Shown here: in pieces, positions 1-64,000 of the stretch
How positions within the stretch are numbered: position 1 is the first letter of the stretch
Layout: every line of letters starts with the position of its first letter
Position numbers and translations under genes: made by a program
Notes under the pieces: generated by a model
Told to the model about the DNA's origin: nothing
Database searches by the model: none
The model's input: the letters and a program-made list of their open reading frames with translations, nothing else
Source: Staphylococcus phage Fi4S2
DNA length: 64,000 nt
Sequence record: PV037056.1
Reading direction: 5' to 3' (one strand)

Positions 1-351
1 AACCGTAATGCATCTCAAAATAGTGAAGTAATAACTAAGTCTCATATTGAGGGTTCTAAACGTAAACTGAACGCAGTAGAGCTTCACTTAACATTAAACC
101 AAACATCAGAAGAGTTTGAGGCAGGTTACTTAAGATTTTACTTAGATAAGGTACGTAACAACTCAGGTAGAGTATCTAGTAAAATCATACCTATGAGAGT
201 AGAGCCTGAAACTATGACAGTTAGAGATTGCTTACCTGAAGAAATACAAGAGCACTCAGAAGTAATGAACTCTAGAGATAGTCAAGTGTTTAACAAACCT
301 AAACAAGAGTCACCTACTTCAAGAGCTAAAAGTTTTGATAATGGATTTTAG
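1..351 (+). CDS. 3' fragment (C-terminal ~116 aa) of an upstream gene; start lies outside the window
   Basis: Frame 1 is open from position 1 to a TAG at 349-351. It sits directly upstream of the RBS (GGAGGAAG) of the next gene. No function assignable from the fragment. Confidence 0.4.
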   Translation, partial: NRNASQNSEVITKSHIEGSKRKLNAVELHLTLNQTSEEFEAGYLRFYLDKVRNNSGRVSSKIIPMRVEPETMTVRDCLPEEIQEHSEVMNSRDSQVFNKPKQESPTSRAKSFDNGF

Positions 352-362
352 GAGGAAGATTA

Positions 363-944
363 ATGAAATTTATATTTTTCACAGACAGTCATTTTCACTT
401 ATTCACAGACTTTAGTAAACCTGATGAGTTTTATCGTAATGACAGATTTAGAGAACAGATAGAAACTTTAAATCATGTTTTTACTCTTGCTAGAGAAAAG
501 GAAGCTACAATTATTTTTGGTGGTGATTTATTTCATAAACGTAATGCTGTAGATACAGTAGTATATAATGAGGTATTTAAGGTATTTGCTAGAAATAAAG
601 ATGTAGCTGTCTTATTACTCAGAGGCAACCATGATGCTACAACCAATTCAGTGTATACTGACTCAAGTATAGACACGTTTGAATACTTACCTAATGTAAG
701 TGTATTTCAATCTTTTGGAACTATAGAGGTAGGTAATGCAAACTTAGTATTTACAGCTTATGGTGATGAGACTGAAGAGATAAAGGACTACATTGAAGAT
801 AACTACAATACAGATAAGGTTAACATCCTTGTAGGACACTTAGGTGTAGAAGGGTCTTTAACAGGTAAAGGTTCACACAGATTAGAAGGAGCTTTTGGGT
901 ACCAAGACCTTTTACCTGATAAGTATGATTTTATTCTTTTAGGG
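363..944 (+). CDS. Mre11/SbcD-like metallophosphoesterase nuclease, exon 1
   Basis: Calcineurin-like phosphoesterase motifs are present: D-S-H (FFTDSHFH), GD (IFGGDLFH) and GNHD (LLRGNHD). The ORF stops right after LLG, and motif IV (GH-YH) is completed by the downstream exon HYHRRQ. Confidence 0.75.
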
Positions 945-2827
945 TAGATGCCCTGCTTATTCGTAAAGAGTAAGTACCGAGTGTTAAATGCTATGAATCC
1001 GTAAAGCTAACTAAACTGAAACAGAAGAGGAAACTCTAGATGGAAAAGTTGTGAAAACAGAAAAAATTAGTTAGATGTACTAAGGTTAAATCCTAAGGTA
1101 TACACAATCGGTCTATAGCAGGGAAAGACCTAAGTTCAAATGAATAAGGGAGACCCTCAACGACTATTCCGTATAGGTGACGGAAGTAAAACCCTAAACG
1201 ACTGAGGGAAGAAAAATACTCCTACCTTAACTAAGGTAGAACAAATAGTCTCCACCCGTACCGAAAGGTAGGGCTATAGATGAACTATAGGATTACAAAG
1301 TGGTGTTTGTAATCAAAGAATGTTAAATAAATTATAACTTCCTATTGACATTACTTCCCTAACATGTTATAGTACATGTATAAGGAGGTGTAATAATGTC
1401 AGAAAGTACAACGTACAGAAAAATTAAAATAAGGTTAGTACCAACAAAAGAACAGGAAGAGTTAATGTGGAAGCATGTTCATGCTAGTAGATTTATTTAC
1501 AATTGGGGTCTTGAAAGGTGGTATAGTAATTTAGATAATGGAATAAAGAATACTACAAGTAATAAGTTATCTAAAGAACTAAAAACAGTGAAAGAAGAAA
1601 ACCCATGGTTAAAAGAGGTATCTAATAAAACTTTAGTAAAATCATTACAAGTTCTAGAGTTTAATATGAAGAGGTTTTTTAAAAAACAAACTAAAAGACC
1701 TAAATTTAAGAGCTCTAAAAGCAGTATACCTTCTTTTAAAACACGAACAGAAACTAAGTGGGGTAATAAACATTTACCTAACATTGAAGGAGATAGGATA
1801 CGGTTAGAAAAACTAAAATTAGTTAAATTATCTTCTAAGATAACTAAATCTATGAAAGAAAAGAACATAAACCCTGTATTTTATTCTAGTACAATCTATT
1901 ATGATGGTAAATATTGGTATATTTCATTAGCATATAAAGTCGAGAACCAAGACAAAAAAGAACTCACCAATGAAACCATAGGTATAGACTTAGGAATAAA
2001 ATCATTAGCTACTTGTTCAAATGGTAAATCTTATAAAAATATTAATAAAAGTTCTAAAGTTAAAAAACTAGAGAAAAGACTAACTAGATTACAAAGACAA
2101 CTATCACGTAAGTATGAAATGAATAAAGATAAAATACGAGTAGGACTACTTAATACAGATGGAACACCTAAGATAGATAAGCAAGGTAGACACATGTATA
2201 AGTATTCTAAAACTAAGAACATTATTAAGTTAGAAAAAGAGATAAAACTCTTACACAGAAAACTTAAAAATATTAGAAATAATCATGTTCATACTATGAC
2301 TAAAGAAATAGTAGAATTATTACCACAAGAAATAGTAATAGAAGATTTAAAAGTAAGTAATATGTTAAAGAATAAACATTTATCTAAACATATAAGTAAA
2401 GCTAATTGGTATGAAATACGTAGACAATTAACTTATAAATGTGAGGATAGAGGAATTCTTCTTACAATAGCAAATACTTATTACCCTTCAAGTCAAACCT
2501 GTAGTCATTGTGGTAATCGTTTAACCAAACAAGACAAACTTAGTCTTAAAGAGAGAACTTACAAATGTAAGAAATGTAATTCTAGTTTAGATAGGGACTT
2601 AAATGCTAGTATTAACTTAATGAACTATAGATACTCCAAATGGTGTCAAAATAATATAATTTCACAATAAAAGAAATATATTATATGTAGGATTCCGTAA
2701 ATCCGAATTTACGCCTTTGGAGTATCATACAAACCTTAGTAGAGTAATAAGAAGTAATTCTTTACAGAATGAAATACTCAAAAAGGGATACGTTGAAGAA
2801 GGAAGTTATAAATTAATTAACATACGG
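945..2827 (+). mobile_element. Group I intron with embedded tnpB (IStron-like) interrupting the nuclease gene at motif IV
   Basis: A ~450-nt ORF-free structured 5' region carries group I P7-like pairing strands GACTA (~1162-1166) and TAGTC (~1246-1250). The flanking exons join in-frame (intron length 1883 nt) and reconstitute the conserved GH-YH nuclease motif. The 3' end is ...ACGG followed by exon CATTATCAT. Confidence 0.7.
1396..2670 (+). CDS. tnpB: TnpB (IS200/IS605-family OrfB, RuvC-like RNA-guided nuclease)
   Basis: 424 aa. The N-terminus KIKIRLVPTKEQEELM is typical of OrfB. RuvC-I is IGIDLGIKSLA and RuvC-II is IVIEDLKV. A zinc finger CSHCG...CKKCN is followed by RuvC-III DRDLNASINL. 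Strong RBS AAGGAGGTG. Confidence 0.85.
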   Translation: MSESTTYRKIKIRLVPTKEQEELMWKHVHASRFIYNWGLERWYSNLDNGIKNTTSNKLSKELKTVKEENPWLKEVSNKTLVKSLQVLEFNMKRFFKKQTKRPKFKSSKSSIPSFKTRTETKWGNKHLPNIEGDRIRLEKLKLVKLSSKITKSMKEKNINPVFYSSTIYYDGKYWYISLAYKVENQDKKELTNETIGIDLGIKSLATCSNGKSYKNINKSSKVKKLEKRLTRLQRQLSRKYEMNKDKIRVGLLNTDGTPKIDKQGRHMYKYSKTKNIIKLEKEIKLLHRKLKNIRNNHVHTMTKEIVELLPQEIVIEDLKVSNMLKNKHLSKHISKANWYEIRRQLTYKCEDRGILLTIANTYYPSSQTCSHCGNRLTKQDKLSLKERTYKCKKCNSSLDRDLNASINLMNYRYSKWCQNNIISQ

Positions 2828-3271
2828 CATTATCATAGAAGACAGTATTTCCAAAACCCAAATCACTTTTATGGTGGTTCTTTAATGCAACAATCGTTCT
2901 CAGATGAGCAAGAAGCTAATGGTGTTCACTTAATAGATACTGATACTATTACAACGGAATTTATACCTCTAGATACACGTAGGTTTATTACAGTAAGAGG
3001 AGATGATGTTCCTGAAGACCTAGACCAACTTATAGAGTATGGTCACTTCATTAGATTTGTAGGTAGTACTAACCAAGCTAAAGCGATAGAGTTAGCATCT
3101 ACAGATGAGACTAATAACATACGAGTAGAGTTACAAAAAGATTATACGGTAGAAAAACGTATAGATAGTGAAGTCACTGACTCACCATTATCTATAGCAT
3201 CAAGCTATTCAGATAAGTACTATCCTGAAGCTAAAAAAGAAATACTAGAATGTCTACAGGAGGTGTTATAG
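2828..3271 (+). CDS. Mre11/SbcD-like nuclease, exon 2
   Basis: Starts HYHRRQYF...GGSLMQQSFSDEQ, the C-terminal part of the SbcD/Mre11 fold. It is in frame with exon 1 once the intron is removed. Confidence 0.7.
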   Translation, partial: HYHRRQYFQNPNHFYGGSLMQQSFSDEQEANGVHLIDTDTITTEFIPLDTRRFITVRGDDVPEDLDQLIEYGHFIRFVGSTNQAKAIELASTDETNNIRVELQKDYTVEKRIDSEVTDSPLSIASSYSDKYYPEAKKEILECLQEVL

Positions 3272-3651
3272 TGAGTGATTACATTACTAAGTTTAATGAG
3301 GTTAAACAAGGGAAGAAATCAGGAAAGAGTATAGCTGAGTTTGTAGATGACTTTATGAGAGATGTAGACCCTGACATCTTTAAACCTAAAATCACTTTCC
3401 TTGACATTTCTAGTGTAGTAGGAGATAATGTAGTAGACACTAAACCAATATTACAATTTAGAGATTGGGATGGTGTTGAGGAGAATATATGTAATGTTAT
3501 TGACTTAGATGATGGTTTAAATAAAGTTAGACAAATATTAAAAGATAGTAATTATGAATTTCATTATATGAGAACTTATAAACCTAATAACGTTTGGGTT
3601 ATAGACTATGGCTCTCATAGTACATCTTTTTTAGTTAAGGAGGCAAAATAG
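3250..3651 (+). CDS. hypothetical protein
   Basis: 133-aa ORF overlapping the nuclease 3' end by 22 nt; sits between the nuclease and the ATPase. Confidence 0.5.
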   Translation: MSTGGVIVSDYITKFNEVKQGKKSGKSIAEFVDDFMRDVDPDIFKPKITFLDISSVVGDNVVDTKPILQFRDWDGVEENICNVIDLDDGLNKVRQILKDSNYEFHYMRTYKPNNVWVIDYGSHSTSFLVKEAK

Positions 3652-5529
3652 ATGGTTGTTTTTAAGAAGGTCATAATAAAAAACTTTATGGCAATAGAGG
3701 AAGCTGTGTTAGAGCTAGATAATAGAGGTCTAGTTCTGATAGAAGGAGAGAATAAGTCTAATGAATCGTATGTAAGTAATGGTTCATCAAAAACAACTTT
3801 ACTATCTTCTATTACATACGCTTTATATGGGAAAACTGAAAAAGGTATTAAAGCTGATGATGTAGTAAACAACAAGCATAAAAAGAATACTAGCATTGTA
3901 CTAGAATTTATGATAGCAGAAGACCTATATAGAATTGAACGTTATCGTAAGGATAAGGTAAACAAGAATAAGGTTAAATTATTCTGTAATGATAAAGAGA
4001 TAACAGGCTCTACAAATGATGTAACTGACCAACAGATACAAGACTTGTTTAAGATAGACTATAACACATATCTAAACGCAATCATGTATGGTCAGGGAGA
4101 CGTTCCTATGTTCTCTCAAGCTACAGATAAAGGTAAAAAAGAGATACTTGAGTCTGTAACTGGAGTTGCTGTGTATCAGAAAGCACAGGAGGTAGCTAAA
4201 GAGAAGGTAAAAGAAGTAGCTTCTCAACAGCAAGAGATAGAAAGAGACATTCAAACAAAAGAAATGGAAAAACAAAACATCAGAAACATATTTGATAGTA
4301 AGCTAGTAGACTATCAAAATACAATGGATGCTGTTAATCAAAAAACTGAGCAATTGAAATATGAGCAAGAGCAATACAATACGCTTAGTCAAACCATAGA
4401 TAGTCAGGTGCAAGAGTTAGAATCTCAGAAACAAGAAGTACCTAGTAATGAGTTTACATACTCACAGGATTACTATAATGCAAAGTCTAAGCTTGACCAA
4501 GTAGTTAAGATAGAGCAAGACCAATCACAGAAGTATTATCAATGTTCTTCAGAAATAAAAATGTTAGAACAGAATAAGAATAACTTAAATATAAATAAGA
4601 ACTGTCCTGTTTGTGGGTCTGAATTAGATACCTCACACAAGGAGAAAGAGTTACAATCTATAGAAGAACAACTAAGTTCACTGTCTACCAATATGGGTAC
4701 TATTAGTTCCCAAATGGATAAGATAAAACAAGCTAAAGAAAAGCTAGAGGGTATCATTCAAGATGAGGATAATAAAGCTTATCAAAATTCAAATAATGTA
4801 TTGACAATAAAAGAAGCTAATGATAAGATAGACTCAGAGATAAGAAGAGTTAAGGAGCAGTTAACACAAAAAGAGCATCAGCTATCTTTAATGCAAAATA
4901 CGATAGACTCAATGTCTACCGTTCCAAAGCCTGTTTTAGATAATGAATCTATAGAGGAATTAGAAACAGTTGTTAAGTCTATGCAAAAAGACATTCTTGA
5001 CTTAGAAGATAAGAAAACGTATTACTCACAAGCAGTAGATGCTTTTTCTAATAAAGGTATACGTTCTGTCATCTTAGACTTTGTAACACCATTCTTAAAT
5101 GAAAAAGCTAATAAGTATTTAACTATACTTTCAGGCTCTGACATTGAAGTTAAGTTTCAAACTCAAGTGGAGAATAATAAAGGTGAATTAAAAGATAAGT
5201 TTGATGTTACTGTAGTAAACAAAAACGGAGGTCAATCTTATAAAGCTAACTCAGCAGGAGAACAAAAGCGTATTGATTTAGCTATCAGCTTTGCTATACA
5301 AGACTTAATCATGGATAAGAATGACTTAGCTACTAATATCGCTTTATATGATGAGTGCTTTGATGGGTTAGACATTATCGGATGTGAAAATGTTATTACA
5401 CTATTGAAGGATAGGTTAAAAACTGTTCCAACTATCTTTGTTATCACACATAATACACACCTTGCTCCTTTATTTGAGAATTCAATAAAGGTTGTAAAAG
5501 AAAACGGAATAGCAAGACTAAAAAATTAG
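3652..5529 (+). CDS. SbcC/Rad50-like SMC ATPase (partner of the Mre11-like nuclease)
   Basis: Walker A-like NGSSKTT, a long coiled-coil, a CPVCG zinc hook, a C-terminal SAGEQKRIDLAISFA signature and a LYDECFDGLD Walker B. RBS AAGGAGG. Confidence 0.85.
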   Translation: MVVFKKVIIKNFMAIEEAVLELDNRGLVLIEGENKSNESYVSNGSSKTTLLSSITYALYGKTEKGIKADDVVNNKHKKNTSIVLEFMIAEDLYRIERYRKDKVNKNKVKLFCNDKEITGSTNDVTDQQIQDLFKIDYNTYLNAIMYGQGDVPMFSQATDKGKKEILESVTGVAVYQKAQEVAKEKVKEVASQQQEIERDIQTKEMEKQNIRNIFDSKLVDYQNTMDAVNQKTEQLKYEQEQYNTLSQTIDSQVQELESQKQEVPSNEFTYSQDYYNAKSKLDQVVKIEQDQSQKYYQCSSEIKMLEQNKNNLNINKNCPVCGSELDTSHKEKELQSIEEQLSSLSTNMGTISSQMDKIKQAKEKLEGIIQDEDNKAYQNSNNVLTIKEANDKIDSEIRRVKEQLTQKEHQLSLMQNTIDSMSTVPKPVLDNESIEELETVVKSMQKDILDLEDKKTYYSQAVDAFSNKGIRSVILDFVTPFLNEKANKYLTILSGSDIEVKFQTQVENNKGELKDKFDVTVVNKNGGQSYKANSAGEQKRIDLAISFAIQDLIMDKNDLATNIALYDECFDGLDIIGCENVITLLKDRLKTVPTIFVITHNTHLAPLFENSIKVVKENGIARLKN

Positions 5530-5540
5530 GAGGATTTAAG

Positions 5541-6143
5541 TTGAAACTACAACCTATAGATAAAGATTACTCTATGCTAGTTGTAAGGCATAAGAGATGT
5601 AATAAAGAAATTAAAGTGCATAATTCAGATTTAGTAAAGTTTTTCCCTTTCAATAACTTATACCAATACTATGTAAATGAGGAAGGAGATAGACTTATTT
5701 TTAGAAGGTACGCAGGGGTATCTAACACATCTTATGGTGTGGATGATACGTCAGCTGATGTTATTGAGGATAATAAAACATGTCGATTAGAGAATATGAC
5801 TAATCCAGTTGTAGAGCAAGAGAACTTAGCTCTCATAGCACAAGCTAAAGAATGGGGTATACCAACCTTAGTAGATGAAGACTTCACAGAGAAGGACATA
5901 CAGCAGGGATTCTACAAGCTAGGAGACATTTTAGACATGTACTCTTCTATAATTACAGAACGTTATAAGGAGACAGTTAAAAACCCATTCTTTGATGAGA
6001 AGCAACGTATTCAGCAGACACGTATTGCTTTACATAAAGATAATAATAAAAGTTTTGAAGATGAATACAAGTTTATAGGAAGCTTATATACAATGTTAAA
6101 CTATATGAGAAAAATGGTACGTAAAAAACAGTACGCAAGGTAG
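5541..6143 (+). CDS. hypothetical protein (TTG start)
   Basis: 200-aa ORF; TTG start 9 nt after AGGAGG. Confidence 0.5.
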   Translation: MKLQPIDKDYSMLVVRHKRCNKEIKVHNSDLVKFFPFNNLYQYYVNEEGDRLIFRRYAGVSNTSYGVDDTSADVIEDNKTCRLENMTNPVVEQENLALIAQAKEWGIPTLVDEDFTEKDIQQGFYKLGDILDMYSSIITERYKETVKNPFFDEKQRIQQTRIALHKDNNKSFEDEYKFIGSLYTMLNYMRKMVRKKQYAR

Positions 6144-6154
6144 GTGGATAGTTT

Positions 6155-7228
6155 ATGAAGTTTGAAGACTTCTTACCCTCTATTGCAGGGGAGTACAGAG
6201 AAGATGCTGTAGGAGAGTATAGATTTTGTTGTCCGTTCTGTGGAGAGACAAAGTATAAGTTCTATTTAAAGGTTTCTTTAGATAGTGATAATGGCCTTTA
6301 CCAGTGTAAGAAGTGTGGAGAATCAGGAAACCCTATCACCTTCATGAAAACCTACTTTGGGGCTAAGGACTATAAAGAAGCTAAAGACTTATTAGAGTCT
6401 AATGGTGTAGAAATAGAAGATACAGATTTTAGAGGGGACTATAAAGATAAGTCATTGAGTGACCATGAGAAATTCATGTTATTCTTAAGTGGAGTAAAAG
6501 ATACTCCTGAAGTTAAAAGTGATAAGTCCCCTGTGCCATTACCTACTAATCTAAAGTACATTAGACACAATGCAAATACACAAGAGGCACAACCTTTTAT
6601 AAAGTACCTTCTTGGAAGAGGTATAACAATGCAACAAATGATGAGCTTATCTATTGGTTATGTAGTCAATGGGGGTTATTATAAATCTGATGGCTCATAT
6701 GCAACTCTAAGAAATTCAGTTGTATTCTTTACTTATGATTTAGACGGTAATTATATTTATTGGAACACTAGAAGTATTGATTCCAATGCAGGAATTAAGT
6801 CTATAAATGCTCCAGGTAAAAAGACTGAGTATACACGTAAAGATGTTGTTTTTAACTTAGATAAAGCACAACATGCACCTTATATAGTACTACATGAAGG
6901 AGTTTTTGATGCTTTAACATTCTATAATACAGGTATAGCCACTTTTGGTAAGCAAGTTACAGATACCCAAGTAGAGTTAATATTGTCAGTACTTAAAGGA
7001 ACTGAAAAACCCTTATACTTATTTCTTGATAAAGATGCATTAACAGAAACCATGAATAGCGCAGAGAAGTTTTATAGGGAACACCCGTATACTTATGTAG
7101 TACCTCATGGAGATGAAGATGCTAACGATTTAGGATTAAAGGAATCAATTAAGATGATAAAAGAAAATGCTATTAAGGCTACACCTGAAAACTTAACAAA
7201 CTTTTTTATTTTAGAAAAGTTAGGATAA
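6155..7228 (+). CDS. DNA primase (DnaG-like: CHC2 zinc finger + TOPRIM)
   Basis: CPFCGETKYKF...CKKCGESG zinc ribbon. The TOPRIM region is VLHEGVFDALTF...LFLDKD. Confidence 0.8.
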   Translation: MKFEDFLPSIAGEYREDAVGEYRFCCPFCGETKYKFYLKVSLDSDNGLYQCKKCGESGNPITFMKTYFGAKDYKEAKDLLESNGVEIEDTDFRGDYKDKSLSDHEKFMLFLSGVKDTPEVKSDKSPVPLPTNLKYIRHNANTQEAQPFIKYLLGRGITMQQMMSLSIGYVVNGGYYKSDGSYATLRNSVVFFTYDLDGNYIYWNTRSIDSNAGIKSINAPGKKTEYTRKDVVFNLDKAQHAPYIVLHEGVFDALTFYNTGIATFGKQVTDTQVELILSVLKGTEKPLYLFLDKDALTETMNSAEKFYREHPYTYVVPHGDEDANDLGLKESIKMIKENAIKATPENLTNFFILEKLG

Positions 7229-7288
7229 GGGGTTGCATAAGTTTTAAATGTGTGCTATACTAAAGTAGTAATAAATAAGGAGGTTGTC

Positions 7289-7609
7289 ATGGAGAGTATA
7301 AATGATTATATATCAGAAGTACTAAGGGCTGTAGACACTGATGACACTGAGCAACTTGAGAAGCTTAAGGCACAGGGTAACAGGCTGAACACTACTTACA
7401 GTGAAGTAGCAGAGGTAATGCTAAACTTCATTAGTACATCTAACTTGCAATTAGACTTTATACAGCATACAATGGAGAAGAAACTAGAAATATTGATAAA
7501 GTCCTTGTATGATAGTGAAGTAGTAACTAAAGAGCAAGTTATAGAAATGAATACAGCAATGGACAAGCTAGAGCAATACTTAGAATCAGAAATGTATAAA
7601 AACTTATAA
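7289..7609 (+). CDS. hypothetical protein
   Basis: AAGGAGG RBS precedes the ATG at 7289 (MESINDY...). The longer ORF from 7250 lacks an RBS. Confidence 0.5.
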   Translation: MESINDYISEVLRAVDTDDTEQLEKLKAQGNRLNTTYSEVAEVMLNFISTSNLQLDFIQHTMEKKLEILIKSLYDSEVVTKEQVIEMNTAMDKLEQYLESEMYKNL

Positions 7610-7636
7610 AAAAAAACTAAAGGAGATTTTCAAATT

Positions 7637-8077
7637 ATGGCTAAAAACAATCAACAAAACACAACAGTATCAACAGAGGACTTAAAAACTTGGTTAACTT
7701 ACTTAGCAACAAAATCAGTAGATGGTAAAGAAGAACCAACAGAGATGGACTTAAAACGTTTAGAACGTATTTCTAAAAAATCTATTACTTTAAATAATGC
7801 AACGACAGTAGCTAAACTAATGAGTGACTTAGAAACACAAGACTTACGTAGTCAGTTAGACTTACTACAACAATCATTCTCTGTATTAGCTTATGTAGTA
7901 CAACACAAATTAGAAATTACAGATGCAGAGTTCCAACAATATGTAAGTGATTATGAGAAAGACTTAGAGAAGTATAAAGAAGACATGGTAGAACAAGCTA
8001 AGAAAGAACAAGAAGCCAAAGCTAAGGATGACAAAGTAGTTTCTATGGATGCTGGTGTTGAAGATGGTAAACAGTAA
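7637..8077 (+). CDS. hypothetical acidic protein
   Basis: 146 aa; RBS AAAGGAG. Confidence 0.55.
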   Translation: MAKNNQQNTTVSTEDLKTWLTYLATKSVDGKEEPTEMDLKRLERISKKSITLNNATTVAKLMSDLETQDLRSQLDLLQQSFSVLAYVVQHKLEITDAEFQQYVSDYEKDLEKYKEDMVEQAKKEQEAKAKDDKVVSMDAGVEDGKQ

Positions 8078-8669
8078 GAATAAAGGTAATACCTTTGAAC
8101 GTAAGACAGCAGAGATACTAGGAAACTGGTGGAAAGCTAAGTTCAACAGAAGCCCCCAATCAGGGGGTGCAAGTTGGGCTTCTGAAAATAATGCAGTAGG
8201 AGACATAATCACAAGTGCAGAAGCTAGATTTCCTCTTGTTGTAGAATGTAAAGACAGAGAGAACTGGACTTTAGATAATGTACTACTTAATAATAAGGAA
8301 CCTCATACATGGTGGCAACAAGTTGTCGGTGATGCCGAAGCTGTAGATAAGTCTCCATGTTTAATATTTAAAAGAAAGTATTCTCAGATTTATGTAGCAC
8401 TACCTTATGTAGAAGATGTTTACATGAAGCTAAGAGAAAACACTGAACCTATTATGCGTACAGATTTTATTATTAATAACACAGTGAAAGATGAGCTTTA
8501 TTATGATGTTTTGATTACGACAATAGAATCGTTGACTTCTTTAAAACCATCTTATATTAGGTCTCACTATGACAATTTAGACTGGTCAGCATATCGTATA
8601 GAAAAAAGTGAAGTAAACAAAGCAACACAAGATACTTCATCTATAGACGATATGCTATCTAATATTTAA
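8064..8669 (+). CDS. Hjc-like Holliday-junction resolvase (PD-(D/E)xK)
   Basis: KGNTFERKTAEIL...VGDIIT...VVECKDRE matches the archaeal Hjc pattern (KGxxFER...D-x-E-x-K). Start is uncertain between 8049 and 8064. Confidence 0.6.
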   Translation: MVNSKNKGNTFERKTAEILGNWWKAKFNRSPQSGGASWASENNAVGDIITSAEARFPLVVECKDRENWTLDNVLLNNKEPHTWWQQVVGDAEAVDKSPCLIFKRKYSQIYVALPYVEDVYMKLRENTEPIMRTDFIINNTVKDELYYDVLITTIESLTSLKPSYIRSHYDNLDWSAYRIEKSEVNKATQDTSSIDDMLSNI

Positions 8670-8685
8670 AAGGATGGTAATATAG

Positions 8686-9087
8686 ATGACACATAAAGAA
8701 AGACCTTTACTTGTATACTTTTCAGCTTCAGGGCAAACTGAAAGATTAATAAATAAAATTAACCCTAGTAATAGCTTTACTACGCAAAGAATAAAAACAG
8801 GAACAGAAAAGATTGATAAGGAATATATACTTATCACACCTACTTATTTTAAAGGTCAGATACCTAAACAAGTTCAAAATCTTATTGCAAATAACCATCC
8901 TCCTAAAGAAGTTATTGGAACTGGTAACAGACAATGGGGACAAAACTTCTGTGGAGCAGGTAAAAAGATAGCTAGCATGTTTGGTATTAGACTCATTGAA
9001 AAAGTAGAACAATCAGGACACTTTAAGGAAGTAGATAATATACTAGAATACTTCACAAGACACTATCACATAGAGAAAGCAGGTTAA
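8686..9087 (+). CDS. nrdI: NrdI flavodoxin-like RNR accessory protein
   Basis: LVYFSASGQTERL...LITPTY...GTGNRQWGQNF is NrdI-like. It sits immediately upstream of nrdE. Confidence 0.8.
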   Translation: MTHKERPLLVYFSASGQTERLINKINPSNSFTTQRIKTGTEKIDKEYILITPTYFKGQIPKQVQNLIANNHPPKEVIGTGNRQWGQNFCGAGKKIASMFGIRLIEKVEQSGHFKEVDNILEYFTRHYHIEKAG

Positions 9088-9089
9088 TT

Positions 9090-10241
9090 ATGGTAAAAGC
9101 TATTGGAGATTGGATAGATTTAAACAATGAAATAATGCAAGTTGATGATAAAGGTAAAAACAAATTGTATAAAGATAAGGAAGCTTTACAATCTTATCAG
9201 AATTATGTTAAAGAGAATACATTGGAATTTGACAATGAAGTAGAGAGAGTTCGGTACCTAACTAAAGAAGGCTTATATGATTCTTTCTTCGATTCTGTAC
9301 CCGATACTATCATTAAAGAATTAACAGAGTTTGCTTACAGCTTCAATTTTGAGTTCCAAAGTTTTATGGCTTGTCAAAAGTTTTATGAGGGTTATGTTGT
9401 ATTAAAACATAATAAAGATAAGTCTTTTAATTTTGTAGAAAACTATGAACAACACAATGTGCGTGTAGCCTTATATATGTTCCAAGATGACTATGCAAAA
9501 GCTAGAGCCTTTGTAGAAGAGCTTATGACTCAAAGAGTACAACCAGCAACACCTACTTATACTAATGCAGGTAAAGGAAATAGAGGAGAATTAAGTTCTT
9601 GTTACTTATTTAATGTAGATGATACTTTAGATTCTATGAACTTTGTTGAAAACAACACTAAGAATGCTAGTAGAGTAGGTGGAGGAGTTGCTATAGACTT
9701 CACTCGTATTAGACCTGCTGGAGCTACAGTAATGGGTAATCCTGGAGCTAGTAAAGGCGTAGTTCCTTATGCCAAAGAGATTGAACAAGGATTAAGTCGT
9801 ATAGACCAAGGTGGTAACAGACCAGGAGCTGGAGCAGGGTATTTAAACATCTTCCATATGGACATCTTTAACTTTTTAGATGCCAAGAAGATAAATGCTT
9901 CAGAATCTTTACGTTTATCTACATTGTCAATTGGTGTTATTATACCTGATAAATTTATGGAACTTGTTAAATCAGGTGAAGACTTCTACACATTTGACAC
10001 TTACGACATCTTCTTAGAGTATGGTAAGTACATGGATGAGGTTGACTTTAATACAGAATATGATAAACTAGTAGCTAATGAGAATATTAGAAAGGAAAAG
10101 CACTCAGCAGAAGACTTAGTAACTAACATTGCTAAAACACAGCTAGAGTCAGGCTATCCTTATGTATTTTTCATTGACACAGCTAATGAGAATCACCCTC
10201 TAAAACAGTTAGGTAGAGTTAAAATGAGTAACTTGTGTAAA
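9090..10241 (+). pseudogene. nrdE: nrdE (class Ib RNR alpha) 5' portion only, interrupted at the catalytic SNLC motif
   Basis: The N-terminal and central RNR-alpha sequence, including SSCYLF, is present. The ORF ends MSNLCKQMHL with a stop inside the inserted element. No downstream nrdE exon is present in this window. Confidence 0.7.
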
Positions 10242-10367
10242 CAAATGCACCTTTAAGGAGCAATCCTTATCGAAAAATCCATCTAAAACGGGGAAGCCTA
10301 AGTCGTATAGATAAGGTAATCCGTTGCTAAATATATAAATTGTAGTCACTCTAAGGAGAGTGATAGT

Positions 10368-10949
10368 ATGAAAAACAAACCTGTAGGGTCAGTATACGTT
10401 ACTACATGCCATATTAATGGTAAAAAATATATAGGTAAGTTTCTTTATAACAGAATAAATGATTGGAAAAAATATCTAGGTTCAGGAAGGTACCTGAAAG
10501 AAGACATAAAAAAATATGGTAGAGAAAACTTCAGTAAAAAGATAATAAAAGATTATTACAGCAAGAAAGAACTAGAACAGGCTGAAGAAGAGTTAATTCT
10601 ACAAACTGGTGCAGTATATGACACTAACTACTACAATGTAAAGTTGTCCTCAATAGGAGGGGATGTTTTTACAACTAATCCACGCAAAGAAGAATTACGT
10701 GCTATGAGAAAACAGCAAATGAGTGGAAAAGGTAATCACCAGTACGGTAAGACTAAAACTAAAGCTATGGTAGATTCTGTAAAGAAAGCTAACTCTAGAG
10801 CTATAGAGGTGGATGGGGTATTTTACCCTAGTACATCAGAGGCTTCAAGAACACTAGGAGTTGGACATACTACAATAGGCTACAGGTTAGACTCTGAAAA
10901 CTATCCTACATATAAAAGATTGACACCTAGAAAGTTTGAAAAGAAATGA
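10368..10949 (+). CDS. GIY-YIG homing endonuclease
   Basis: N-terminal GSVYVTTCHINGKKYIGK is a GIY-YIG motif. There are repeated NUMOD-like basic segments and a C-terminal HTH. RBS AAGGAGAG. The ORF is inserted in a hairpin loop (flanks ATATAAATTGTAG / CTACAATTTATAT). Confidence 0.85.
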   Translation: MKNKPVGSVYVTTCHINGKKYIGKFLYNRINDWKKYLGSGRYLKEDIKKYGRENFSKKIIKDYYSKKELEQAEEELILQTGAVYDTNYYNVKLSSIGGDVFTTNPRKEELRAMRKQQMSGKGNHQYGKTKTKAMVDSVKKANSRAIEVDGVFYPSTSEASRTLGVGHTTIGYRLDSENYPTYKRLTPRKFEKK

Positions 10950-11010
10950 CTACAATTTATATTAAATGCCCAACGACTATCTGTAACCTATCTACAATGT
11001 AGAGGGATAA

Positions 11011-11160
11011 GGTTAGAGCCAAGTGGTCAAGGTATTGAGTAATAATCATATAAAACCTTGTTAAATCGAAACGGTGGAACTCCCATGGGAGTTCCACCGT
11101 TTCGATTTAACAAGGTTTTATATGATTATTACTCAATACCTTGACCACTTGGCTCTAACC
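11011..11160. repeat. Perfect 150-bp palindrome (75-bp arms) centred on CCCATGGG
   Basis: Read directly: 11011-11085 is the exact reverse complement of 11086-11160. The first mismatch occurs at 11007/11164. Confidence 0.9.
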
Positions 11161-11345
11161 TTCTCCCTCTTACTTAGTAAGATAGGTTACGGATAGTCGT
11201 TAGGCATTTACAATACTTAGTATTGATTTAGCACGGGATTACCTCTATCCTTTTAGGACTTAGGTTCTCTTATCAGCTGTTTAAAGCTATGCCCGTTTTA
11301 GATGGATTTTTCGATAAGGATTGCTCCTTAAAGCTACATTTTAGT

Positions 11346-11744
11346 TTATAGAAACGCTATTTGTTCTGTTACGATTTCCCCTACTCGGAATTCTTCATTA
11401 TAATTTTGTGCACTACAGCCGTGATAAGATATAATAACATCTTTAGTTAAATTATCCACGACTACAAGGTCGATTACGTCTTTTTTAAGAATTTCTTCAC
11501 CTAGTGAAGCAAAGCCTAACTTAGCAAAGTTCTCTTTTTTCATACGTAAACGTTCTACTGTTATTGTACCCTCATAACGTAAGTATACGTGTTCTTGAGG
11601 CATAATAGAACCAATTTCATAAACACCTGTAGTACCATATTCACGTTGTCCTGACGCTGATTGTGCACGACCAACGATTTTTCCACCTACCATAATGTAG
11701 ACGGTATTACCACTGTGTACAGACTGTTTCTTTTCTGATGCCAT
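11346..11744 (-). CDS. tail tube protein
   Basis: 132-aa ORF immediately downstream of the sheath gene on the same strand; size and position are typical of a myovirus tube protein. Confidence 0.65.
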   Translation of the reverse strand: MASEKKQSVHSGNTVYIMVGGKIVGRAQSASGQREYGTTGVYEIGSIMPQEHVYLRYEGTITVERLRMKKENFAKLGFASLGEEILKKDVIDLVVVDNLTKDVIISYHGCSAQNYNEEFRVGEIVTEQIAFL

Positions 11745-11816
11745 CTATATTCACTCTCCTAGAATATTTAAATTATATTAATAGGAGTACCTAATCTAGG
11801 TACTCCATCACCTAGA

Positions 11817-13646
11817 TTAGGCTTGTAATGTTTGTTGCTTGTAAACCAAGCTAACAGTAATTTTCTTGAAGCTTCTGATTGGGTAAACTGTCATAGCAAT
11901 TTGAGCTTGATTTCCAATTACACTAACTTGGATGTCTTCAGCATCAAATCCTTGGATTTCTTGGTCTGCAACTTTCTCATTCAAGTATCCGATTAAGAAG
12001 TCTTTGATAAGTGAAGCACTTGTTGCAAATGTTCTTGTACCAATGAATCTATTATCTAGTCTAACTTTAAGTTCAGATACTAAGAAGTCATTAGCTTCTC
12101 CGACTGACATCTCTTGTTTAACAGGGTCTGATTTGTCATTGTAAGTAGTGATGTCATTGACAATACGGAAGAATGTCTCAGTACGACTACGTACAAATTC
12201 AATAGGTACAATACCATTATCATTCAATTGGTCTAATCCTGTACCATCTAAAACAATGTCTAGGTTGTTCAAGAATAAACGTTTGAATGTAATAGATTCA
12301 CCAATGTCTAACCCTGTAGCTAGTCCACCGATAGCAGAAGCCATCAAGTAAGCTGGTACATGTAAAGCACGACCATCTTGCATTGAGAACTCACCACTAG
12401 AAGCAATAAGCATTACACGTGGGTTAGATTTTAATCCTGATACACGAGCTAAGAGTTTTTCTTTAGATTCTTTGAATCCTCCACCTACAATAGCTCTCAT
12501 AGGTTCACCAATGTCAGAACGCTCTTTAACAAAGTGTCCTGCCTCAGCATGTACAGATTCTTTATCAGTTAATGGTACTAGGTAGTAACCACCTTCATTA
12601 GCAAACTTAGCAAATTTGTCTGACCAAGTAGTAACAGGGTCTCCGTTAGAACCACCTGATAAAGCTACCTCATCAAATGCTTCGATTTGCTCACCTTGAA
12701 CTTCTTCAAAAGCTACAAGGTCACTGTACTCTGTTTGAAGTTTGATGTCACCAAAAATAGCTTTAAGGTAAACAAAGTCTTCTTTAACACTTACGTTAGT
12801 TGCCTCATCTAAAGTTGTAGTATCAACATTCTTATCACCAAATGGAGAAACTTTCACTTCAAAGTCAGGTAAGTTATTAATGTCAGAGATAAGTGAGTTA
12901 GCATCTGTATATGTTTTAGCTAAGTCGTAAATTTTAGCAATTCTTCCAGTACCTTCAGAAGTTGATTGTGTAGCTGTAACATTAGCGCTCTCTTCTCCTG
13001 CTTCAACCTCTACATTTTCAGGGTCTTCTGCTTGAGTAGCTCCTAAAACAACATTACCTTTCTTAGCTTCTTCAGCATCAATCTTGCTTCCTACTGATAA
13101 AACTAATTTAGTTGATTTATGAGTTTCAGGGTCTTTAACAACACTATAAAATGCTGAACCTTCATCACCTGTATAATGGATTTGGAAGATGTTACCTAAG
13201 TTGTCGTATACTTCAAATCTGTTATCATCAGGGAAATTAACTTTTAAACGTTTTGAGTCTGAGATTGTGTTATCCTCTAATGCTACAGAGATATTGTTAG
13301 ATACACTACCGTAAACCTTAGAAAGTACTTTCATTCCAGTTGTTGTTAACTGAGATGCTTCTGCATTCTCTAAACGCATAGCAAGAATTGTTCCTGCTGT
13401 TGCATCAGGAGAGCCTGTCCAAGCTAACTCAATTGCATCCATCAGTTCACCTGAACGGAAAATGCTTCTTGCAAATGTAATATTTTTTATTTCATAGACT
13501 GTATTAGGTTTTCCTCCCTCTGCCTTACCGATAAGGCAAAGAACTTTCTCACTGTCACTTGCAGTACCACTTAAATTACTTGTGTCTGTTTTAATGACTG
13601 TGTGAGGTCTACTAATGTCATAACGTGGGTATTGTATTTCTGCCAT
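11817..13646 (-). CDS. tail sheath protein
   Basis: 609 aa. Length, position upstream of the tube gene, and sequence character fit a contractile tail sheath. Confidence 0.8.
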   Translation of the reverse strand: MAEIQYPRYDISRPHTVIKTDTSNLSGTASDSEKVLCLIGKAEGGKPNTVYEIKNITFARSIFRSGELMDAIELAWTGSPDATAGTILAMRLENAEASQLTTTGMKVLSKVYGSVSNNISVALEDNTISDSKRLKVNFPDDNRFEVYDNLGNIFQIHYTGDEGSAFYSVVKDPETHKSTKLVLSVGSKIDAEEAKKGNVVLGATQAEDPENVEVEAGEESANVTATQSTSEGTGRIAKIYDLAKTYTDANSLISDINNLPDFEVKVSPFGDKNVDTTTLDEATNVSVKEDFVYLKAIFGDIKLQTEYSDLVAFEEVQGEQIEAFDEVALSGGSNGDPVTTWSDKFAKFANEGGYYLVPLTDKESVHAEAGHFVKERSDIGEPMRAIVGGGFKESKEKLLARVSGLKSNPRVMLIASSGEFSMQDGRALHVPAYLMASAIGGLATGLDIGESITFKRLFLNNLDIVLDGTGLDQLNDNGIVPIEFVRSRTETFFRIVNDITTYNDKSDPVKQEMSVGEANDFLVSELKVRLDNRFIGTRTFATSASLIKDFLIGYLNEKVADQEIQGFDAEDIQVSVIGNQAQIAMTVYPIRSFKKITVSLVYKQQTLQA

Positions 13647-13667
13647 TTTTTAGTCACCTTTCAATAT

Positions 13668-13895
13668 TTATTTTAATTTCTTACCTAAATACTGCTCTAA
13701 GTAAGGGATAAAATCCTGTTCTGCATGTTGGTAATATTTACCTTGCATGAATGCTTTAAATCCTTCTACTTGACCTGCTGTGAGACCAAAGTAGTTCTCA
13801 GCAGTATCTAAGAAAGTAAAGATGTCTGCATAGGGTTTAGACGTTTTAACTGTCTTAACTGTTTGTTTCTTCTTTGCCATCTGTGTAACCTCCAC
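13668..13895 (-). CDS. hypothetical protein
   Basis: 75-aa ORF in the structural operon. Confidence 0.45.
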   Translation of the reverse strand: MEVTQMAKKKQTVKTVKTSKPYADIFTFLDTAENYFGLTAGQVEGFKAFMQGKYYQHAEQDFIPYLEQYLGKKLK

Positions 13896-14715
13896 GTGTT
13901 TTAAATAATAGTTCTGTTATTTCTCTAGCTATTGTGTAATCAATAGAATGTGTTACTTGGTATCTAATTGTTACAGGTCTACCATGTATTGGTCTTTCAC
14001 CATCATCGTATACAGGAGCCATGTCACCAAAAGTAAGATTTTGCAACTTCATAACATTTTGCTCTTCTAGGTTCTCTCTTGACATTATTAGTATCATTTT
14101 AAGAACAGCATCCAAGCATCTTGCTGTATCAATTGAGTTACTTAGTGGTATAACAACTACCGATTCATCGGCCTCGAACCCTTTCACACTACCTTTACTA
14201 TCTCCTCTATATTCAATATAAAAGAATGTATAGTAATTACCAACTAAATGTTCATTACCATCCTTTCTCATCTTTAAGAGGTTTTTATCTAAAGTTACAT
14301 TATCATAATCTGAGAATTGAAGGTCAGTAGATATTGGCATAGAAGCTAGTTCAGTAGGGAACTCGAAGAATAAGTAATCTTCAGCTTCTTGTATTTCTAG
14401 CTGTACAGAGTTCTCATCCCCCTCTTCTCCTTCATAAGAACCTAAGATATTCCCTAGTGATGAACCATTCTCATTGCTGTTTCCCAGTTGCACAACATAA
14501 CTTGCTGTAGCTTCTAATGGGCTCTGTGGAAATGTATAGGAAATATTAACGTCTAACTTAGGATTCTCACCACAAAAATCTTGTAGGAAATTGTCCCTCA
14601 CCTCACTATCAAAGTCTTTTAAAACTTCCTTCATAATATAGCACTTTGATAGTAATGCTTTTGTTTTCTCTTTTAATAATTGTGAAATATATGTATCAGG
14701 GCTTACTATTGCCAA
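13855..14715 (-). CDS. hypothetical structural protein (neck / tail-completion region)
   Basis: 286 aa, between the capsid and sheath genes. Confidence 0.5.
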   Translation of the reverse strand: MAIVSPDTYISQLLKEKTKALLSKCYIMKEVLKDFDSEVRDNFLQDFCGENPKLDVNISYTFPQSPLEATASYVVQLGNSNENGSSLGNILGSYEGEEGDENSVQLEIQEAEDYLFFEFPTELASMPISTDLQFSDYDNVTLDKNLLKMRKDGNEHLVGNYYTFFYIEYRGDSKGSVKGFEADESVVVIPLSNSIDTARCLDAVLKMILIMSRENLEEQNVMKLQNLTFGDMAPVYDDGERPIHGRPVTIRYQVTHSIDYTIAREITELLFKTRGGYTDGKEETNS

Positions 14716-14730
14716 ATTGGTTCCTCCAAT

Positions 14731-15339
14731 CTACTTTCCTAGATTCTTAGCTTGCCATTGTACAAGCCTTCTAAGGTTTTCTGAGAATGTTTTAGATTTT
14801 TTATCTCTACCGTTACTAAACCAACTACCTGCTGGTGATTTGTCCGATACTGTACGGAACATGACATAAGTAGAATTACGTTTACCTTTTGGTTTAACTC
14901 TAGTGATATTATTCTTAGAGCCTTGTGTAATAGGTATGTCATTTTTATAACCATTAGAATTCTGTAAAATGTCTGCTAGGTTAGCATTATTGAATTTACG
15001 ATTTGTTGGTATTTTATTTACTTGGTAGTACATGCTCCTACTCATTTTAGATGTTTTTAGTCTCATAGGTACAATTAAGTACCATCCACCATTTTTCTTC
15101 ATCTTTCTCTTAGGAGACCTTGCAAAAGATTGCTTTAAATCCACATAACCATTCTTATTCTTTTGCTTCTCTGTTACTTCTAAGTACCTAGGCATTTGTT
15201 TAACATTTACATTTTCACCTGAGTTATCTATAGCGTATCTAAATTGATTTATTACTTCATTTTCTACTGCATTTGTGACATTGTTAATATGTTTGGATGG
15301 ATGATTAAAAACGTCAGGTCTTTTACTGCTATACCTCAT
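14731..15339 (-). CDS. hypothetical structural protein
   Basis: 202 aa, basic; structural operon. Confidence 0.5.
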   Translation of the reverse strand: MRYSSKRPDVFNHPSKHINNVTNAVENEVINQFRYAIDNSGENVNVKQMPRYLEVTEKQKNKNGYVDLKQSFARSPKRKMKKNGGWYLIVPMRLKTSKMSRSMYYQVNKIPTNRKFNNANLADILQNSNGYKNDIPITQGSKNNITRVKPKGKRNSTYVMFRTVSDKSPAGSWFSNGRDKKSKTFSENLRRLVQWQAKNLGK

Positions 15340-16256
15340 TATAGCATACTTCCAAAGAATCCATCTCTGTTTTGCACAGTACCCTCAGGGTTAGAAGGTG
15401 TTGTTGAGGATGGCTTCATAAAGTTATTTATTTTAGCTTCTGCTTCTCTACGTTCTTTATCATCATCCATGTTATCTAGTATAAATGGCTCAGGTGGTAC
15501 AACAGTATCTTCACGTTTTAACAGAATCTTTTGTGGGAAGTTTTCAAATGTTGGTTCTACTCGACCATTTTCAGTATATTGGTATCTACTCTCTTTCAGT
15601 AAATCCATAACAATATAACGCAGTGTCATAAATATATTTATAGCTATATTTTGATTTTGGAACTCTTCTGTTACAAACAGTTTTCCATCTTCAATATAGT
15701 AGTCATTTTCTGTCAAGTCTCTTGTCTCTCCAGTAATAAACTCTACCTCTCTTACATCATACTTTAATCGTACACCTTTACGTTGTCTCTCAGGAGTTAT
15801 ATGGTAAATCATACTCTGAGGTATAACGACATCAGGTATTGTGATTCTGTCTCTAAATCCCATTCTAGTTTCAAATCTTGTAGTAAATATAGCTGTACCT
15901 GAGTCTACAAGACCTAAGTCTATGTTACTTGCACCCTTCATTTGAGACTGAATCATACCAAATGTATGCTGTGCAGGTTTATAAGCTACTCCTGTACCAT
16001 GACACCTAGGGCATGTAGCTCTAGGTGATTGTGTTGTCTTACTTATACAGGTACATATATAACCTCTTTCCCATAATACTTTAATAGAACGGTCTTGAAC
16101 ATGTTTTTTAAAGTTTTCAGAAGTAAACTCAGTCCTAGAGCCTACACCTGTTTTCTCAGGTACAGAGTTATTATTAAATTGGTTACTAAGAGGTTGCTCT
16201 TTTGGTTCTTGTGATTGGTATGTACTTGGTTTACTTAAATTTACAGGTTCTTTCAA
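15339..16256 (-). CDS. hypothetical structural protein with CxxC...CxxC zinc ribbon
   Basis: 305 aa; contains CTC...CPRCHGTG. Confidence 0.5.
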   Translation of the reverse strand: MKEPVNLSKPSTYQSQEPKEQPLSNQFNNNSVPEKTGVGSRTEFTSENFKKHVQDRSIKVLWERGYICTCISKTTQSPRATCPRCHGTGVAYKPAQHTFGMIQSQMKGASNIDLGLVDSGTAIFTTRFETRMGFRDRITIPDVVIPQSMIYHITPERQRKGVRLKYDVREVEFITGETRDLTENDYYIEDGKLFVTEEFQNQNIAINIFMTLRYIVMDLLKESRYQYTENGRVEPTFENFPQKILLKREDTVVPPEPFILDNMDDDKERREAEAKINNFMKPSSTTPSNPEGTVQNRDGFFGSML

Positions 16257-16268
16257 TTACTAAACCTC

Positions 16269-17171
16269 CTATAGTGCAGTCATGTTTGTTCCGAAGTAAG
16301 AACGCAGTTTACTGACTAAATCTTTTATGTCTGCATCAATTTGTAAGATGTCTGCTGAATAACCACCATACATAGCTGATTGAGTAGTTACTACAGATTC
16401 TGTTACATCATCCATAGATAATGAACGTGAAGCAATACCTGCACCAATAATTAAACGTCCTCCAACTTTAAACAGTTCTTTCATAGCATATTGTATTACT
16501 AGTTTATGTAAGTTAGCTGGAAGCTCATACTCTCTAGTTACACCTTCACGTTTTCTTGGTAATAAACCTGCTACATATTCTATCTTAATCATCTGAGGTG
16601 CAAATGTTCTATTATAACCTGTAGCTGTAGCTCCATTTAAGTTAGGGTATCCTAGGAAAGCATTTGTATTATAGCCATCTCCTCCTGTTTGCATTAGTGT
16701 AGTAGGGAAGATTTCTATATGACCTGGTAGACTATATACTTTCCACCAGTCACTTGGATAATCATAAATAGGCTTACCATTAAACTGAAGACCTAAACGT
16801 TCCACCTGAATGATAGGTTTCTTTCTAACATGAGTAAACATGAAACTTTGGAACTCTTGTTCATTATAATCATGTATCTCAGTTTCTAGTCTAGGTAAGA
16901 TAACTATGTCTAGTTCTTGTTCTGCTTCAGCAATTGCAGATTCAAATAGATAGTTATAAAAGTGTTCATCTAAAATATTACCATTCTCATCCTTAATGTC
17001 AATACCAAACATGAAATAGTTTTTTATTACATCAGGTGTCCACCCATAATCTTCTAGAGTAATGTCATCTATGTCTTTTACGTCTACACGTTTAGGATTT
17101 GATGGGTCTCTATGTGGGTCTTTGTTAAAGTTTGTTAAATGTGATGTAAAGGAGCTATTGTTGCCATACAT
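16269..17171 (-). CDS. hypothetical structural protein (head-tail connector region)
   Basis: 300 aa, downstream of the capsid gene. Confidence 0.5.
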   Translation of the reverse strand: MYGNNSSFTSHLTNFNKDPHRDPSNPKRVDVKDIDDITLEDYGWTPDVIKNYFMFGIDIKDENGNILDEHFYNYLFESAIAEAEQELDIVILPRLETEIHDYNEQEFQSFMFTHVRKKPIIQVERLGLQFNGKPIYDYPSDWWKVYSLPGHIEIFPTTLMQTGGDGYNTNAFLGYPNLNGATATGYNRTFAPQMIKIEYVAGLLPRKREGVTREYELPANLHKLVIQYAMKELFKVGGRLIIGAGIASRSLSMDDVTESVVTTQSAMYGGYSADILQIDADIKDLVSKLRSYFGTNMTAL

Positions 17172-17183
17172 GTAAAGCCCTCC

Positions 17184-17462
17184 TTACTCTTCAGTTTTCT
17201 TAGTAGTAGTTTTACGTGTTGTCGTTTTTTTAGGTGTAGATTTTGATGTGCTCTTAGATGCTGTGCTAGATTTAGTTGTACTTGATTTTGATGCTGTCTT
17301 CTTAGGTGCTACTTCAGGTTCTTCATAGCGGAAACCTTGTAGTTTACCCATTGCTTGTTCTTGAGCTTTTGTAAGACCTTCAATTACTCCATCTTCTCCA
17401 ACTTCTAAGTCTCCATAATGTGTTGCTAATGTTTTACCTTTATAGTCAAAATTATATAACAT
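17184..17462 (-). CDS. hypothetical protein with S/T/K-rich tail
   Basis: 92 aa, immediately downstream of the capsid terminator. Confidence 0.45.
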   Translation of the reverse strand: MLYNFDYKGKTLATHYGDLEVGEDGVIEGLTKAQEQAMGKLQGFRYEEPEVAPKKTASKSSTTKSSTASKSTSKSTPKKTTTRKTTTKKTEE

Positions 17463-17492
17463 AGTTTAGTCTCCTCTGTTTGTTTTATTAAA

Positions 17493-17526
17493 TAAAAAAA
17501 TAGTGGATATTAGATACCCACTATTT
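17493..17526 (-). terminator. intrinsic terminator after the capsid gene
   Basis: Hairpin ATAGTGG-ATATTAGATAC-CCACTAT, flanked by A7 on plus (T7 on the minus strand). Confidence 0.7.
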
Positions 17527-17565
17527 AATTTTATTGCTATTTAGTTGTTATTAGGTTGTATTATC

Positions 17566-18954
17566 TTAACGGTAAGAAGCTAAGTAACCAACGTTTTTGA
17601 TGCGTACCCAACGTTTAGGAGCACGTAGAGCTAAGGCACCATACCATAATACTGCGAACTGTTTAGCTGATGTTACTTGAGCTAAGTCTAAACGCATCAT
17701 TGGTAACAACTCGAATAAGTGGATTACGTCAGGGTGTAACTCACCTACGAACACGTCTGCTGTACCTGGAATTGTTTGGTTTTTGTCTACAAATGTGATG
17801 ATACCATCTTCATCTGCTTCAGAAACTGAAATACGTTCTAATAAGTAGTATTGACGTACTCCATCATTTGCTTTACGGTATACAGATACAGATACTGGAC
17901 GGTTTTGGTATAATGAAGTCATTTGAATTTTTAATTCTACACCGTCATCTTTGTTAGCTACAACTGCTGTAACTTCTTCAGATGGTAATGATTTAGAGCT
18001 AGCTGAGTTAACAACTACTTTATATGAATGAGTAGCTAAGTCTACATCAGCAAATTCACCTTTTTGACCAGTTTTAACTGTAGCAGTAACTTTAGCTTGT
18101 TGTGGAGCTAAACCGTTACGAGGAACATAGTTTTCATCTAAGATGTTGTCTAAGTCCATTACAGTAGAACCGTGTAAGTTAATCAAACCACGAGCTGAGA
18201 AGAATTGAGTTACTGCATAACCAGTAGCAACGTTACCGTTATTGTCACGTACTAATTGACGTTGACGGTCTAATAAGTTATTGTTGAATGAAGCTTGTAC
18301 ACCGATAGGCATGTAAGCATCAGTTGGTTGACCATAGCCAGTACCGATAATTGTGGCCGCCTGGTTTAAGTCACGTTCTTCTAAGTCACGTCCACGTAAG
18401 TCCATTACGTTACGTTCAGGGATTAATGTAGCTAATCCATCAAATTCATAACCTTCTTCACCTTCAGGAGCTAATGAAGCGTCACCATAGAATGAAGCCC
18501 ATTCAATTGATTTTGCAACTGTTACGATACCTGCGTTTAATTCTACACGCTCAGGGTCAGCGATATTAGTTACTACTTGTGAAGCGATAGATAATCTACG
18601 AGTATCAGATACGAACTTCATAGATACTGTTTTTTGACGTAATGCTGGGTCATTTTCAGGAGCTAATCCAATCTCAGGAGTGAATCGGCTTGAACCAACT
18701 TCACCGTAGCTGTCAAATACAACGTACTTTTGTACAGTTGATTCTGCTGGACGTGTAGTTTGTACTAAGTCTTTCCATAAAGTTAAATCTTTACGGTCAT
18801 AAGTTAATGTCGTGATTTCAGAGTCTAATGCTTCTCTACGTAGCGCACCTGCATCTACTTGTGTATCAGGGCTAACTCCGTATCCTGTTTGGAAAGCTTT
18901 TAAAGCTTGTTCTTGAGCTGAAGATAATTGTTTTTCGATATTATTGTCTGCCAT
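17566..18954 (-). CDS. major capsid protein
   Basis: 462 aa. Lies downstream of the protease and scaffold-like genes and is followed by a strong terminator. Size and composition are typical of SPO1/Twort-like capsid proteins. Confidence 0.75.
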   Translation of the reverse strand: MADNNIEKQLSSAQEQALKAFQTGYGVSPDTQVDAGALRREALDSEITTLTYDRKDLTLWKDLVQTTRPAESTVQKYVVFDSYGEVGSSRFTPEIGLAPENDPALRQKTVSMKFVSDTRRLSIASQVVTNIADPERVELNAGIVTVAKSIEWASFYGDASLAPEGEEGYEFDGLATLIPERNVMDLRGRDLEERDLNQAATIIGTGYGQPTDAYMPIGVQASFNNNLLDRQRQLVRDNNGNVATGYAVTQFFSARGLINLHGSTVMDLDNILDENYVPRNGLAPQQAKVTATVKTGQKGEFADVDLATHSYKVVVNSASSKSLPSEEVTAVVANKDDGVELKIQMTSLYQNRPVSVSVYRKANDGVRQYYLLERISVSEADEDGIITFVDKNQTIPGTADVFVGELHPDVIHLFELLPMMRLDLAQVTSAKQFAVLWYGALALRAPKRWVRIKNVGYLASYR

Positions 18955-19054
18955 TTATTAAATCACCTTTCGTATGGGTTTTAGTTTATGTATTTTATTT
19001 GTCTAACTAGGTATGCTTATAATATAGCACACCTTAGTTACTTTATTTCATAAA

Positions 19055-19933
19055 TTACTTCAAGAAGGATTTGATTATGTTTTTATCTTGCTCAGAACCT
19101 CTACCTGTACCAATTCTGTACCAAGCATTTTTAGCTACATCAAGGTCTCTAAACTGTCTGTTGTCAGTTTTAGTTTTGTACGCTTGGATGTAAGCATCTT
19201 TGTTTTTCTTAACAAAATCAAAATCAGTTTCTTCCTCTTCTTGTTCTTCAGTAGATTTAGCTGTTTCTTCAGTTTCTTCTTCAGCAGAAGAGAATGATTT
19301 TTCTACAGCATCTCCATTACCTTCTTCTTTAGAAGTTACAGATTTTTCTACTTGTTGCTCTTCAGGGTGCTCTTCTTTTTCTTCAGGTTGTTCAGGTTGT
19401 TCTTCATTTACTTCTTGTTCTTCTACAATCTTGTCTTCAATAGATTTAGCTGTTTCTTCTTTGTTCTCTTTTTCTTGATTTAAAACAGCATCTAGTTTGT
19501 CTTCAAGTGATTTAACAGTTGTTGTAAATGTCTCTAAAGCTTTAGCTAAAGTCTCTTCAGTAGTTAAAGATTTTTCAGTTTTGTCTTCTTTCTTCTTGTC
19601 TTTATCTTTTACTTCTTTAGAGTTCTTATCTTTATCAGATTCTTCCTCTTCTTCTTTAGAGTCTGTTTCTTCTTTATCTTTTGAGTCATCAGTAGACTTT
19701 TCAGCTTCCTTGTCTTCATCTTCCTCATCTTTATCTTTTTTATCTTTACGTTTCTTGTTGTCTTTATCTTCTGTGTTAGTATCTGTATGGTCTACAGGGT
19801 CATTAGATTCTTTAGCTGATTTCTCAACTTCCTCTTCTTTACCTGCTTCTTGTTCTTGCTCTACTACTTCTTGCTCTTTGTTTTCTTCTACAGATTTTTC
19901 TGTTTCTTCAAATTTATCTAAGAAATTACCCAT
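19055..19933 (-). CDS. highly acidic E/K/D-rich low-complexity protein (scaffold-like)
   Basis: 292 aa, between the prohead protease and the capsid gene. The + strand ORFs across this span are shadows of its repeats. Confidence 0.5.
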   Translation of the reverse strand: MGNFLDKFEETEKSVEENKEQEVVEQEQEAGKEEEVEKSAKESNDPVDHTDTNTEDKDNKKRKDKKDKDEEDEDKEAEKSTDDSKDKEETDSKEEEEESDKDKNSKEVKDKDKKKEDKTEKSLTTEETLAKALETFTTTVKSLEDKLDAVLNQEKENKEETAKSIEDKIVEEQEVNEEQPEQPEEKEEHPEEQQVEKSVTSKEEGNGDAVEKSFSSAEEETEETAKSTEEQEEEETDFDFVKKNKDAYIQAYKTKTDNRQFRDLDVAKNAWYRIGTGRGSEQDKNIIKSFLK

Positions 19934-20777
19934 TCCTCAATTGCTCCTCTCTCATGTTTAATACAGCTCTTTCTGCTTCTACTCTTGAAAGTCCTTTTAC
20001 AACTTGAAGAGTAAGAACTGCTGTATTATAATCTAGTTTATTCTCACTTTCTAAACAATCAACTACAGACTTCCATGTGTCTCTAATTGCTTGTGCGTTA
20101 TCTAAGGAGTACACATCTGATAGTCTTGTAATACTTTGTGCTAAGGATTCTCTTCTCACAGCTCCACCATCTACTTGAGTTTCAGGTGAAGTACCATGAC
20201 CTGTTTCAAAAGCTTTAGATGTTAAACTCTTCCTGAATACATCCCATGTAGCTGTTGGATTAGCAGGAGATTTTGTGATAGCAACATTAGTAATCATAAC
20301 TTCCTCTATAATACGACTGTCATTCTCATTACGTTGTTTAATTACACCTTCTATAGAGAAACCTAATTTGCGTTCAACACCTGTTTTAGTTAAGGTATCA
20401 GCTAAGGTTATAATGGTTTGTGCATAAGGATTTTCATCAAAAAGTTTAGCTTCTACAAATAATCCTTTATTCACATCTACGCTACAGTTCTCTGTAGGTA
20501 CACCAATAACATACTCAGCATCTTGTTGGTGCTCATAGTTTATCCAACCATGTTCTTTAAAATAAGAAATGTCAATACCTGTTGGATTTACTATCTCATT
20601 TTGTAAGTCTAAAGTGTCATTAGAAGCCCATCCTTGTACATAGACTGTTTTCTTTTCTGCCTCAGTATCAACAGATTTAACAGTGTCTATGGGAAGGAAA
20701 ATACTCATTGACTTTGTTTCTACATTATTCACAAGGATATTCACTCCTCTTTTTGGATTTCCTTCATAATATAGCAC
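19926..20777 (-). CDS. prohead protease
   Basis: 283 aa, directly downstream of the portal gene and upstream of the scaffold and capsid genes. Confidence 0.65.
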   Translation of the reverse strand: MLYYEGNPKRGVNILVNNVETKSMSIFLPIDTVKSVDTEAEKKTVYVQGWASNDTLDLQNEIVNPTGIDISYFKEHGWINYEHQQDAEYVIGVPTENCSVDVNKGLFVEAKLFDENPYAQTIITLADTLTKTGVERKLGFSIEGVIKQRNENDSRIIEEVMITNVAITKSPANPTATWDVFRKSLTSKAFETGHGTSPETQVDGGAVRRESLAQSITRLSDVYSLDNAQAIRDTWKSVVDCLESENKLDYNTAVLTLQVVKGLSRVEAERAVLNMREEQLRNG

Positions 20778-20857
20778 TTTTAACTACCTATAGTTATAGT
20801 ATCATATTATTGCTATTTTTTATTATAAAAAGCATAGGGGGTGTACCCCTACACTTA

Positions 20858-22531
20858 TTATTGTTTAGGCATTTTTATGTTTCCTGATGCGTTGTCTCTG
20901 TCATTAGAATGGTCTTTCATCTGACCTTTAACATCTGAATTAGATTGCTCCTCTTCAGGCTGTTCTTGCTCATTGCCATTAGCATCTTGTTGTTCTTGTT
21001 GTTCTTGTTCTTTAGCATCTTCTTTCTTATCTCTTTCTTGTTTATAAGCAAACTCTTTCTCTTGCATCAATTGAATTTGTCTTTGGACTGCTACACCATT
21101 TAGGATTGTATCTCCACCTGGTACAGTACCTTCAGCGCCTTGTTCAACACGTGCTTCATCAGGAGTTTTAAATAGTTCCATTTGTTTCTCAAGAATTGCA
21201 AGTTTTTCAAGTTCTGTTTTATTATCTCCACCACTAAATTCAAATGTATATTTATCATTAAACTCAGGGATAATATATTTATTTATCATGTTTTCGATAA
21301 ACTTCAGTAAAGGCTCTAAACCTTTAGTTTTTGAATCTCTGTGTTTTTCAGAAGAATTACCTTCATTCAAGGAGTTTGATTTTGAACCTGTTGCTCCACC
21401 TCTGTTAGGGAAGTTAATTTCAGATGGGTCAATACCATATACAGAACAGATAACATTGATAAGATAGTTTAACCATTTCTCAAATTGCATGTCATTAGCA
21501 GTAGGTGTCATGTTAATGAACTTGACATCTTCAGCATTGATTACAGGTATTTGCCATGAACCGTTAATACCTGAAAGACTTGATTTCCATTCACGTTTAA
21601 AGTTCTCTAAAGCATATGTAGTAGATTGTTGCTCTTGCTTAATTAATAATACCCCTCTAGTAGTACCACCATGCGAGAAGAATCTATCATTAAAAGCTTC
21701 TGTATTTTCGTGAGCTATAATCTGCTTTAATGCTACTTCTAATTCTGAGTACCCATAACCACTAGAAGCTATGTCTGTTCTAGGTCTTCTTACTCCCATA
21801 GCCATCTCTCTTGCAGTGTACTCATTAACAACTTTATCATCTATAACTTGTACAAACTTTGGTAACTTTTCTTTATTCCTTACAATTTTACTATCTCTAG
21901 TTTTGTAAAATATAGTCGTAGGGTCAACAGCTAAGAAAGACAATAACTCTCCTGTATTCTTATCTATATTTTTCTCAAAGTTTACTTGGTCATATAATAA
22001 CGTGTCTCTTATTATTTTCTTACAAAAGTCATAAAAAGAATCTCTCTCTGTATCTACTTTTTTAGATGTATTAATTAAGAAATCTTCTATCTCTTTCATT
22101 TCTTTTTTCTCAGAGTCTGTAGCCTCTGCTGTAACATCTTTCAATCTTACTTCAAACCCCATACCTTTTTTAGAGTATCTAGTAGGTTGACAGTATAAAG
22201 ATACTTGGTCAGAACGTGTATTAATAATAGCATTTACAATAATGTTATTACCAAAACGCTTAAGAACTTCTTGAACTCTATGCATACTCTTAGTATAGTT
22301 ATTCTTTTCCCTATAGTCAGGGTTAACACTCATCATACCTAGTAAAGGTTCTTGTTGTGCAGTATCTTCTTGGCCTATAGCTTTTTCAACATACCCCTTT
22401 TTAAGTAAGTCTTCATAGCTTTTGATACTACTAGTGAGTTGTTCAGCATCAACTTGACTAGCTAGTGTATTTGGTTGCTGAGTATTATTTTGTTGTGTAC
22501 CTGAAAGTGCTAATTTCTCAAAAAAACCCAC
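20858..22531 (-). CDS. portal protein
   Basis: 557 aa, GTG start with RBS AAGGAGGG. It has an acidic, Q/E-rich C-terminus and the position of a portal gene. Confidence 0.7.
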   Translation of the reverse strand: MGFFEKLALSGTQQNNTQQPNTLASQVDAEQLTSSIKSYEDLLKKGYVEKAIGQEDTAQQEPLLGMMSVNPDYREKNNYTKSMHRVQEVLKRFGNNIIVNAIINTRSDQVSLYCQPTRYSKKGMGFEVRLKDVTAEATDSEKKEMKEIEDFLINTSKKVDTERDSFYDFCKKIIRDTLLYDQVNFEKNIDKNTGELLSFLAVDPTTIFYKTRDSKIVRNKEKLPKFVQVIDDKVVNEYTAREMAMGVRRPRTDIASSGYGYSELEVALKQIIAHENTEAFNDRFFSHGGTTRGVLLIKQEQQSTTYALENFKREWKSSLSGINGSWQIPVINAEDVKFINMTPTANDMQFEKWLNYLINVICSVYGIDPSEINFPNRGGATGSKSNSLNEGNSSEKHRDSKTKGLEPLLKFIENMINKYIIPEFNDKYTFEFSGGDNKTELEKLAILEKQMELFKTPDEARVEQGAEGTVPGGDTILNGVAVQRQIQLMQEKEFAYKQERDKKEDAKEQEQQEQQDANGNEQEQPEEEQSNSDVKGQMKDHSNDRDNASGNIKMPKQ

Positions 22532-22545
22532 GTTGTTAGCCCTCC

Positions 22546-22911
22546 TTATTTACTTAATGTTAATTTATCTGTTGTATTATATAATACTTTACTTATCTCA
22601 GGCTCTATTTCTACTTCCTGATGTGTTGGATGTTCTATGTAATAAAATGTTTTTCTGCTTTCCATAACAAGATTATAATCCATTAGGTGTATAGTATCGT
22701 TAGCATCTATTAAAACAACTTTGTTATCAGTTGTAGCTTCTAAAATTCTATACTGCACTCTATCTATAGCTACAAATACAGCTACATGCTTTCCTCCTAT
22801 TTGTCGGTAGTAGTCTACAACTTCTATCCAATTACCATCTTGTCCTTGCTCTCTAATAAAGTCTTTTGCTTCTTTCCATTTCTCATCCTGAGAAAATACC
22901 AAGTTTATCAC
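22546..22911 (-). CDS. hypothetical protein
   Basis: 121 aa, GTG start, upstream of the portal gene. Confidence 0.5.
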   Translation of the reverse strand: MINLVFSQDEKWKEAKDFIREQGQDGNWIEVVDYYRQIGGKHVAVFVAIDRVQYRILEATTDNKVVLIDANDTIHLMDYNLVMESRKTFYYIEHPTHQEVEIEPEISKVLYNTTDKLTLSK

Positions 22912-22918
22912 TACCTAT

Positions 22919-23278
22919 TCACTTGAATCTATGTCGTTTCACGTATTTTGTTATTATCCATGCTATTACCCCTATAACAACTCCAGTTAATACAAGTTCA
23001 ACTACAACATACGGTTCAGTAAAACTATTAAATCTATTTGCAGATTCCGTGTTGTTCAATATGTCTGTCTTTATTAAACTAGAAGTTCGGGAAAAAGCCA
23101 CAGCTAAAATATATGTGCCTAATATTAGTATACCATACAATACCGTGTTCTGTAGTATGTTTTTCTTCTTGTTTATTCCTAAGTAGACAACTAATAGTAA
23201 TAAAGAGATAGATAGTAGGATAACGGATAGTGTAGATATAGTTAAAACCTTGTCAAAAGTCAAAGAAAAACACCTCAC
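22919..23278 (-). CDS. membrane protein, possible holin
   Basis: 119 aa with about three hydrophobic segments and a very basic C-terminus (KYVKRHRFK). Confidence 0.4.
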   Translation of the reverse strand: MRCFSLTFDKVLTISTLSVILLSISLLLLVVYLGINKKKNILQNTVLYGILILGTYILAVAFSRTSSLIKTDILNNTESANRFNSFTEPYVVVELVLTGVVIGVIAWIITKYVKRHRFK

Positions 23279-23330
23279 TCAATTTAATTTCTACTTTATT
23301 AATATAGCATCAAAAAGGACAGTAGATGGT

Positions 23331-24629
23331 CTACTGTCCTAATTGAGGGTCTGTGGGTTCTAATGTTTGTTCTTCTTGAGCATTTTCTGTCTCATTATCA
23401 GGTGTCTCTTCTCCAGTTTCTATAGTCTCTTCAGGATTCTCAGAGTTACCTACATCTTCTTCCATATTAGTTTCTTCTTCTTCAGGAGGAGAAGGATTAG
23501 TTACTTCTTCTTCTGTATTATCTCGCCCTTCTTCAGGAGGTGTAGGGTTGACTGTCTCTTCTCCATTACTGTTTTCATTGTTGTTTTCTGCTGGAGGTAC
23601 TTCAGGTTCAGGAGCCTCTTCTCCATTACCACCATCTGTATCGACATTATCAGAAGGCTCTTCAGGATTAGTAACTTCCCCGTTACCACCATCTGTATTA
23701 CCTCCTCCAATACCTCCAGGCGTATTAGGGTCAGGATTAGGATTAATATTAACGTCAGGGTCTTCAGGTACAGTAGGGTCTGTAGGCTCAGGTTCTACAG
23801 GTTGTGTAGGCTCTACAGGTGTAATGTTTCCATCTCCACCATTATTACTATCCCCGTTGTTAGTACCTGTATTACCTCCTCCTATTCCCCCAGGAGTGTT
23901 AGGGTCAGGGTTAGGATTTACATTAACGTCAGGGTCTTCAGGGTTATCAGTAGGTGGAGAAGGCTGTGTTACTCCATTGTCAACACCCTCTGCATTGTTG
24001 TCATCTCCTCCTCCTATTCCTCCAGGAGTGTTAGGGTCAGGGTTAGGATTAACATTAACGTCAGGGTCTATTATACTTCCATATTCTTGACCAATAACGG
24101 GCGGAGAGGAGCTATTTATATTTGGTGAAGTATTGTAAGGGTTGTTAACTAATGAGTCATCCTGAGATGGTACAGGTGCTTGTGCGCTTCTAGCTCTATC
24201 TAAAGACTCTTTATCACCTGCTTTGTAACCCTCACTTTCATTAGCTCTTACTTCTTTATTAGAGCTATCCTTCATTGCAGTATCGTCACTAATGACTTCT
24301 TTAATAGATTTATCTTTGTTAGCTTCTTTATCTATTGTTTCTTTCATTTTTTCTGCGTCTTCTATTTTTTCTTGTTTACTCTTCTTGTTGTAATCTTTAT
24401 AGTCAGATTCCTTTTTTATTTTTATTATTTGCTTTTGAGCTTCATCTAGTTTACTCTTACTATCTTCTGAACGCTCTTTGTAAAGCTCCACCTTATCTTC
24501 TAGATTCTCTGCATCAGAAGATAACTTTCTATTATTTACATACAAGAAAATAAGACCTAAAATGACTACGATACCTATAGCAATTACTAATACATCACTT
24601 ATAAGCTTATTTTGTTTTCCACTCTTCAC
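23331..24629 (-). CDS. membrane-anchored protein with coiled-coil, Pro/Gly tandem repeats and acidic tail
   Basis: 432 aa. It has an N-terminal TM segment (LISDVLVIAIGIVVILGLIFLYV), three copies of DPDVNVNPNPDPNTPGGIGGG and a D/E-rich C-terminus. Confidence 0.6.
   Translation of the reverse strand: MKSGKQNKLISDVLVIAIGIVVILGLIFLYVNNRKLSSDAENLEDKVELYKERSEDSKSKLDEAQKQIIKIKKESDYKDYNKKSKQEKIEDAEKMKETIDKEANKDKSIKEVISDDTAMKDSSNKEVRANESEGYKAGDKESLDRARSAQAPVPSQDDSLVNNPYNTSPNINSSSPPVIGQEYGSIIDPDVNVNPNPDPNTPGGIGGGDDNNAEGVDNGVTQPSPPTDNPEDPDVNVNPNPDPNTPGGIGGGNTGTNNGDSNNGGDGNITPVEPTQPVEPEPTDPTVPEDPDVNINPNPDPNTPGGIGGGNTDGGNGEVTNPEEPSDNVDTDGGNGEEAPEPEVPPAENNNENSNGEETVNPTPPEEGRDNTEEEVTNPSPPEEEETNMEEDVGNSENPEETIETGEETPDNETENAQEEQTLEPTDPQLGQ
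23720..24070 (-). repeat. three tandem ~120-nt coding repeats within the 432-aa gene
   Basis: Near-identical DNA blocks encode the PEDPDVNVNPNPDPNTPGGIGGG repeats. Confidence 0.7.
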
Positions 24630-24687
24630 TTTTATACCTCCTTTTACTTTACTTTCAGTAATATAATAATGCTACTATATTGTCAAC

Positions 24688-24725
24688 AAAAAAAAGAGAG
24701 CTAAGTTAATAGCTCTCTAGTTTTA
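24688..24725. terminator. bidirectional intrinsic terminator
   Basis: A8-AGAGAGCT-AAGTTAAT-AGCTCTCT-T4. A near-identical hairpin recurs at 28156-28190. Confidence 0.6.
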
Positions 24726-24727
24726 GT

Positions 24728-25420
24728 TTATTTCCACTTAATTTTTCCCCAATATTTCTCACTCTTGATTCTTTCTTTCTTATCTGTGATTCTACATACT
24801 GCTAAGTAGAAATAACCTGCTGAAGGGTTTGTTGGGTATTTAAACTTAATCCACCAGTAACCGTCTTTTTTAGTTACAGATACAAAGTCTACCCATTGGT
24901 TAGCGTATAGCCAAGAGCCTTTGCCTACAACAGAACCTTTTAACCCAGCACTACGTCTAACTTTGATAGTAGCATTAGCTGTAAAGCGTCCTTTCCAAGC
25001 CCATGTAATTTTCTTAGAAGGTTTAGGTACAGGTAGTTTCTTGAATTTAGGTCTAACAAAAATCATGTTAGGGTCATAGTTGTGTACACGTTTTGTTACT
25101 GTTTCCCAACCTGTACCTCCCATTTCTCCACCTGATGTCCAGCCTCCTCCAAGCCAATTCTGCTCTAGGAGAGTTAAGCTGTTTAACGTTGCAGATAGTA
25201 CCCATGCAACATGTCCAGCTCCATTACCATATGTACCAGGGAATATACACATATCTCCTGGTTTAGCTAAAAAGCTAGGTGTATTTTTATAGATAGTAGC
25301 TGTGTTTTTGAATATAGCTTTGTTATCTCCTGCGATATTTTTTGCATATGCTCCTGAAAGCATCTTACCAGGGAATAACTTTAGCCATCCTGCGTTTGCA
25401 TAGTCATAACATTGAACTTT
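24728..25420 (-). CDS. CHAP-SH3b endolysin, exon 2
   Basis: The reading frame is open upstream of the annotated Met (..[12 protein letters not shown]..). This is the CHAP catalytic Cys region, followed by the GHVAWV His motif and an SH3b (SH3_5) domain. Confidence 0.75.
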
Positions 25421-26307
25421 ATATTACGTATCTACCTTTCCTTTATACCATTTCTAGTATAAGATGTCTAGTAGGTACTCTTATAGTTTCCCATAAGAAT
25501 AGACTATCTCATTAATTGACAAATTCTTCAAATTTTAACTTTGTTCCATTTTTTAAGTTGTAATTAAGAATGAAATCTTTCCGTCCGTTAACTGCCTCTT
25601 GTAGTGTTTTAAAAGTACCTATATGCTTAGGTCTCCTATTTATACATACATTAACTTCATATTGGTCTTTAGACTCTCTATAGAAAACTCCTGTATAACC
25701 TGTTTTATTGTTATACTTTTTCCTATTATTGGAATTCTCTTTAGGTGTCACCCAATGACAGTTATCAGGTCTGTAGTTTCTATTATTATCTATTCTATCT
25801 AGCTGATGGTTCTTACTTGGTGCGTCTCCCATGTCCTCATAAAAGTTAATAAATGATTCATCCCATCTACTACAAACTTTTATTCCTCTACCACCGTATC
25901 TGTGATATGAGTGATAGTTAGAGTTGTTACACCTAGTCTTCATGTTCTTCCATGCTCTATACTCTTTAGGGTATTTTTTAGAACCACCATGAATAGTTTT
26001 ACTTTCTGATATTTTCATTCTTGTTTCTTTGTTTTGAAGTTTTTTAACCATCTATGTCTCCTCCTTTAGAGGTATCATAGCATAATTAAAGTTTGTTGTC
26101 AACTACCCTCCGCTGTCCGTCAATTGACGATGCTTAGTCGTTGGAGTTTCTACCTCTATTACCAAGGTAGCTTACCTGCTGATTGCCCATTGTACATACT
26201 TATTATTTTTAAACATTCAAGCTTGCAATTACTTGCTACTTTGTAGTTAATAAGTCTTTAGGGGTTCCCAGTCAATTCAAAGGGTTTTACTTGGGCTATA
26301 ATGTTAA
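25421..26307 (-). mobile_element. group I intron in the CHAP lysin gene
   Basis: Splits the CHAP domain between DADGWFG and VQC. It carries P7-like strands (plus TAGTC at ~26138, plus GACTA at ~25503) and an internal HNH ORF. Confidence 0.7.
25512..26051 (-). CDS. intron-encoded HNH endonuclease (HNH_3 with AP2-like DNA-binding domain)
   Basis: CNNSNYHSYHRYGGRGI...NCHWVTPKEN HNH motifs, and a C-terminal YTGVFY..KTLQEAV AP2-like domain. Confidence 0.85.
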   Translation of the reverse strand: MVKKLQNKETRMKISESKTIHGGSKKYPKEYRAWKNMKTRCNNSNYHSYHRYGGRGIKVCSRWDESFINFYEDMGDAPSKNHQLDRIDNNRNYRPDNCHWVTPKENSNNRKKYNNKTGYTGVFYRESKDQYEVNVCINRRPKHIGTFKTLQEAVNGRKDFILNYNLKNGTKLKFEEFVN

Positions 26308-26397
26308 CCCAAACCAACCATCTGCATCATAACGTTTACCAATAGACTGCTTCATCCATGCTATAAACTCTTTTTGTGTCAACTTTGCTGTTGCCAT
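26308..26397 (-). CDS. CHAP-SH3b endolysin, exon 1
   Basis: The minus-strand ORF MATAKLTQKEFIAWMKQSIGKRYDADGWFG is the conserved CHAP N-terminus and ends at the intron. Confidence 0.65.
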
Positions 26398-26462
26398 TCT
26401 ATTACATCCTTTCTAATATAAATAAGGGGCTAGAATCATCTAGCCTCTTTTGTCTTATATGC

Positions 26463-27386
26463 TTACGACCATTTAATAGTTCCCCAGTAACGTTCATTCT
26501 TAATCTTTTCTTTCTTGTCAGTTATTTTAGTAACTGCACAATAGAAATAGTTTTTGCTTGAACCTGGTGCTTGATACTTAAATCTAATCCACCAATAACC
26601 ATTAGCTTTAATAACTTGGTCAAATTTTACCCAGTCATTTTTATCGTATAGCCAAGAGCCTTTGTCTACAATAGCTCCACTAAGACTAGGGGACTTACGA
26701 ACCTTAATAGTTGTATTTGGATAGAAAGTACCTTTCCAATTCCATTTAGTTCTAGGAGCTGGTTTAGAAGGTTTAGCCTTCTCTGCTGTAGTGTCTTTAG
26801 AAGGAGCTACATCTTTCTTGTAGTATTTAGCTACAATTTTGTCTAAGTTAGAAGTTGCTCTTCCGTATCCTGAAGCTTGTAATACGTTACCAGGGTCTTG
26901 TTTACCAGCTTGGATGTCCTGATGCCCTGGCATATTAGTTTTATAGTTAATACCCCAATACTCAGCTAAGTAAGCTAAAACTTTTGCTCCATTTTCTAAT
27001 GATTTCTTAGAGCGTGCTTTATCTGAGAAGTAAGATATTTCTACACCAATAGCACCATCATTAGCATCTACACCATACCAAGCATTATCTTGTTGTGCAT
27101 CATATAATACATGCCAGGCTTTTTCTGTAGTAGGTATACAAACAATAGCCTCTTTGTCATCAACAAAGATGTGAGCTGATGCTACAAAGTCCCAAGAGAT
27201 GTTATAACTATTTCTGTAATAGTCTACATTATTTTGAGCTGTAGTATTAATGTTTCCTGTATCGTGAGCCACAATAAATTTTGGCTTACCTGTTGTTAAC
27301 TTTTGACCTGAACGTCTAGTACCGATTGGTAATAAGTCTGTTTTGACTTTTACACCTTTCCACGTCTCTGCCATTAACTTCACCAT
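26463..27386 (-). CDS. N-acetylmuramoyl-L-alanine amidase (Amidase_2/PGRP) + SH3b endolysin
   Basis: An Amidase_2 domain (FIVAHDTGN...HQD) plus a C-terminal SH3_5 domain (WKGTFYPNTTIKVRKSPS...YWWIRFKY) like that of the CHAP protein. Confidence 0.85.
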   Translation of the reverse strand: MVKLMAETWKGVKVKTDLLPIGTRRSGQKLTTGKPKFIVAHDTGNINTTAQNNVDYYRNSYNISWDFVASAHIFVDDKEAIVCIPTTEKAWHVLYDAQQDNAWYGVDANDGAIGVEISYFSDKARSKKSLENGAKVLAYLAEYWGINYKTNMPGHQDIQAGKQDPGNVLQASGYGRATSNLDKIVAKYYKKDVAPSKDTTAEKAKPSKPAPRTKWNWKGTFYPNTTIKVRKSPSLSGAIVDKGSWLYDKNDWVKFDQVIKANGYWWIRFKYQAPGSSKNYFYCAVTKITDKKEKIKNERYWGTIKWS

Positions 27387-27427
27387 TCTTTCTTTATATT
27401 TTCCTTGCTTAAATAATATAGCAAGTA

Positions 27428-27634
27428 CTAATCTTCTTGAATAGTTAAAAGAGACTTAATAATCTGACTAGCGTATTTACCATCTAGTGTTTTTAAATCT
27501 ACATCAGGGAGTAAATCCATTTTATCCCACAGTTCTTCTTTTGTTTGAACTTTATTATTGATAAATGCTTTACCAATTAAACTTTGAATATAATTAAATT
27601 GTTTTGAACTCATTGGTTGAGAAGTATTATTCAT
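27428..27634 (-). CDS. hypothetical protein
   Basis: 68 aa with no TM segment; sits upstream of the lysins. Confidence 0.45.
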   Translation of the reverse strand: MNNTSQPMSSKQFNYIQSLIGKAFINNKVQTKEELWDKMDLLPDVDLKTLDGKYASQIIKSLLTIQED

Positions 27635-27865
27635 AATATACCGCCTTTAATTTTGTTTATATGTATTTGAAGAGGAGGTAAAAGGAGCCACCCTAATACC
27701 TCTTTGATTTAACAGCTTAGAGTATAGTCAAAATAAGTAGTAGATTACCTTGACTATAAATACATTATAACACAGAGTAGTTATATTTTTTTATCTTTTA
27801 CATATAGTTATTTAATCTTGAATGTGGGAGTTCTTACCTTTATTTATGTTGTATAAAACTTATTA

Positions 27866-27989
27866 TGACACATTTAGGAATTTAACGATGTTTATTAGTA
27901 TATATACTTTAATAACCTTTATTAGTACTTTAGTAATTATAATAATAATAGTTATATATAAAGATTGATAAATGTTCTAAATGTGTCAC
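27866..27989. repeat. MITE-like 124-bp element, copy 1, with 12-bp terminal inverted repeats
   Basis: Begins TGACACATTTAGG and ends CTAAATGTGTCAC; AT-rich interior. Confidence 0.7.
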
Positions 27990-28012
27990 TTTATGTTGTA
28001 TACTATCTATTA

Positions 28013-28135
28013 TGACGTATTTAGGAATTTATTAACCTTTATTAGTAATTATAGTTATAATACTAGTAATTATAATTAAAGATATATAAAGTATATAGTT
28101 ATATATAAAGATTAATAAAATCTTAAATGTGTCAC
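28013..28135. repeat. MITE-like element, copy 2 (tandem)
   Basis: Begins TGACGTATTTAGG and ends TTAAATGTGTCAC; the interior is homologous to copy 1. Confidence 0.7.
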
Positions 28136-28155
28136 TTTCTGTATTACACAATATA

Positions 28156-28190
28156 ATAAAAAAAGAGAACTAAACTAATAGCTCTCTTCA
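28156..28190 (-). terminator. intrinsic terminator
   Basis: A8-GAGAACTAAACTAATAGCTCTCTT. Same design as 24688-24725. Confidence 0.5.
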
Positions 28191-28201
28191 AGATATATTT
28201 A

Positions 28202-28420
28202 TTAAACTTTACCTTCTACAGATATAATTAAGTTAGCATTAATAAAGATTTGTTTAGAATCTACACTATCTTCAGTATTAGCTAAGAATAAACTATGTCC
28301 ACCTTTACCAATAGACTGAGAAACATGAGTTACAGGTATTACCCCAGCCTCTCCTTCAGGGAAAGCAAAGAATTTACTACCGTCAATCATTGTTATTTCT
28401 AGTTTTTTAAAGTTATACAT
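28202..28420 (-). CDS. hypothetical protein
   Basis: 72-aa ORF. Confidence 0.45.
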   Translation of the reverse strand: MYNFKKLEITMIDGSKFFAFPEGEAGVIPVTHVSQSIGKGGHSLFLANTEDSVDSKQIFINANLIISVEGKV

Positions 28421-28437
28421 TTACAACTTCCTCTCTT

Positions 28438-28776
28438 TTAATTTAAAAATTTACCAAGTATATAAGGTATAGCAACACCAATAGCACCTAGTATAGCCTT
28501 CTCAGCAAAAGCTTTTCTGTTATCACTACGGTCTTGGTCACTATCTTGTAAAGCTTTTAGTTGTTGAGATAGCTCATTGACAGTATCAAACAGTTGTTGG
28601 TTTTTTATCTTATCTATTTCATAATTTCTATCTAGGCTGTTTAGCTTAGCTTCTAAGTCTTCTAGAGACTGAATTAATGCTTTGAAATCTTCAGTTTTAA
28701 CATATTTACCTGCTATTAAATCTTGCTCTATGCTTCTTAATCTATCCAATACATCTGAAAGATTGCTAGTGTCCAA
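28438..28776 (-). CDS. coiled-coil protein with C-terminal TM anchor
   Basis: 112 aa; heptad-rich, ending AILGAIGVAIPYILGKFLN. Confidence 0.5.
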   Translation of the reverse strand: MDTSNLSDVLDRLRSIEQDLIAGKYVKTEDFKALIQSLEDLEAKLNSLDRNYEIDKIKNQQLFDTVNELSQQLKALQDSDQDRSDNRKAFAEKAILGAIGVAIPYILGKFLN

Positions 28777-28810
28777 GACCTTACCCTCCCATCAAAACTT
28801 TTACTGCACT

Positions 28811-29086
28811 TTATGTTGATTTTTCTTTAAAGTATGTTATAATATAGTTAATCAGTGATAGAGTAGTAGCTATTACTGTAATAAAGGTTATTGGCAGTGA
28901 CCTAGTAGCAAGACCTAGCAAGTTTAATATGAGCAAGCATATCAAAACTATAACTGAAATAGCACTATAACATTTATCAATACCATTGCGGTAGTATAGA
29001 TTATGAGAAAGCCTTTTTGTACTATGTTCAAGAAGGAAGATGTACCACAAGCTAGACGCAAAATAAAGTGCAAAAAATAACCACAT
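28811..29086 (-). CDS. small membrane protein (about 3 TM)
   Basis: 91 aa, hydrophobic; first gene of the minus-strand unit at the divergence point. Confidence 0.5.
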   Translation of the reverse strand: MWLFFALYFASSLWYIFLLEHSTKRLSHNLYYRNGIDKCYSAISVIVLICLLILNLLGLATRSLPITFITVIATTLSLINYIITYFKEKST

Positions 29087-29201
29087 AAGTCTTCACCTCT
29101 CAAAAAAATAATATAACACAATGGTTTGGCAGGCAGTTGTGTTAAATTAATAGTATATAGGCTGTAATTTTAGCCTAAGAAAAGTAGAGGTGTGATAAGC
29201 T

Positions 29202-29627
29202 TTGTTTTCAAACTTAAAAGACGTTATTCTTAAAGCTTTTTTAGTGGTATTTGTGTCCATGCTAGCACTAGCAGTAGTAAATCATTTAGCATTTATGTTA
29301 GGTCTTAGACCGACATCTATAATAATTTATATACTATTTGGTGTGGTGCTGACTAATACCGTACTCAATTGGTATGATAGAATAGCTAATAATTATGAAG
29401 ACCCTTTACCTAAATACGTAATAGATAAATTAGAGCGTAAAGATAAAGAACTACAAATTATAAAAGAAGCTATTAACAACATAGAAGGAATTAATTTAAC
29501 ACGTTCAGAGATTGAAGTCTTAGCAGAAAAACACCTCCAAGACCAAAAGTCAGGTGGTGATAAGTCAGATGACTCTGCAAGAACTGAAGAAGAAAAGGTT
29601 ATCAGTATCAAAAAAACAAATAAGTAA
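29202..29627 (+). CDS. membrane protein with coiled-coil C-terminus
   Basis: 141 aa, two N-terminal TM segments; first gene of the plus-strand unit. Confidence 0.5.
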   Translation: MFSNLKDVILKAFLVVFVSMLALAVVNHLAFMLGLRPTSIIIYILFGVVLTNTVLNWYDRIANNYEDPLPKYVIDKLERKDKELQIIKEAINNIEGINLTRSEIEVLAEKHLQDQKSGGDKSDDSARTEEEKVISIKKTNK

Positions 29628-29845
29628 TAAAAACATCGTACATTTTAGAAGGTATGATAAAAGACCTACAGACTCTACAAGAGTGTGTTGTGTTTGCGGA
29701 AGACCTCTAACTAAGGTAAATCTAGCTACTGGTCAAGTTATAACAGACGTTGAACATAAACAGATAACTGTAGGCTATGGACTGAAAGTTCATGTATGTT
29801 ACTACATAAAAAGCTGTAAGACTTATCTACGGTGGAAAGGAGACC

Positions 29846-30271
29846 TTGAGGAAAGTGAGAGCTGACCAAATTAGAGACCGTATGCAACAAAAGAAAGCAT
29901 CTTTAGAGGACACAAAAAAAGAAACTATTAGTAACTTTAATAATACTGCTCAAACCTTAACAAAAGCTTTTTTCCAAAAAGTTCAAAATGGTGAGGTAGA
30001 GATAACAGATGTAAATGAATTCCAAAGAATATTTGCTATGTTCCTTCAGATTAATGAACTAGAGAACGGTACAGATGGCACTGGTATGCTACCTCAATTG
30101 TCCGTTTCTCAAAATAGAGCGTTAGACCAAAACATAGAATTTGAGTCTGATGATGAAGGTGAGCAGTATGTAGTGGAATCATCAATTGAAGACATGACAG
30201 AAGAAGATTTAATGAAGATGATAGCACAAAAAGAAGAAGCAATGAATGAAGACAACTATAGACAATTTTAG
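29846..30271 (+). CDS. hypothetical protein upstream of terL (possible small terminase)
   Basis: 141 aa, acidic C-terminus; position only. Confidence 0.4.
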   Translation: MRKVRADQIRDRMQQKKASLEDTKKETISNFNNTAQTLTKAFFQKVQNGEVEITDVNEFQRIFAMFLQINELENGTDGTGMLPQLSVSQNRALDQNIEFESDDEGEQYVVESSIEDMTEEDLMKMIAQKEEAMNEDNYRQF

Positions 30272-30290
30272 ATAAAGAAGGTATATACAT

Positions 30291-30638
30291 ATGGATGGTA
30301 AAGAACTTTTAAAGATTACCAAAGAGACATTCAAGACGGATAATCCTACAAAGGAGCAACTTGATTATGTGTTAACAACGTCTAGGCCTTCGAGTTATAT
30401 TCTAAAACATAGTAAAGTAAAAGGGCATCCGTTGACTTTCTCTATACCAAATAGAGACTCTGCGAATGCCCATTCTCATAGGCCATGGCAAACTCAAATC
30501 GTAAACGACCAGCATCCAAATAAAGCTATAATAAAGGCAAGACAATTGGGGCTCAGTGAGATGGGAGTATGGGAAATGATGTGGTTTGCAGACATGCATA
30601 GCTATGCATCTGCTAAGTGTTTGTATACTTTCCCTAAA
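30291..30638 (+). CDS. terL: large terminase subunit, exon 1
   Basis: Contains the ...KARQLGLSE... segment typical of the terminase ATPase N-terminus. The ORF stops shortly after, and the sequence resumes in the downstream exon. Confidence 0.65.
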
Positions 30639-31922
30639 TAATTGGGGCTATAGTAAGTAATTACTATAGAAAACTCTACTAAAAGGGCAAAGCTGAATAA
30701 TGAATAAGCTGATAAGAGAGCCTAAGTCCTAAAAGGATAGTGGTAATCCCTTCCTAAATTCTTGACATCATAGATTCACTATGCTATGATTAAATCAAGA
30801 TAAATGGCTAACGACTAAATTTACTGGTATCTATTCAAAAGGGAATAAGTAGAACAGTATAAGAAAACTTGTCAATTTAGCTAAAATAGGAGAATTGAAA
30901 ATGACTAAAAGAAAAACCCATGATGAATTTGTAAAAGATGTTTATAATCTAACAGGTGATGAATACACTGTAGTAGGAACCTATACACTAACAAAAAACA
31001 AATTAGAGATGAAACATAATGTTTGTGGTAACACATATGAAGTAAAAGCAAATAACTTTATATGTGGTAAACGATGTCCTGTATGTATGAAAAAGAAAAA
31101 ATACAATACCTCTGAAGATATAAAACAGAGGATAGATGATAAATATCAGGGTCGTTTAGTTATGGTAGGTGACTATGTAGACTTACAGACAAAAACATCT
31201 TTTAAATGTACTATCCACAATACTTATATAGATAGAGCTCCTGGAGTAGTTTTGTCTACTAATACTAACGTATGTAAAGAATGTATAGCAGAAGCTTCTA
31301 GTAAACGACAATTGAGTAATTCCAAGTACATTCAGGATAAGTTAGATAAGTTACACAATGGAGCTATCATAATTATAGGTGATTATAAAGGTAATCATAC
31401 AAAAACTCTTTTTAAGTGCTTAGACTGTACCAAAGAGTTTGATGCAGAGCCTAATTCTGTTACTAGAATAAGTGGATGTCCAAGATGCAAATTATCAAAA
31501 GGTGAAAAAGAAATATCTTCAATTCTTAACTCTTTAAATGTGTCATATATACCTCAAAAGACTTTTGATGATTGCATATACAAAAGAAAGTTACCTTTTG
31601 ATTTTTATATAGAGAGTGCAAATTTACTAATTGAATATGATGGTTTACAACATAGTAAGCCTATAGAGTACTTCGGTGGAGAAGAAGCCTATAAAAAGCA
31701 AGTTATTAAGGATTCTATAAAAACCAAGTATGCTACTGATAATAATATCAAGTTAGTGAGATTTAATTACAATACTCCTAAGACAGAAATGAAGAAAACT
31801 ATTGTAAAACTTATTGACAAGAAGTAATGTAGAGAATCCTTAACCTAAACTAAGGATTATGAGATAGTCTAGTCCCACTCTTAAATGAGTGTTAAAGTAT
31901 CACGAAAGTGAGGGTATAATCG
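30639..31922 (+). mobile_element. group I intron in terL
   Basis: P7 strands AACGACTAAAT (~30820) and GATAGTCTAG (~31875) flank an endonuclease ORF. The segment 30709-30750 is ~95% identical to the inverted intron copy at 11235-11277. Confidence 0.65.
30895..31827 (+). CDS. intron-encoded endonuclease: multi-CxxC zinc-finger N-terminus + PD-(D/E)xK (DUF559/Vsr-like) C-terminus
   Basis: Repeated C..C motifs (CGNTYEV, CPVCM, CKEC, CPRC), then PFDFYIE...LIEYDGLQH...D..K..KLVRF, the DUF559-type nuclease signature. Confidence 0.7.
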   Translation: MKMTKRKTHDEFVKDVYNLTGDEYTVVGTYTLTKNKLEMKHNVCGNTYEVKANNFICGKRCPVCMKKKKYNTSEDIKQRIDDKYQGRLVMVGDYVDLQTKTSFKCTIHNTYIDRAPGVVLSTNTNVCKECIAEASSKRQLSNSKYIQDKLDKLHNGAIIIIGDYKGNHTKTLFKCLDCTKEFDAEPNSVTRISGCPRCKLSKGEKEISSILNSLNVSYIPQKTFDDCIYKRKLPFDFYIESANLLIEYDGLQHSKPIEYFGGEEAYKKQVIKDSIKTKYATDNNIKLVRFNYNTPKTEMKKTIVKLIDKK

Positions 31923-33431
31923 ACAAATAGACAAATGAAGGAGTTTGTTCAAACTAGGTTAGACCCTACCCTTGACCAACCTTACTTTAAAAGTATCGTA
32001 GATAAAGATTATAACTCAGTACAATTGAAAAGGTTTAGAAATTCAAGCTTGTTTTTCCGTACTAGTAGTAAACCAGGAAGTGTAGAGGGTGTCGACATTG
32101 ACTTTTTATCCCTCGATGAGTACGATAGAATTAATAAACTAGCAGAAGCTTCAGCAGAGGAATCAATGTCAAGTTCTAAATTTGGAGTAAAAAGACGGTG
32201 GTCAACACCTTCTGCTCCTAATACAGGAATACATCGTTTGTTTGAAGCATCAGACCAACACCAATACTTACACAAGTGCGACAAATGTAACCACTGGAAT
32301 CAAATGAGCTATGAGGATTACGATTCTAGTTCCGTTGAAGCAGGAGGAAATATCCTCTGTGTTAACCCTGATGGAGTTGATAGATTAAGTCAAACAGTAG
32401 TAGATGGAACCTTCCAATATGTCTGTCAGAAATGTGGTAAACCACTAGACCGATGGTATAATGGTGAGTGGGTTGCTAAGTATCCTGAGCGCACTAAAGA
32501 TGGTGGAGGCATTAGAGGATACTCAATTTCTCAGATGAATGCTGTGTGGATAACAGCCGATGACTTAAAACGTAAAGAATTAGCTACACCAAGTAAGCAA
32601 GCCTTCTACAACTACATGCTAGGATTCCCTTATGAAGATGCTAGCTTAACAGTATTAGAGGAAGACGTGTTTGATAACTATGCAGAAAACTTGTTAACAC
32701 AAAAGCATGACCGTAAAGGTTATAAATACATATCATGTTCTGTGGATTGGGGTAGAACACATTATTGTACTGTACATGGCATGACAGAATCAGGAGAAGT
32801 TCATTTAATAAGACTATTCTCCATCCCTGAAGTTAGAGACCCTAAACAGATAGGTATGGATGTTCAACAAATTATTATAGAATTTTCTAAGTACAAACCT
32901 GACATTGTTATGGCTGATAAGGGAGATAGTGGTGACAAAGTACTAAAACTAATCAACCACTTTGGTGAAGGTAGAGTTTTTTCTTGTGAATATAAATCAG
33001 CACCTAAATCTACAGGAGAATTTGTACCTCAAGTAAATGCCAATCAACATAACATGAAAGTAGATAAGTTAACTCAAAATAAGATTTATATAGATGCATT
33101 AAAATCAGGTTATATAAAAACTTATAAAATCATAGATGAGGACTTAAAGAAATATTTAGTACATTGGAAAAATGTAGTTATAAGAGATGAAGAAGATGAG
33201 ACTAATGGTGGTTTTTACCAAACAATATCTCGTAAAGGAGATGACCATTATAGCCAAGCTTCAGTAATTGGCTATATAGGATTAAAACGTCTACAACTTC
33301 TTAACAGTGGCGCAGGAAATGAATTTGGTTCTACATTCATTAGCACACTGAATCCTGAAGCTCCTAAAGGTGGTATGGATAATGAAAAAGATGTATCATC
33401 ATTATTACAAGACATTTATAAGAAGGATTAG
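31923..33431 (+). CDS. terL: large terminase subunit, exon 2 (ATPase Walker B + nuclease domain)
   Basis: IDFLSLDEY Walker B-like motif and a C-terminal RNaseH-like nuclease region. In frame from 31923 after a TAA at 31917. Confidence 0.8.
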   Translation, partial: TNRQMKEFVQTRLDPTLDQPYFKSIVDKDYNSVQLKRFRNSSLFFRTSSKPGSVEGVDIDFLSLDEYDRINKLAEASAEESMSSSKFGVKRRWSTPSAPNTGIHRLFEASDQHQYLHKCDKCNHWNQMSYEDYDSSSVEAGGNILCVNPDGVDRLSQTVVDGTFQYVCQKCGKPLDRWYNGEWVAKYPERTKDGGGIRGYSISQMNAVWITADDLKRKELATPSKQAFYNYMLGFPYEDASLTVLEEDVFDNYAENLLTQKHDRKGYKYISCSVDWGRTHYCTVHGMTESGEVHLIRLFSIPEVRDPKQIGMDVQQIIIEFSKYKPDIVMADKGDSGDKVLKLINHFGEGRVFSCEYKSAPKSTGEFVPQVNANQHNMKVDKLTQNKIYIDALKSGYIKTYKIIDEDLKKYLVHWKNVVIRDEEDETNGGFYQTISRKGDDHYSQASVIGYIGLKRLQLLNSGAGNEFGSTFISTLNPEAPKGGMDNEKDVSSLLQDIYKKD

Positions 33432-33434
33432 CCT

Positions 33435-33620
33435 ATGCTAGTTCTTCTTAATATTACTACAGAGGAAATTGTTGCTATTGCACTTTATGCTACAATCCTA
33501 TGCTTGTATGTTATACTATCTATTAGAAAAGAAATGAAGAGACTCTATTACCAAGAAGTAATTTTAGAGGCTAAAATTAGGATAGATAAAATACTTAATA
33601 AGCATGGTGATAATAAATGA
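33435..33620 (+). CDS. small membrane protein
   Basis: 61 aa, one TM segment. Confidence 0.4.
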   Translation: MLVLLNITTEEIVAIALYATILCLYVILSIRKEMKRLYYQEVILEAKIRIDKILNKHGDNK

Positions 33621-34123
33621 CAAAAATAAACAAGAATGATACAATAATGGATTTAATTAGACATGATTTACCTTTATCAAAAACTTTGGAATCTCCTACA
33701 AAAGAAGAAACGACTGAAGGTTCTCATAAAGTAGCTGAAATCTTAGCTCCTATTATCAGAGAGATGTATTATACATATGAATTTAGAAAGTTCACACCTC
33801 AAGAAGGGGATAAAGAAAGTGCACACTCTTTAACTTTTAAAATTACAGGACGTAATGAAGATAGATTTATTGCACTTGCTAAGCTATTTAAAATATTTAG
33901 TGACTATAGGTTAAGCCCTATTGAAGCATCTAAAGTGTTTAGAGAGGAATATGTAGACCAAGGTAAGGTTATGGAATTAGGAGAAGGGGTTGTAGTAACT
34001 AAACTATACTTTACTAATCCTATGGAATCTCCTGACCTTACACTTATCATTGACTACACAGACCAAGAAACATATGATGAGCTAATGCGTATTAGAAAAG
34101 AAGTAGAAGAAAGTTTAAAATAG
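33617..34123 (+). CDS. hypothetical protein
   Basis: 168-aa ORF overlapping the previous stop. Confidence 0.5.
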   Translation: MTKINKNDTIMDLIRHDLPLSKTLESPTKEETTEGSHKVAEILAPIIREMYYTYEFRKFTPQEGDKESAHSLTFKITGRNEDRFIALAKLFKIFSDYRLSPIEASKVFREEYVDQGKVMELGEGVVVTKLYFTNPMESPDLTLIIDYTDQETYDELMRIRKEVEESLK

Positions 34124-34126
34124 GGG

Positions 34127-34155
34127 TTGCAAAAATAACAAACTTATGTTATATT
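34127..34155 (+). promoter_or_regulatory. sigma-A-like promoter
   Basis: TTGCAA - 17 nt - TATATT. Confidence 0.5.
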
Positions 34156-35183
34156 AAATATAGAAAAGTAGTTTCCATCTAATCAACGCTCTAACCGCTA
34201 ATTAGAGATTATTTATTGGTCACTCAGAGGACTCTAGTATACTATAAGTATATGTGGAGTTCTTTCAATTCCACTTATAGCATAAAAAACTGGTTACATA
34301 AGTGCTATTATGTAATCTGTATATCCCACAAAGTTTAGTGGTTTTTAGAGGGTATACTCCTATAGTAGTAAGTTAAAGTTAGCTACTCTAGCTTATGTAA
34401 ACCTATGGAGAGTTCTATAGGGAACATCTTATATAGTTGCTGAACACGTGCTGTGACTATCCTGTTATCAAAAAACTTATCTTACCATCTGAGGTTACAG
34501 GTTTCATGATGGGACTGTTTTTCGTGGTACCCGTCCCGTTTTCCAGTATAAAACAATAACCGATAAGTGACGGGAGATATTGCTAGGTTCATACCACTTG
34601 AGTTGCTTCGAGTGAGCCTAGCGGAATTACCACCATACGCTTACACTAGCCTATGGTGGAGATATAAGTACCTTGTAACTAAACCATATGAGAGTTGGCT
34701 GGTGTCGGGTCGCTACTTGCTGGCATTGACCCCTTATGACATTTCAGAAAGTTACTAAAAAACACTAGTTAGAACGTATGCTAACTAGGACTGTAATAGT
34801 CGATAGGAAGTTTAAAGGGTTTCACCTATCAAACTCATTTCTACCCGTAATTGAGGATAAATAAAGTACGTGTCGTCTTACTGGCGTGAGCAGTTACACG
34901 CGATAACTCAACGTGTTTAAATAAAGAGTGAACTTGTGGGTAGAACAGTGATGATAAACCCTCCGTCTATGTAAAAGACGTAAAACACAACCCCGTAGGT
35001 GGTTCGTAACCTTCCGTTGTGCTTAGGGTTGTGCCGAACAACTGCGTATGTATTGTAGTGACATCGAACCAATAATCTACAAATAGCTAAATGGAGCACA
35101 CTTTGTGTGTTTCTATAAGCGTCCTGTGACTCGACCCTCGGGGCGTTTATAGAAGTATACAAAATTAGAAGGGTCGAGATAGT

Positions 35184-35747
35184 ATGGAAAAAGAGATTTG
35201 GAAAGACATACCAGGTTATGAAGGTCTGTATCAAGCAAGCTCATTAGGTCGTATTAGAAGCTTAGACAGAAAATTAGTTACCAAAAATGGAAGTGTTAAG
35301 ATTATTAAAGGTTTAATTAAGAAGCCTTCTATAGACAAAAATAATCGGTTTACAGTAGGGCTAAGCAAAAAAGGTAAAAGGAAATCATTTACCGTTCATA
35401 AAATAATTGCGCTAACATTTATTGGAGAAAGACCTGAAGGTTATGAAGTTTGCCATATAGATGGAAATAATCAAAATAACAAGCTAGGCAATATTAGGTA
35501 CGATACACATAGTCAAAATGAGATTGACAGGTATAGATATGGGGATAAAACTCCATCAGGTAAACTAACTATTAGAGATGTTTTAGAAGTAAGAAATCTA
35601 TATGCTACAGGAAAGTATAATCAAAAAGAACTATCTAGAAAGTTTAAAGTAAATCAAAAAAGCATATGCTATATTGTTAATCGTTCATCATTTTCTTGGT
35701 TAAATGATGATGGTTCTATTATTGAATCAGATACAACGATAAGTTAA
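35184..35747 (+). CDS. HNH homing endonuclease (NUMOD4 + HNH_3; I-HmuI-like)
   Basis: WKDIPGYEGLYQASSLGRIRSL is a NUMOD4 motif. The HNH motif is CHIDGNNQNN..NL..THSQN. Confidence 0.8.
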   Translation: MEKEIWKDIPGYEGLYQASSLGRIRSLDRKLVTKNGSVKIIKGLIKKPSIDKNNRFTVGLSKKGKRKSFTVHKIIALTFIGERPEGYEVCHIDGNNQNNKLGNIRYDTHSQNEIDRYRYGDKTPSGKLTIRDVLEVRNLYATGKYNQKELSRKFKVNQKSICYIVNRSSFSWLNDDGSIIESDTTIS

Positions 35748-36378
35748 TTATCAGACATACGAGAGATACCGTATGTTGCCTGGCAGAGGCTTTATATCTG
35801 ACTGTTGGTCTCGACTGGTGACTCCTTCCAGTCCAGTATCTAATTCACACAGAGCCTTAGCGCTCATCTAAATTTCCGTGGTTCTGACTGGTGCGCACTG
35901 GTCTTTACTGAAAACTTAGGGTTTCCCTGTACTAGCGTTAGTATCGGTTAAGCGTTAGATAAGGTGAACCGTACCTACTTTCCAAATAGGGATAACTCAA
36001 AATTAGATAGCAACTTGAGAGTGAAATAAGTCGGACAGCTTTATATTCAGAAGAAGTGTCAGAGAATATAAAGTTATGGCTTGAGATACCGAGCCTTGAT
36101 TATTAGGTATCCGACACTTGGCGTGTAACCTAAGTTTATGGTTAGATGGGTTACAACATAAGGAAGCTGATTTTCTCTGTATAGCTTAGAGGAACTCCAT
36201 AAGACAGCCAAACCACTGTATATTCAGTTACTATGACAAAGCTATATGAGGTAAACTCTTATATAGCTCCCTGTTATAGTGCATACACGCAGTGACGAGC
36301 GTTTCAACATCAAGGATACTCATACAATTGTCGTAAAATAATATTAACCGTAATCTAAGTACGGGAGCCTTGATGGGA

Positions 36379-36412
36379 CACCTATTAATTAAAATAGGTG
36401 TTTTTTTTTTGT
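36379..36412 (+). terminator. intrinsic terminator
   Basis: CACCTATTAATTAAAATAGGTG followed by T11. Confidence 0.75.
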
Positions 36413-36446
36413 TGACATTAATTTTTTAGTATGCTACAATAAATAC
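36411..36446 (+). promoter_or_regulatory. sigma-A-like promoter
   Basis: TTGACA - 17 nt - TACAAT. Confidence 0.55.
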
Positions 36447-36472
36447 ATAGAAAAAATAAAGGAGAATCAATA

Positions 36473-36856
36473 ATGAAGAAATTAATTATTGTAGCTATTT
36501 TAAGTGTATTTTTATTAGGAGCCTGTTCTCAATCAGACAGAGTAAGTGATAATCTATCTAAGGAATCTGACAATTTCAATACAGTAAGAAAGGTAACTGT
36601 TATTAACGCTATAAAACAAGATGTTATTTTCCAAATGTCAGGTAGAATGTCTATTAAAGCAGATAAAGAAGATAATCAACTTGAAGTTGTAGTAGAGAAG
36701 AAAAAAGGACAGTATCAAAAACATATTATAGGTCTTTCTGATAATGTCTCTTATGTAGTAGAGGATGTAACAACTAAGAATGTAAGTAACTATCAATATG
36801 AAATTAACTACAATCCTAAAATGTGGATTCCTGCTAAACCTGATTATAAAGATTAG
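36473..36856 (+). CDS. lipoprotein
   Basis: Signal peptide with a lipobox LLGAC; RBS AAGGAG. Confidence 0.7.
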   Translation: MKKLIIVAILSVFLLGACSQSDRVSDNLSKESDNFNTVRKVTVINAIKQDVIFQMSGRMSIKADKEDNQLEVVVEKKKGQYQKHIIGLSDNVSYVVEDVTTKNVSNYQYEINYNPKMWIPAKPDYKD

Positions 36857-36862
36857 AATTAA

Positions 36863-36888
36863 AACACCTATTAAGGTGTTTTTTTTGA
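36863..36888 (+). terminator. intrinsic terminator
   Basis: ACACCTATTAAGGTGT followed by T8. Confidence 0.7.
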
Positions 36889-36940
36889 CATTTATAGATA
36901 AGTATGATAAGGTATTAATATACAATAAGGAGGAGATTGA

Positions 36941-37399
36941 ATGCGCAATATAGTAACAAGAGGTAGGTTATATGAATTATTTATGGAAGATAGTGAGAGA
37001 AGTAAACTTAATAAAGGTGATTTTATAGCTAAAATGCCTAGTATTAGCCATGACAAGGAAGAAAAAGGCATTAAGTTTTATTTCAACTTTACTAAAGATA
37101 ACAATAATAGTGATTTTGATTCATTTACTATCTTAGTAACTCCTGATAGAGAATATCTAGAAAAAGACAGTATAGAACTAGCACTTATAGGTATGAAACC
37201 AGGAGTAGTATTTAAAAAAGTAAACAATGATTTTGATACATTCTTTAAAACGTTTATTCAATTAAGAGATGAATATATAGAGTTTAAAGGTGAATTTAAA
37301 GAATCAAACAAAGAAAAAATAAAAATAAGTAGAGAAGTAGAAGAATTAAGGAATCAAGAAATGAAAGCTATGAAGGATTCTTTAAATAAATATGTATAA
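36941..37399 (+). CDS. hypothetical protein
   Basis: 152 aa; RBS AAGGAGG. Confidence 0.55.
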   Translation: MRNIVTRGRLYELFMEDSERSKLNKGDFIAKMPSISHDKEEKGIKFYFNFTKDNNNSDFDSFTILVTPDREYLEKDSIELALIGMKPGVVFKKVNNDFDTFFKTFIQLRDEYIEFKGEFKESNKEKIKISREVEELRNQEMKAMKDSLNKYV

Positions 37400-37411
37400 A
37401 TTAGGAGGACT

Positions 37412-37606
37412 ATGAAGATGAGAATATTTTTTAGCGGAGCTTTTACAGCTATCGTAATTTACTTTATATTAAAAGTTTTATTGTTGTTATCAGGTATGAA
37501 TATAGATGAGTTAAAAGGCAATGAGTTGTATACTACTAACTGTATTTTAGTTATGGCATTTATTTGTGGTGCAGTAAGTCAAGCTATAAAGCAGATAAAG
37601 GAGTGA
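37412..37606 (+). CDS. small membrane protein
   Basis: 64 aa, two TM segments; RBS AGGAGG. Confidence 0.45.
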   Translation: MKMRIFFSGAFTAIVIYFILKVLLLLSGMNIDELKGNELYTTNCILVMAFICGAVSQAIKQIKE

Positions 37607-37612
37607 TAAAGT

Positions 37613-38314
37613 ATGGCTATTTATGTAATTCCTGACATACACGGGGAATATAATAAACTAGTAACACTGATGGGTAAAATTAATAAAGAAAGAAGACCCG
37701 AAGATACTATCGTATTTCTAGGTGACTATATAGATAGAGGTAAAAGGTCTAAGGATGTTATAAACTACGTGTTTGAGTTAGTATCTAACGATGATGACAT
37801 TATACCATTATTAGGAAATCATGATGATGCATTTTGGCATTGTATACAAAATATTGATAAACTGGACATATACACTGTTGAATGGCTTTCACGATACTGT
37901 ATAGAAACACTAGAGTCATATGGGATTGACACAACATCGTTAAAGAGCTTCGAGTTAAACCAAACTGAGTTTTGTAGAGAACACTTTGATAGCCTGATTA
38001 CAGAAATTAAATCTTTTAAAGAGTCAGAGGACTATAGGAAGTTTAATATATTAATGCATAATTGCGCTGTTATCTATAAACAAGATAAATATGAGTTTAC
38101 GCATTCAGGTGGAGTTAGTTGGAACCATGCTAAAAACCAAACCAAAGACCAGCTACTATGGTCTAGAGATTTTCAGCCTAGAAAAGATGGACTCATTCAC
38201 GTATGTGGTCATACACCTACAAAAAGTGGAGAAGTAGAGGAACTAAATGACATGCTACTATGTGATGTTGGCGTAGTGTTTAGAGAAATAGAATTCCCAT
38301 TAATAAAACTTTAA
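37613..38314 (+). CDS. Ser/Thr protein phosphatase (PPP-family metallophosphoesterase)
   Basis: DIHGE, GDYIDRG and GNHD motifs. Confidence 0.8.
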   Translation: MAIYVIPDIHGEYNKLVTLMGKINKERRPEDTIVFLGDYIDRGKRSKDVINYVFELVSNDDDIIPLLGNHDDAFWHCIQNIDKLDIYTVEWLSRYCIETLESYGIDTTSLKSFELNQTEFCREHFDSLITEIKSFKESEDYRKFNILMHNCAVIYKQDKYEFTHSGGVSWNHAKNQTKDQLLWSRDFQPRKDGLIHVCGHTPTKSGEVEELNDMLLCDVGVVFREIEFPLIKL

Positions 38315-38318
38315 TCAA

Positions 38319-38348
38319 TCACCTATCTTAACTGATAGGTGATTTTTA
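38319..38348 (+). terminator. intrinsic terminator
   Basis: TCACCTATCTTAACTGATAGGTGA followed by T5. Confidence 0.65.
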
Positions 38349-38417
38349 GTTAATGTTGTTGCATACGGTCTATATGTGATATAATAAAAAGAAAAGAAAG
38401 AAATTTGGTGAACAAAA

Positions 38418-38645
38418 ATGATAACAATACAACGATTTAACAATATACTTGATGAAGCTATCATAGATAGTGTAACTTTAAAAGACATAGAGGTAGATGG
38501 TAAAGTCTATCCTGCAATTATAAATGAACCTGATAGCAAAGTAACTTTTCTAGAACTATCAGGAAATGACTACAAGCCTAGCGTTATGGTTTATATGTAT
38601 AGAGGTAATTTAATGACAGTACCTTGTAAACTTGAAACTTTTTAA
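38418..38645 (+). CDS. hypothetical protein
   Basis: 75 aa. Confidence 0.45.
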   Translation: MITIQRFNNILDEAIIDSVTLKDIEVDGKVYPAIINEPDSKVTFLELSGNDYKPSVMVYMYRGNLMTVPCKLETF

Positions 38646-38654
38646 ATAAAATAG

Positions 38655-38684
38655 TTGACATTACCTATATTAAAGTGATAGACT
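38655..38684 (+). promoter_or_regulatory. sigma-A-like promoter
   Basis: TTGACA - 18 nt - TAGACT. Confidence 0.45.
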
Positions 38685-38712
38685 ATATTTATATTAAAGG
38701 AAGGGTGATAGT

Positions 38713-38943
38713 ATGAACAAGCTTAATAGATGGATTAACGATAAAGTTATGAAAAAAGAGTATAAAACTTATGAAGTTCATATACAGCATAACTTTAAAG
38801 AACCTTATAAGTCTTATGAGTTTTTTATAGAGGAAAAAGCTAAAAGCAAGCAAGAAGCAGTAGAAAATGTAAAAAGATTTATTAGTAAACATGCTAATCC
38901 AGGAGATAATTATAAAGTAGTCAAAGCCAAAAGGGTGAAGTAA
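38713..38943 (+). CDS. small basic protein
   Basis: 76 aa, K-rich; RBS AAAGGAAGGG. The stop lies 1 nt from the next start. Confidence 0.5.
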   Translation: MNKLNRWINDKVMKKEYKTYEVHIQHNFKEPYKSYEFFIEEKAKSKQEAVENVKRFISKHANPGDNYKVVKAKRVK

Positions 38944-38944
38944 T

Positions 38945-39160
38945 ATGGTAAAAAAACTGCAACGTGTTAGACAAGAGCAGGGATTATCATTAAAAAATTT
39001 AGCAGATAACATAGGTGTCCATCCAACTACCATAAACTATTGGGAGCATGGTAAACGTAATCCTAAAAGTGTTAACAGAATGATGTTAGAGGAAGAACTT
39101 GGTAAGCCTATAGATTTTTTATTAGAGGAGGATAATAATGACAGAACTAAACATAGATAG
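38945..39160 (+). CDS. XRE-family helix-turn-helix regulator
   Basis: LSLKNLADNIGVHPTTINYWEHGKRNP is an HTH_3 motif. Confidence 0.7.
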   Translation: MVKKLQRVRQEQGLSLKNLADNIGVHPTTINYWEHGKRNPKSVNRMMLEEELGKPIDFLLEEDNNDRTKHR

Positions 39161-39851
39161 TTTATTACCTACTGGGTATGAGGGAGAAGAAGTTTATGAA
39201 TTAGTTGAGACATTTCAGCTACAAGATTTAATGTTAACTCTAGGGAAAGATAACTTTAGCTTTATTATTAGTCAAATAAACAACCTAAATAGTAAAGAAG
39301 ATACGGTAAGATTTTTAGGTATACTAGATAAATTATTATCAAAAGATAGACCTAAAGTTATATATGATGATGTATATAGAGTACCTAATACTAGAGCTAT
39401 AGATACAACAATTGAAGAGTTAAGTAAAATTAAGCTATTAAAATATAAACAAGCATGGGAAGAAGAGTTTCCTAATCTACGCAAGTCTATATTAAGCTAT
39501 CTTCAGCTAGCAATATCTATTTTGAGCTCTAGAGAAGAAGAGCCTAGTGAATATTCAGATGTAGATGTGAAGTTTGAAGCAGACGATGAATTAACTCCAG
39601 TTATAGAAACTTTTATTGACAGCCTATTCAAATCAGTGTATAATGAAGAAAGAATTACAAAAGTTTTAGAGATAATTAAGGAAGACAATGATGACCTAGG
39701 TAAAAACCCTGAAGATAAGTCATTGTTAAGATTGTACTTTATCTTAGGTGATGAAGTAGAGGATGATTCTGACATTGAAGAACTTGTAAATGATAAAGCA
39801 GAAGTCCTATCTACTTACATTATTGCTAGATTAGAGGAACAAAATAACTAA
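39138..39851 (+). CDS. hypothetical acidic protein
   Basis: 237 aa. Confidence 0.5.
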   Translation: MTELNIDSLLPTGYEGEEVYELVETFQLQDLMLTLGKDNFSFIISQINNLNSKEDTVRFLGILDKLLSKDRPKVIYDDVYRVPNTRAIDTTIEELSKIKLLKYKQAWEEEFPNLRKSILSYLQLAISILSSREEEPSEYSDVDVKFEADDELTPVIETFIDSLFKSVYNEERITKVLEIIKEDNDDLGKNPEDKSLLRLYFILGDEVEDDSDIEELVNDKAEVLSTYIIARLEEQNN

Positions 39852-39865
39852 TTAGGAGTGGTTAT

Positions 39866-40054
39866 ATGTACTTATTTACAATTAAACTTGATGAATTTAT
39901 TTTAGACATTGTTGCGGAAAATGCAGAAAAAGCTTTACTTCACATTCATAAGAGATTTAACATTATTGAGCCTCCTGAAATATTGCGTACAGAGGTATTA
40001 GACGACCCTGAAGATGATGAATACATTTCAAAAGCGGTAAGCATAAATGTCTAA
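39866..40054 (+). CDS. hypothetical protein
   Basis: 62 aa; RBS AGGAGTGG. Confidence 0.45.
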   Translation: MYLFTIKLDEFILDIVAENAEKALLHIHKRFNIIEPPEILRTEVLDDPEDDEYISKAVSINV

Positions 40055-40496
40055 GTATCAATTGTATACAGATGGAAGTTATGACAAAGAAAGTGAAGTA
40101 TATGGATGTGGATTTGCACTAGTTAAAGACGGTGTATGTATATCTACACATACAAAAGCTTATTGTAATGAGTTTTCAGCACATCGTAATGTTGCAGGAG
40201 AAGTATTAGCTGTCATGCTAGGTATAGAGTATTGCTTTAAAATAGGTGTAAAAGAACTAGAAATAGTTTACGATTATACAGGAATTGGTAATTGGGCTTT
40301 AGGAATATGGAATGCAAAAAAACCATTGACACAAATGTATAAAAGGTTTATACTTAGTTATACAAACCACATGACTTTAGAATTTACAAATATTAAAGGT
40401 CACACAGGTGTAGAATACAATGAACTTGCTGATGAATTAGCAAGTAAATCAATTAAGGAATTTAAAGGAGAAATTAGTTATGAAAACAACAATTAA
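40047..40496 (+). CDS. rnhA: ribonuclease HI
   Basis: YTDGSY...GCGF...AGEVLAV...NWALGIW...IKGHTGVEYNELADELA is an RNase H fold with the catalytic D/E/D positions. Confidence 0.8.
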   Translation: MSKYQLYTDGSYDKESEVYGCGFALVKDGVCISTHTKAYCNEFSAHRNVAGEVLAVMLGIEYCFKIGVKELEIVYDYTGIGNWALGIWNAKKPLTQMYKRFILSYTNHMTLEFTNIKGHTGVEYNELADELASKSIKEFKGEISYENNN

Positions 40497-41022
40497 AGGA
40501 ATTAGAGAATTTAAAACAAAGGACATTAATGAAGTCATAAAAACACTAGATGTTGATTTGTTTACAGACAAGCAGTTAATCAGAGACACATCAGGAGATT
40601 ATTTAGCAGAATATAATATTCAAGAGGATGACATTACTTATTATACTTGTAATGAGAATTTACATGGTACAGCAGAAGAGCTAACTAAAGTACATCCATC
40701 TGAGTTACCTGATGGTTTAGAGTGGAGAGCTTTACACCACGGGGAAGTTAATGTATTTGATGAGGGCATAAGACATAAGTTATTTACTATCACAACTGTA
40801 CTACCTGGTGTAAAAACATCATCAAAAACGTGTTATTCAGGAGAGCTTCTAGAACTATACTATGATTCCATGTATGAGCTTATTTTAGCAAATTACGATG
40901 GGGTTGTTTATATAACAGCGTCAGACTTACACACAGGTGAAGTAGAGTTCTTATCTACTGACAGACAAGACATTATTGATACTTTCACACAAGCCAATGT
41001 TAAAAAACAATTGAGTATGTAG
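40480..41022 (+). CDS. hypothetical protein
   Basis: 180 aa; RBS AAAGGAG. Confidence 0.5.
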   Translation: MKTTIKGIREFKTKDINEVIKTLDVDLFTDKQLIRDTSGDYLAEYNIQEDDITYYTCNENLHGTAEELTKVHPSELPDGLEWRALHHGEVNVFDEGIRHKLFTITTVLPGVKTSSKTCYSGELLELYYDSMYELILANYDGVVYITASDLHTGEVEFLSTDRQDIIDTFTQANVKKQLSM

Positions 41023-41031
41023 GAGGAACTT

Positions 41032-41313
41032 ATGGAGAAAAGAGATAAGAAAAAACTCACAAAAGAGTTAAGAGCCCTGGAAAAGTCCTTTTTAGAAGAG
41101 TGTTATGAAGACTATGAGAGTGTTAAAGGTATAGTAAACTCTACTAAAGATAACGGAAACCGTAAAGAGTTAGTTGATACAGCTAAGAAAACTATCATAA
41201 GTATGATAGAGAGCTTAGACATTCACGTAAAATCTTACAAATACTTATATAAAAAAAGTAAATTAAAATCAAAGCTTCAAAGTCTTTATTTAGAGTTGGA
41301 GTTTGAGGAGTGA
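41032..41313 (+). CDS. hypothetical protein
   Basis: 93 aa; RBS AGGAGG. Confidence 0.5.
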   Translation: MEKRDKKKLTKELRALEKSFLEECYEDYESVKGIVNSTKDNGNRKELVDTAKKTIISMIESLDIHVKSYKYLYKKSKLKSKLQSLYLELEFEE

Positions 41314-41317
41314 TTAA

Positions 41318-41493
41318 ATGTCAATAGGTGAGATTGTGTTCTTACTAATATGCTTTATATTAGGTTCACTATCAGTTGGTATGTTAGTAGCAGATAGAGA
41401 TAATATAAGTAAAAATGAAGGAGCTTTCTTTATACTTGTATTAGTACTAAGTCTCGTGTGTATATGTTATACATTTATAAGTTATATTAATTA
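41318..41493 (+). CDS. small membrane protein (58 aa, not in ORF track)
   Basis: MSIGEIVFLLICFILGSLSVGMLVA..., with RBS GAGGAG. Confidence 0.35.
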
Positions 41494-41504
41494 GGAGGAT
41501 TATA

Positions 41505-41756
41505 ATGTTAAAGAATATTTCAAAACATATGTATGATGGTAATTTTTTCAGTAGGTTAGTGATGATTGTATTGACAATGATTTCAGTTTCTTTAGTATTC
41601 TATGTAGTGTACTCAACTATCTTTGTACTTTATTCTGTTTTAGGGTTAGGAGCATTTTTAGTTAGTGGTATGATAGGTATCTTATTAATTGTTGTTGCTA
41701 TGATTAAGTACCCTAAGAAGCAAGAATATAGTGAGTACGCTAGGAAGCGTATGTAG
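41505..41756 (+). CDS. membrane protein
   Basis: 83 aa, two TM segments; RBS AGGAGG. Confidence 0.5.
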   Translation: MLKNISKHMYDGNFFSRLVMIVLTMISVSLVFYVVYSTIFVLYSVLGLGAFLVSGMIGILLIVVAMIKYPKKQEYSEYARKRM

Positions 41757-41918
41757 GTGGTGTGAACATGAAACCAGTTGTAGCTTTAACGGTAGAAGAG
41801 GCAGTACTCATTACTAAACACCTAAAAGGTAGTAATGATAAAAAAGTTGTAGAACTAAAGGACTCTATTAATGAGAGAATACAAATAGCTTTAGGTTCTA
41901 CTAAAAAAGATTAAATTA

Positions 41919-41952
41919 AAGACTTGACTTATGTCAGGTCTTTTTGTATACT
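41919..41952 (+). promoter_or_regulatory. terminator hairpin overlapping a sigma-A-like promoter
   Basis: AAGACTTGAC-TTAT-GTCAGGTCTT followed by TTTT; within it TTGACT - 17 nt - TATACT. Confidence 0.5.
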
Positions 41953-41982
41953 ATAAATAGATAAGAAAAGGAGAGATAATGT

Positions 41983-42855
41983 ATGCAAGTATATAAAGGA
42001 AAAAGTTATGATAAGCAATACCAAGAACTATGTAGTCGTATATATGAAGAAGGGGAGTTAGACACGAACCCAAGACCACATTATGAAGATGGTGAACCAG
42101 CTCATGTTAGGTCGGTATTCCATCACACATTCAAATTTACCCCTCAAGATGTACCTCTATTATTTAGCAAAAAGGTGTTTACTAGACAAGCAATTGAAGA
42201 ACTGTTGTGGATTTGGCGTGATAGAAGTAATGATGTAGGGAAATTACAAGATAAAAACGTACACATATGGGACTTTTGGGCTGATGAAAACAACACAATT
42301 AAACGTGCGTACGGTTATCAACTTGCACAGGAGGTAGGTCATACAGGACGTAATCAAGTAGACAACCTCATTCATAACCTAAAAACAAATCCTGAGAGTC
42401 GTAGACATATTGTACACTTATGGAATGTTGAAGACATAGATGACATGGCTTTAACACCTTGTGTATTTTTAACGCAATGGTGCGTTGTAGGCAACAAATT
42501 GCATTTAGAAGTTATAGTACGCTCTAATGACATTGCACTAGGAAATCCTTTTAACTGTATACAGTATTGGGTACTTCATAAGCTGATTGCAAAAGAAGTT
42601 GGTATTGAAGCAGGAGATGTTATGTTTACGATGGTTATGCCTCATATCTATGATAGACACTTCGATACTATCAATGAACAGATGAAAAGACTATCAGATT
42701 TAGACGCTATAGACCCTGTATATGACAAAGAGATTACTGTTGAAATTGATGATGTAGGATTCTACGATTTTACATTGGATAATATCAGAATTAAAGGCTA
42801 TGACAACTTCGGTGGAGAGCCATTAAAAAAATATAGTTTTGAAGTTGGAATCTAG
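41983..42855 (+). CDS. ThyA-family enzyme (thymidylate synthase / dNMP hydroxymethylase-like)
   Basis: RRHIVHLWNVEDID, then MALTPCVFLTQW (catalytic Cys), then VRSNDIALGNPFN. The Cys is followed by V rather than H, and ThyA's QRS appears as VRS. Confidence 0.7.
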   Translation: MQVYKGKSYDKQYQELCSRIYEEGELDTNPRPHYEDGEPAHVRSVFHHTFKFTPQDVPLLFSKKVFTRQAIEELLWIWRDRSNDVGKLQDKNVHIWDFWADENNTIKRAYGYQLAQEVGHTGRNQVDNLIHNLKTNPESRRHIVHLWNVEDIDDMALTPCVFLTQWCVVGNKLHLEVIVRSNDIALGNPFNCIQYWVLHKLIAKEVGIEAGDVMFTMVMPHIYDRHFDTINEQMKRLSDLDAIDPVYDKEITVEIDDVGFYDFTLDNIRIKGYDNFGGEPLKKYSFEVGI

Positions 42856-42881
42856 TATATGTTACATTAAGGAGGACTTAT

Positions 42882-43109
42882 ATGGGTTTTTCAGATGAGC
42901 TAAATAAGCATAAACGTAAATCTAGCTTTAAAGAATATGAAGAACAAGTAAAAGCATTTAAAGAAGACCCTAATTCTATTTATAATAGACTTAAAGCCAT
43001 GCCTTATACTCATTGGAGGCTATACTTCGATACCAAGTATAACTACATGGACTTAAGAAAAGAACCCAGGAAAGAATATGAATTTAAATATATAGACAAG
43101 GAGAAGTGA
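42882..43109 (+). CDS. hypothetical protein
   Basis: 75 aa; RBS AAGGAGG. Confidence 0.45.
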   Translation: MGFSDELNKHKRKSSFKEYEEQVKAFKEDPNSIYNRLKAMPYTHWRLYFDTKYNYMDLRKEPRKEYEFKYIDKEK

Positions 43110-43663
43110 TTAATGTGCTTTATGTAATAGTCGGGAATACCTGTTCAGGTAAGACAACACTACAAAAAGAATTAGTTAGGCTTACAGGTATTAAACCTTT
43201 AATTACCTACACTAATAGACCTATGAGAGATAATGAGGTAGAAGGGCAAGATTATTTCTTCATCAGTACTAAAGAGATAGAAAGCCCTATGTATGTTAAT
43301 AAAAGGTATTTCTATACTATTCATGATGTAAATCCATATATTTATGGTATACATTACGATGATTTAAAAGATGAGGAGGATAAGATAGCTATACTCGACC
43401 CTCCAGGTGTATATAACCTACGCAGTCTTCTAGGAGAAGAAAACTTAAAGACGATGTACTTAGACATCCCTGAAAAGATTATTAAAGAGAGAGCAGAGTT
43501 GCGTGGGGATGAGGAGGCAGAGATTGAACGTAGGTTAGAAGATGATAGACCAGGATTTGAAAGTATCAAAGATGACTGTGACTTAATACTAACTCCTTTA
43601 AGTGGTGACATCACGAGTACAGCATACAAGTTCATTCAAGGAGGAAACAACAATGAGTTATAA
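43106..43663 (+). CDS. dNMP/guanylate kinase-like P-loop kinase
   Basis: P-loop GNTCSGKTT and a TNRPMRDNEVEGQDYFF segment similar to guanylate kinase. Confidence 0.7.
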   Translation: MINVLYVIVGNTCSGKTTLQKELVRLTGIKPLITYTNRPMRDNEVEGQDYFFISTKEIESPMYVNKRYFYTIHDVNPYIYGIHYDDLKDEEDKIAILDPPGVYNLRSLLGEENLKTMYLDIPEKIIKERAELRGDEEAEIERRLEDDRPGFESIKDDCDLILTPLSGDITSTAYKFIQGGNNNEL

Positions 43664-44006
43664 CATTAACTTGAGATTAGTTAAAGACATTATAAACAAC
43701 AGAGCAGACCACAATCCCTACCTAACTTTAGAGCAGAATACGGGTAGTTACGTGGATGCATCTATAGATGAAGTTAAATTTACATCTTTTATGTCAGAAA
43801 ATAAGCTCTATGAAGTAATATCTATTACTATTACCCCTTTGAACATAGCTACTACATCTAAAATAGAAATAATGCTAATGCAAAAGGATTTTAAAGACGT
43901 AACAATATCTAATGTTAAGGACTTAGCTTTTGAATTAATGACTGTGAGAGGTTCTATAGAATTAGTAAATGAGTTATATAGGAGTGACCAATATGAAAAA
44001 ATATGA
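43653..44006 (+). CDS. hypothetical protein
   Basis: AGGAGGA RBS precedes the ATG at 43653. The longer 43602 ORF overlaps the kinase. Confidence 0.45.
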   Translation: MSYNINLRLVKDIINNRADHNPYLTLEQNTGSYVDASIDEVKFTSFMSENKLYEVISITITPLNIATTSKIEIMLMQKDFKDVTISNVKDLAFELMTVRGSIELVNELYRSDQYEKI

Positions 44007-44205
44007 AAAAAGTATTATTACATTGGCTATAGCTATTGTGTACTTTATTATACTTACTGGTATCTTCTTTATAGGGTTCCATTACGAGCTACAAAAAGCA
44101 TTGGTTGAAGCGGGTAAGAGTGCTATTATTGTATGGCTTGTAGTTTGGTTATTGGATTACCTATCGACAAACAATAGTAAGAAAAAGAAGAAAAAGAAGA
44201 AGTAG
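43993..44205 (+). CDS. small membrane protein with poly-Lys tail
   Basis: About 70 aa, two TM segments; RBS AGGAGTGA. Confidence 0.4.
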   Translation: MKKYEKSIITLAIAIVYFIILTGIFFIGFHYELQKALVEAGKSAIIVWLVVWLLDYLSTNNSKKKKKKKK

Positions 44206-44228
44206 CTTTGGCTACTTTTTTTTTATTT
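44200..44228 (+). terminator. intrinsic terminator
   Basis: AGTAGC-TTTG-GCTACT followed by T9. Confidence 0.65.
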
Positions 44229-44333
44229 TCTAAAAATTGTAATAAAAAGATACTGTTCTGTAACATTAGTGTAATGTACTTGTGTTAGATTAAGAGAGTA
44301 GAAAAATACAAAACAAATTACACGGAGGATTTT

Positions 44334-45032
44334 ATGATTAAAAAATTAATTTTACCAACAGCAGTAATCGGAGCAACATTATTATTTGGCAACTCGGCAC
44401 ATGAGGCAAAAGCAGATGAAGTAAACCAAGCAAAATTAGTAGACCTTGCTAATAACCACCAAGAGGAATTAAATAGCAAACCTGTACAAGCAGGAGCTTA
44501 TAATATAGATTTTGTCAACAACGGACAATCATATCACTTTGAGAGTAATGGCTCTACATGGTCATGGTCAGTTGGTGGGGAATCAACTTCTAATACTACA
44601 GAAGCAGTAAAAGCACCTGAACAAAAAGTAGACCAACAACAAGCTCAATTCAATACACAACCTAAACAAGATACTAAAGAATATGTGCAACCGACATCGG
44701 TGTCGGCTCCTAAAACAGTAGAAGCACCTAAAGTAGAAGCACCTAAAGTAGAAGCTAAGGCAACAAAAAGTACAGGAGGTTCTGTAGCAGAACAAATTAG
44801 ACAAGCAGGCGGAGATGAAGCAATGATTGAAATTGCTATGCGTGAGTCTACAATGAATCCTAACGCTGTTAATGCTTCATCAGGAGCTCAAGGATTATTC
44901 CAAGGATTAGGTAAATCATGGAGTGGAGGTTCTATAGCAGAACAAACTAAAGGAGCTAAACAATACATGATTGACCGTTACGGTTCAACATCAGGAGCTC
45001 TTGCATACCACAACGCACATAACAGCTATTAA
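44334..45032 (+). CDS. secreted IsaA/SceD-like transglycosylase-domain protein
   Basis: Signal peptide (ending AHEAKA), VEAPK repeats, and a C-terminal AVNASSGAQGLFQGLGKSW...YHNAH resembling the staphylococcal IsaA/SceD domain. Confidence 0.65.
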   Translation: MIKKLILPTAVIGATLLFGNSAHEAKADEVNQAKLVDLANNHQEELNSKPVQAGAYNIDFVNNGQSYHFESNGSTWSWSVGGESTSNTTEAVKAPEQKVDQQQAQFNTQPKQDTKEYVQPTSVSAPKTVEAPKVEAPKVEAKATKSTGGSVAEQIRQAGGDEAMIEIAMRESTMNPNAVNASSGAQGLFQGLGKSWSGGSIAEQTKGAKQYMIDRYGSTSGALAYHNAHNSY

Positions 45033-45070
45033 TGTTATATTAGAACTAAACCATCAGAAAGGAAGATTAC

Positions 45071-45243
45071 ATGATTGAAGTAAGCCAAGAGTTCTTAGCT
45101 CAACTAGCAAAAAGTAATGATGAAAACTTAAATAAAAAACCTTTACAAAAAGGTGATTACAGCATTGACTTCGAGTTAGATGGTATCCAATATCATTTTG
45201 CACAAACTAATGGACGATGGGTTTGGAACTACAAAGCTAAATA
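45071..45243 (+). CDS. 57-aa ORF paralogous to the N-terminal domain of the preceding secreted protein
   Basis: NKKPLQKGDYSIDFELDGIQYHFAQTNGRWVWNY matches NSKPVQAGAYNIDFVNNGQSYHFESNGSTWSWS. Followed by a terminator. Confidence 0.4.
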
Positions 45244-45250
45244 GAAATAT

Positions 45251-45281
45251 GAGACACCTCGAAAGGTGTCTTTTTTTTTTG
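45251..45281 (+). terminator. intrinsic terminator
   Basis: GAGACACCTCGAAAGGTGTC followed by T10. Confidence 0.75.
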
Positions 45282-45341
45282 TTTACTTTATTAATATCTT
45301 ATGATATACTTTATGTAATAACAAATTAGGAGGAATTAATT

Positions 45342-45548
45342 ATGGCATTAAGAATTAAATCAGAGGTATTAGAAGAAGGTATCGTAGACTATTTAAGAAC
45401 AGAGCATGAGACATTTTTTATTACATTAAATTCCATTACTATTCAAGATGGTACAGATTACATTATAGCTCATTACACGTATTTATTACCTGAGGATAAC
45501 TTTGAAGTGGAGTATAAAGATTCTAGAGTATTTGGGGAGGTAGTATAG
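45342..45548 (+). CDS. hypothetical protein
   Basis: 68 aa; RBS AGGAGG. Confidence 0.5.
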   Translation: MALRIKSEVLEEGIVDYLRTEHETFFITLNSITIQDGTDYIIAHYTYLLPEDNFEVEYKDSRVFGEVV

Positions 45549-46088
45549 GTGGATAAGGTATACTTAATAAGTGAAGAACAAATAGATGACTATGGTAATG
45601 TTGAATATAGTAAAGCACTTGGATACTGTTTAGATAAGGATACTGCTGACTATATACAAGAAAATATGAATTCATACGACTATATAGAAGTGGAAGAAAT
45701 ATCAGAATTAACTAAAGACATACTAAACAAAGAGCAAAGATTCTTCTTAACAAGCCAAAAGGTGAACATAACTAGAGTAGATGGTTACTTTAAACTAGAT
45801 AGTATAAAAGATGTAGAAGAAGATACATTCTTTGATGATGTTAATAAAGAAAACTTTAGAAATAAAGGACTATTTGATGGTAAAATAAACTTAGAAACAT
45901 ATAAAATAAACAAGAACTGGTTCATTTTAGAGATTGGTGAATTTGGTGAAACACCTGTAGACATTGTATCATTTAAACAAAAAATGGGTAGTTATATCAA
46001 TAAAGTAAACTTTGTACTTAAGCATTTAAGAGAAGCTGGAATTAAATCTACAAAAGAAGTTCAAGAAAACTTATTACAATTAAGATAA
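45549..46088 (+). CDS. hypothetical protein (GTG start)
   Basis: 179 aa; RBS GGGGAGG. Confidence 0.5.
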   Translation: MDKVYLISEEQIDDYGNVEYSKALGYCLDKDTADYIQENMNSYDYIEVEEISELTKDILNKEQRFFLTSQKVNITRVDGYFKLDSIKDVEEDTFFDDVNKENFRNKGLFDGKINLETYKINKNWFILEIGEFGETPVDIVSFKQKMGSYINKVNFVLKHLREAGIKSTKEVQENLLQLR

Positions 46089-46090
46089 GG

Positions 46091-46315
46091 ATGATAGCTA
46101 TGAAGCTAGGTCAAGCCATTGATTACATGATGGAGAATGAACTGCAAGTAACCGTAGAACAGCCTGCAATGTATTTGGTAGGTGACTATTATGAAGTTAC
46201 AGGGTATGTAATAAAAATGTATTGTGTTACTGAATTGATGGACATATTATTTAAAAGAGAATGGGAATTTTCAAATTATCATAAACTAGAGGAGATGGAA
46301 GATGATGAAACGTAG
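46091..46315 (+). CDS. hypothetical protein
   Basis: 74 aa. Confidence 0.45.
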   Translation: MIAMKLGQAIDYMMENELQVTVEQPAMYLVGDYYEVTGYVIKMYCVTELMDILFKREWEFSNYHKLEEMEDDET

Positions 46316-46534
46316 AAACTTAGTATTAAGTAGTCTAGCAGGTATTGTCTTAGGGGTATTAATATATCAAGTAGGTAAAAATGTAATTATTAGTATAGAG
46401 GCTAATGATGACATAGATTCTGTAGAAGAAAGTTATTAAAATTTCTATGGAAGAGTTGACAATAAGTATCTTAGCTGGTACAATTGGTATTGTAGCTTTA
46501 GCAATTAAAGATAAATTAAAGGAGAAGAGATAAA

Positions 46535-46846
46535 ATGACTAACATGAATGAACTAGTACAAGCGGTAGAAGAATGGAGTATGAATAAAGGGTTAGACAAA
46601 GCTGACAGTAAAGCTCAGTTCACAAAAGTTGTGGAAGAGGTCGGAGAGGTTGCTTCAGCATTAGCTAGAAGTGATAAAGAGTTATTACAGGATGGTATTG
46701 GAGATGTTGTAGTAACACTTGTTATCCTAGCACAGCAGAATGGAATGACGTTAGAGGAATGTTTAAACACAGCTTATAATGAGATTAAGGGTCGAACAGG
46801 TAAGATGGTAAATGGTACTTTTGTTAAATCTGAGGATTTAAAATGA
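46535..46846 (+). CDS. MazG-like nucleoside triphosphate pyrophosphohydrolase
   Basis: EEVGEVASALAR...DGIGDVVVTLVILAQ matches the MazG EExxE/D metal-binding pattern. Confidence 0.75.
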   Translation: MTNMNELVQAVEEWSMNKGLDKADSKAQFTKVVEEVGEVASALARSDKELLQDGIGDVVVTLVILAQQNGMTLEECLNTAYNEIKGRTGKMVNGTFVKSEDLK

Positions 46847-47028
46847 AGCAGTACCTAGTGAAAACTATAACACATAGTACAGGGGAAAAATTCATTGATG
46901 CTCAAAAAGTAAAAGAAAATGAAGAGTATACTACAGTCTATGCAAATAATTATGAGGAAGCTAAAACTATGGCAAAGCTTCCTCCTGAGTATAGAAAGTT
47001 AAGAAGCATTCAAAATCTATTAGGATAG
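46843..47028 (+). CDS. hypothetical protein
   Basis: 61 aa. Confidence 0.45.
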   Translation: MKQYLVKTITHSTGEKFIDAQKVKENEEYTTVYANNYEEAKTMAKLPPEYRKLRSIQNLLG

Positions 47029-47080
47029 AAGGAGTGAATTAGATGGGTGTAATGATGAGTAAGATAGAGGAGGGAGAATA

Positions 47081-47329
47081 ATGCAATTTAAAAAACCCAA
47101 AAAAGAAGAAGAAGTAAAAAAATCTATTAATTTTATAAGGATTCATGATGTATCAGGGTCTTCTACTATTATACAGCAAAAAGATACTAAAACTAATTTA
47201 AATTCTTTTATCAAGGGTCTTGTTTTTAATGGTGCTAAACCTTTAGAATCTAACAAAGGTGATACATCTATATGGTTCAAAGACAATATTACCCATATAG
47301 ATACTGTATATTATAAGGAGGAAAACTAA
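47081..47329 (+). CDS. hypothetical protein
   Basis: 82 aa; RBS GGAGGGAG. Confidence 0.5.
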   Translation: MQFKKPKKEEEVKKSINFIRIHDVSGSSTIIQQKDTKTNLNSFIKGLVFNGAKPLESNKGDTSIWFKDNITHIDTVYYKEEN

Positions 47330-47574
47330 TGGAATTTTTTATAGGTAGAACAAGCACTATTAATAAAAAGCATATAGAGGGTGCCTATATAAAGAAATTG
47401 GAAGAGGTAGACCAAAAAGGTAATCCATTTACTATAGAACGTTGGTGTGTAGAAATTAATAGCTTAGAAGAGCTTGTAGAGTTAAGTAACCAAGAGGGTG
47501 AAGTTATTATTAATACTAGAGGTGACTCACCATTTTCACCTTACCTAGAAATATATGATTATTATAGAGAATAA
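47329..47574 (+). CDS. hypothetical protein
   Basis: 81 aa; RBS AAGGAGG. Confidence 0.5.
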   Translation: MEFFIGRTSTINKKHIEGAYIKKLEEVDQKGNPFTIERWCVEINSLEELVELSNQEGEVIINTRGDSPFSPYLEIYDYYRE

Positions 47575-47609
47575 CTAACTATACGTTACCCCTTTGCTAG
47601 ATTAAGAGT

Positions 47610-48071
47610 ATGTTAATCTACAAGGGGGTTTTATATGTGAACAAGACTGATATGCTTAGTCTTATAGACCATCTTATCACTCAAGCAAGATTTTGGCACC
47701 TAGAATATGCAAAAGCTAATATAATACCATCTGAATATGAAAAAGTAAAGAGCTACAGACAAAAGTTCGATGAAGACCTATACAGAAAAGGGGAAGACAT
47801 TATCAATCACATAGAATCTCAAAGCGATGTAGAGTCAATAACGATACTTCTAAAAGGCTATAGTATCCTACTAAGTTCTAATTTAGAGCAAGAAAACGCT
47901 CACCACTATACATCTCATCAACTAAGGCAAATATTAGAGTCTTTAAAGGCAAAACAGAGTATAAATGAGCAAAATAGTACCAACAAAATACATATTGAAG
48001 AAAGTGAAATCATAGGATACAGTGTAACATATAAGAGTGATTATCAATCAGAGTTCCAAAAGAATAAATGA
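47610..48071 (+). CDS. hypothetical protein (start likely GTG 47637 or ATG 47652)
   Basis: 153-aa ORF; AAGGGGG precedes 47637. Confidence 0.45.
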   Translation: MLIYKGVLYVNKTDMLSLIDHLITQARFWHLEYAKANIIPSEYEKVKSYRQKFDEDLYRKGEDIINHIESQSDVESITILLKGYSILLSSNLEQENAHHYTSHQLRQILESLKAKQSINEQNSTNKIHIEESEIIGYSVTYKSDYQSEFQKNK

Positions 48072-48090
48072 TAAGTATAAGACTAAGTAT

Positions 48091-48118
48091 AGAGACTGTA
48101 AAAAGTCTCTTTTTTTAT
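48091..48118 (+). terminator. intrinsic terminator
   Basis: AGAGACTGTAAAAAGTCTCT followed by T7. Confidence 0.75.
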
Positions 48119-48179
48119 TGACTTATATTAAAATACCTGATATAATAAGTACATAACCAGTTAAAAGGAGGAACTATTA

Positions 48180-48395
48180 ATGTATAGTAGCTTTTTAGAA
48201 GAGGAAGAAAATCAAAAGTCAGTTAGAAAGAAAAACTTAGAGAACGCACCTAAAAGCAATGGTTATTTAATAGAACATAAAGATACAGGAAATATTATAA
48301 CCCCAATTTTAGTTACAGAGGTAGAAGAAGTGAGTGCAGAAGGTGCAAGGAAAAAGAGATTAGTAGATTTCAATAAGGATGAGGAGGAAAAATAA
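48180..48395 (+). CDS. hypothetical protein
   Basis: 71 aa; RBS AAGGAGG. Confidence 0.5.
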   Translation: MYSSFLEEEENQKSVRKKNLENAPKSNGYLIEHKDTGNIITPILVTEVEEVSAEGARKKRLVDFNKDEEEK

Positions 48396-48757
48396 TGATA
48401 ATAACAAAAGTGAAGACAGGAATTGATTTAAATGTTTTATCTGACTTTATGGAGGCACATTTAGTGTTTACTAAAGAGGAATTTAAAGACCTTATAGGTG
48501 AATTGAATACTGTAGCAGTAGAGATTTGGGGAGACAAATTTGAGCTAAAAGAAGTCACAAGTATGGGTAACGACTACTATGAGTATTATGACAGAAAGTA
48601 TGATAATAATGGGTATTTAAGTGTAGGAAAATATTATAACGATTTTATAGTAAAAATCGAGCGACCATGTAAAGAATCTCATAGATTTTACCGCTTAAAT
48701 AAGGCTAAAGCACAAACTTTTATAAATGATTGCGTAAAATTATTGGAGGAAAAGTAA
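48395..48757 (+). CDS. hypothetical protein
   Basis: 120 aa; RBS GAGGAGG. Confidence 0.5.
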   Translation: MIITKVKTGIDLNVLSDFMEAHLVFTKEEFKDLIGELNTVAVEIWGDKFELKEVTSMGNDYYEYYDRKYDNNGYLSVGKYYNDFIVKIERPCKESHRFYRLNKAKAQTFINDCVKLLEEK

Positions 48758-48807
48758 ATGGCATACATTATAGACTACAATAACTGTGAACAATGGGAGG
48801 AGTTATA

Positions 48808-49314
48808 ATGGATTTTTTAAAAATATTAGGTAAAAATGCGTGGGAATACGTTAAATGTATTCCATTTTTGCTACTTATAGGGTTGTATTTTATAATAAGT
48901 TTTGTTATACTTGCATTATTAATATTAGGGATACCTATAGCCATATTCAATTTATTCATTAACATAGGCATTATCTCAGAAACAAATCCTAGCTTTAACG
49001 CATTTCTTATATTTACAGTATGGATTAGCTTAGTCTTTGCAGTTATAATTAGCATGACTGAATTACAAGACGTTAAGAAACCTGTGTTATCTAAGCTTAT
49101 AGAGGGGCTAATAATGACTTTAAACATCTTAGTGGTTGTAAATGTTCCTATTGCTCTACTTATCAATCTGATACCAATTTCTCCTTTGTCAAAGCTAAGT
49201 GTAGATAATCAATTTTTAATAGGGCTTATTATTTACTTTTTGTTCATGGGTATGGTATACTTATTAAGTAAACTCATCAAAGACACTAAAAAAGAGTATG
49301 ATAGGAGAGGATAA
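48808..49314 (+). CDS. polytopic membrane protein
   Basis: About four TM segments; GGGAGGAG RBS before the ATG at 48808. Confidence 0.5.
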   Translation: MDFLKILGKNAWEYVKCIPFLLLIGLYFIISFVILALLILGIPIAIFNLFINIGIISETNPSFNAFLIFTVWISLVFAVIISMTELQDVKKPVLSKLIEGLIMTLNILVVVNVPIALLINLIPISPLSKLSVDNQFLIGLIIYFLFMGMVYLLSKLIKDTKKEYDRRG

Positions 49315-49820
49315 TGATGGTTAATATTCAAGAAATCATAAAAGAAGAGAAGAAAAAAGAAAAAGAACGATTTAAAGAACATGAAAAAGATTTATTTCTG
49401 AACCTGAGAGATGCTTTAACTACACTAAATGAACTTATAGACTTTATGCTAGTAGATGAAGGAGCTTATAGTATCCATAGTGATTGTGTAATACTAGATA
49501 CTAATGGATGTGTCAGTACTGATAACCAATTAATAGAATCCCTATCAGCAATTTTATTTAATAGGGTTGAAAAAACAAATAAAATAAAAAACTTAATGGG
49601 GTTAAAGGTTGACTACTACCCTAGAACACTTAGTTCTAACTCTGTTTTAGTTAATAAAAGAGATAGAACTAAATATACAGTTACTAGACTAACATTTGAT
49701 GATGAACGGTTTGACAATAACACATATAATGTTGAAATAGAGGTAAAAAGACATAAACATAAATTTAAAGACATAAAATTAAAAGTTCTATATGACTATA
49801 CTTATATAGAACTGCGGTAA
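49314..49820 (+). CDS. hypothetical protein
   Basis: 168 aa; RBS AGGAGAGG. Confidence 0.5.
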   Translation: MMVNIQEIIKEEKKKEKERFKEHEKDLFLNLRDALTTLNELIDFMLVDEGAYSIHSDCVILDTNGCVSTDNQLIESLSAILFNRVEKTNKIKNLMGLKVDYYPRTLSSNSVLVNKRDRTKYTVTRLTFDDERFDNNTYNVEIEVKRHKHKFKDIKLKVLYDYTYIELR

Positions 49821-49832
49821 GGAGGAACTATT

Positions 49833-50375
49833 ATGATTTTTTGTCCAATGTGTCAATCAAGAATCGCAAAGGTAACTAAAGACGTGACTTATAATGTATG
49901 TACTAACAAGGACTGTCGGTTCTGTGAAATTACAGAGCCACCAAATATGATGGGTGATAGACCAAACACCTATAAAACAACTTTATGTAAACAGACGTGG
50001 GAAGATGTTACTAGTGACAGTGACTTAGAAGATACAGGTATAGATAACTATACAGAACTACTAGAGGGTGTCGTTACAAAACTCTTAGATGCTTCTAAAT
50101 CATCCTCTACCTTCTATCAAGTAGAGTATTTCAATAGAGAACCCTACACAGAATACCTAGAAGACGAGAGACTAGTACTTAGAGATTCTACTATCTACAG
50201 TAACAAAGAGACCCTCATCAAGAAACTAGAATCACAGGGGTTTAAATACCATACCTTAGATGACTTATATAGTAGCAACAACTTAGAAAACCCTATAGCC
50301 TACTTCGGTGCAGGTAATCAAGTCCATGCTAAAATATATAAACTAACATTAGACTCAGATTCAGATTCAGAATAA
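49833..50375 (+). CDS. hypothetical protein with N-terminal zinc ribbon
   Basis: CPMCQS...CTNKDCRFC; RBS AAGGAGG. Confidence 0.5.
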   Translation: MIFCPMCQSRIAKVTKDVTYNVCTNKDCRFCEITEPPNMMGDRPNTYKTTLCKQTWEDVTSDSDLEDTGIDNYTELLEGVVTKLLDASKSSSTFYQVEYFNREPYTEYLEDERLVLRDSTIYSNKETLIKKLESQGFKYHTLDDLYSSNNLENPIAYFGAGNQVHAKIYKLTLDSDSDSE

Positions 50376-50388
50376 GGAGGCCTTAAAT

Positions 50389-50868
50389 GTGAAAAGCAAA
50401 AAGGACATAAGAAAAATAAAAAAAGAACATAAACGCTTAGAGAAAGATAAAAAGGCAAGATACTATTCCGAGTTTAAGGAAAGAGGCTCTCAAATGCTTT
50501 ACCTTATTAATGAAGTCATAGATAAGGCGCTAGAGTCTAATGACTATACAGGTAATGGTAAGGAAATAAGCATTACTAAACTATCTTCAAAATCCGAACC
50601 AGGCACACTTACTACAGAGATAGATAATAAAGACATATATTATGAACTAGACTATCTATATACGTTAACAGTGTACTTAGAATTACCAATAGACTATAGA
50701 CTATACAACTCTATAAAGCTAAAATACAAAGATGTGAAGTATAAGGTTACTCACTTAGAAAAGGTAGGAGACCTTATTAGGATGGAATTAAAGGTCAGAA
50801 ATGATGAGCGCAATATTAATAACATCACATTATCTATTAACGACCATATGTTTATAAATTTAAAATAG
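50389..50868 (+). CDS. hypothetical protein (GTG start)
   Basis: 159 aa; RBS AAGGAGG. Confidence 0.5.
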   Translation: MKSKKDIRKIKKEHKRLEKDKKARYYSEFKERGSQMLYLINEVIDKALESNDYTGNGKEISITKLSSKSEPGTLTTEIDNKDIYYELDYLYTLTVYLELPIDYRLYNSIKLKYKDVKYKVTHLEKVGDLIRMELKVRNDERNINNITLSINDHMFINLK

Positions 50869-50881
50869 GAGGAGAAGTATA

Positions 50882-51187
50882 ATGACTAATAACTATGTAT
50901 ACTTATTAAAGAGCACGATAAGCATGTATGAGGTACCAACGATTGATGGTATCTTTGATAATGAGGAACAATTAGTAGAGGTAATGAAGGAGCTTAATAT
51001 CAAGAAGAGTGAAGAAGTTAGAAACGGGGAACCTAAGATTATCTACTATACAATTGATGACTACATTAAACAAACTTATAAAGAAGAGACTGTAAGACGT
51101 TATTACTTTGTCTACAAGTTACCCTTAAATCATTACGATTGGTTTTTAGATAACAGGTATTCAGAAACTACTGATTTAGACATTTAA
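50882..51187 (+). CDS. hypothetical protein
   Basis: 101 aa; RBS AGGAGGAG. Confidence 0.5.
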   Translation: MTNNYVYLLKSTISMYEVPTIDGIFDNEEQLVEVMKELNIKKSEEVRNGEPKIIYYTIDDYIKQTYKEETVRRYYFVYKLPLNHYDWFLDNRYSETTDLDI

Positions 51188-51193
51188 GATTTA

Positions 51194-51234
51194 GAGTATA
51201 GGTATATATATATATACCTATACTCTATTTTTGT
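51194..51234 (+). terminator. intrinsic terminator
   Basis: AGAGTATAGGTATATATATATATACCTATACTCT followed by ATTTTT. Confidence 0.75.
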
Positions 51235-51360
51235 TTAAAGGGTGCTAGGGGAGGAGTGCTAATCCTGAAACAGCTCTTTTTAGGGTAAAAAATTTTTGTC
51301 GGTGATTTTTATTTTATACTAATTATAATAAATTCTAAAATTATTAATTATTAAAGTAAG

Positions 51361-51560
51361 GGGTGGTGGGGTATACCTAGTTTATGATAGAGGAGGGGTA
51401 TAGTTAGGAAGGAGTTAGGGGTGGTAGGGGTACAGTAGGGGTAGAAAGGAGATAGAAAGGGGGTAGGGGTGTTTTGTGAAACGGTACAAAAAAATTGGGG
51501 GGTGAAAGTTGGGAAAAATTTTAGTAGCCTGGGGTAGCCCCGTAACCCCTCATGCATACC
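51361..51560 (+). repeat. G-run-rich tract (many GGGG/GGGGG runs) in intergenic DNA
   Basis: GGGGTGGTGGGG, GGAGGGG, GGGGTGGTAGGGG, AGGGGTAG, AGGGGGTAGGGG, TGGGGGG and TGGGG lie within ~200 nt. Confidence 0.8.
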
Positions 51561-51748
51561 CCCTTTTATGGATTTTAAAAAAGGGGTGCTTATCCCTTGA
51601 CTTCTGTCGAGAAATATGCTCCCTACCTCATCCACAGATTGCCCCCACTGTCAAGCATTAATTTAATATCACCCCAGCACTCATAAACTATTATTTGTGT
51701 TTGCTTTAATCTATTTAATTAGCTTCTAGCCTTCAGCAAACACAAAGA

Positions 51749-51776
51749 AGGACAAGACCAGCTGGCCTTGTCCTCT
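51749..51776 (-). terminator. stem-loop after the minus-strand acidic-protein gene
   Basis: AGGACAAG-ACCAGCTGGC-CTTGTCCT; the downstream minus-strand sequence is U-rich. Confidence 0.45.
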
Positions 51777-51786
51777 TCTCTCTTCA

Positions 51787-52734
51787 TTACTTGTTGATTT
51801 GGTCTACTATCTCTCCATCTTTGATTATAATATACATGTAATCAGTCTCTACGATTGTGTGACCGTCAACAAGATAATAATTCTTATTAACCTCTTGCTG
51901 TGTCTCTCTAAAATAGCGCTTAGACTTGAATAGTGTTATCGTTCCATACTCAACGTTTAAAGCTGTACTAACTGGCGTTACTGCTCTAACGTCTGTAATG
52001 CCCACAGACACCCCAAAATCGTCCATCATAGCGCCTGCATACCCTAAGGCCTGCAAGTCGTGTAATACCTGCACGCTGTCGTCCTGATGTGTCATAACGT
52101 CTTCTGCCTGCTCCTCTTCTATCATGTCTATGGCCTCACCAACTGTGAGAGGTTCCTCCTCCTCTTCTGTGTCTATCTCTTCCAGTTCATCTTGAAGCAT
52201 TCTAGCTTCATATTCAAAGATAGCCCAGGCAAGATAGTTTTTGTCCTGCGTTGAGAGTTCTAGAGGGTCGTTCTCATACATACAGATGCTATCCATTTCC
52301 ATAAGAATTGCGTCCTCCTGCTCCATGTCGTCCATGTCTTCCCAGTCTTCCCCGTAATACTCGGCCATGTTGCTTTCTGCTATTTCTCTTATGTCTGCCT
52401 CTGCGTCCTCGTGTCTATCGTCTGCGCTATCTACTGGGAACATCTCCGATAAGTCCTGAATACCGTCCCAGCTCTCCAGCTCCTCAATTCCGTAGACCTC
52501 AGTTACAAAGTTTTTTATTTCTTCCTCGTGCTCCTCGTAATATGCTTTTGTGTCCTTGTAGTAAATTAAGTGATTAACCATCCCCGATTCACAGCCATGC
52601 GTTACAATGTTATCAAGAAGGCCTTCTGCGTCTTCTGCGTCTTGAGACATCTCTAATAAGTAGTTTATAACGTCTTGTTTTACTCCTTGAGTTTCTGCTT
52701 GCATGTTTTCTAATACTGTTAATAAATTTGTCAT
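51787..52734 (-). CDS. extremely acidic protein (D/E-rich; DNA-mimic-like composition)
   Basis: 315 aa with long D/E tracts; GC-richer codon usage than neighbouring genes. Confidence 0.55.
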   Translation of the reverse strand: MTNLLTVLENMQAETQGVKQDVINYLLEMSQDAEDAEGLLDNIVTHGCESGMVNHLIYYKDTKAYYEEHEEEIKNFVTEVYGIEELESWDGIQDLSEMFPVDSADDRHEDAEADIREIAESNMAEYYGEDWEDMDDMEQEDAILMEMDSICMYENDPLELSTQDKNYLAWAIFEYEARMLQDELEEIDTEEEEEPLTVGEAIDMIEEEQAEDVMTHQDDSVQVLHDLQALGYAGAMMDDFGVSVGITDVRAVTPVSTALNVEYGTITLFKSKRYFRETQQEVNKNYYLVDGHTIVETDYMYIIIKDGEIVDQINK

Positions 52735-52779
52735 TTTGAATATCCTTCCGAGCTCCTGCTCTGTTATTTGGTATACCTA

Positions 52780-52809
52780 ATTATAGCATTAATTTCTAAA
52801 TTCTGTAAA
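52780..52809 (-). promoter_or_regulatory. sigma-A-like promoter (minus strand)
   Basis: The minus-strand sequence reads TTTACA - 18 nt - TATAAT. Confidence 0.5.
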
Positions 52810-52849
52810 GCGATAAGCCCCAATTAAAGGGGCAATTTTACACCCCTTT

Positions 52850-53212
52850 TTATACTTCATACTCGAAGAAATAAGCATCTAGCTCATCCAACCATTCAAA
52901 GGATTTATACTGTTCTGTGTCCCAATCCTCAAAACCTAACTGCTCAAATGTGCCCCACTGCGTAGTGAATAAGTGCCCAATTGTACCACCTGCAACCCTT
53001 ACAAGTATTTTTCCATTCTCTTTTAGGAACTCGTAAGAGCTTCCTCTGAATTTTTGGCTGATTGCTTGCCCGTTCTCTAATCCCTGCATTACCTCGATTA
53101 ATCTTGTGTTATCGTTGTTATAAATTTTCATTTGAAAAACTCCTTTGATATCTTTAGTAGTGACGTTAATCACTCTATAGAGCCACCAGGTGCGCCCTGG
53201 TAGTTCTAACAA
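52850..53212 (-). CDS. hypothetical protein
   Basis: 120 aa; shares a conserved leader with neighbouring minus-strand genes. Confidence 0.5.
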   Translation of the reverse strand: MLELPGRTWWLYRVINVTTKDIKGVFQMKIYNNDNTRLIEVMQGLENGQAISQKFRGSSYEFLKENGKILVRVAGGTIGHLFTTQWGTFEQLGFEDWDTEQYKSFEWLDELDAYFFEYEV

Positions 53213-53215
53213 TGA

Positions 53216-53497
53216 TTAAGCTTGTGTTGCTTTGTCGTGTCTCTCTTGTGCTTCCTGGTGAGTGTCAGGGAAATCAAACGTCCTAACTGATTTAGCACCG
53301 TCAAAGCGTGTCACAGTTGTTTTTGTGTGGTAGTAACCAAAGATAGTATATTTCTTTTGAGTGCGTCTCTCACCTTCCCAGCGCTCCTCAACAAATGATG
53401 TTTTGAATTGGTCATGTGAAATGAATGACTCTCTAGTGTCTCCGTTAATGTCTGTGTACGTTACCTTGATTGATTGTAATTGATTGAAATTTTCCAT
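53216..53497 (-). CDS. hypothetical protein
   Basis: 93 aa. Confidence 0.5.
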   Translation of the reverse strand: MENFNQLQSIKVTYTDINGDTRESFISHDQFKTSFVEERWEGERRTQKKYTIFGYYHTKTTVTRFDGAKSVRTFDFPDTHQEAQERHDKATQA

Positions 53498-53546
53498 TTT
53501 TAATATCTCCTTTTGGGCTGTTGCCCTCTGTTATTTGGTATACCTA

Positions 53547-53576
53547 ATGATAACACATTAGGTTTAATTCTGTAAA
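53547..53576 (-). promoter_or_regulatory. sigma-A-like promoter (minus strand)
   Basis: TTTACA - 18 nt - TATCAT. Confidence 0.4.
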
Positions 53577-53883
53577 GCTAAATGACTCAATTTGTTAACT
53601 TTTTTTTTAAAACCAGTATGGCCAAAATAAATACGTTAGCGCTGAAGCGGTTCCCAGCATTGACCAGCCGATTATTTTAAGATTCTTTTTCACTGTGTGC
53701 CCTCCTTTCCAGTTGCTGAAGTAAGTTATTTTTTCTTGCTTGGTTTCTTGCTTGCTTTCTTTTTTGGGTATCCTGCAGGTGGCATAAATTGGTTTGCCAT
53801 TCTCTGCATTGCTTTTGTTTCTTCTCTCATCTCTGCACCTCCTAATTTCAATTTTAAGGGCTCTAGGTGAGCCCCTGCACCTC

Positions 53884-54102
53884 TTACATGTGTTTCATAG
53901 CGTGAGCCATGATTTGCTCTTGTGTGAGCTTCTCAAAGCCTTGATAAGTCATTCTTGCGACTGTTGCGTCTGTTTGGTTCAAGTAGTCGTAAACTTCTTT
54001 GACTGGGACAAGTCTGTCACGCTTTGCTAAGTACTTAGCAACCTTTCTTTCTACGTGCTGGGCAGTGCTTTCACCTTTCTCGAAGTTCATTGTTGGTTTC
54101 AT
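53884..54102 (-). CDS. hypothetical protein
   Basis: 72 aa. Confidence 0.5.
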   Translation of the reverse strand: MKPTMNFEKGESTAQHVERKVAKYLAKRDRLVPVKEVYDYLNQTDATVARMTYQGFEKLTQEQIMAHAMKHM

Positions 54103-54598
54103 GTTCTCATATCCTTTCGAGCTCCTGGGCTCTTGTTTTTTGTGTTGCTGTTCTTGACACTCTTAATACTAAAGCATTAGCAACCCAATTGCAAGCATTA
54201 ATTTACATTATTTCATCAAAAAGCCCACAAACCCTTGTGGCTCTAAGGAAAAAAGTTTTTAAATAAATTACTGCAATCTAGTTTCTACCATATAAAGGGA
54301 ATAAAAAGGATTTACCCCCAGCAAGAAGAAAGCACTATTTCAAATTGCAGTTAGTGAGTGCAGGGGGCAAACGGTAAACAAAAAACATACTAAACAGTGG
54401 CAAAGTCGATCGACTTTTAAAATTTAAAAATGACATCAAAGTGATCACTTGCACCCACCTTCAAAATTTGCCCTTATATGGAAAGAAAAGTTTTTTAAAA
54501 GAATTTGAGCATATGGGTTGTGTTATGGTTCGATTTGTTATATATTAGAACCAAGCCAAACAAGGCAACCAAAAAAAAACCTAAAGGAGTTTTTCATT

Positions 54599-54946
54599 AT
54601 GACAAACCAAACACTAAACAACATTAACCAAATGCCAGCATGGGACTTACAAGATATTTTAAACTACGCAAAGCAACAAATGATTGAGAATGACATAATC
54701 TTTCAAGATGTAACTTTAAACAATTACCAGCTACAAGAAGAGGACGGCACGGAATACTTCGAGCTTTACACTAGCACCGTAGCGATTGACTCCGAGACAA
54801 CTCTCGAAGAGTTCAGAAGCCAGGTTATCGAAGCTGAGGAATTAGCAGAGACTTTCAAAGGAGCCCTGGCACTGCTACAACGTTCAATCAATGAGCACAT
54901 GAAAGAAAAATATTTTGAATATGATTACATTACAAATTTACTGTAA
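54599..54946 (+). CDS. hypothetical protein
   Basis: AAAGGAG RBS precedes the ATG at 54599. The upstream part of the longer 54518 ORF lacks an RBS. Confidence 0.5.
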   Translation: MTNQTLNNINQMPAWDLQDILNYAKQQMIENDIIFQDVTLNNYQLQEEDGTEYFELYTSTVAIDSETTLEEFRSQVIEAEELAETFKGALALLQRSINEHMKEKYFEYDYITNLL

Positions 54947-54992
54947 GAGCAGGAGCCCCTGGGGCTTCTCTCTCTTTTTTCTTTTTTTTTTA
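54947..54992 (+). terminator. intrinsic terminator
   Basis: GAGCAGGAGCCCCTGGGGCTTCTC followed by long T runs. Confidence 0.7.
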
Positions 54993-55015
54993 TTTAATTT
55001 TTTTAGGGCAACTTT

Positions 55016-56056
55016 GTGGGCTACTACTTAGAAGAATTGTGGACTACTACTTAGAAGGATTGCTAATATCCATTCTGTTGTCTATAACTACTAAGCAAAC
55101 CCCTCTCATAGATAACCAATATAGATTAGGTATTATTTATCTATTAGAAACTACTATCATATAGAGTTAGCGTAGTGTTGCTTACTCTATAGAGGTTGAT
55201 AACAAACTGTCGGCTACTACTATAGTAAAACACAAAATGACCGCTTTCCTGAATACATTATCAGACTAGAAGCGGTTATCACATACTAACTATTTAATTA
55301 TACTCATTACAACGCTATATAAATAGCTATAGCGACTAAACACTGTGGATAGCTACTATAGTAAACCCGTTACTGTTATAACTATAATCCATAACTTATA
55401 GCTTACCTGTAACTACTCTATCAGTATACCTTATCTATATAGCGCTACAGATGAAGTGTGGATAGCTACTATAGTTAATCACAGTTTTATATAGACAATG
55501 AATCCTATATACTATTGCTATTCTATAACTGAACAGTAGGTACACGCTCTAGAAGCTCTCATATACTATCGGTAACTACTTAGAATATAACCGCTTCTCT
55601 CTACTGATTGTGGACTACTACTGTATCTAAATAGCAATTGAATAGAGTTAGCTTCAGCTGTCGGCTACTACTATAGTAATTCATGAAGCGGTTGAAAAAG
55701 TGTTTTGAAAAATTGATTTGAAATTTTGGAAACTAAAAAGGTAGGGTGGCTACCAGGGGTACCTTCTACTCTCTATTATATATCTGAGTGATACTTACTT
55801 AGCCCTAGTCGATAGTTATTAGATTGTTATAGAGTTAAAGGAGGAACTAAATAACAGTTGAGTATTTAAGGAGTTTAGTTATGAAATTATAGAGTTAGTT
55901 TTTTAGGATAGTTGCTAGGGCTTTCTATTCAGTACCACTCAATTAGATAACAGTTAAGTTAGGAGGTCTTAACTGTTAAATACATTATAACATAGCTTGA
56001 GGATTTCTTTTTATCTTTTGCAATTTCATGGACTACTACTGTAGATATATTGACTA
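55016..56056. repeat. array of at least 12 degenerate ~22-nt direct repeats in ORF-free DNA
   Basis: Repeat copies start at 55016, 55039, 55085, 55148, 55209, 55345, 55409, 55457, 55571, 55610, 55660 and 56030. Approximate consensus is GTGGACTACTACTATAGTAA, with irregular spacers. Confidence 0.75.
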
Positions 56057-56065
56057 CAATACATA

Positions 56066-56186
56066 ATGACGTATTTAGGATTTTAACGATGTTTATATAT
56101 AACTATAATTATAGTAGTATTATAGTTCTTTAATAGTTATATAACTATAGTTACTAATAAAGGTTAATAAATTCTTAAATGTGTCA
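56066..56186. repeat. MITE-like element, copy 3
   Basis: TGACGTATTTAGG ... TTAAATGTGTCAT; homologous to the 27866-28135 pair, with internal segments in inverted arrangement. Confidence 0.7.
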
Positions 56187-56277
56187 TAATACTTTGTGTA
56201 CAACATAAAAATAATAGTTGACTCTGTTCAGGATAGATGATATACTTAGTTTACAGATATAAGAGAGGAGAATAATT

Positions 56278-56562
56278 ATGGATACAAAATACAAAGCTTT
56301 AGATTTTTCAGAGGTAGATTTATTAAATGCTTTCCACTTCTATGTAATATCAAAAGTAGATAGCATTACAGATGTTACTCAAACAGATTCAGGAGAGGTT
56401 TACTATAAAGGAGAGGTTATCTTGAAGATGGATAAGAACCTTGTACAAATCTTTACTACCCCTATCATGGATAAGATGACTGAGGAAGATTTTAGTTTTA
56501 TTGCTAGCTTCAGAAACGCATTACAAATTATTATCAGTCAGAAAAAAAGAATTACAGAATAA
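56278..56562 (+). CDS. hypothetical protein
   Basis: 94 aa; RBS GAGAGGAG. Confidence 0.5.
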   Translation: MDTKYKALDFSEVDLLNAFHFYVISKVDSITDVTQTDSGEVYYKGEVILKMDKNLVQIFTTPIMDKMTEEDFSFIASFRNALQIIISQKKRITE

Positions 56563-56625
56563 TGCTTGACATTCAATTAGAACTATAGTACACTATTATT
56601 ACAAACAAATTAGGAGGAACAAATT

Positions 56626-56850
56626 ATGTTACCATTTTTTACAAGAGTTAAGAAAGAATTAGAAGCAAAGGGTTACACAGTTACAGACAATACAGAGGAA
56701 GGTTTCTTTGTAGCAGAGAACAGCAGTAAGGTCTACACTATTGATTACAAGAATGAGGTCTTGGAAGAGTTAGATGACAAAGGACAGCTACACATTCAAG
56801 ACATTAATAGTCTAGACATCACAGAAGCGGAAATCAAAGTAGCTTCATAA
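56626..56850 (+). CDS. hypothetical protein
   Basis: 74 aa; RBS AGGAGG. Confidence 0.5.
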   Translation: MLPFFTRVKKELEAKGYTVTDNTEEGFFVAENSSKVYTIDYKNEVLEELDDKGQLHIQDINSLDITEAEIKVAS

Positions 56851-56983
56851 CTAAAGAGGAACTTAGCTCTCTAGAACAATAACCGCTTCATGATAAATTG
56901 TTCCTAATCTATGATTAAGTTATAGAGGGTCAAGAGAGCTAGGCTTCTGTGGAAGCTAGAATTGAAATTAGGAGGTTAAAACT

Positions 56984-57271
56984 ATGGCACCAATCATTAA
57001 TGATGCAGGTTATCCAAGAGAGGAACAGGAAACGGTCTGCGTATATGACGCTCTGTTAGGACAGTGGGTACTCTCTTCTAGTGTAAGGAGACATATTACA
57101 AAGCTGATGAAGCAGTACCCTGAAGCGGAAGTAAAAGAACAGTACAGTAATGGAACACCTGTGTATATAGAAGTAGTATTGAATGAGGATTTAGTATCTT
57201 TCCGTAAGCCCGTATCTAAGGAAAGGAAAGAAGAAATGTCTAAACTAGCTAAGGAGCGTTTTGGTAAATAA
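56984..57271 (+). CDS. hypothetical protein
   Basis: 95 aa; RBS AGGAGG. Confidence 0.5.
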   Translation: MAPIINDAGYPREEQETVCVYDALLGQWVLSSSVRRHITKLMKQYPEAEVKEQYSNGTPVYIEVVLNEDLVSFRKPVSKERKEEMSKLAKERFGK

Positions 57272-57645
57272 TGACAACAATTAATAACCCGTTTGCTAAA
57301 GCTTTACTTAAACAAGTGGAAGCAACATATAACAAGACAGACATTCTAGCCAATAACTCAACACTTATCCCTATCCCTAAAGAAGTCTTTGACTCCAATC
57401 AAAAGGCTAAGCAGTTTATTAAACTGATGGGTAAGATGCATAAGGATGAGAGCTTACCTATTGAGGTAAAGCTAGAGCCAACTAAGACACAAGTAAATGG
57501 TTTGACTTATACAACAATAGATGTTATCATTAGTTATGATACAACTAAGTTAGACATAGATGACTTCAAGAAGAAGTTAAGTTTGATTAATACAGAGGAG
57601 GAGCCTCAGAATGGAACTAGTAATCAAGACATCAGTAAAGGATAA
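57271..57645 (+). CDS. hypothetical protein
   Basis: 124 aa; stop/start overlap with the upstream gene. Confidence 0.45.
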   Translation: MTTINNPFAKALLKQVEATYNKTDILANNSTLIPIPKEVFDSNQKAKQFIKLMGKMHKDESLPIEVKLEPTKTQVNGLTYTTIDVIISYDTTKLDIDDFKKKLSLINTEEEPQNGTSNQDISKG

Positions 57646-57835
57646 CAAAGTCATTGTAGTAACTGAAGAAGAGGCAAATGGTGCAGGAAATCTTATTCAG
57701 TTATTTGCTAATATCAATGAGGACATCAAAAATGAGAGAGCAGTTGTTGTAGCTACAGACTATAACAGACACTCTATTGCAAATGGTTACGTCAATCAAG
57801 TATATTTAGTAAGAGATACAGAGGAGGAAAAATAA
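57611..57835 (+). CDS. hypothetical protein
   Basis: 74 aa; RBS GAGGAGG. Confidence 0.45.
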   Translation: MELVIKTSVKDNKVIVVTEEEANGAGNLIQLFANINEDIKNERAVVVATDYNRHSIANGYVNQVYLVRDTEEEK

Positions 57836-58035
57836 TGATGAGAGTATTAGATTACCCATATAAAGTAGCAACAGAGTTTACAGAGGAAATGAAAGAGGAT
57901 AGAGAGGTACTAGGGATTGTACTAAAAGAACTTATTAGCAAATCCTATGGTGATAAGATTACTAGTATTAACACTAGAGTCGTAGATGGTAAGGAAATCA
58001 TTCAAGTTACAGCAGAACAAAAGGAGGAAAAATAA
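57835..58035 (+). CDS. hypothetical protein
   Basis: 66 aa; RBS GAGGAGG. Confidence 0.5.
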   Translation: MMRVLDYPYKVATEFTEEMKEDREVLGIVLKELISKSYGDKITSINTRVVDGKEIIQVTAEQKEEK

Positions 58036-58319
58036 TGAAAGAAGAACTTGTACAAAAACTAAATGATAAAGTAGCACAACTCAAGGAAGAAAGAATGGAG
58101 TATGCTAAGACTCATGCACAGTGTGAAGAAGAACTCCGTAGCTTAAAAAGTGAACTAGAGCAATTACTTCAAGACTATAATGGAGCAGTTACACTATTAA
58201 ATGGTTCTGTGTACAGTGTCGAGAAGATTGATGAGGAGCTTGAAGCTTACAATCAAACTACTGGAAGACCTTTATATAGAAAACCACGCTTAGAGTTATC
58301 AGTTAAAAAAGGTCATTAA
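58035..58319 (+). CDS. hypothetical coiled-coil protein
   Basis: 94 aa; RBS AAGGAGG. Confidence 0.5.
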   Translation: MKEELVQKLNDKVAQLKEERMEYAKTHAQCEEELRSLKSELEQLLQDYNGAVTLLNGSVYSVEKIDEELEAYNQTTGRPLYRKPRLELSVKKGH

Positions 58320-58339
58320 AAAAAAATATCCGCTTCTTG

Positions 58340-58368
58340 TTGACAGCTTGAAGCGGGCATGATATACT
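58340..58368 (+). promoter_or_regulatory. sigma-A-like promoter embedded in a CCGCTTC/GAAGCGG hairpin
   Basis: TTGACA - 17 nt - TATACT. Confidence 0.55.
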
Positions 58369-58397
58369 AAGTATATAATCAATTAGGAGGAGATATT

Positions 58398-58643
58398 ATG
58401 AGTAACGTATTTGCACAAGAACAATTTATTGACCGTTTAGAACAAGAAGGATTAGAAGTAGTTGAGGAAGATGGTTATTACACAGTAGAAGATGTAGAAG
58501 GTCATGTTATTACTATAGAGTTTAAAGATGGCACAGTATTAGTCATGGATAATGAAGTAACAGAGACAGCTTACAACGTTGAACAAATCTACTTAGCGTT
58601 CTATGCAGTGTTAGACGCACTGGATTATGAATTTGATGAATAA
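58398..58643 (+). CDS. hypothetical acidic protein
   Basis: 81 aa; RBS AGGAGG. Confidence 0.5.
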   Translation: MSNVFAQEQFIDRLEQEGLEVVEEDGYYTVEDVEGHVITIEFKDGTVLVMDNEVTETAYNVEQIYLAFYAVLDALDYEFDE

Positions 58644-58648
58644 AGTTC

Positions 58649-58677
58649 TTGACACCACTCAAGGACTTTAGTATAAT
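58649..58677 (+). promoter_or_regulatory. consensus sigma-A promoter
   Basis: TTGACA - 17 nt - TATAAT. Confidence 0.65.
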
Positions 58678-58707
58678 AGTATTATAACCAGTTAGGAGGT
58701 ATTAGTT

Positions 58708-58782
58708 ATGACTAGAGAACAAATGGAAATGGAACAAGCTAGACAAGATTATGTAACTGCAAAAACAATCAGAAACTTTTAA
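58708..58782 (+). CDS. 24-aa mini-ORF (not in track) with strong RBS
   Basis: AGGAGG followed 8 nt later by ATG; MTREQMEMEQARQDYVTAKTIRNF. It lies between two consensus promoters. Confidence 0.25.
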   Translation: MTREQMEMEQARQDYVTAKTIRNF

Positions 58783-58790
58783 TTATAGTT

Positions 58791-58819
58791 CTTGACACTA
58801 CTCAAGAAATATAGTATAC
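58791..58819 (+). promoter_or_regulatory. sigma-A-like promoter
   Basis: TTGACA - 17 nt - TATACT. Confidence 0.6.
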
Positions 58820-58851
58820 TAGTATTACAAACCAATTAGGAGGAGTTAGTT

Positions 58852-59250
58852 ATGAACAAAGAACAAATCATTAAAGATATATTGGAGAGAATGGAAGATA
58901 AGGGAATTTCACTTGAGAACTTATCCTTTGATGGAGACTACAAGATTACTATAAATGATTTAGCTATAGAGTTTACGTATAGTGGAGACCAAGCAACTAT
59001 CTTCTATGATGGAGGCAGTAAACGTGTAGGATTCCTAGAGGAGGTAGCAGGAGAGGTAGTAGCATTACTACCTGTAGAAGAATGGGAAGCGGGTCAGTTA
59101 GTCAGAAAGCTAAATCATACTAGAGTATTAGTTATATCATCGTGGGACTCTGATAGTTTTAACCTACTCGATGATGAGGCATATAAACTAGAGTATCAGT
59201 ACCCATACACTACAGCAGAATTAAAAGAGATGGGATGGGAGAGAGCATAA
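58852..59250 (+). CDS. hypothetical protein
   Basis: 132 aa; RBS AGGAGG. Confidence 0.5.
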   Translation: MNKEQIIKDILERMEDKGISLENLSFDGDYKITINDLAIEFTYSGDQATIFYDGGSKRVGFLEEVAGEVVALLPVEEWEAGQLVRKLNHTRVLVISSWDSDSFNLLDDEAYKLEYQYPYTTAELKEMGWERA

Positions 59251-59669
59251 TGAAATTACTAAAACAGCTTGTACAAGTACTGGATGAGAGAGGTATTCAA
59301 ATAAAGAACTTAAATGTAGACGATGTGATTAATGGAGAGTACGGAATTGAAATCAACAAAGAAATCACTATTGTCCATAGAGAAGGTTTGTATTATGCGC
59401 TATATACAGAAGATGCTAGCTTAGAGGAGACATATTACAGTTCTCTAACAGAAGCACTAGAAGTAGTAGCTGACTATTTAAGTAGAGTAAAGGAAGGCTC
59501 TATCGTAAAATCTTTTCTTGGCGTATTCACATATAAAGTTATCAAACACAACAGTAAAGATTTGTATAACTTACTAAATGTAGATGACAACACCCTATTA
59601 TATACAGAGTGTGAAAGTATGGACTCTATTCAAGACAAGATTAACAGAGGTCAGTTTTATGCAGAATAG
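59235..59669 (+). CDS. hypothetical protein
   Basis: 144 aa. Confidence 0.5.
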   Translation: MGESIMKLLKQLVQVLDERGIQIKNLNVDDVINGEYGIEINKEITIVHREGLYYALYTEDASLEETYYSSLTEALEVVADYLSRVKEGSIVKSFLGVFTYKVIKHNSKDLYNLLNVDDNTLLYTECESMDSIQDKINRGQFYAE

Positions 59670-59847
59670 TAAATGGTACGCACTATGTGAATATAAAGGT
59701 AAAGGGAAGAATAAAAAGCCTTATCAGATACAGGCCTCTACAAGTAAAGAAAAGCTTTTAGATAGAAAGGATAGCTTAGCTTTAGAGTATCCTGATAGAG
59801 AGTATGCAATAAAGTTAACGACAACCTTTGACAAAGAGAGAAAGTGA
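59659..59847 (+). CDS. hypothetical basic protein
   Basis: AGAGG RBS precedes the ATG at 59659 (MQNSKWYAL...). The upstream part of the 59584 ORF overlaps the previous gene. Confidence 0.4.
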   Translation: MQNSKWYALCEYKGKGKNKKPYQIQASTSKEKLLDRKDSLALEYPDREYAIKLTTTFDKERK

Positions 59848-59872
59848 AGCGGGCTTAATCCGCTTCTCTTAC
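59846..59872 (+). terminator. intrinsic terminator-like hairpin
   Basis: GAAGCGG-GCTTAAT-CCGCTTC followed by TCTT. Confidence 0.5.
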
Positions 59873-59976
59873 TTAGAGTATATAAGTAATTGTATATTGT
59901 AAGTAGGAGTGATGACCCTACTAGATTAAATGTTGCATATAGCCTTCTGTTTATACAGAGGGTTTTTTATTTAAAT

Positions 59977-60005
59977 GTTGACATACTATAACCAGTGTGA
60001 TATAC
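59977..60005 (+). promoter_or_regulatory. sigma-A-like promoter
   Basis: TTGACA - 17 nt - TATACT. Confidence 0.6.
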
Positions 60006-60205
60006 TTAATACATAAGTTAATAGGAGGAGGGTAAGTAGTGAGAGACTTATTAAACTTACAAATTGCTTTTTATATCGTAGTATGGTTGTTAATGATGGG
60101 CTTATTCTACACATATTTATTCTTTTATTGCTGACCATTAAATAATTGTTGACATACCCTGAGTAATATGATAAAGTTAACACATAGTAAAGAGGAGGAA
60201 AAGTA

Positions 60206-60421
60206 ATGGATAAGAAAACCACTATTGTATATAAGGAAGAAGAAGATAAGACTTACATTACATCCAATGCCCCCAGGGATATGGTTAAGCTTTTGAACAC
60301 GTATCCTGAAGAGTATGTAGACTCTACAGATGAAGAAGAGTTAGGTGATGGTATTGTTAAAGTTAAAAGTATAGTGTTAACTATACCAGGAAGAGTATAC
60401 AATTTTGTTAAAGTTAAGTAG
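60206..60421 (+). CDS. hypothetical protein
   Basis: 71 aa; RBS GAGGAGG. Confidence 0.5.
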   Translation: MDKKTTIVYKEEEDKTYITSNAPRDMVKLLNTYPEEYVDSTDEEELGDGIVKVKSIVLTIPGRVYNFVKVK

Positions 60422-60442
60422 TTTATATGAGGAGGAAAAGTA

Positions 60443-60628
60443 ATGGAGAATAGCGACATTATCAATAACATACTAATGGAGTTTGACCATATAGACCAAG
60501 ATGAGCTAACTCATAAACAGCAAATGCTTCTAGATAGAGCAGAATCATTATTAGATGACTTATCATGGGAACTGCAAGAAGAGGAAGCGGTTGAGTTTAT
60601 GAAACAGTTTAAAGAGGAGGAAAAGTAA
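60443..60628 (+). CDS. hypothetical acidic protein
   Basis: 61 aa; RBS GAGGAGG. Confidence 0.5.
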   Translation: MENSDIINNILMEFDHIDQDELTHKQQMLLDRAESLLDDLSWELQEEEAVEFMKQFKEEEK

Positions 60629-62412
60629 TGAAACTATATTTAAACAGTAATATCATAAAAGGAACACCTGAAGAGTTAGTAACTTATCAAGAACTATTAA
60701 AGGAAAGAGGCCTAGATACTGAGAAGTCATTATTCAGTTTTGGACATATGCATCAACCAACTGAAGAGGAAGTCCAAGATACTTTCAAAGGCTTCTTTGG
60801 TTCATTGAAGCTAGATAAGTCATCTGTAGGTGCAACGGAAAGCTCTACAGAGGAAGAGGAAGAGGAAGATGATGAAGCGGACGTAGGAGAGTTCTATACA
60901 GTTGACGTAGAGAACAGCGCTCTACCAAGTGGAACCTTGTTAAAGAAAGTAGATAAGGATACGCATAAAGACTCTACAGGTCATGAATACCTATGTGTAG
61001 ATTCTAACGCACTATCGCATATTGATAAAAACTTATATCAACTAGAAGACCGCTTCAACTTTGCTACTCAGGTAGGTATTAGATTAACAGACACTACAGA
61101 CCTAGCACAAGCAACTGAAGGAGAGTATTTCAAAGTAACAAAAGGATACGCAGACTTAAGTGTAGGAGACATTGTTACTATTGTTAGGGATGACAGAGAT
61201 AATATGCCTCAGTGTAAGGATAAATATAGTAACTTCTATTATCTAGAGCTACACCACCTAGAACCTGTAGAAGATGATGAAGATGCGGAAGAAAATGTTG
61301 AAGAAGACTCCATGCACGATAAAGGAGCTTTCTATACAGTAACTGAGGAGGCTAGTGAATCACCATTGCCTGTAGGGGCTATTCTCCAACATCAACAAGG
61401 CAACCTATTCATTGACTCTAGAGGACAACAGTGTATCATCTCTAGACCATCTTTTGTAGATAGAGGTAGTACACATGAGTTTGATGATTCAATTAAACAA
61501 GACCGTTTTGAACTAGCTAAAGAATTAGGTATCCAGCTAACTTCAACTACAGACTTTGCTGTAGAAGCAAGTGATAGAACATTCCAACTTAAAGAAGATG
61601 AAATGTATTTAACTAAAGGAGACTTTGTTAAGATAGTTAGTGATGATAATGACCGCATACCTTTAGTACAAAGTATAGAAGACTCTGATAAAAAAGACTT
61701 TGTGTATATATCAACATTAGAACTGGTAGAAGATAACATAGAATCAATTCTAAGCTCTACAGATGAAGAGGAAAGTCCTTCTAGAGAACTTAAAGTAGGA
61801 GATAGAGTAAAAGTATTAAGAGCTCTAGGAGGAGCTAAAGGAGAAGCTACTGTAACTGCTGTACTAGAAGGTGGTAAGGTAGAGCTAGCAGGTAACAATA
61901 AAGAAGGTAGTTATCTATCTGATTGGAGTAACTATATCTCAAACGTAGAGAAGATAGAGGAAGAACTCTACGACTACTATGAAGTCTTAGACCCTGACTA
62001 CTTTGTTAGTAGTGTAGAGAAAGGAACTATCCTTAAAAGAACATCAAATCCCTACACTCAGTTTGATGATACCTTTATTAAGCTAGATACTTCTACAGGT
62101 ATAACTCAGAGTAGTTTATTAAAGGATAGTATTATTAAACCTGTTAAAGAAAACAAGTATACTAAAGACCGCTTTACCTTTGCTAAACAAGTAGGAGTTA
62201 ACCTTACAACAACTACAGACTTTTCAGTAGAGTGTGAAGGTCATCAGTTTGAAGTTTCAGAAGATAACGATGTAGCTAACTTTACACATGGAGAAGTGCT
62301 CACTATCCTTGAGGACGATGATTCCAATGCTATCTTTTTCCAAAACTCAGATGGTCTTGAACAGTTTGTATTATTAACAGACGTAAGAGAGATTGCTAGA
62401 CCAAGTAAATAA
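60628..62412 (+). CDS. large early-region protein built from three ~150-aa internal repeats
   Basis: 594 aa. Three modules share FYTV...DRF.FA.QVG..LT.TTD...E....F.....D.....G......D.D. Confidence 0.6.
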   Translation: MKLYLNSNIIKGTPEELVTYQELLKERGLDTEKSLFSFGHMHQPTEEEVQDTFKGFFGSLKLDKSSVGATESSTEEEEEEDDEADVGEFYTVDVENSALPSGTLLKKVDKDTHKDSTGHEYLCVDSNALSHIDKNLYQLEDRFNFATQVGIRLTDTTDLAQATEGEYFKVTKGYADLSVGDIVTIVRDDRDNMPQCKDKYSNFYYLELHHLEPVEDDEDAEENVEEDSMHDKGAFYTVTEEASESPLPVGAILQHQQGNLFIDSRGQQCIISRPSFVDRGSTHEFDDSIKQDRFELAKELGIQLTSTTDFAVEASDRTFQLKEDEMYLTKGDFVKIVSDDNDRIPLVQSIEDSDKKDFVYISTLELVEDNIESILSSTDEEESPSRELKVGDRVKVLRALGGAKGEATVTAVLEGGKVELAGNNKEGSYLSDWSNYISNVEKIEEELYDYYEVLDPDYFVSSVEKGTILKRTSNPYTQFDDTFIKLDTSTGITQSSLLKDSIIKPVKENKYTKDRFTFAKQVGVNLTTTTDFSVECEGHQFEVSEDNDVANFTHGEVLTILEDDDSNAIFFQNSDGLEQFVLLTDVREIARPSK

Positions 62413-62422
62413 AATAACACCT

Positions 62423-62457
62423 AACCGCTTCTAATAAAACTGAAGCGGTTCTTTTAT
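62423..62457. terminator. bidirectional intrinsic terminator between convergent genes
   Basis: AACCGCTTC-TAATAAAACT-GAAGCGGTT followed by CTTTTAT. Confidence 0.7.
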
Positions 62458-62474
62458 ATTTGAGTAACATAACC

Positions 62475-63008
62475 TTAGTTAAAGTAACTCTTCAGTAACT
62501 TGCTTAATTTTTTATTTGTTAAGTTAGATACAAGATGGGATAACAGCGGTATCTCTTTAGTACTTTGTATTATATAAGTGTAAGTGCTTTTCCTAGCGTC
62601 TACAAATATTAGTTCTATATTATGCTCTTTGCAATACCTTACTTTAAAGGAATCAGATTCTATAGAAGCGTAATACATTTCAGCACCTATACTACCTCTA
62701 CCTATAGAGTAATGCTGTTCTCCATTAACCTCTATAACTACAGGTTTATCTGAAAGTACTCCTTTTTGTATATAAAAGTCGAACTTTCTCATAGAGTCCT
62801 TTAATCTATGCTGGAATATGAAAGGAATGTCATTGTAGGCTAAAATAGAAGCCATTATCTTCTCAGGCTTACTATGTCTTTTAGCGGTATTAATATGACA
62901 CGTCTTTAGTATAGGTGGTTCCTTTACCTTTTTTAGTTGTCTTTGTCTAGTCTTTTGATTATGCTGTATAGCTTTTTTAAGTAACTCATCATGTTTTTTC
63001 TTATTCAT
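62475..63008 (-). CDS. free-standing PD-(D/E)xK (DUF559/Vsr-like) endonuclease
   Basis: KFDFYIQ...VIEVNGEQHY...D.RK...LIFV. It is in the same family as the C-terminus of the terL-intron ORF. An internal Met (MNKKKHDELL) carries the RBS ATAGGAGG. Confidence 0.65.
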   Translation of the reverse strand: MNKKKHDELLKKAIQHNQKTRQRQLKKVKEPPILKTCHINTAKRHSKPEKIMASILAYNDIPFIFQHRLKDSMRKFDFYIQKGVLSDKPVVIEVNGEQHYSIGRGSIGAEMYYASIESDSFKVRYCKEHNIELIFVDARKSTYTYIIQSTKEIPLLSHLVSNLTNKKLSKLLKSYFN

Positions 63009-63130
63009 AGTATAACCTCCTATGTACATTATACCATAAAACCACTTGTTTTCAATAGTAACAAAGTGTTTGACAGCCCCCACTATTATATGTTATCATT
63101 AGGTATAATCAATTTAAAGGAGGAACTATT

Positions 63131-63469
63131 ATGAGAATGGTTAGTATATATGAGTATTTCAAAGACAAGGAAGGACTACGATTGAGTGTAGGAGATAATA
63201 AAGAGGTACTGTTCGACTCAGTACGTCACCATGGTTCTGAAGAGGAGTTGGCTCTATACTTTAAATATAAGGAGTATCCAATAGTAATAAGAGTAGATAA
63301 ACCTCAAGCAGACTTAAGACTACGACTAGCTAAGCAGATAACAGGGTTACAAAAGGAGACCTTCACCCCTGTAGACAAACTAGACTCAACCTTATTAACC
63401 TACCTAGGTAAGTTTGCAGAAGAGATGGAAGAAAAAGTAGAGTATAAACTATTTGATTGGAGGGATTAG
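63131..63469 (+). CDS. hypothetical protein
   Basis: 112 aa; RBS AAGGAGG. Confidence 0.5.
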   Translation: MRMVSIYEYFKDKEGLRLSVGDNKEVLFDSVRHHGSEEELALYFKYKEYPIVIRVDKPQADLRLRLAKQITGLQKETFTPVDKLDSTLLTYLGKFAEEMEEKVEYKLFDWRD

Positions 63470-63471
63470 GA

Positions 63472-63573
63472 TGCTTACAATAGGTGCATTCTTTACAGGA
63501 AGCTTTGTAGTGTTAGTATTAGCAATTATGATAGCAGGACTAGTTACACTAGTAATGGATAACAAGAAGTAAA
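63472..63573 (+). CDS. 33-aa hydrophobic peptide (not in track)
   Basis: GGAGGG RBS; MLTIGAFFTGSFVVLVLAIMIAGLVTLV. Confidence 0.3.
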
Positions 63574-63595
63574 TAATAGAAGCGGAGGAGATATA

Positions 63596-63823
63596 ATGAG
63601 TTTAGTAACAGTAATAGTATTAACTGTAGTCATAGCCATACTGTTAGGCTTAATAGCAAGTAAACTAATATTGTGGTTTGTAGATGCCTGTCAGAGAGAT
63701 GAGAACAATATAACAGAGATTAGAGTAGTATTAACTCTATTAATAGTCAGCTTAGGAGTAGACCTAGCCTTTGCTGTTGATGGAGCAGTAAGAATACAAA
63801 ATAGAATCCTATACTTTTTGTAA
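63596..63823 (+). CDS. small membrane protein
   Basis: 75 aa, two TM segments; RBS GGAGGAG. Confidence 0.5.
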   Translation: MSLVTVIVLTVVIAILLGLIASKLILWFVDACQRDENNITEIRVVLTLLIVSLGVDLAFAVDGAVRIQNRILYFL

Positions 63824-63832
63824 ATAGAAGCG

Positions 63833-63859
63833 GAGACCTTTACGGTCTCTTTTTTTTTG
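63833..63859 (+). terminator. intrinsic terminator
   Basis: GAGACC-TTTAC-GGTCTC followed by T9. Confidence 0.75.
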
Positions 63860-64000
63860 ACTATAATAGCTTGACAAATAGTGGAAAGTATGCTTTATTG
63901 ACAAACTATTAATAATATGGTAGTGGTCAGAGGGGTAAAGGAGGATGAATAGTAGTGACATGGAGGCTGATAGATAGGGTCGAAGTCGGTTAGCGTGCTG

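Follow-up and report, generated by a model that had tools for sequence, protein, structure and literature searches.

A modular non-coding RNA locus with an embedded HNH endonuclease gene in Staphylococcus phage Fi4S2, a probable expanded counterpart of kayvirus lncRNA1

The region 34127-36412 of Staphylococcus phage Fi4S2 (record PV037056.1) is best read, with a probability of roughly 0.7, as an operon for non-coding RNA in a Twort-like Staphylococcus myophage and an expanded counterpart of kayvirus lncRNA1. The locus is non-coding in character and appears to be a mosaic of small structured RNA modules, each folding independently. Coordinates refer to the window, the whole stretch of 64,000 nucleotides that was analysed, and loci of other phages are cited by L numbers where they have to be told apart.

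Borders and non-coding character of the locus

The features of the locus, with the evidence for each in brackets, are as follows.

34127..34155, plus strand: promoter, presumed start of the non-coding transcript (consensus scan; conserved in Golestan-100)
34204..34273, plus strand: module E, a nested hairpin with its core at 34226-34266 (blastn, 86-88% identity to L002, L008 and L016; nhmmer)
34403..34514, plus strand: putative degenerate paralogue of spacer I and module C (nhmmer; a weak call)
34515..34577, plus strand: module D, hairpin CCCGUC...GACGGG around GUUUUCCAGUAUAAAAC (blastn)
34578..34988, plus strand: orphan non-coding segment, predicted to be hairpin-rich, including a hairpin at 34765-34788 (folding, comparison with Golestan-100)
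34989..35097, plus strand: segment seen only in the window, at the left end of the replacement that contains the HNH gene (without any homologue)
35098..35183, plus strand: 5' leader of the HNH gene (sequence reading and folding)
35184..35747, plus strand: HNH homing endonuclease gene, 187 aa, NUMOD4 and HNH_3, I-HmuI type (Pfam, PHROGs, PDB)
35752..35846, plus strand: module A, a pseudoknotted RNA of about 90 nt with helices H1, H2 and H3 (blastn, covariance model)
35846..35961, plus strand: segment G, with hairpin GACUGGUGCGCACUGGUC (blastn; fold predicted)
35962..36223, plus strand: module B, 262 nt, with a predicted closing helix and five hairpin arms (blastn, pair counts)
36224..36286, plus strand: spacer hairpin I, CUAUAUGAG-GUAAA-CUCUUAUAUAG (blastn)
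36274..36412, plus strand: module C, a DUF3800-I RNA motif including the intrinsic terminator (Rfam RF02969)

The promoter claimed at 34127 in the preliminary description was confirmed by a consensus scan as a sigma-70-type site, TTGCAA-17-TATATT with a TG extension (extended -10), and it is also kept in Golestan-100, the nearest relative. The same promoter design (TTGACA-17-TGnTATAcT) heads the homologous loci of K-like phages. With 24 promoter-like sites found versus 19.7 expected, there is no general enrichment, and the call therefore rests on position and conservation. The strong terminator claimed at the other border was found, its 12-bp stem at 36375-36404 leading into ten consecutive T, and the single internal candidate on the plus strand, at 36078, is weak and lacks a proper T run. 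Judged from these signals, the extended -10 host-type promoter would give rise to a single transcript of about 2.2 kb stopping at the intrinsic terminator within the DUF3800-I motif. That there is one transcript, and any processing of it in Fi4S2, are extrapolated from the kayviruses.

These borders bear on the idea of a long leader or 3' UTR that acts in cis, for example as an attenuator, on the upstream terminase-region operon or the downstream phosphatase operon. No terminator was seen between the upstream CDS (end 34123) and the locus, and in most annotated Twortvirinae loci a Ser/Thr phosphatase gene is found downstream of the array, as such a role would have it. However, the strong terminator closes the locus and a separate near-consensus promoter after it (TTGACA-17-TACAAT, 36412-36440) serves the downstream operon; the upstream neighbour varies, with genes of the terminase region in Fi4S2 and tRNA-Met plus gp233/gp232 in phage K; and units like module A stand alone as genes in temperate phages. 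We consider a cis-acting role very improbable.

As had been claimed, the HNH gene, with NUMOD4 and HNH_3 domains by Pfam, is the sole credible open reading frame in 34127-36412. The frames at 34567 (plus strand, 63 aa) and 34917 (minus strand, 105 aa) gave zero Pfam or PHROG matches, and inspection of the sequence agreed that the first has no ribosome-binding site, with no Shine-Dalgarno motif seen upstream of its GTG. The flanks are indeed GC-richer, at 0.40-0.43 versus 0.28-0.33 for both the HNH gene and the DNA around the locus. Folding z-scores, computed against dinucleotide shuffles, were -2.05 for 34160-34577, -3.03 for 34578-35097 and -3.75 for 35748-36412, compared with +0.97 for the adjacent coding control 36473-36992, and the plus strand folds more stably than the minus strand (-298.7 versus -267.7 and -188 versus -171.5 kcal/mol). 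Substitutions between the window and Golestan-100 amount to 2.2% each in the 5' half and in the neighbouring CDS. Those in the flanks are without the clear third-codon-position bias of the CDS control, although two phages this close do not allow a decisive test of codon phase. Open reading frames, GC content, fold z-scores and the covariation set out below support the original proposal of a structured non-coding promoter-to-terminator locus with an HNH gene.

The same data weigh on the view that the region is decaying DNA, consisting of protein-gene remnants or recombination scars around a selfish endonuclease and having no function at the RNA level. Its content differs greatly among close relatives, degenerate copies exist (a module A in L017 that has lost H2, and the C-like copy of the window) and the orphan segment of the 5' part is without a distant homologue, all of which decay would produce. 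However, compensatory changes preserve helices in modules A, B and C, the 5' half matches the adjacent CDS in conservation and shows no clear codon-position bias of the CDS kind, the internal frames have no Pfam or PHROG match, and homologous loci provide 2-8% of RNA-seq counts (PMC7698491). Decay is accordingly quite improbable as an account of the whole locus.

Exchangeable RNA modules

The modularity of the array is demonstrated by blastn, in which sharply bounded blocks recur in other combinations, orders and numbers in related Staphylococcus phages. The smallest array, in L010, spans 216 nt and reads A-C-terminator, while L008 has the order A-x-B-C-D-x-E-terminator and L002 the order B-I-C-D-x-E-terminator; in Golestan101-M (L019), module B occurs at the second lncRNA locus near the holin gene. 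As transcribed, the Fi4S2 locus would be a chain of autonomous compact domains (E, the degenerate C-like copy, D, the orphan, A, G, B, I and C), and among related phages these domains are reordered, lost and acquired as cassettes. Comparative alignment across relatives, suggested as a check in the preliminary description, reveals covarying pairs in modules A, B and C. The stem-loops reported there as CTTTATATTC/GAATATAAAG and GACGGG/CCCGTC proved to be real helices within modules B and D, and the repeated GACTGGTG motif stands in so far as copies could be placed in module A and the following segment G.

Several blocks of the 5' half have counterparts elsewhere. Module E, which in other phages lies just upstream of the array terminator, has an outer stem (GGACUC/GAGUUC) that is the counterpart of AGAACUC/GAGUUCU in L002. 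By nhmmer, 34403-34577 aligns with the I-C-D stretch of L002 (E=4.5e-12), and the putative degenerate I and C copy lies directly 5' of D, as in other arrays; this call is weak because the Rfam DUF3800-I model does not recognise the stretch. Copies of module D are 87-94% identical and follow module C in L002, L008, L009 and L016, and the inner 23-nt motif of D is also found in lncRNA2 of phage K, in Golestan101-M and in four IMG/VR contigs.

In comparison, the orphan segment was found only in Golestan-100, at about 98% identity over most of its length, with one compensatory change from A-U to G-C at 34771/34782. For the approximately 520 nt at 34578-35097, which have no homologue beyond this one relative, substitutions retained 10 pairs of the minimum free energy model and broke 6, so that the structure is a prediction founded on fold energy and one compensatory pair. 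For the 5' 830 nt, a search of the phage database set to 'distant' sensitivity gave Golestan-100 as its only match, nhmmer against all fetched loci recovered just the degenerate C-like stretch and modules D and E, and an exact 22-mer scan of metagenome contigs gave zero matches; the upstream DUF7198 protein as query had no match in IMG/VR. An 11-13-mer common to three loci, GUUGCUUCGAG, was dismissed as being at chance level.

Module A is present in most of the 246 Staphylococcus phage records by blastn. The loop of H1 (AGAUAC) pairs with the 3' tail (GUAUCU) to form the pseudoknot, and across the copies 99.7% of cells are paired and 11 of 20 pairs change on both sides, a level matched in 0/500 shuffles. 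The covariation of the pseudoknot comes from essentially three sequence types, the third being that of L051, and hence few independent events. At H3 the two sequence types lie one column out of register in the alignments, so that this helix was checked by folding each sequence separately rather than by formal pair counts. A purpose-built covariance model scores 101.6 bits in the window and 109 bits in phage K, and detects no further copy in the window. The L017 copy is degenerate, with H2 deleted. The rli62 RNA of the Listeria A118 prophage (RF01486) resembles module A in fold only, with scores of 37.9-46.1 bits (37.9 for the window) that lie below the gathering threshold of 83.

Relatives of module A occur in the sRNA cluster of temperate S. 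aureus phages as unnamed genes directly downstream of SprX or S808, with the same fold and invariant core (GCCCGGCAGAGGC...UAUCUGAC.GU). These units have their own promoter (-10 box), terminator and a longer 3' extension, as read from the sequence of four copies (two in L022, one each in L046 and L050), whereas module A is internal and has neither promoter nor terminator. Identity of A with SprY was rejected on position: relative to SprX, SprY is upstream (PMC8501977) and the A-like genes are downstream. The locus may also be a novel riboregulator, as the preliminary description suggested, and module A does have these stand-alone sRNA-gene relatives.

Module B, which has no Rfam family match, was found at nine loci with 92-96% identity, including the different genomic site in Golestan101-M. 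Its 72 predicted pairs have 98.8% of cells paired, compared with 36-47% in slid controls, and three pairs changed on both sides, a level reached by 2-3/500 shuffles; the covariation is modest because the copies differ by only 4-8%. A 20-mer query from B had no match in IMG/VR. Segment G is common to the window and Golestan-100 only, and spacer I is present in the window, L001, L002, L003 and L013 and absent from L008, L014 and L015. Module A (the pseudoknot of about 90 nt) and module B (the multi-helix RNA of 262 nt) would be new structured RNA classes, independently of any decoy function.

Module C scores 45.5 bits against RF02969, a borderline match to a gathering threshold of 44.2, compared with 41-45 bits for kayvirus copies and 56-102 bits for chromosomal, true members. 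It keeps the core of the DUF3800-I motif described by Weinberg et al. 2017 (PMC5737381), UUAAC-CGUA-AUCUAAG-UACG-G, and ends like the family in a 3' rho-independent terminator. Among Twortvirinae and Sextaecvirus copies, 6 of 8 pairs of the P1 helix change on both sides and 0 are broken, and P0 changes from ACGC/GCGU to ACGG/CCGU in PG-2021_67. In Enterococcus, Lentilactobacillus and relatives, DUF3800-I RNAs adjoin a gene for an RNase H-like DUF3800 protein, which in the two Enterococcus loci with scanned neighbours follows a prophage lysin gene, whereas the Staphylococcus phages checked have none. DUF3800 (PF12686) is absent by Pfam from the 30 open reading frames of the 64-kb window, tblastn with the Enterococcus protein gave no match to the window or to the loci of Staphylococcus phages, and among 50,697 phages and 72,556 plasmids the same query hit none from Staphylococcus. 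In Fi4S2, a virulent phage, the copy forms a single domain within a longer array and would be the first context of a DUF3800-I RNA without its partner protein, which bears on the role of the RNA class.

The modular structure also bears on the suggestion of one large ornate RNA of the GOLLD/ROOL/HEARO class, with a single fold of 1.5-2 kb and the endonuclease in a peripheral loop. Size, GC enrichment, a strong promoter and terminator and better-than-shuffled folding are what such an RNA would show, and the kayvirus homologues adjoin tRNA genes as do GOLLD and ROOL (PMC9241854). However, GOLLD, ROOL, HEARO, OLE and raiA have no Rfam match in the locus, either at the gathering score or at E<=10, and are similarly absent from phage K, P68, OPT-SC01 and Golestan-100 at E<=0.01. 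The covariance search advised at the outset likewise left RNase P, tmRNA and group I and II introns unmatched at E<=10, and no riboswitch or known self-cleaving ribozyme was found by Rfam in the whole window at gathering thresholds or in 33900-36600 at E<=10. Moreover, the blocks recur separately and reordered, a full array may span just 216 nt, A-like units are independent genes elsewhere and no comparatively supported long-range helix joins the two flanks. A single ornate RNA is quite improbable, and the sequence splits instead into reshuffled modules. Low-score Rfam matches in the locus (cripavirus IRES, snoRNAs, miRNAs, speF) were set aside as being at chance level.

The HNH endonuclease gene and its replacement

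The HNH protein matches NUMOD4 and HNH_3 in Pfam (E=6e-17 and 4e-10); among solved structures I-HmuI is the nearest to it (PDB 1U3E, E=1.9e-13), and its best phage homologue is 49% identical. The HEARO assignment (IscB omega RNA) was rejected on the protein side as well, the 187-aa product being I-HmuI-like and not of the IscB type with RuvC and HNH. The leader is predicted to form a hairpin (UUCUAUAAGCGUCC/GGGCGUUUAUAGAA) and to pair, through CUCGACCCU, with the ribosome-binding region AGGGUCGAG. It is 81% identical in Sextaecvirus PG-2021_67, where the encoded protein is just 45% identical and leader and gene adjoin 1.29 kb of ORF-free DNA with six tRNAs and a C-like element.

Golestan-100, about 95% identical, is without the HNH gene. 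Relative to it, 857 bp with the HNH gene (34989-35845) are swapped for a different 370 bp, with the left breakpoint at 34988/34989, and substitution density reaches 25% over the 88 nt left of the breakpoint (34901-34988) versus 2.2% further away. Domain content, presence/absence polymorphism and a divergence peak at the junction are all features of I-HmuI-type homing endonuclease genes. Presence or absence among relatives is plain, and homing would account for it: the gene is best regarded as a free-standing cassette with its own leader in the middle of the array, which probably arrived via homing or recombination, carrying the flanks 34989-35845, and probably favours inheritance of its own version of the array in mixed infections.

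An intron would be the classical setting, as I-HmuI-type HNH genes of SPO1- and Twort-like phages are typically intron-borne, and the preliminary description had raised the option of an intron within an RNA gene. On this account, the gene and its flanks would form a self-splicing group I (or II) intron. Other endonuclease-bearing split genes, terminase and nrdE, lie in the window, and the predicted sequestration of the ribosome-binding region in a hairpin is known from intron ORFs. However, there is no Intron_gpI match at E<=10, a search whose sensitivity is reduced by the 564-nt ORF insertion; the difference from Golestan-100 is a replacement of 370 bp versus 857 bp and not a clean insertion; no relative joins the two flanks; and PG-2021_67 has the same leader and gene after a protein-coding gene. 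Module A, which here directly follows the HNH gene and abuts its stop codon, is present in phage K and in about 240 further records unaccompanied by an HNH gene. An intron has very little probability in our estimate, and the free-standing cassette is preferred.

Putative function and relation to known systems

We suggest, by analogy with the kayvirus locus, that the RNA is made in very large amounts in Fi4S2. Its domains would most likely be trans-acting RNAs that bind or titrate proteins, and are probably not base-pairing regulators, a leader of the downstream genes or a single ribozyme. Abundant protein-titrating RNAs, possibly anti-defence decoys, are the putative function that we prefer. 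Phage-borne pseudo-ToxI repeats and RNA anti-CRISPRs are comparable titrating or mis-programming RNAs. A more specific proposal, which is possible but doubtful, is an RNA anti-defence island through which a virulent phage over-expresses orphan structured RNAs to titrate or mis-programme host or prophage effectors; examples would be the DUF3800-I RNA without its RNase H-like DUF3800 partner and the pseudoknot of module A with its prophage sRNA relatives. If so, the rapid shuffling of modules among close relatives would be the outcome of an arms race, and a decoy locus would be a host-range determinant missed by protein-based annotation in the Twort-like staphylococcal phages, which are among the leading phages in therapy.

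Homology to the kayvirus lncRNA1 locus is established at the sequence level: 35758-35805 is 94% and 36287-36410 is 84% identical to the phage K locus (L004). Kayvirus lncRNA1 (phage K 13595-14229, minus strand; vB_SauM-515A1 13730-14300, defined by RNA-seq) is non-coding, comes immediately after tRNA-Met and is transcribed together with it (PMC9241854, PMC7698491). The homologous loci are among the most highly transcribed regions, with 2.2% of counts for that of lncRNA1 (PMC7698491) and the 2-8% cited above for kayvirus lncRNA loci during infection in two studies (PMC7698491, PMC9241854). Both systems have modules A and C (DUF3800-I), the terminator and the promoter design, and both lie upstream of the Ser/Thr phosphatase gene. 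In contrast, the Fi4S2 locus is about 3.5 times longer, adding the HNH gene, B, D, E, G, I and an orphan of about 520 nt, and ARAGORN found zero tRNAs in the whole 64-kb window, so that the tRNA-Met placement of lncRNA1 is not shared. As far as the literature shows, the kayvirus studies (PMC9241854, PMC7698491) give no module division or link to DUF3800-I. The 'lncRNA' can now be described as a chain of exchangeable folded domains, each a defined unit of 60-260 nt amenable to deletion, pull-down or probing in isolation, one of them of the DUF3800-I class and one common to sRNA genes of temperate phages.

A review describes the kayvirus RNAs as resembling GOLLD and ROOL in sequence (PMC10383478), which was not borne out by the covariance-model scans. 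GOLLD and ROOL, from Lactobacillales phages and prophages, are like the kayvirus homologues abundant phage ncRNAs near tRNA genes. However, the Fi4S2 locus has no covariance match to them and is modular rather than one large fold.

The tRNA cluster of phage T4 differs in having no sequence or structure kinship, in its GIY-YIG rather than HNH endonuclease and in its tRNAs, which the Fi4S2 array lacks. It is nevertheless a like unit of small stable RNAs with an embedded free-standing homing endonuclease gene: RNAs C and D, of unknown function, are linked to tRNAs, and the embedded segB, which encodes the GIY-YIG enzyme, favours inheritance of its cluster in mixed infection.

Layout of the locus and its counterpart in K-like phages

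The window belongs to a Staphylococcus myophage of the Twort-like group (Herelleviridae, Twortvirinae), whose nearest database relative, vB_SsapH-Golestan-100 (Golestan-100), shows ~95% identity over the shared parts of the locus at 34127-36412. The preliminary description had seen here a promoter, a strong terminator, one credible gene and GC-rich, structured flanks, and every feature that it listed was found. The features are as follows, lettered blocks being recurring RNA modules.

34127-34155, +, promoter TTGCAA-17-TATATT with TG extension (sequence scan)
34226-34266, +, block E
34515-34577, +, block D
about 35098-35747, +, block of HNH leader and gene
35184-35747, +, HNH gene with NUMOD4 and HNH_3 (Pfam; closest solved structure I-HmuI)
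35758-35843, +, block A
35962-36223, +, block B
36224-36286, +, block I
36287-36376, +, block C
36375-36412, +, terminator, 12-bp stem followed by ten T (sequence scan)
36378-36411, +, terminator block
from 36412, near-consensus promoter of the next operon

Only the HNH gene has family support among the ORFs of the locus; ORFs 34567 (+) and 34917 (-) matched nothing in Pfam or PHROG. GC is 0.40-0.43 in the flanks versus ~0.30 in the DNA around them and within the HNH gene. The flanks fold more stably than dinucleotide shuffles (z = -2.05, -3.03 and -3.75), whereas an adjoining coding stretch taken as control does no better than its shuffles (z = +0.97), and the + strand of the locus folds more stably than the - strand. 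The first gene 3' of the locus (36473-36856) matches Pfam Phage_VG64 and a PHROG annotated as recombination directionality factor, a doubtful name because the N-terminus of the protein is a lipoprotein-like signal (MKKLIIVAILSVFLLGAC).

K-like phages carry a CDS-free gap of 0.7-0.9 kb 5' of the same Ser/Thr phosphatase gene as the window locus, with TTGACA-17-TGnTATAcT at its head and the same terminator at its end. In phage K this gap spans 13595-14229, where window 35758-35805 is 94% and window 36287-36410 is 84% identical; by these alignments, the window locus and this transcribed RNA of kayviruses are homologues. Two independent RNA-seq studies found the phage K gap RNA to be an abundant long non-coding RNA (lncRNA) adjoining tRNA-Met, which together with a second such RNA makes up ~10% of normalised counts, has no assigned function and was likened, as was the second, to GOLLD and ROOL by location (PMC9241854, PMC7698491). 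A later review described the likeness as one of sequence (PMC10383478), which Rfam scans of the K loci did not support. tRNA-Met or tRNA-Thr lies 5' of many related loci, whereas the window holds no tRNA. Within 12500-15500 of phage K (reverse strand), a T-arm-like stretch ~100-230 nt upstream of tRNA-Met, ending in GGTTCGAGTCCTC, drew no tRNA call from ARAGORN; just 5' of it, the leader common to phages K and P68 has a sub-threshold Rfam match to TEG147 (41-44.5 bits versus a threshold of 56.1) that recurs in several K-like leaders.

The preliminary description had also considered a large RNA of GOLLD, ROOL or HEARO type, or an intron within an RNA gene. Across the whole window, Rfam gave two matches above gathering score, DUF3800-I and, outside the locus, RAGATH-18. 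At a permissive cut-off (E<=10), the locus gave no GOLLD, ROOL, HEARO, group I/II intron, RNase P, tmRNA or ribozyme, the best further match being a sub-threshold Listeria rli62 at 35655-35825, and a known large RNA class was rejected on these grounds. The intron reading was likewise abandoned: besides the missing intron match, window 34989-35845 (857 bp, with the HNH gene inside) stands where Golestan-100 has a different 370 bp, a replacement and therefore not a clean insertion.

Modules of the locus and their predicted structures

Mapped against 20 related loci, the locus shows similarity in sharp-edged blocks and is, on this comparison, a mosaic of modules whose combinations vary between phages.

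Arrays in other phages
PG-2021_2: A-C-terminator, 216 nt
T2-102: A-x-B-C-D-x-E-terminator
OPT-SC01: B-I-C-D-x-E-terminator
PG-2021_35: A-B-I-C-terminator
Golestan101-M: B inside a 1.9-kb gap of the second lncRNA locus, near holin

Window 34403-34514 aligns weakly with I and C just 5' of D, in the order of other arrays, and looks like a degenerate second copy of C. Window 34578-35097 has a homologue in Golestan-100 only, a search for distant relatives having found none; signs of structure there are its fold z-score and a single compensatory pair (34771/34782).

Module C matches Rfam DUF3800-I at 36274-36412 (45.5 bits versus a gathering score of 44.2) and is a member of that family by score, conserved core and terminator. 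Its P1 helix has both-sided changes at six of eight pairs and none broken across Twortvirinae and one Sextaecvirus copy. A genome scan with the core motif recovered 13 strong members elsewhere (56-102 bits), in Enterococcus, Lentilactobacillus, Mycoplasma and Clostridia; a DUF3800 homologue adjoins the RNA in seven of them, and lies 3' of a prophage lysin gene in the two Enterococcus loci whose neighbours were scanned. DUF3800, an RNase H-like domain, is known from type VII retrons as well and, as a TPR fusion, from proteins that accompany CRISPR systems of the Cas12a2/Cas12a3 type (PMC7736814, PMC10910872). Neither the window nor the Staphylococcus phage loci yielded a DUF3800 gene, nor did any phage or plasmid record from Staphylococcus that was searched, and the phage DUF3800-I RNA is therefore an orphan.

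Module A forms a compact pseudoknot, comprising hairpin H1, helix H2 (YGGCAGA/UCUG-A-CYG) and hairpin H3, in which AGAUAC of the H1 loop pairs over six bases with GUAUCU of the 3' tail, a pairing that forms the 3' edge of the module. This pairing becomes GAGUGA/UCACUC in siphovirus copies and CCAA(C)GCAC/GUGCUUGG in a metagenomic one. Aligned on a model, 17 copies have 99.7% of cells paired and both-sided changes at 11 of 20 pairs, a covariation reached by none of 500 shuffles (slid controls, 19-44% paired). A-like units of temperate S. aureus-type phages lie directly 3' of SprX or near S808, and all four copies read (two in Staphylococcus phage B_UFSM5, one each in loci L046 and L050) have their own TGTTATAAT -10 box and terminator. 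In B_UFSM5, a 1.2-kb gap between an amidase and a restriction-modification gene (1903-3147) contains SprX (109.5 bits) followed by two tandem A-like sRNA genes, each with -10 box and terminator and neither matching an Rfam family above threshold. The most divergent A-like pseudoknot (48.9 bits; metagenome contig Ga0194138_10042520, 1530-1700) lies immediately 5' of a tRNA gene, with a terminator-like hairpin on its own 5' side, an arrangement that suggests co-transcription of A with tRNA outside Twort-like phages.

Module B (262 nt), which matches no Rfam family, is predicted to form a closing helix around five hairpin arms. Among nine copies differing by 4-8%, 98.8% of cells are paired and three pairs change on both sides, values reached by 2-3 of 500 shuffles (slid controls, 36-47%).

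The HNH cassette and other features of the window

The HNH gene, a homing endonuclease cassette, is free-standing and has an 86-nt leader predicted to pair with the ribosome-binding region. In Sextaecvirus PG-2021_67 this leader is 81% identical but the protein only 45%; there, 1.29 kb of ORF-free DNA with a C-like element in it lies 3' of the gene, and six tRNAs come next. Substitutions relative to Golestan-100 amount to 2.2% over 34260-34900, the rate in neighbouring CDS, and reach 25% in the 88 nt ahead of the breakpoint, a rise that fits a recombination or homing junction.

Elsewhere in the window lies a split large terminase gene: the gpA ATPase match of ORF 31935-33431 begins only at profile position 69, and just 5' of it ORF 30895-31827 (310 aa) has CapR-homology and treble-clef zinc-finger domains. 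Golestan-100 is annotated with two terminase pieces flanking a similar ORF, and 30895-33431 probably reflects insertion of an intron or endonuclease. Another intron-split gene with a homing endonuclease probably lies at 9090-10949, where a truncated ORF for the large subunit of ribonucleotide reductase (9090-10256) has a GIY-YIG SegE/I-TevI-like endonuclease ORF on its 3' side (10368-10949). The ORF at 1396-2670 encodes a TnpB/Cas12f1-like protein (OrfB_IS605, Cas12f1-like TNB and HTH domains) with the RAGATH-18 match directly 3' (2714-2804, 65.8 bits); 1396-2804 has the appearance of a TnpB gene together with its guide RNA (omega/re) on the 3' side, here in a virulent phage genome. Finally, a ~17-nt repeat (GTGGACTACTACTTAGAAG, GTCGGCTACTACTATAGTAA, GTGGATAGCTACTATAGTAAA and others) occurs about nine times in 1.3 kb without ORFs (54947-56277); the copies look iteron-like and perhaps mark a replication origin or terminal-repeat boundary, and this region resembles none of the lncRNA loci compared.

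Proposed function and relation to known RNAs

An early host-type promoter would drive one long non-coding transcript of ~2.2 kb, predicted to fold into autonomous domains and to end at the DUF3800-I terminator, with the HNH gene as a selfish passenger that probably also spreads this version of the array. The presumably abundant domains probably work in trans, with proteins as their targets. A more specific role, as decoys for prophage- or host-encoded nucleases or regulators, is rather unlikely, albeit consistent with the orphan state of DUF3800-I, the relatives of A in prophages, the rapid turnover of cassettes and the tRNA link.

Module A resembles rli62, an sRNA of Listeria prophage A118, below threshold. 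To judge by the literature searched, neither the division into modules nor the A pseudoknot, the B domain or the invasion by the endonuclease appears to have been described before; the locus itself is a variant of the already known kayvirus lncRNA and DUF3800-I family.

Follow-up and report, generated by a model that had tools for sequence, protein, structure and literature searches.

A probable conserved control site for protein binding: an iteron-like repeat array directly 5' of the early genes of a Twort-like staphylococcal phage

The stretch of DNA analyzed here (64 kb, the window) contains a real array of short direct repeats in front of a run of small ORFs. The source of the window is a staphylococcal myophage of the Twortvirinae (Herelleviridae), Twort-like in character, and the array is phage DNA, as the initial annotation had held. 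The feature is iteron-like and lies directly 5' of the putative early genes; its probable role is that of a conserved control site at which protein binds, namely a replication origin or a DNA-entry border. We put at about 0.75 the probability that selection maintains it as a protein-binding array and that it is homologous to the arrays of other Herelleviridae. Comparison with relatives suggests that a non-coding repeat locus common to this family is represented here in a local, diverged form. Coordinates of all features are collected in Table 1.

Table 1. Features of the repeat region and of the counterpart loci in other phages (window coordinates unless an accession or phage is given).
Feature	Position	Strand	Description
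TreI-like ORF	54599..54946	+	115 aa from ATG; longer reading from TTG at 54518
Intrinsic terminator (predicted)	54951..54992	+	GC hairpin AGGAGCCCCTGGGGCTTCT, then T-run; terminator scan
Copy 1	55014	+	TTGTGGGCTACTACTTAGAAGAA; type A; 22.3 bits
Copy 2	55037	+	TTGTGGACTACTACTTAGAAGGA; type A; 18.2 bits
Tandem pair, copies 1 and 2	55014..55059	+	23-nt period; type A = TTGTGGRCTACTACTTAGAAGRA
Short ORF inside array	55039-55164		41 aa, GTG start
Copy 3	55207..55228	+	type B = CTGTCGGCTACTACTATAGTAA; 28.0 bits
Copy 4	55343..55364	+	type B' = CTGTGGATAGCTACTATAGTAA; 20.9 bits
Short ORF inside array	55435-55545	-	36 aa
Copy 5	55456..55477	+	GTGTGGATAGCTACTATAGTTA; type B'; 20.6 bits
Copy 6	55566..55588	+	diverged type A, CTATCGGTAACTACTTAGAATAT; 17.3 bits
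Copy 7	55608..55630	+	TTGTGGACTACTACTGTATCTA; type C = TTGTGGACTACTACTGTATCTAA; 21.2 bits
Copy 8	55658..55679	+	type B, CTGTCGGCTACTACTATAGTAA, identical to copy 3; 26.7 bits
A-tract/GC-hairpin region	55685..55775		GAAGCGGT motif, A-tract-rich DNA, then GC-rich hairpin
Copy 9	56026..56048	+	TCATGGACTACTACTGTAGATA; type C; 17.2 bits
Palindromic, MITE-like element	56046..56216		AT-rich, 18% GC; inverted ends GACGTATTTAGGATTT / AATTCTTAAATGTGTC
Sigma-70-type promoter (predicted)	56218..56246	+	TTGACT-17-TATACT, TG before second hexamer
Eight small ORFs	56278..58319	+	66-124 aa, ribosome-binding sites
Kochikohdavirus phiEF7H array	LC596377.1 ~101,633-101,974		unit TTTTGTAGCCTGCTACTTAGAAGAT x13.8
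Schiekvirus iF6 array	MT909815.1 149,295-149,430		
Listeria Pecentumvirus A511 gap gp171/gp172	A511 126,396-127,418		ORF-free

The register of the array was set with eight strong copies that made up a position-weight matrix, each copy being scored against the matrix built from the other seven (leave-one-out). These copies reached 17.2–28.0 bits, while the best score outside the array on both strands of the 64-kb window was 9.3–11.3 bits with the same matrices. A ninth copy at 55566 (CTATCGGTAACTACTTAGAATA) scored 17.3 bits against a background maximum of 9.9. Twelve copies had been proposed initially, at positions that proved correct to within 2–4 nt; nine of them stand (eight strong, one intermediate), whereas those at 55085, 55148 and 55409 scored at background level (9.1, -2.1 and 2.9 bits) and have only AACTACT in common. 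With up to three mismatches, the originally proposed consensus matched 3 sites compared to 0.00 expected from 100 shuffles. The matrix scan of both strands confined the motif to the array within the 64-kb window, so that a scattering over the genome, the outcome that would have spoken against the array, was not seen here, and the 136-kb genome of the relative Golestan-100 likewise contained no motif copies outside this locus.

All nine copies are located on the + strand, with start-to-start spacings of 23, 170, 136, 113, 110, 42, 50 and 368 nt in which no helical phasing was found. Copy 9 is an outlier located 368 nt 3' of copy 8 and abuts the palindromic element. The copies have the half-site TGTGGnCTACTACT in conserved form, and their 3' half varies, often forming a palindrome as in the type B repeat of copy 3, which includes the palindrome TACTATAGTA. 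The spacers between copies did not align with one another, which rules out a decayed long tandem unit. Retention of the motif between unrelated spacers suggests selection on the motif rather than a pattern left by decay of a tandem duplication. The iteron-like character proposed before thus holds: a conserved motif in one orientation, separated by unrelated spacers. A CRISPR array, already doubted at the outset, is ruled out by the irregular spacing (23–368 nt) and by repeats of three sequence types. The copies are not ordinary promoter elements of a sigma-70 or phage sigma class either, as the motif lies upstream of no other gene and the 11 promoter-like sites in the array are at the level of shuffled sequence (11.2). 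A structured RNA was rejected as well: positions 53300-56400 gave no Rfam match at E≤1 save a chance snoRNA outside the array.

The region had been described as free of ORFs, and this is borne out: it contains no credible ORF and only two open frames of at least 30 aa. The resulting ORF-free spacer of about 1.3 kb has a TreI-like gene on one side and the promoter of the small early genes on the other. The TreI-like ORF, which adjoins the array upstream, matched 213 staphylococcal phage records and is 36% identical (E=5e-13) to TreI within the experimentally defined long terminal repeat (LTR) of the Kayviruses P4W, 676Z and K (both tblastn). Its region also matches Stab22 g010c (tblastx), and homologs of Stab22 LTR genes are present on both sides of the array. 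The terminator originally placed at 54947-54992 was recovered as a hairpin at 54951-54969 followed by a T-run (DNA fold -7.7 kcal/mol, z = -2.6) and is predicted to close rightward transcription ahead of the array. On the other side, the A-tract DNA contains TTGAAAAA three times and is followed 3' by a GC-rich hairpin (GGTAGGGTGGCTACC/AGGGGTACC) in a G/C-rich tract at 55740-55775. The terminator scan detected a terminator-like site in this hairpin on the - strand (55754-55740; weak fold, z = -1.3), which would close leftward transcription before reaching the array. The array is therefore placed between two inward-facing terminators, an insulation predicted from sequence; together with the lack of promoters above chance level inside the array, it predicts that the region is not transcribed. 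The GC-rich element CTACCAGGGGTACCTT was not found a second time.

The third MITE-like element reported beside the array was confirmed as a palindrome. It is related to elements at 27843-28160; the core of this family has 5 sites versus 0.06 expected, and the whole element, which resembles the proposed origin of phage K discussed below, occurs three times in the window. The element next to the array represents the second-lowest-GC 150-nt stretch of the 64-kb window, the lowest being at 28019. The adjoining promoter is the best of the region in the promoter scan (10/12 matches) and is predicted to drive the first small ORF. The run of eight small ORFs seems typical of host-takeover or early genes, and none of the eight gave a family match above the curated cut-off.

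The closest relative is Golestan-100, a viable isolate in which a gene for an HNH endonuclease replaces window positions 55062-55672. It retains two degenerate copies, which are versions of copies 1 and 2, plus one good copy; copy 9 is kept at 133980 (- strand, 25.3 bits). Identity of 95% resumes inside copy 8, and the run of eight ORFs is 95% identical, too. Since the HNH gene replaces most of the array in this phage, a high copy number appears to be dispensable. The Golestan-100 contig ends in the T-run just left of the array. Window and relative differ by at least five breakpoints, and the window shows signs of mis-joins, namely the missing exon 2 of nrdE and a perfect 170-bp palindrome. 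We consider its source assembly unreliable at large scale and have left the wide genome context aside. A second copy of any long segment was not found within the window. Independent relatives were sought in IMG/VR, metagenome contigs and genome contigs by DNA pattern, neighbouring protein and exact protein, and none was obtained; 12 IMG/VR matches were single chance matches.

Repeat arrays of the type seen in Enterococcus phage EF7H were found in 124 phage records, among them 69 of Enterococcus and 54 of Listeria phages. The copies of the window conform to the CTACTTAG-type unit, which is GCTACTTAG(A)A with a T/G-rich left half: copies 1, 2 and 6 carry CTACTTAGAAG/CTACTTAGAAT, and the other six show only the left half plus CTACT. 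The 25-bp unit of EF7H (TTGTAGCCTGCTACTTAGAAGATT) is identical to window copy 1 at 20 of 24 positions, and its copies score 16.3 bits each under the matrix of the window. Like the window, the arrays of the Enterococcus Brockvirinae are non-coding, kept in one orientation, accompanied by a GC-rich stretch on one side and followed directly by AT-rich DNA that carries strong sigma-70 promoters and by a series of small ORFs. They differ in being strictly tandem (25–27-nt period) and near-identical, whereas the window has one tandem pair and otherwise dispersed, diverged copies. The left half of the Enterococcus unit is a GTAGC..GCTAC palindrome that is degenerated to GTGGG/GTCGG in the window, and the Enterococcus arrays are antisense to the downstream genes while the window array is sense. 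No description of the Enterococcus 25-bp arrays was found in the literature searched.

The Listeria phage A511 has a gap of about 1 kb without ORFs that resembles the window in its dispersed, degenerate and irregularly spaced copies (CTATAACCTGCTACTTAGRA) and in an adjacent G-rich tract followed by a low-GC stretch (16% in A511), early promoters and small early genes. The copies of Listeria phage cka4 are dispersed and degenerate as well. Unlike the window, the A511 gap contains an extra (GGATA)n microsatellite, its copies are antisense to the genes and the distance to the verified LTR downstream is 7.4 kb; the likeness to the window motif is limited to the GCTACTTAG core (9.8–13.9 bits). The corresponding region of the P100-like phage CKA15 is a 1.2-kb "transcriptional dead zone" between late/virion and immediate-early genes and was suggested to be a replication origin, in a report from which the repeat motif itself is absent (PMC12282133). 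In the window, A511, iF6 and EF7H alike an ORF-free gap is followed by an AT-rich promoter region and small early-type ORFs. A stretch of 16–21% GC follows the array in A511, iF6 and EF7H. The window also has a GC-rich hairpin between array and promoter, where CTACTTAG-type loci have a GC-rich stretch, but its repeats are sense to the downstream ORFs and not antisense to the flanking genes as in those loci. Where genome ends are verified, 7–11 kb separate the arrays from the right end, and the arrays border the early-gene block on its inner side. Judged by these loci, what is conserved is that the array adjoins the block of early genes at its upstream edge. Conserved synteny of the flanking genes between subfamilies was rejected, the TreI-like proteins and the Enterococcus upstream gene being unrelated (hhalign probability 0.6%).

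Replication origin, partition or packaging site, transcription-factor sites and a terminal-repeat boundary had been named at the outset as candidate functions. The array is best explained as a cluster of protein-binding sites, most likely of origin type. As a mechanism we favor an origin-type nucleoprotein site, a tentative assignment that we hold at somewhat less than even odds. At least nine sites of the same orientation would be bound by one sequence-specific DNA-binding protein, with a phage initiator-like protein coating the iterons. The melting region may be supplied by the neighbouring A-tracts together with the palindromic element of 18% GC, and absence of transcription would leave the nucleoprotein complex undisturbed. 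Iteron origins of plasmids and lambdoid phages contain several 17–22-bp direct repeats of the same orientation beside AT-rich DNA, and the window is alike in this respect, its nine direct repeats, all on the + strand, exceeding the three of about 17–22 bp required for such an origin. It differs from these origins in its irregular spacing, in the dispensability of the array in the relative and in having no initiator or DNA-binding gene adjoining the array (neighbouring ORFs, Pfam and PHROG; no Rep domains). DnaA boxes are not enriched in the window either (22 matches versus 20.5 expected). Only two matches fall into the array, each with one mismatch (8/9); copy 4 has such a match in its 5' part, on the opposite strand. 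A DnaA-box cluster was rejected, as CTATCCACA is present in two copies but without enrichment. The 18%-GC stretch (56072-56221) abuts copy 9, yet it is about 390 nt away from the main cluster and carries the early promoter. Across the homologous arrays of A511 and KEN04 no switch in GC skew was seen, the skew there being dominated by transcription. The irregular, unphased spacing, the loss of most copies in Golestan-100 and the hypervariable copy number also count against an origin.

A putative origin has been placed in phage K in the gap between gp190 and gp191, which contains two direct repeats (AAAAAGTACGTATTTAGAAAATAAGGAG), has the lowest GC of the genome and shows no transcription (PMC11598898, PMC9241854). 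Both direct repeats match the core ACGTATTTAGGA of the palindromic family of the window. They have the core ACGTATTTAGRA and an AT-rich tail in common with the palindromes at 56046-56216 and 27843-28160, which are the two lowest-GC spots of the window, comparable to the lowest-GC position of the phage K origin. However, the phage K repeats differ from the 22-nt array motif and stand alone in K, far from the LTR, and the palindromic element, present in three places of the window, does not mark an origin uniquely. The origins of phage K and CKA15 are predictions themselves.

The position of the arrays also suggests a border for DNA entry comparable to the injection stop signal of phage T5, a possible but rather unlikely alternative. 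Herelleviridae eject the right end first, and the array with its G/C-rich tract would delimit, on the inner side, the early block that enters first; a bound virion or host protein, or the DNA structure itself, may then pause translocation until early proteins are made. Array, G/C-rich tract and AT-rich palindrome together might form a conserved "entry border" of Herelleviridae, functionally analogous to the T5 signal, although we regard this, too, as rather unlikely. Phage 812 was reported to eject its right end first, with read pile-ups suggesting pauses and GC/AT-coded pausing proposed (PMC12886913), which fits such a border. In three subfamilies with verified ends the right-terminal block of small genes driven by sigma-70 is bordered by the array on its inner side, at a distance from the right end of 8.5 kb in K and 812, about 10.5 kb in A511 and 7.2 kb in iF6. 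G/C-rich tracts accompany the arrays in otherwise AT-rich DNA (55740-55775 in the window, GGTGGGGTGGTGGGGG in A511, GC stretches in EF7H and iF6), and a dispensable array of variable copy number would suit a modulatory signal. The T5 region is likewise large, untranslated and rich in direct repeats, inverted repeats and palindromes, is associated with the long terminal repeat and forms the inner border of the early genes transferred in the first step (bioRxiv 10.1101/866236). T5 is an unrelated phage, however, and its ordered series of eight DnaA boxes is absent from the window array, with its two near-consensus matches. Two-step entry is not known for Herelleviridae, the distances of 7–11 kb are taken from genomes of relatives while the assembly of the window is unreliable at this scale, and relative to the downstream genes the window repeats point opposite to those of A511, iF6 and EF7H. 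Transcriptional control is unlikely in our view. Here the repeats would be operators through which a phage regulator shuts off or buffers early promoters, or an insulator at which the bound protein acts as a roadblock against middle or late read-through into the early block. The array is indeed located 0.2–1.2 kb upstream of the strongest promoter of the region and between the inward-facing terminators, the homologous Listeria region is silent and lies between late/virion and immediate-early genes, and the arrays coincide with a step down in GC content from about 36% to 30%. The second motif, GAAGCGGT, shows enrichment in this early region only (9 copies versus 0.32 expected), and K and Stab22 carry it in the spacers of their early promoters as well. 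The sites are, on the other hand, too distant from the -35 and -10 elements of the promoter at 56218 and do not overlap with them, nine to fourteen copies are unusual for an operator, no regulator gene adjoins the array and the motif is missing from the other early promoters of the window.

A connection to the terminal repeat had been considered from the beginning. The array does lie beside genes of terminal-repeat type (the TreI homolog and the Stab22 LTR homologs, on either side), but a role as boundary mark is unsupported as a general rule, and we consider it quite improbable that it serves as a packaging signal at which terminase or a small-terminase-like protein cuts concatemers to generate the LTR. 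In Kayvirus the left LTR boundary, where packaging starts, coincides exactly with the end of a variable 35-bp tandem repeat with CTACTACTAAGTACC, and the LTR of phiAGATE is flanked by tandem repeats; the end of the Golestan-100 contig just left of the array would agree with such a boundary. This Kayvirus repeat belongs to the same subfamily as the window, has CTACTACTAAG in common with CTACTACTTAG of the window and is also non-coding, followed directly by the terminal early (tre) genes, variable in copy number and dispensable. Its unit is nevertheless strictly tandem and overlaps the boundary 12-mer, and it scores below 9.5 bits under the window's matrix, with no homology detectable by position-weight matrix. 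The 12-mer itself (TAAGTACCTGGG / CCCAGGTACTTA), scanned as a 12-bp inverted repeat with up to two mismatches, is absent from the window: 4 weak matches compare to 5.0 expected, and all of them are more than 19 kb away from the array. In A511 and iF6, where experiments have verified the ends, neither repeat boundary carries an array; the arrays of these phages lie 7.4 and 5.1 kb upstream, and Stab22 has none at its annotated boundary. Alignment of the window with the LTR leaders of phage K and Stab22 gave no usable homology, and the loss of most copies in Golestan-100 speaks against an essential packaging site. It is more doubtful still that the array has no function and is a hypervariable tract, prone to slippage and recombination, in a permissive gap that attracts homing endonuclease genes. 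Copy number varies greatly, with 2 to more than 20 copies in Kayvirus 812, and also among Enterococcus phages; an HNH gene sits in the place of the array in Golestan-100 and another about 650 bp from the iF6 array, and the (GGATA)n microsatellite lies beside the Listeria arrays. Against this stand the conservation of the motif across three subfamilies with unrelated flanking genes, its retention in the window among dissimilar spacers, the strict orientation of 9/9 copies and the conserved position relative to the early block.

Returning to the control site as a whole, Herelleviridae such as phage K, A511/P100 and phiEF24C-like phages are the phages chiefly used in therapy and biocontrol of Staphylococcus, Listeria and Enterococcus. 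In three of their subfamilies a non-coding repeat motif recurs at one landmark, where the terminal early-gene block has its inner edge. Should it act as an entry border, right-end-first ejection would be halted once the 7–11-kb host-takeover block is inside the cell, and the repeats would be docking sites for a protein that holds the DNA. The locus looks permissive to insertions, because an HNH gene occupies it in Golestan-100; it is also hypervariable and breaks assemblies, which matters when genomes of therapeutic phages are finished and pass through quality control. The array represents a concrete target, deletable and ready for pull-down, for questions on the replication origin, LTR formation and the staging of DNA entry.

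We aligned eight clear copies of the ~22-nt direct repeat in register to obtain a 24-column weight matrix, with which both strands of the 64 kb were scanned. The eight copies scored 25–31 bits and a ninth, starting at 55566 on the + strand, 17.3 bits, the maximum outside the array being 9.9 bits. To avoid circularity each copy was omitted in turn and the scan was repeated, resulting in 17.2–28.0 bits for the eight copies versus 9.3–11.3 bits at most elsewhere; the scan beyond the array proposed in the initial annotation therefore reveals no comparable site in 64 kb. The consensus given there, with up to three mismatches, was found at 3 sites versus 0.00 expected, and copies are indeed present where they had been placed. 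Their number has to be revised: according to the matrix scores the array comprises eight plus one copies instead of twelve, the proposed copies at 55085, 55148 and 55409 (9.1, −2.1 and 2.9 bits) falling into the background. All nine copies are located on the + strand, eight of them within 55014–55680. As already noticed, spacing is irregular, start-to-start gaps ranging from 23 to 368 nt (23, 170, 136, 113, 110, 42, 50 and 368 nt), and no helical phasing was seen in these spacings. The left half TGTGGnCTACTACT is common to all copies and precedes each of three types of 3' half: CTTAGAAG; CTATAGTAA, including the palindrome TACTATAGTA; and CTGTAGAT/CTGTATCT. Segments between the repeats, outside the ~22-nt motif, do not align with each other; the motif has thus been kept in otherwise unrelated surroundings.

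Within the phage collection Staphylococcus phage vB_SsapH-Golestan-100 (Herelleviridae, Twortvirinae) is the sole near relative, with 93–98% identity across most of the window; no further relatives were found in IMG/VR, metagenome contigs or genome contigs. Matches to Kayvirus and other Twort-like phages were also obtained for many ORFs, so that the window belongs to the genome of a Twort-like myophage of Staphylococcus. Homology to Golestan-100 extends up to the tandem pair (copies 1 and 2) and resumes inside copy 8, a gene of 564 bp for an HNH homing endonuclease taking the place of window 55062–55672. Golestan-100 retains the tandem pair in degenerate form (12.5 and 17.1 bits) together with copy 9 (25.3 bits), and its 136 kb contain no other motif copies. 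As this phage is viable with few copies, a high copy number is dispensable. Free-standing HNH genes are located inside the array in Golestan-100 (LC647030.1 134373–134936) and ~650 bp off the array in iF6 (MT909815.1 148078–148641), a phage of a different subfamily; both proteins comprise 187 aa and are 27% identical across the HNH domain.

The segment carrying TreI is inverted in the Golestan-100 record relative to the window. Both of its junctions are poly-T/poly-A palindromes (LC647030.1 135020–135045 and 136433/1), one of them being the circular closure of the record, and inverting the segment recreates the window junction exactly. We therefore infer that the order TreI-like gene, terminator, array, small ORFs is probably real in both phages; the inversion in the public record is probably an assembly artefact. 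At a larger scale at least five breakpoints separate the window from Golestan-100. The gene nrdE (ribonucleotide reductase large subunit, 9090–10256) breaks off just past its SNLC active-site motif and is interrupted by an intron-like insert harbouring an ORF for a GIY-YIG endonuclease (10368–10949); the second nrdE exon is missing, and the next gene, on the other strand, encodes the tail tube. A perfect 170-bp palindrome is found at 11001–11170, and inverted repeats of 50–53 nt join 10243/11292 and 11226/30707, inverted repeats being present at other breakpoints as well. The stretch 9090–11744 seems to have arisen by a mis-join in the assembly or by inversion at repeated intron sequence. Breakpoints, broken nrdE and palindrome render the large-scale context, and with it any distance of the array from a genome end, unreliable.

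Other features of the window include a RAGATH-18 RNA (2714–2804, 65.8 bits) within a 1.9-kb insertion relative to Golestan-100 (944–2823) and a DUF3800-I RNA (36274–36412, 45.5 bits) just ahead of a terminator where the terminase-side block ends, both over the Rfam gathering score. A 110-nt unit is present three times in tandem-like arrangement (65–81% identity) at 23659–24074 in the minus-strand structural/lysis region, as it is in Golestan-100 (11019–11299).

TreI, a homolog of which lies upstream of the array, is encoded within the experimentally defined terminal repeat (LTR) of Kayvirus. The terminator that the initial annotation had seen left of the array was confirmed as an intrinsic terminator, and together with the terminator-like hairpin on the minus strand to the right it is predicted to close the array to transcription from both sides. 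Promoters inside the array do not exceed chance (11 sites versus 11.2 in shuffles), no Rfam family matched in the array region, and the flanking ORFs contain no DNA-binding or other domain above threshold. Homologs of Stab22 LTR genes are found on both flanks of the array, to its left g010c (TreI), g012 and g021, to its right the LTR leader together with g001; DNA of terminal-repeat and early type thus surrounds it.

Features of the array region and array positions in related phages
Feature	Position	Strand	Context	Basis
"MITE-like" elements	27843–27972; 27990–28160; 56046–56216		common core GACRYATTTAGRAWTT	
TreI homolog ORF	54599–54946		upstream of array	sequence match
Intrinsic terminator, good	54951–54992		ends TreI-like ORF	terminator scan, fold
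Array copies in matrix (starts)	55014, 55037, 55207, 55343, 55456, 55608, 55658, 56026	+		sequence
GAAGCGGT motif and A-tract-rich DNA	right after 55014–55680 cluster			
GC-rich hairpin, terminator-like	55754–55740	−		terminator scan; weak fold
Copy 9 (start)	56026	+	~250 nt beyond GC-rich hairpin; abuts palindromic element	
Palindromic element, 170 bp, 18% GC	56046–56216			
Region's best promoter, TTGACT-17-TATACT with TG	56218–56246		next after palindromic element	
Eight small ORFs with ribosome-binding sites	56278–58319		downstream of promoter	
A511	right LTR 134,495–137,619; array ~126.5–127.1 kb		7.4 kb before boundary; ~10.5 kb from right end	
iF6	right DTR 154,485–156,592; array 149,295–149,430		5.1 kb before boundary; 7.2 kb from right end	DTR RAGE-verified
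K/812	repeat boundary at array		distance 0; 8.5 kb from right end	

The 8-mer GAAGCGGT occurs in 9 copies versus 0.32 expected, restricted to the early/terminal-repeat-type region 53644–62449, often in inverted pairs ACCGCTTC…GAAGCGGT (55241/55269, 55590/55685, 62424/62442); phage K and Stab22 carry it as well, within the spacer of their first LTR promoter. The homolog of g001, the first LTR gene of Stab22 (327 aa), is a 594-aa ORF (60628–62412) enlarged by internal repeats ~450–660 nt apart (61046, 61499, 62165). Between a g012-like ORF (53216–53497, minus strand) and the TreI-like ORF, ~1 kb (53500–54500) kept in Golestan-100 (93%) has a largest ORF of at most 78 aa, unusually high GC (~41%) and negative GC skew; it could contain a minus-strand small gene (53884–54102, 72 aa) or a non-coding RNA.

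The AT-rich palindromic "MITE-like" elements form the two lowest-GC spots of the window (15% and 18%). Their core GACRYATTTAGRAWTT, found at 5 sites versus 0.06 expected, matches the two direct repeats (…GTACGTATTTAGAAAATAAGG…) defining the proposed origin of phage K, which is untranscribed and of lowest GC (PMC11598898, PMC9241854). Judged by this match, an element of the K "origin" type touches the array in Fi4S2 and Golestan-100. The pair at ~28 kb sits where genes switch from the minus to the plus strand.

When the tandem pair was used as a short query, several matches per genome were obtained in Enterococcus myophages, each of them in DNA without annotation. In phiEF7H the likeness is due to a tandem array of 13.8 units of 25 bp (TTTTGTAGCCTGCTACTTAGAAGAT), the unit being identical to copy 1 at 20/24 positions and scoring 16.3 bits by our matrix. 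Used as query, this array matched 124 phage records, among them 69 of Enterococcus phages (Kochikohdavirus, Schiekvirus) and 54 of Listeria phages (Pecentumvirus). Copies in Listeria phages cka4 and A511 (CTATAACCTGCTACTTAGRA) are dispersed and degenerate like those of the window and occupy a 1-kb ORF-free gap between gp171 and gp172, beside (GGATA)n and G-rich tracts; two strong promoters and small genes follow directly downstream. In CKA15 (P100-like) the homologous region, 1.2 kb long and lying upstream of the earliest expressed genes, has been described as a transcriptional dead zone which, according to the authors, "may be an origin of replication"; a repeat motif is not mentioned (PMC12282133). 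Kayvirus 812 and K carry a 35-bp variable tandem repeat with CTACTACTAAGTACC ending exactly at the left LTR boundary, but its likeness to the window motif covers only ~10 nt and was undetected by the matrix. Terminal-region repeats of Herelleviridae have been noted piecemeal (Kayvirus VNTR, PMC6445280; phiAGATE flanking repeats, PMC3900605; CKA15 dead zone, PMC12282133); a motif family or position shared across Twortvirinae, Brockvirinae and Jasinkavirinae is not described in the literature searched. The array of the window adds a new variant to this kind, its copies being dispersed and diverged.

Array positions relative to verified genome ends were compared for A511, iF6 and K/812. Neither repeat boundary of A511 or iF6 carries an array, and in all three phages the DNA from the array to the right end consists wholly of small ORFs on one strand, preceded by strong sigma-70 promoters. 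The inner edge of the terminal early-gene block, rather than the repeat boundary, is therefore the landmark that is conserved. Flanking genes show no homology across subfamilies, thus motif and position are what is conserved. GC content falls by 5–6 points across the arrays, and GC skew stays unchanged there.

With a probability of roughly 75% we regard the repeats as an array under selection that would offer binding sites to a single sequence-specific protein and that is homologous to the arrays of Enterococcus and Listeria phages. Among possible mechanisms an origin-type nucleoprotein site is tentatively ranked first: the iteron architecture, insulation from transcription, the adjoining AT-rich element related to the candidate origin of phage K and the independent suggestion for the Listeria homolog (PMC12282133) are consistent with it, although the array is dispensable in Golestan-100, copy number is hypervariable, spacing is irregular, no initiator gene adjoins, DnaA boxes are not enriched and a skew signal is lacking.

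The most interesting rival, albeit an unlikely one, is a border for DNA entry that would by analogy resemble the T5 injection stop signal. Phage 812 ejects its right end first with signs of sequence-coded pausing (PMC12886913), and arrays with adjoining G/C tracts lie 7–11 kb from the right end in three subfamilies. A role as operator or insulator is likewise unlikely and is placed behind the entry border. The positions of the A511 and iF6 arrays and the absence of the Kayvirus 12-mer, the inverted repeat bracketing the LTR, make a packaging or LTR-boundary role improbable, and a functionless hypervariable tract appears least probable of all. The array itself is real and is probably a functional cis element, its function being inferred, and offers a way into unanswered questions about phages of therapeutic importance.
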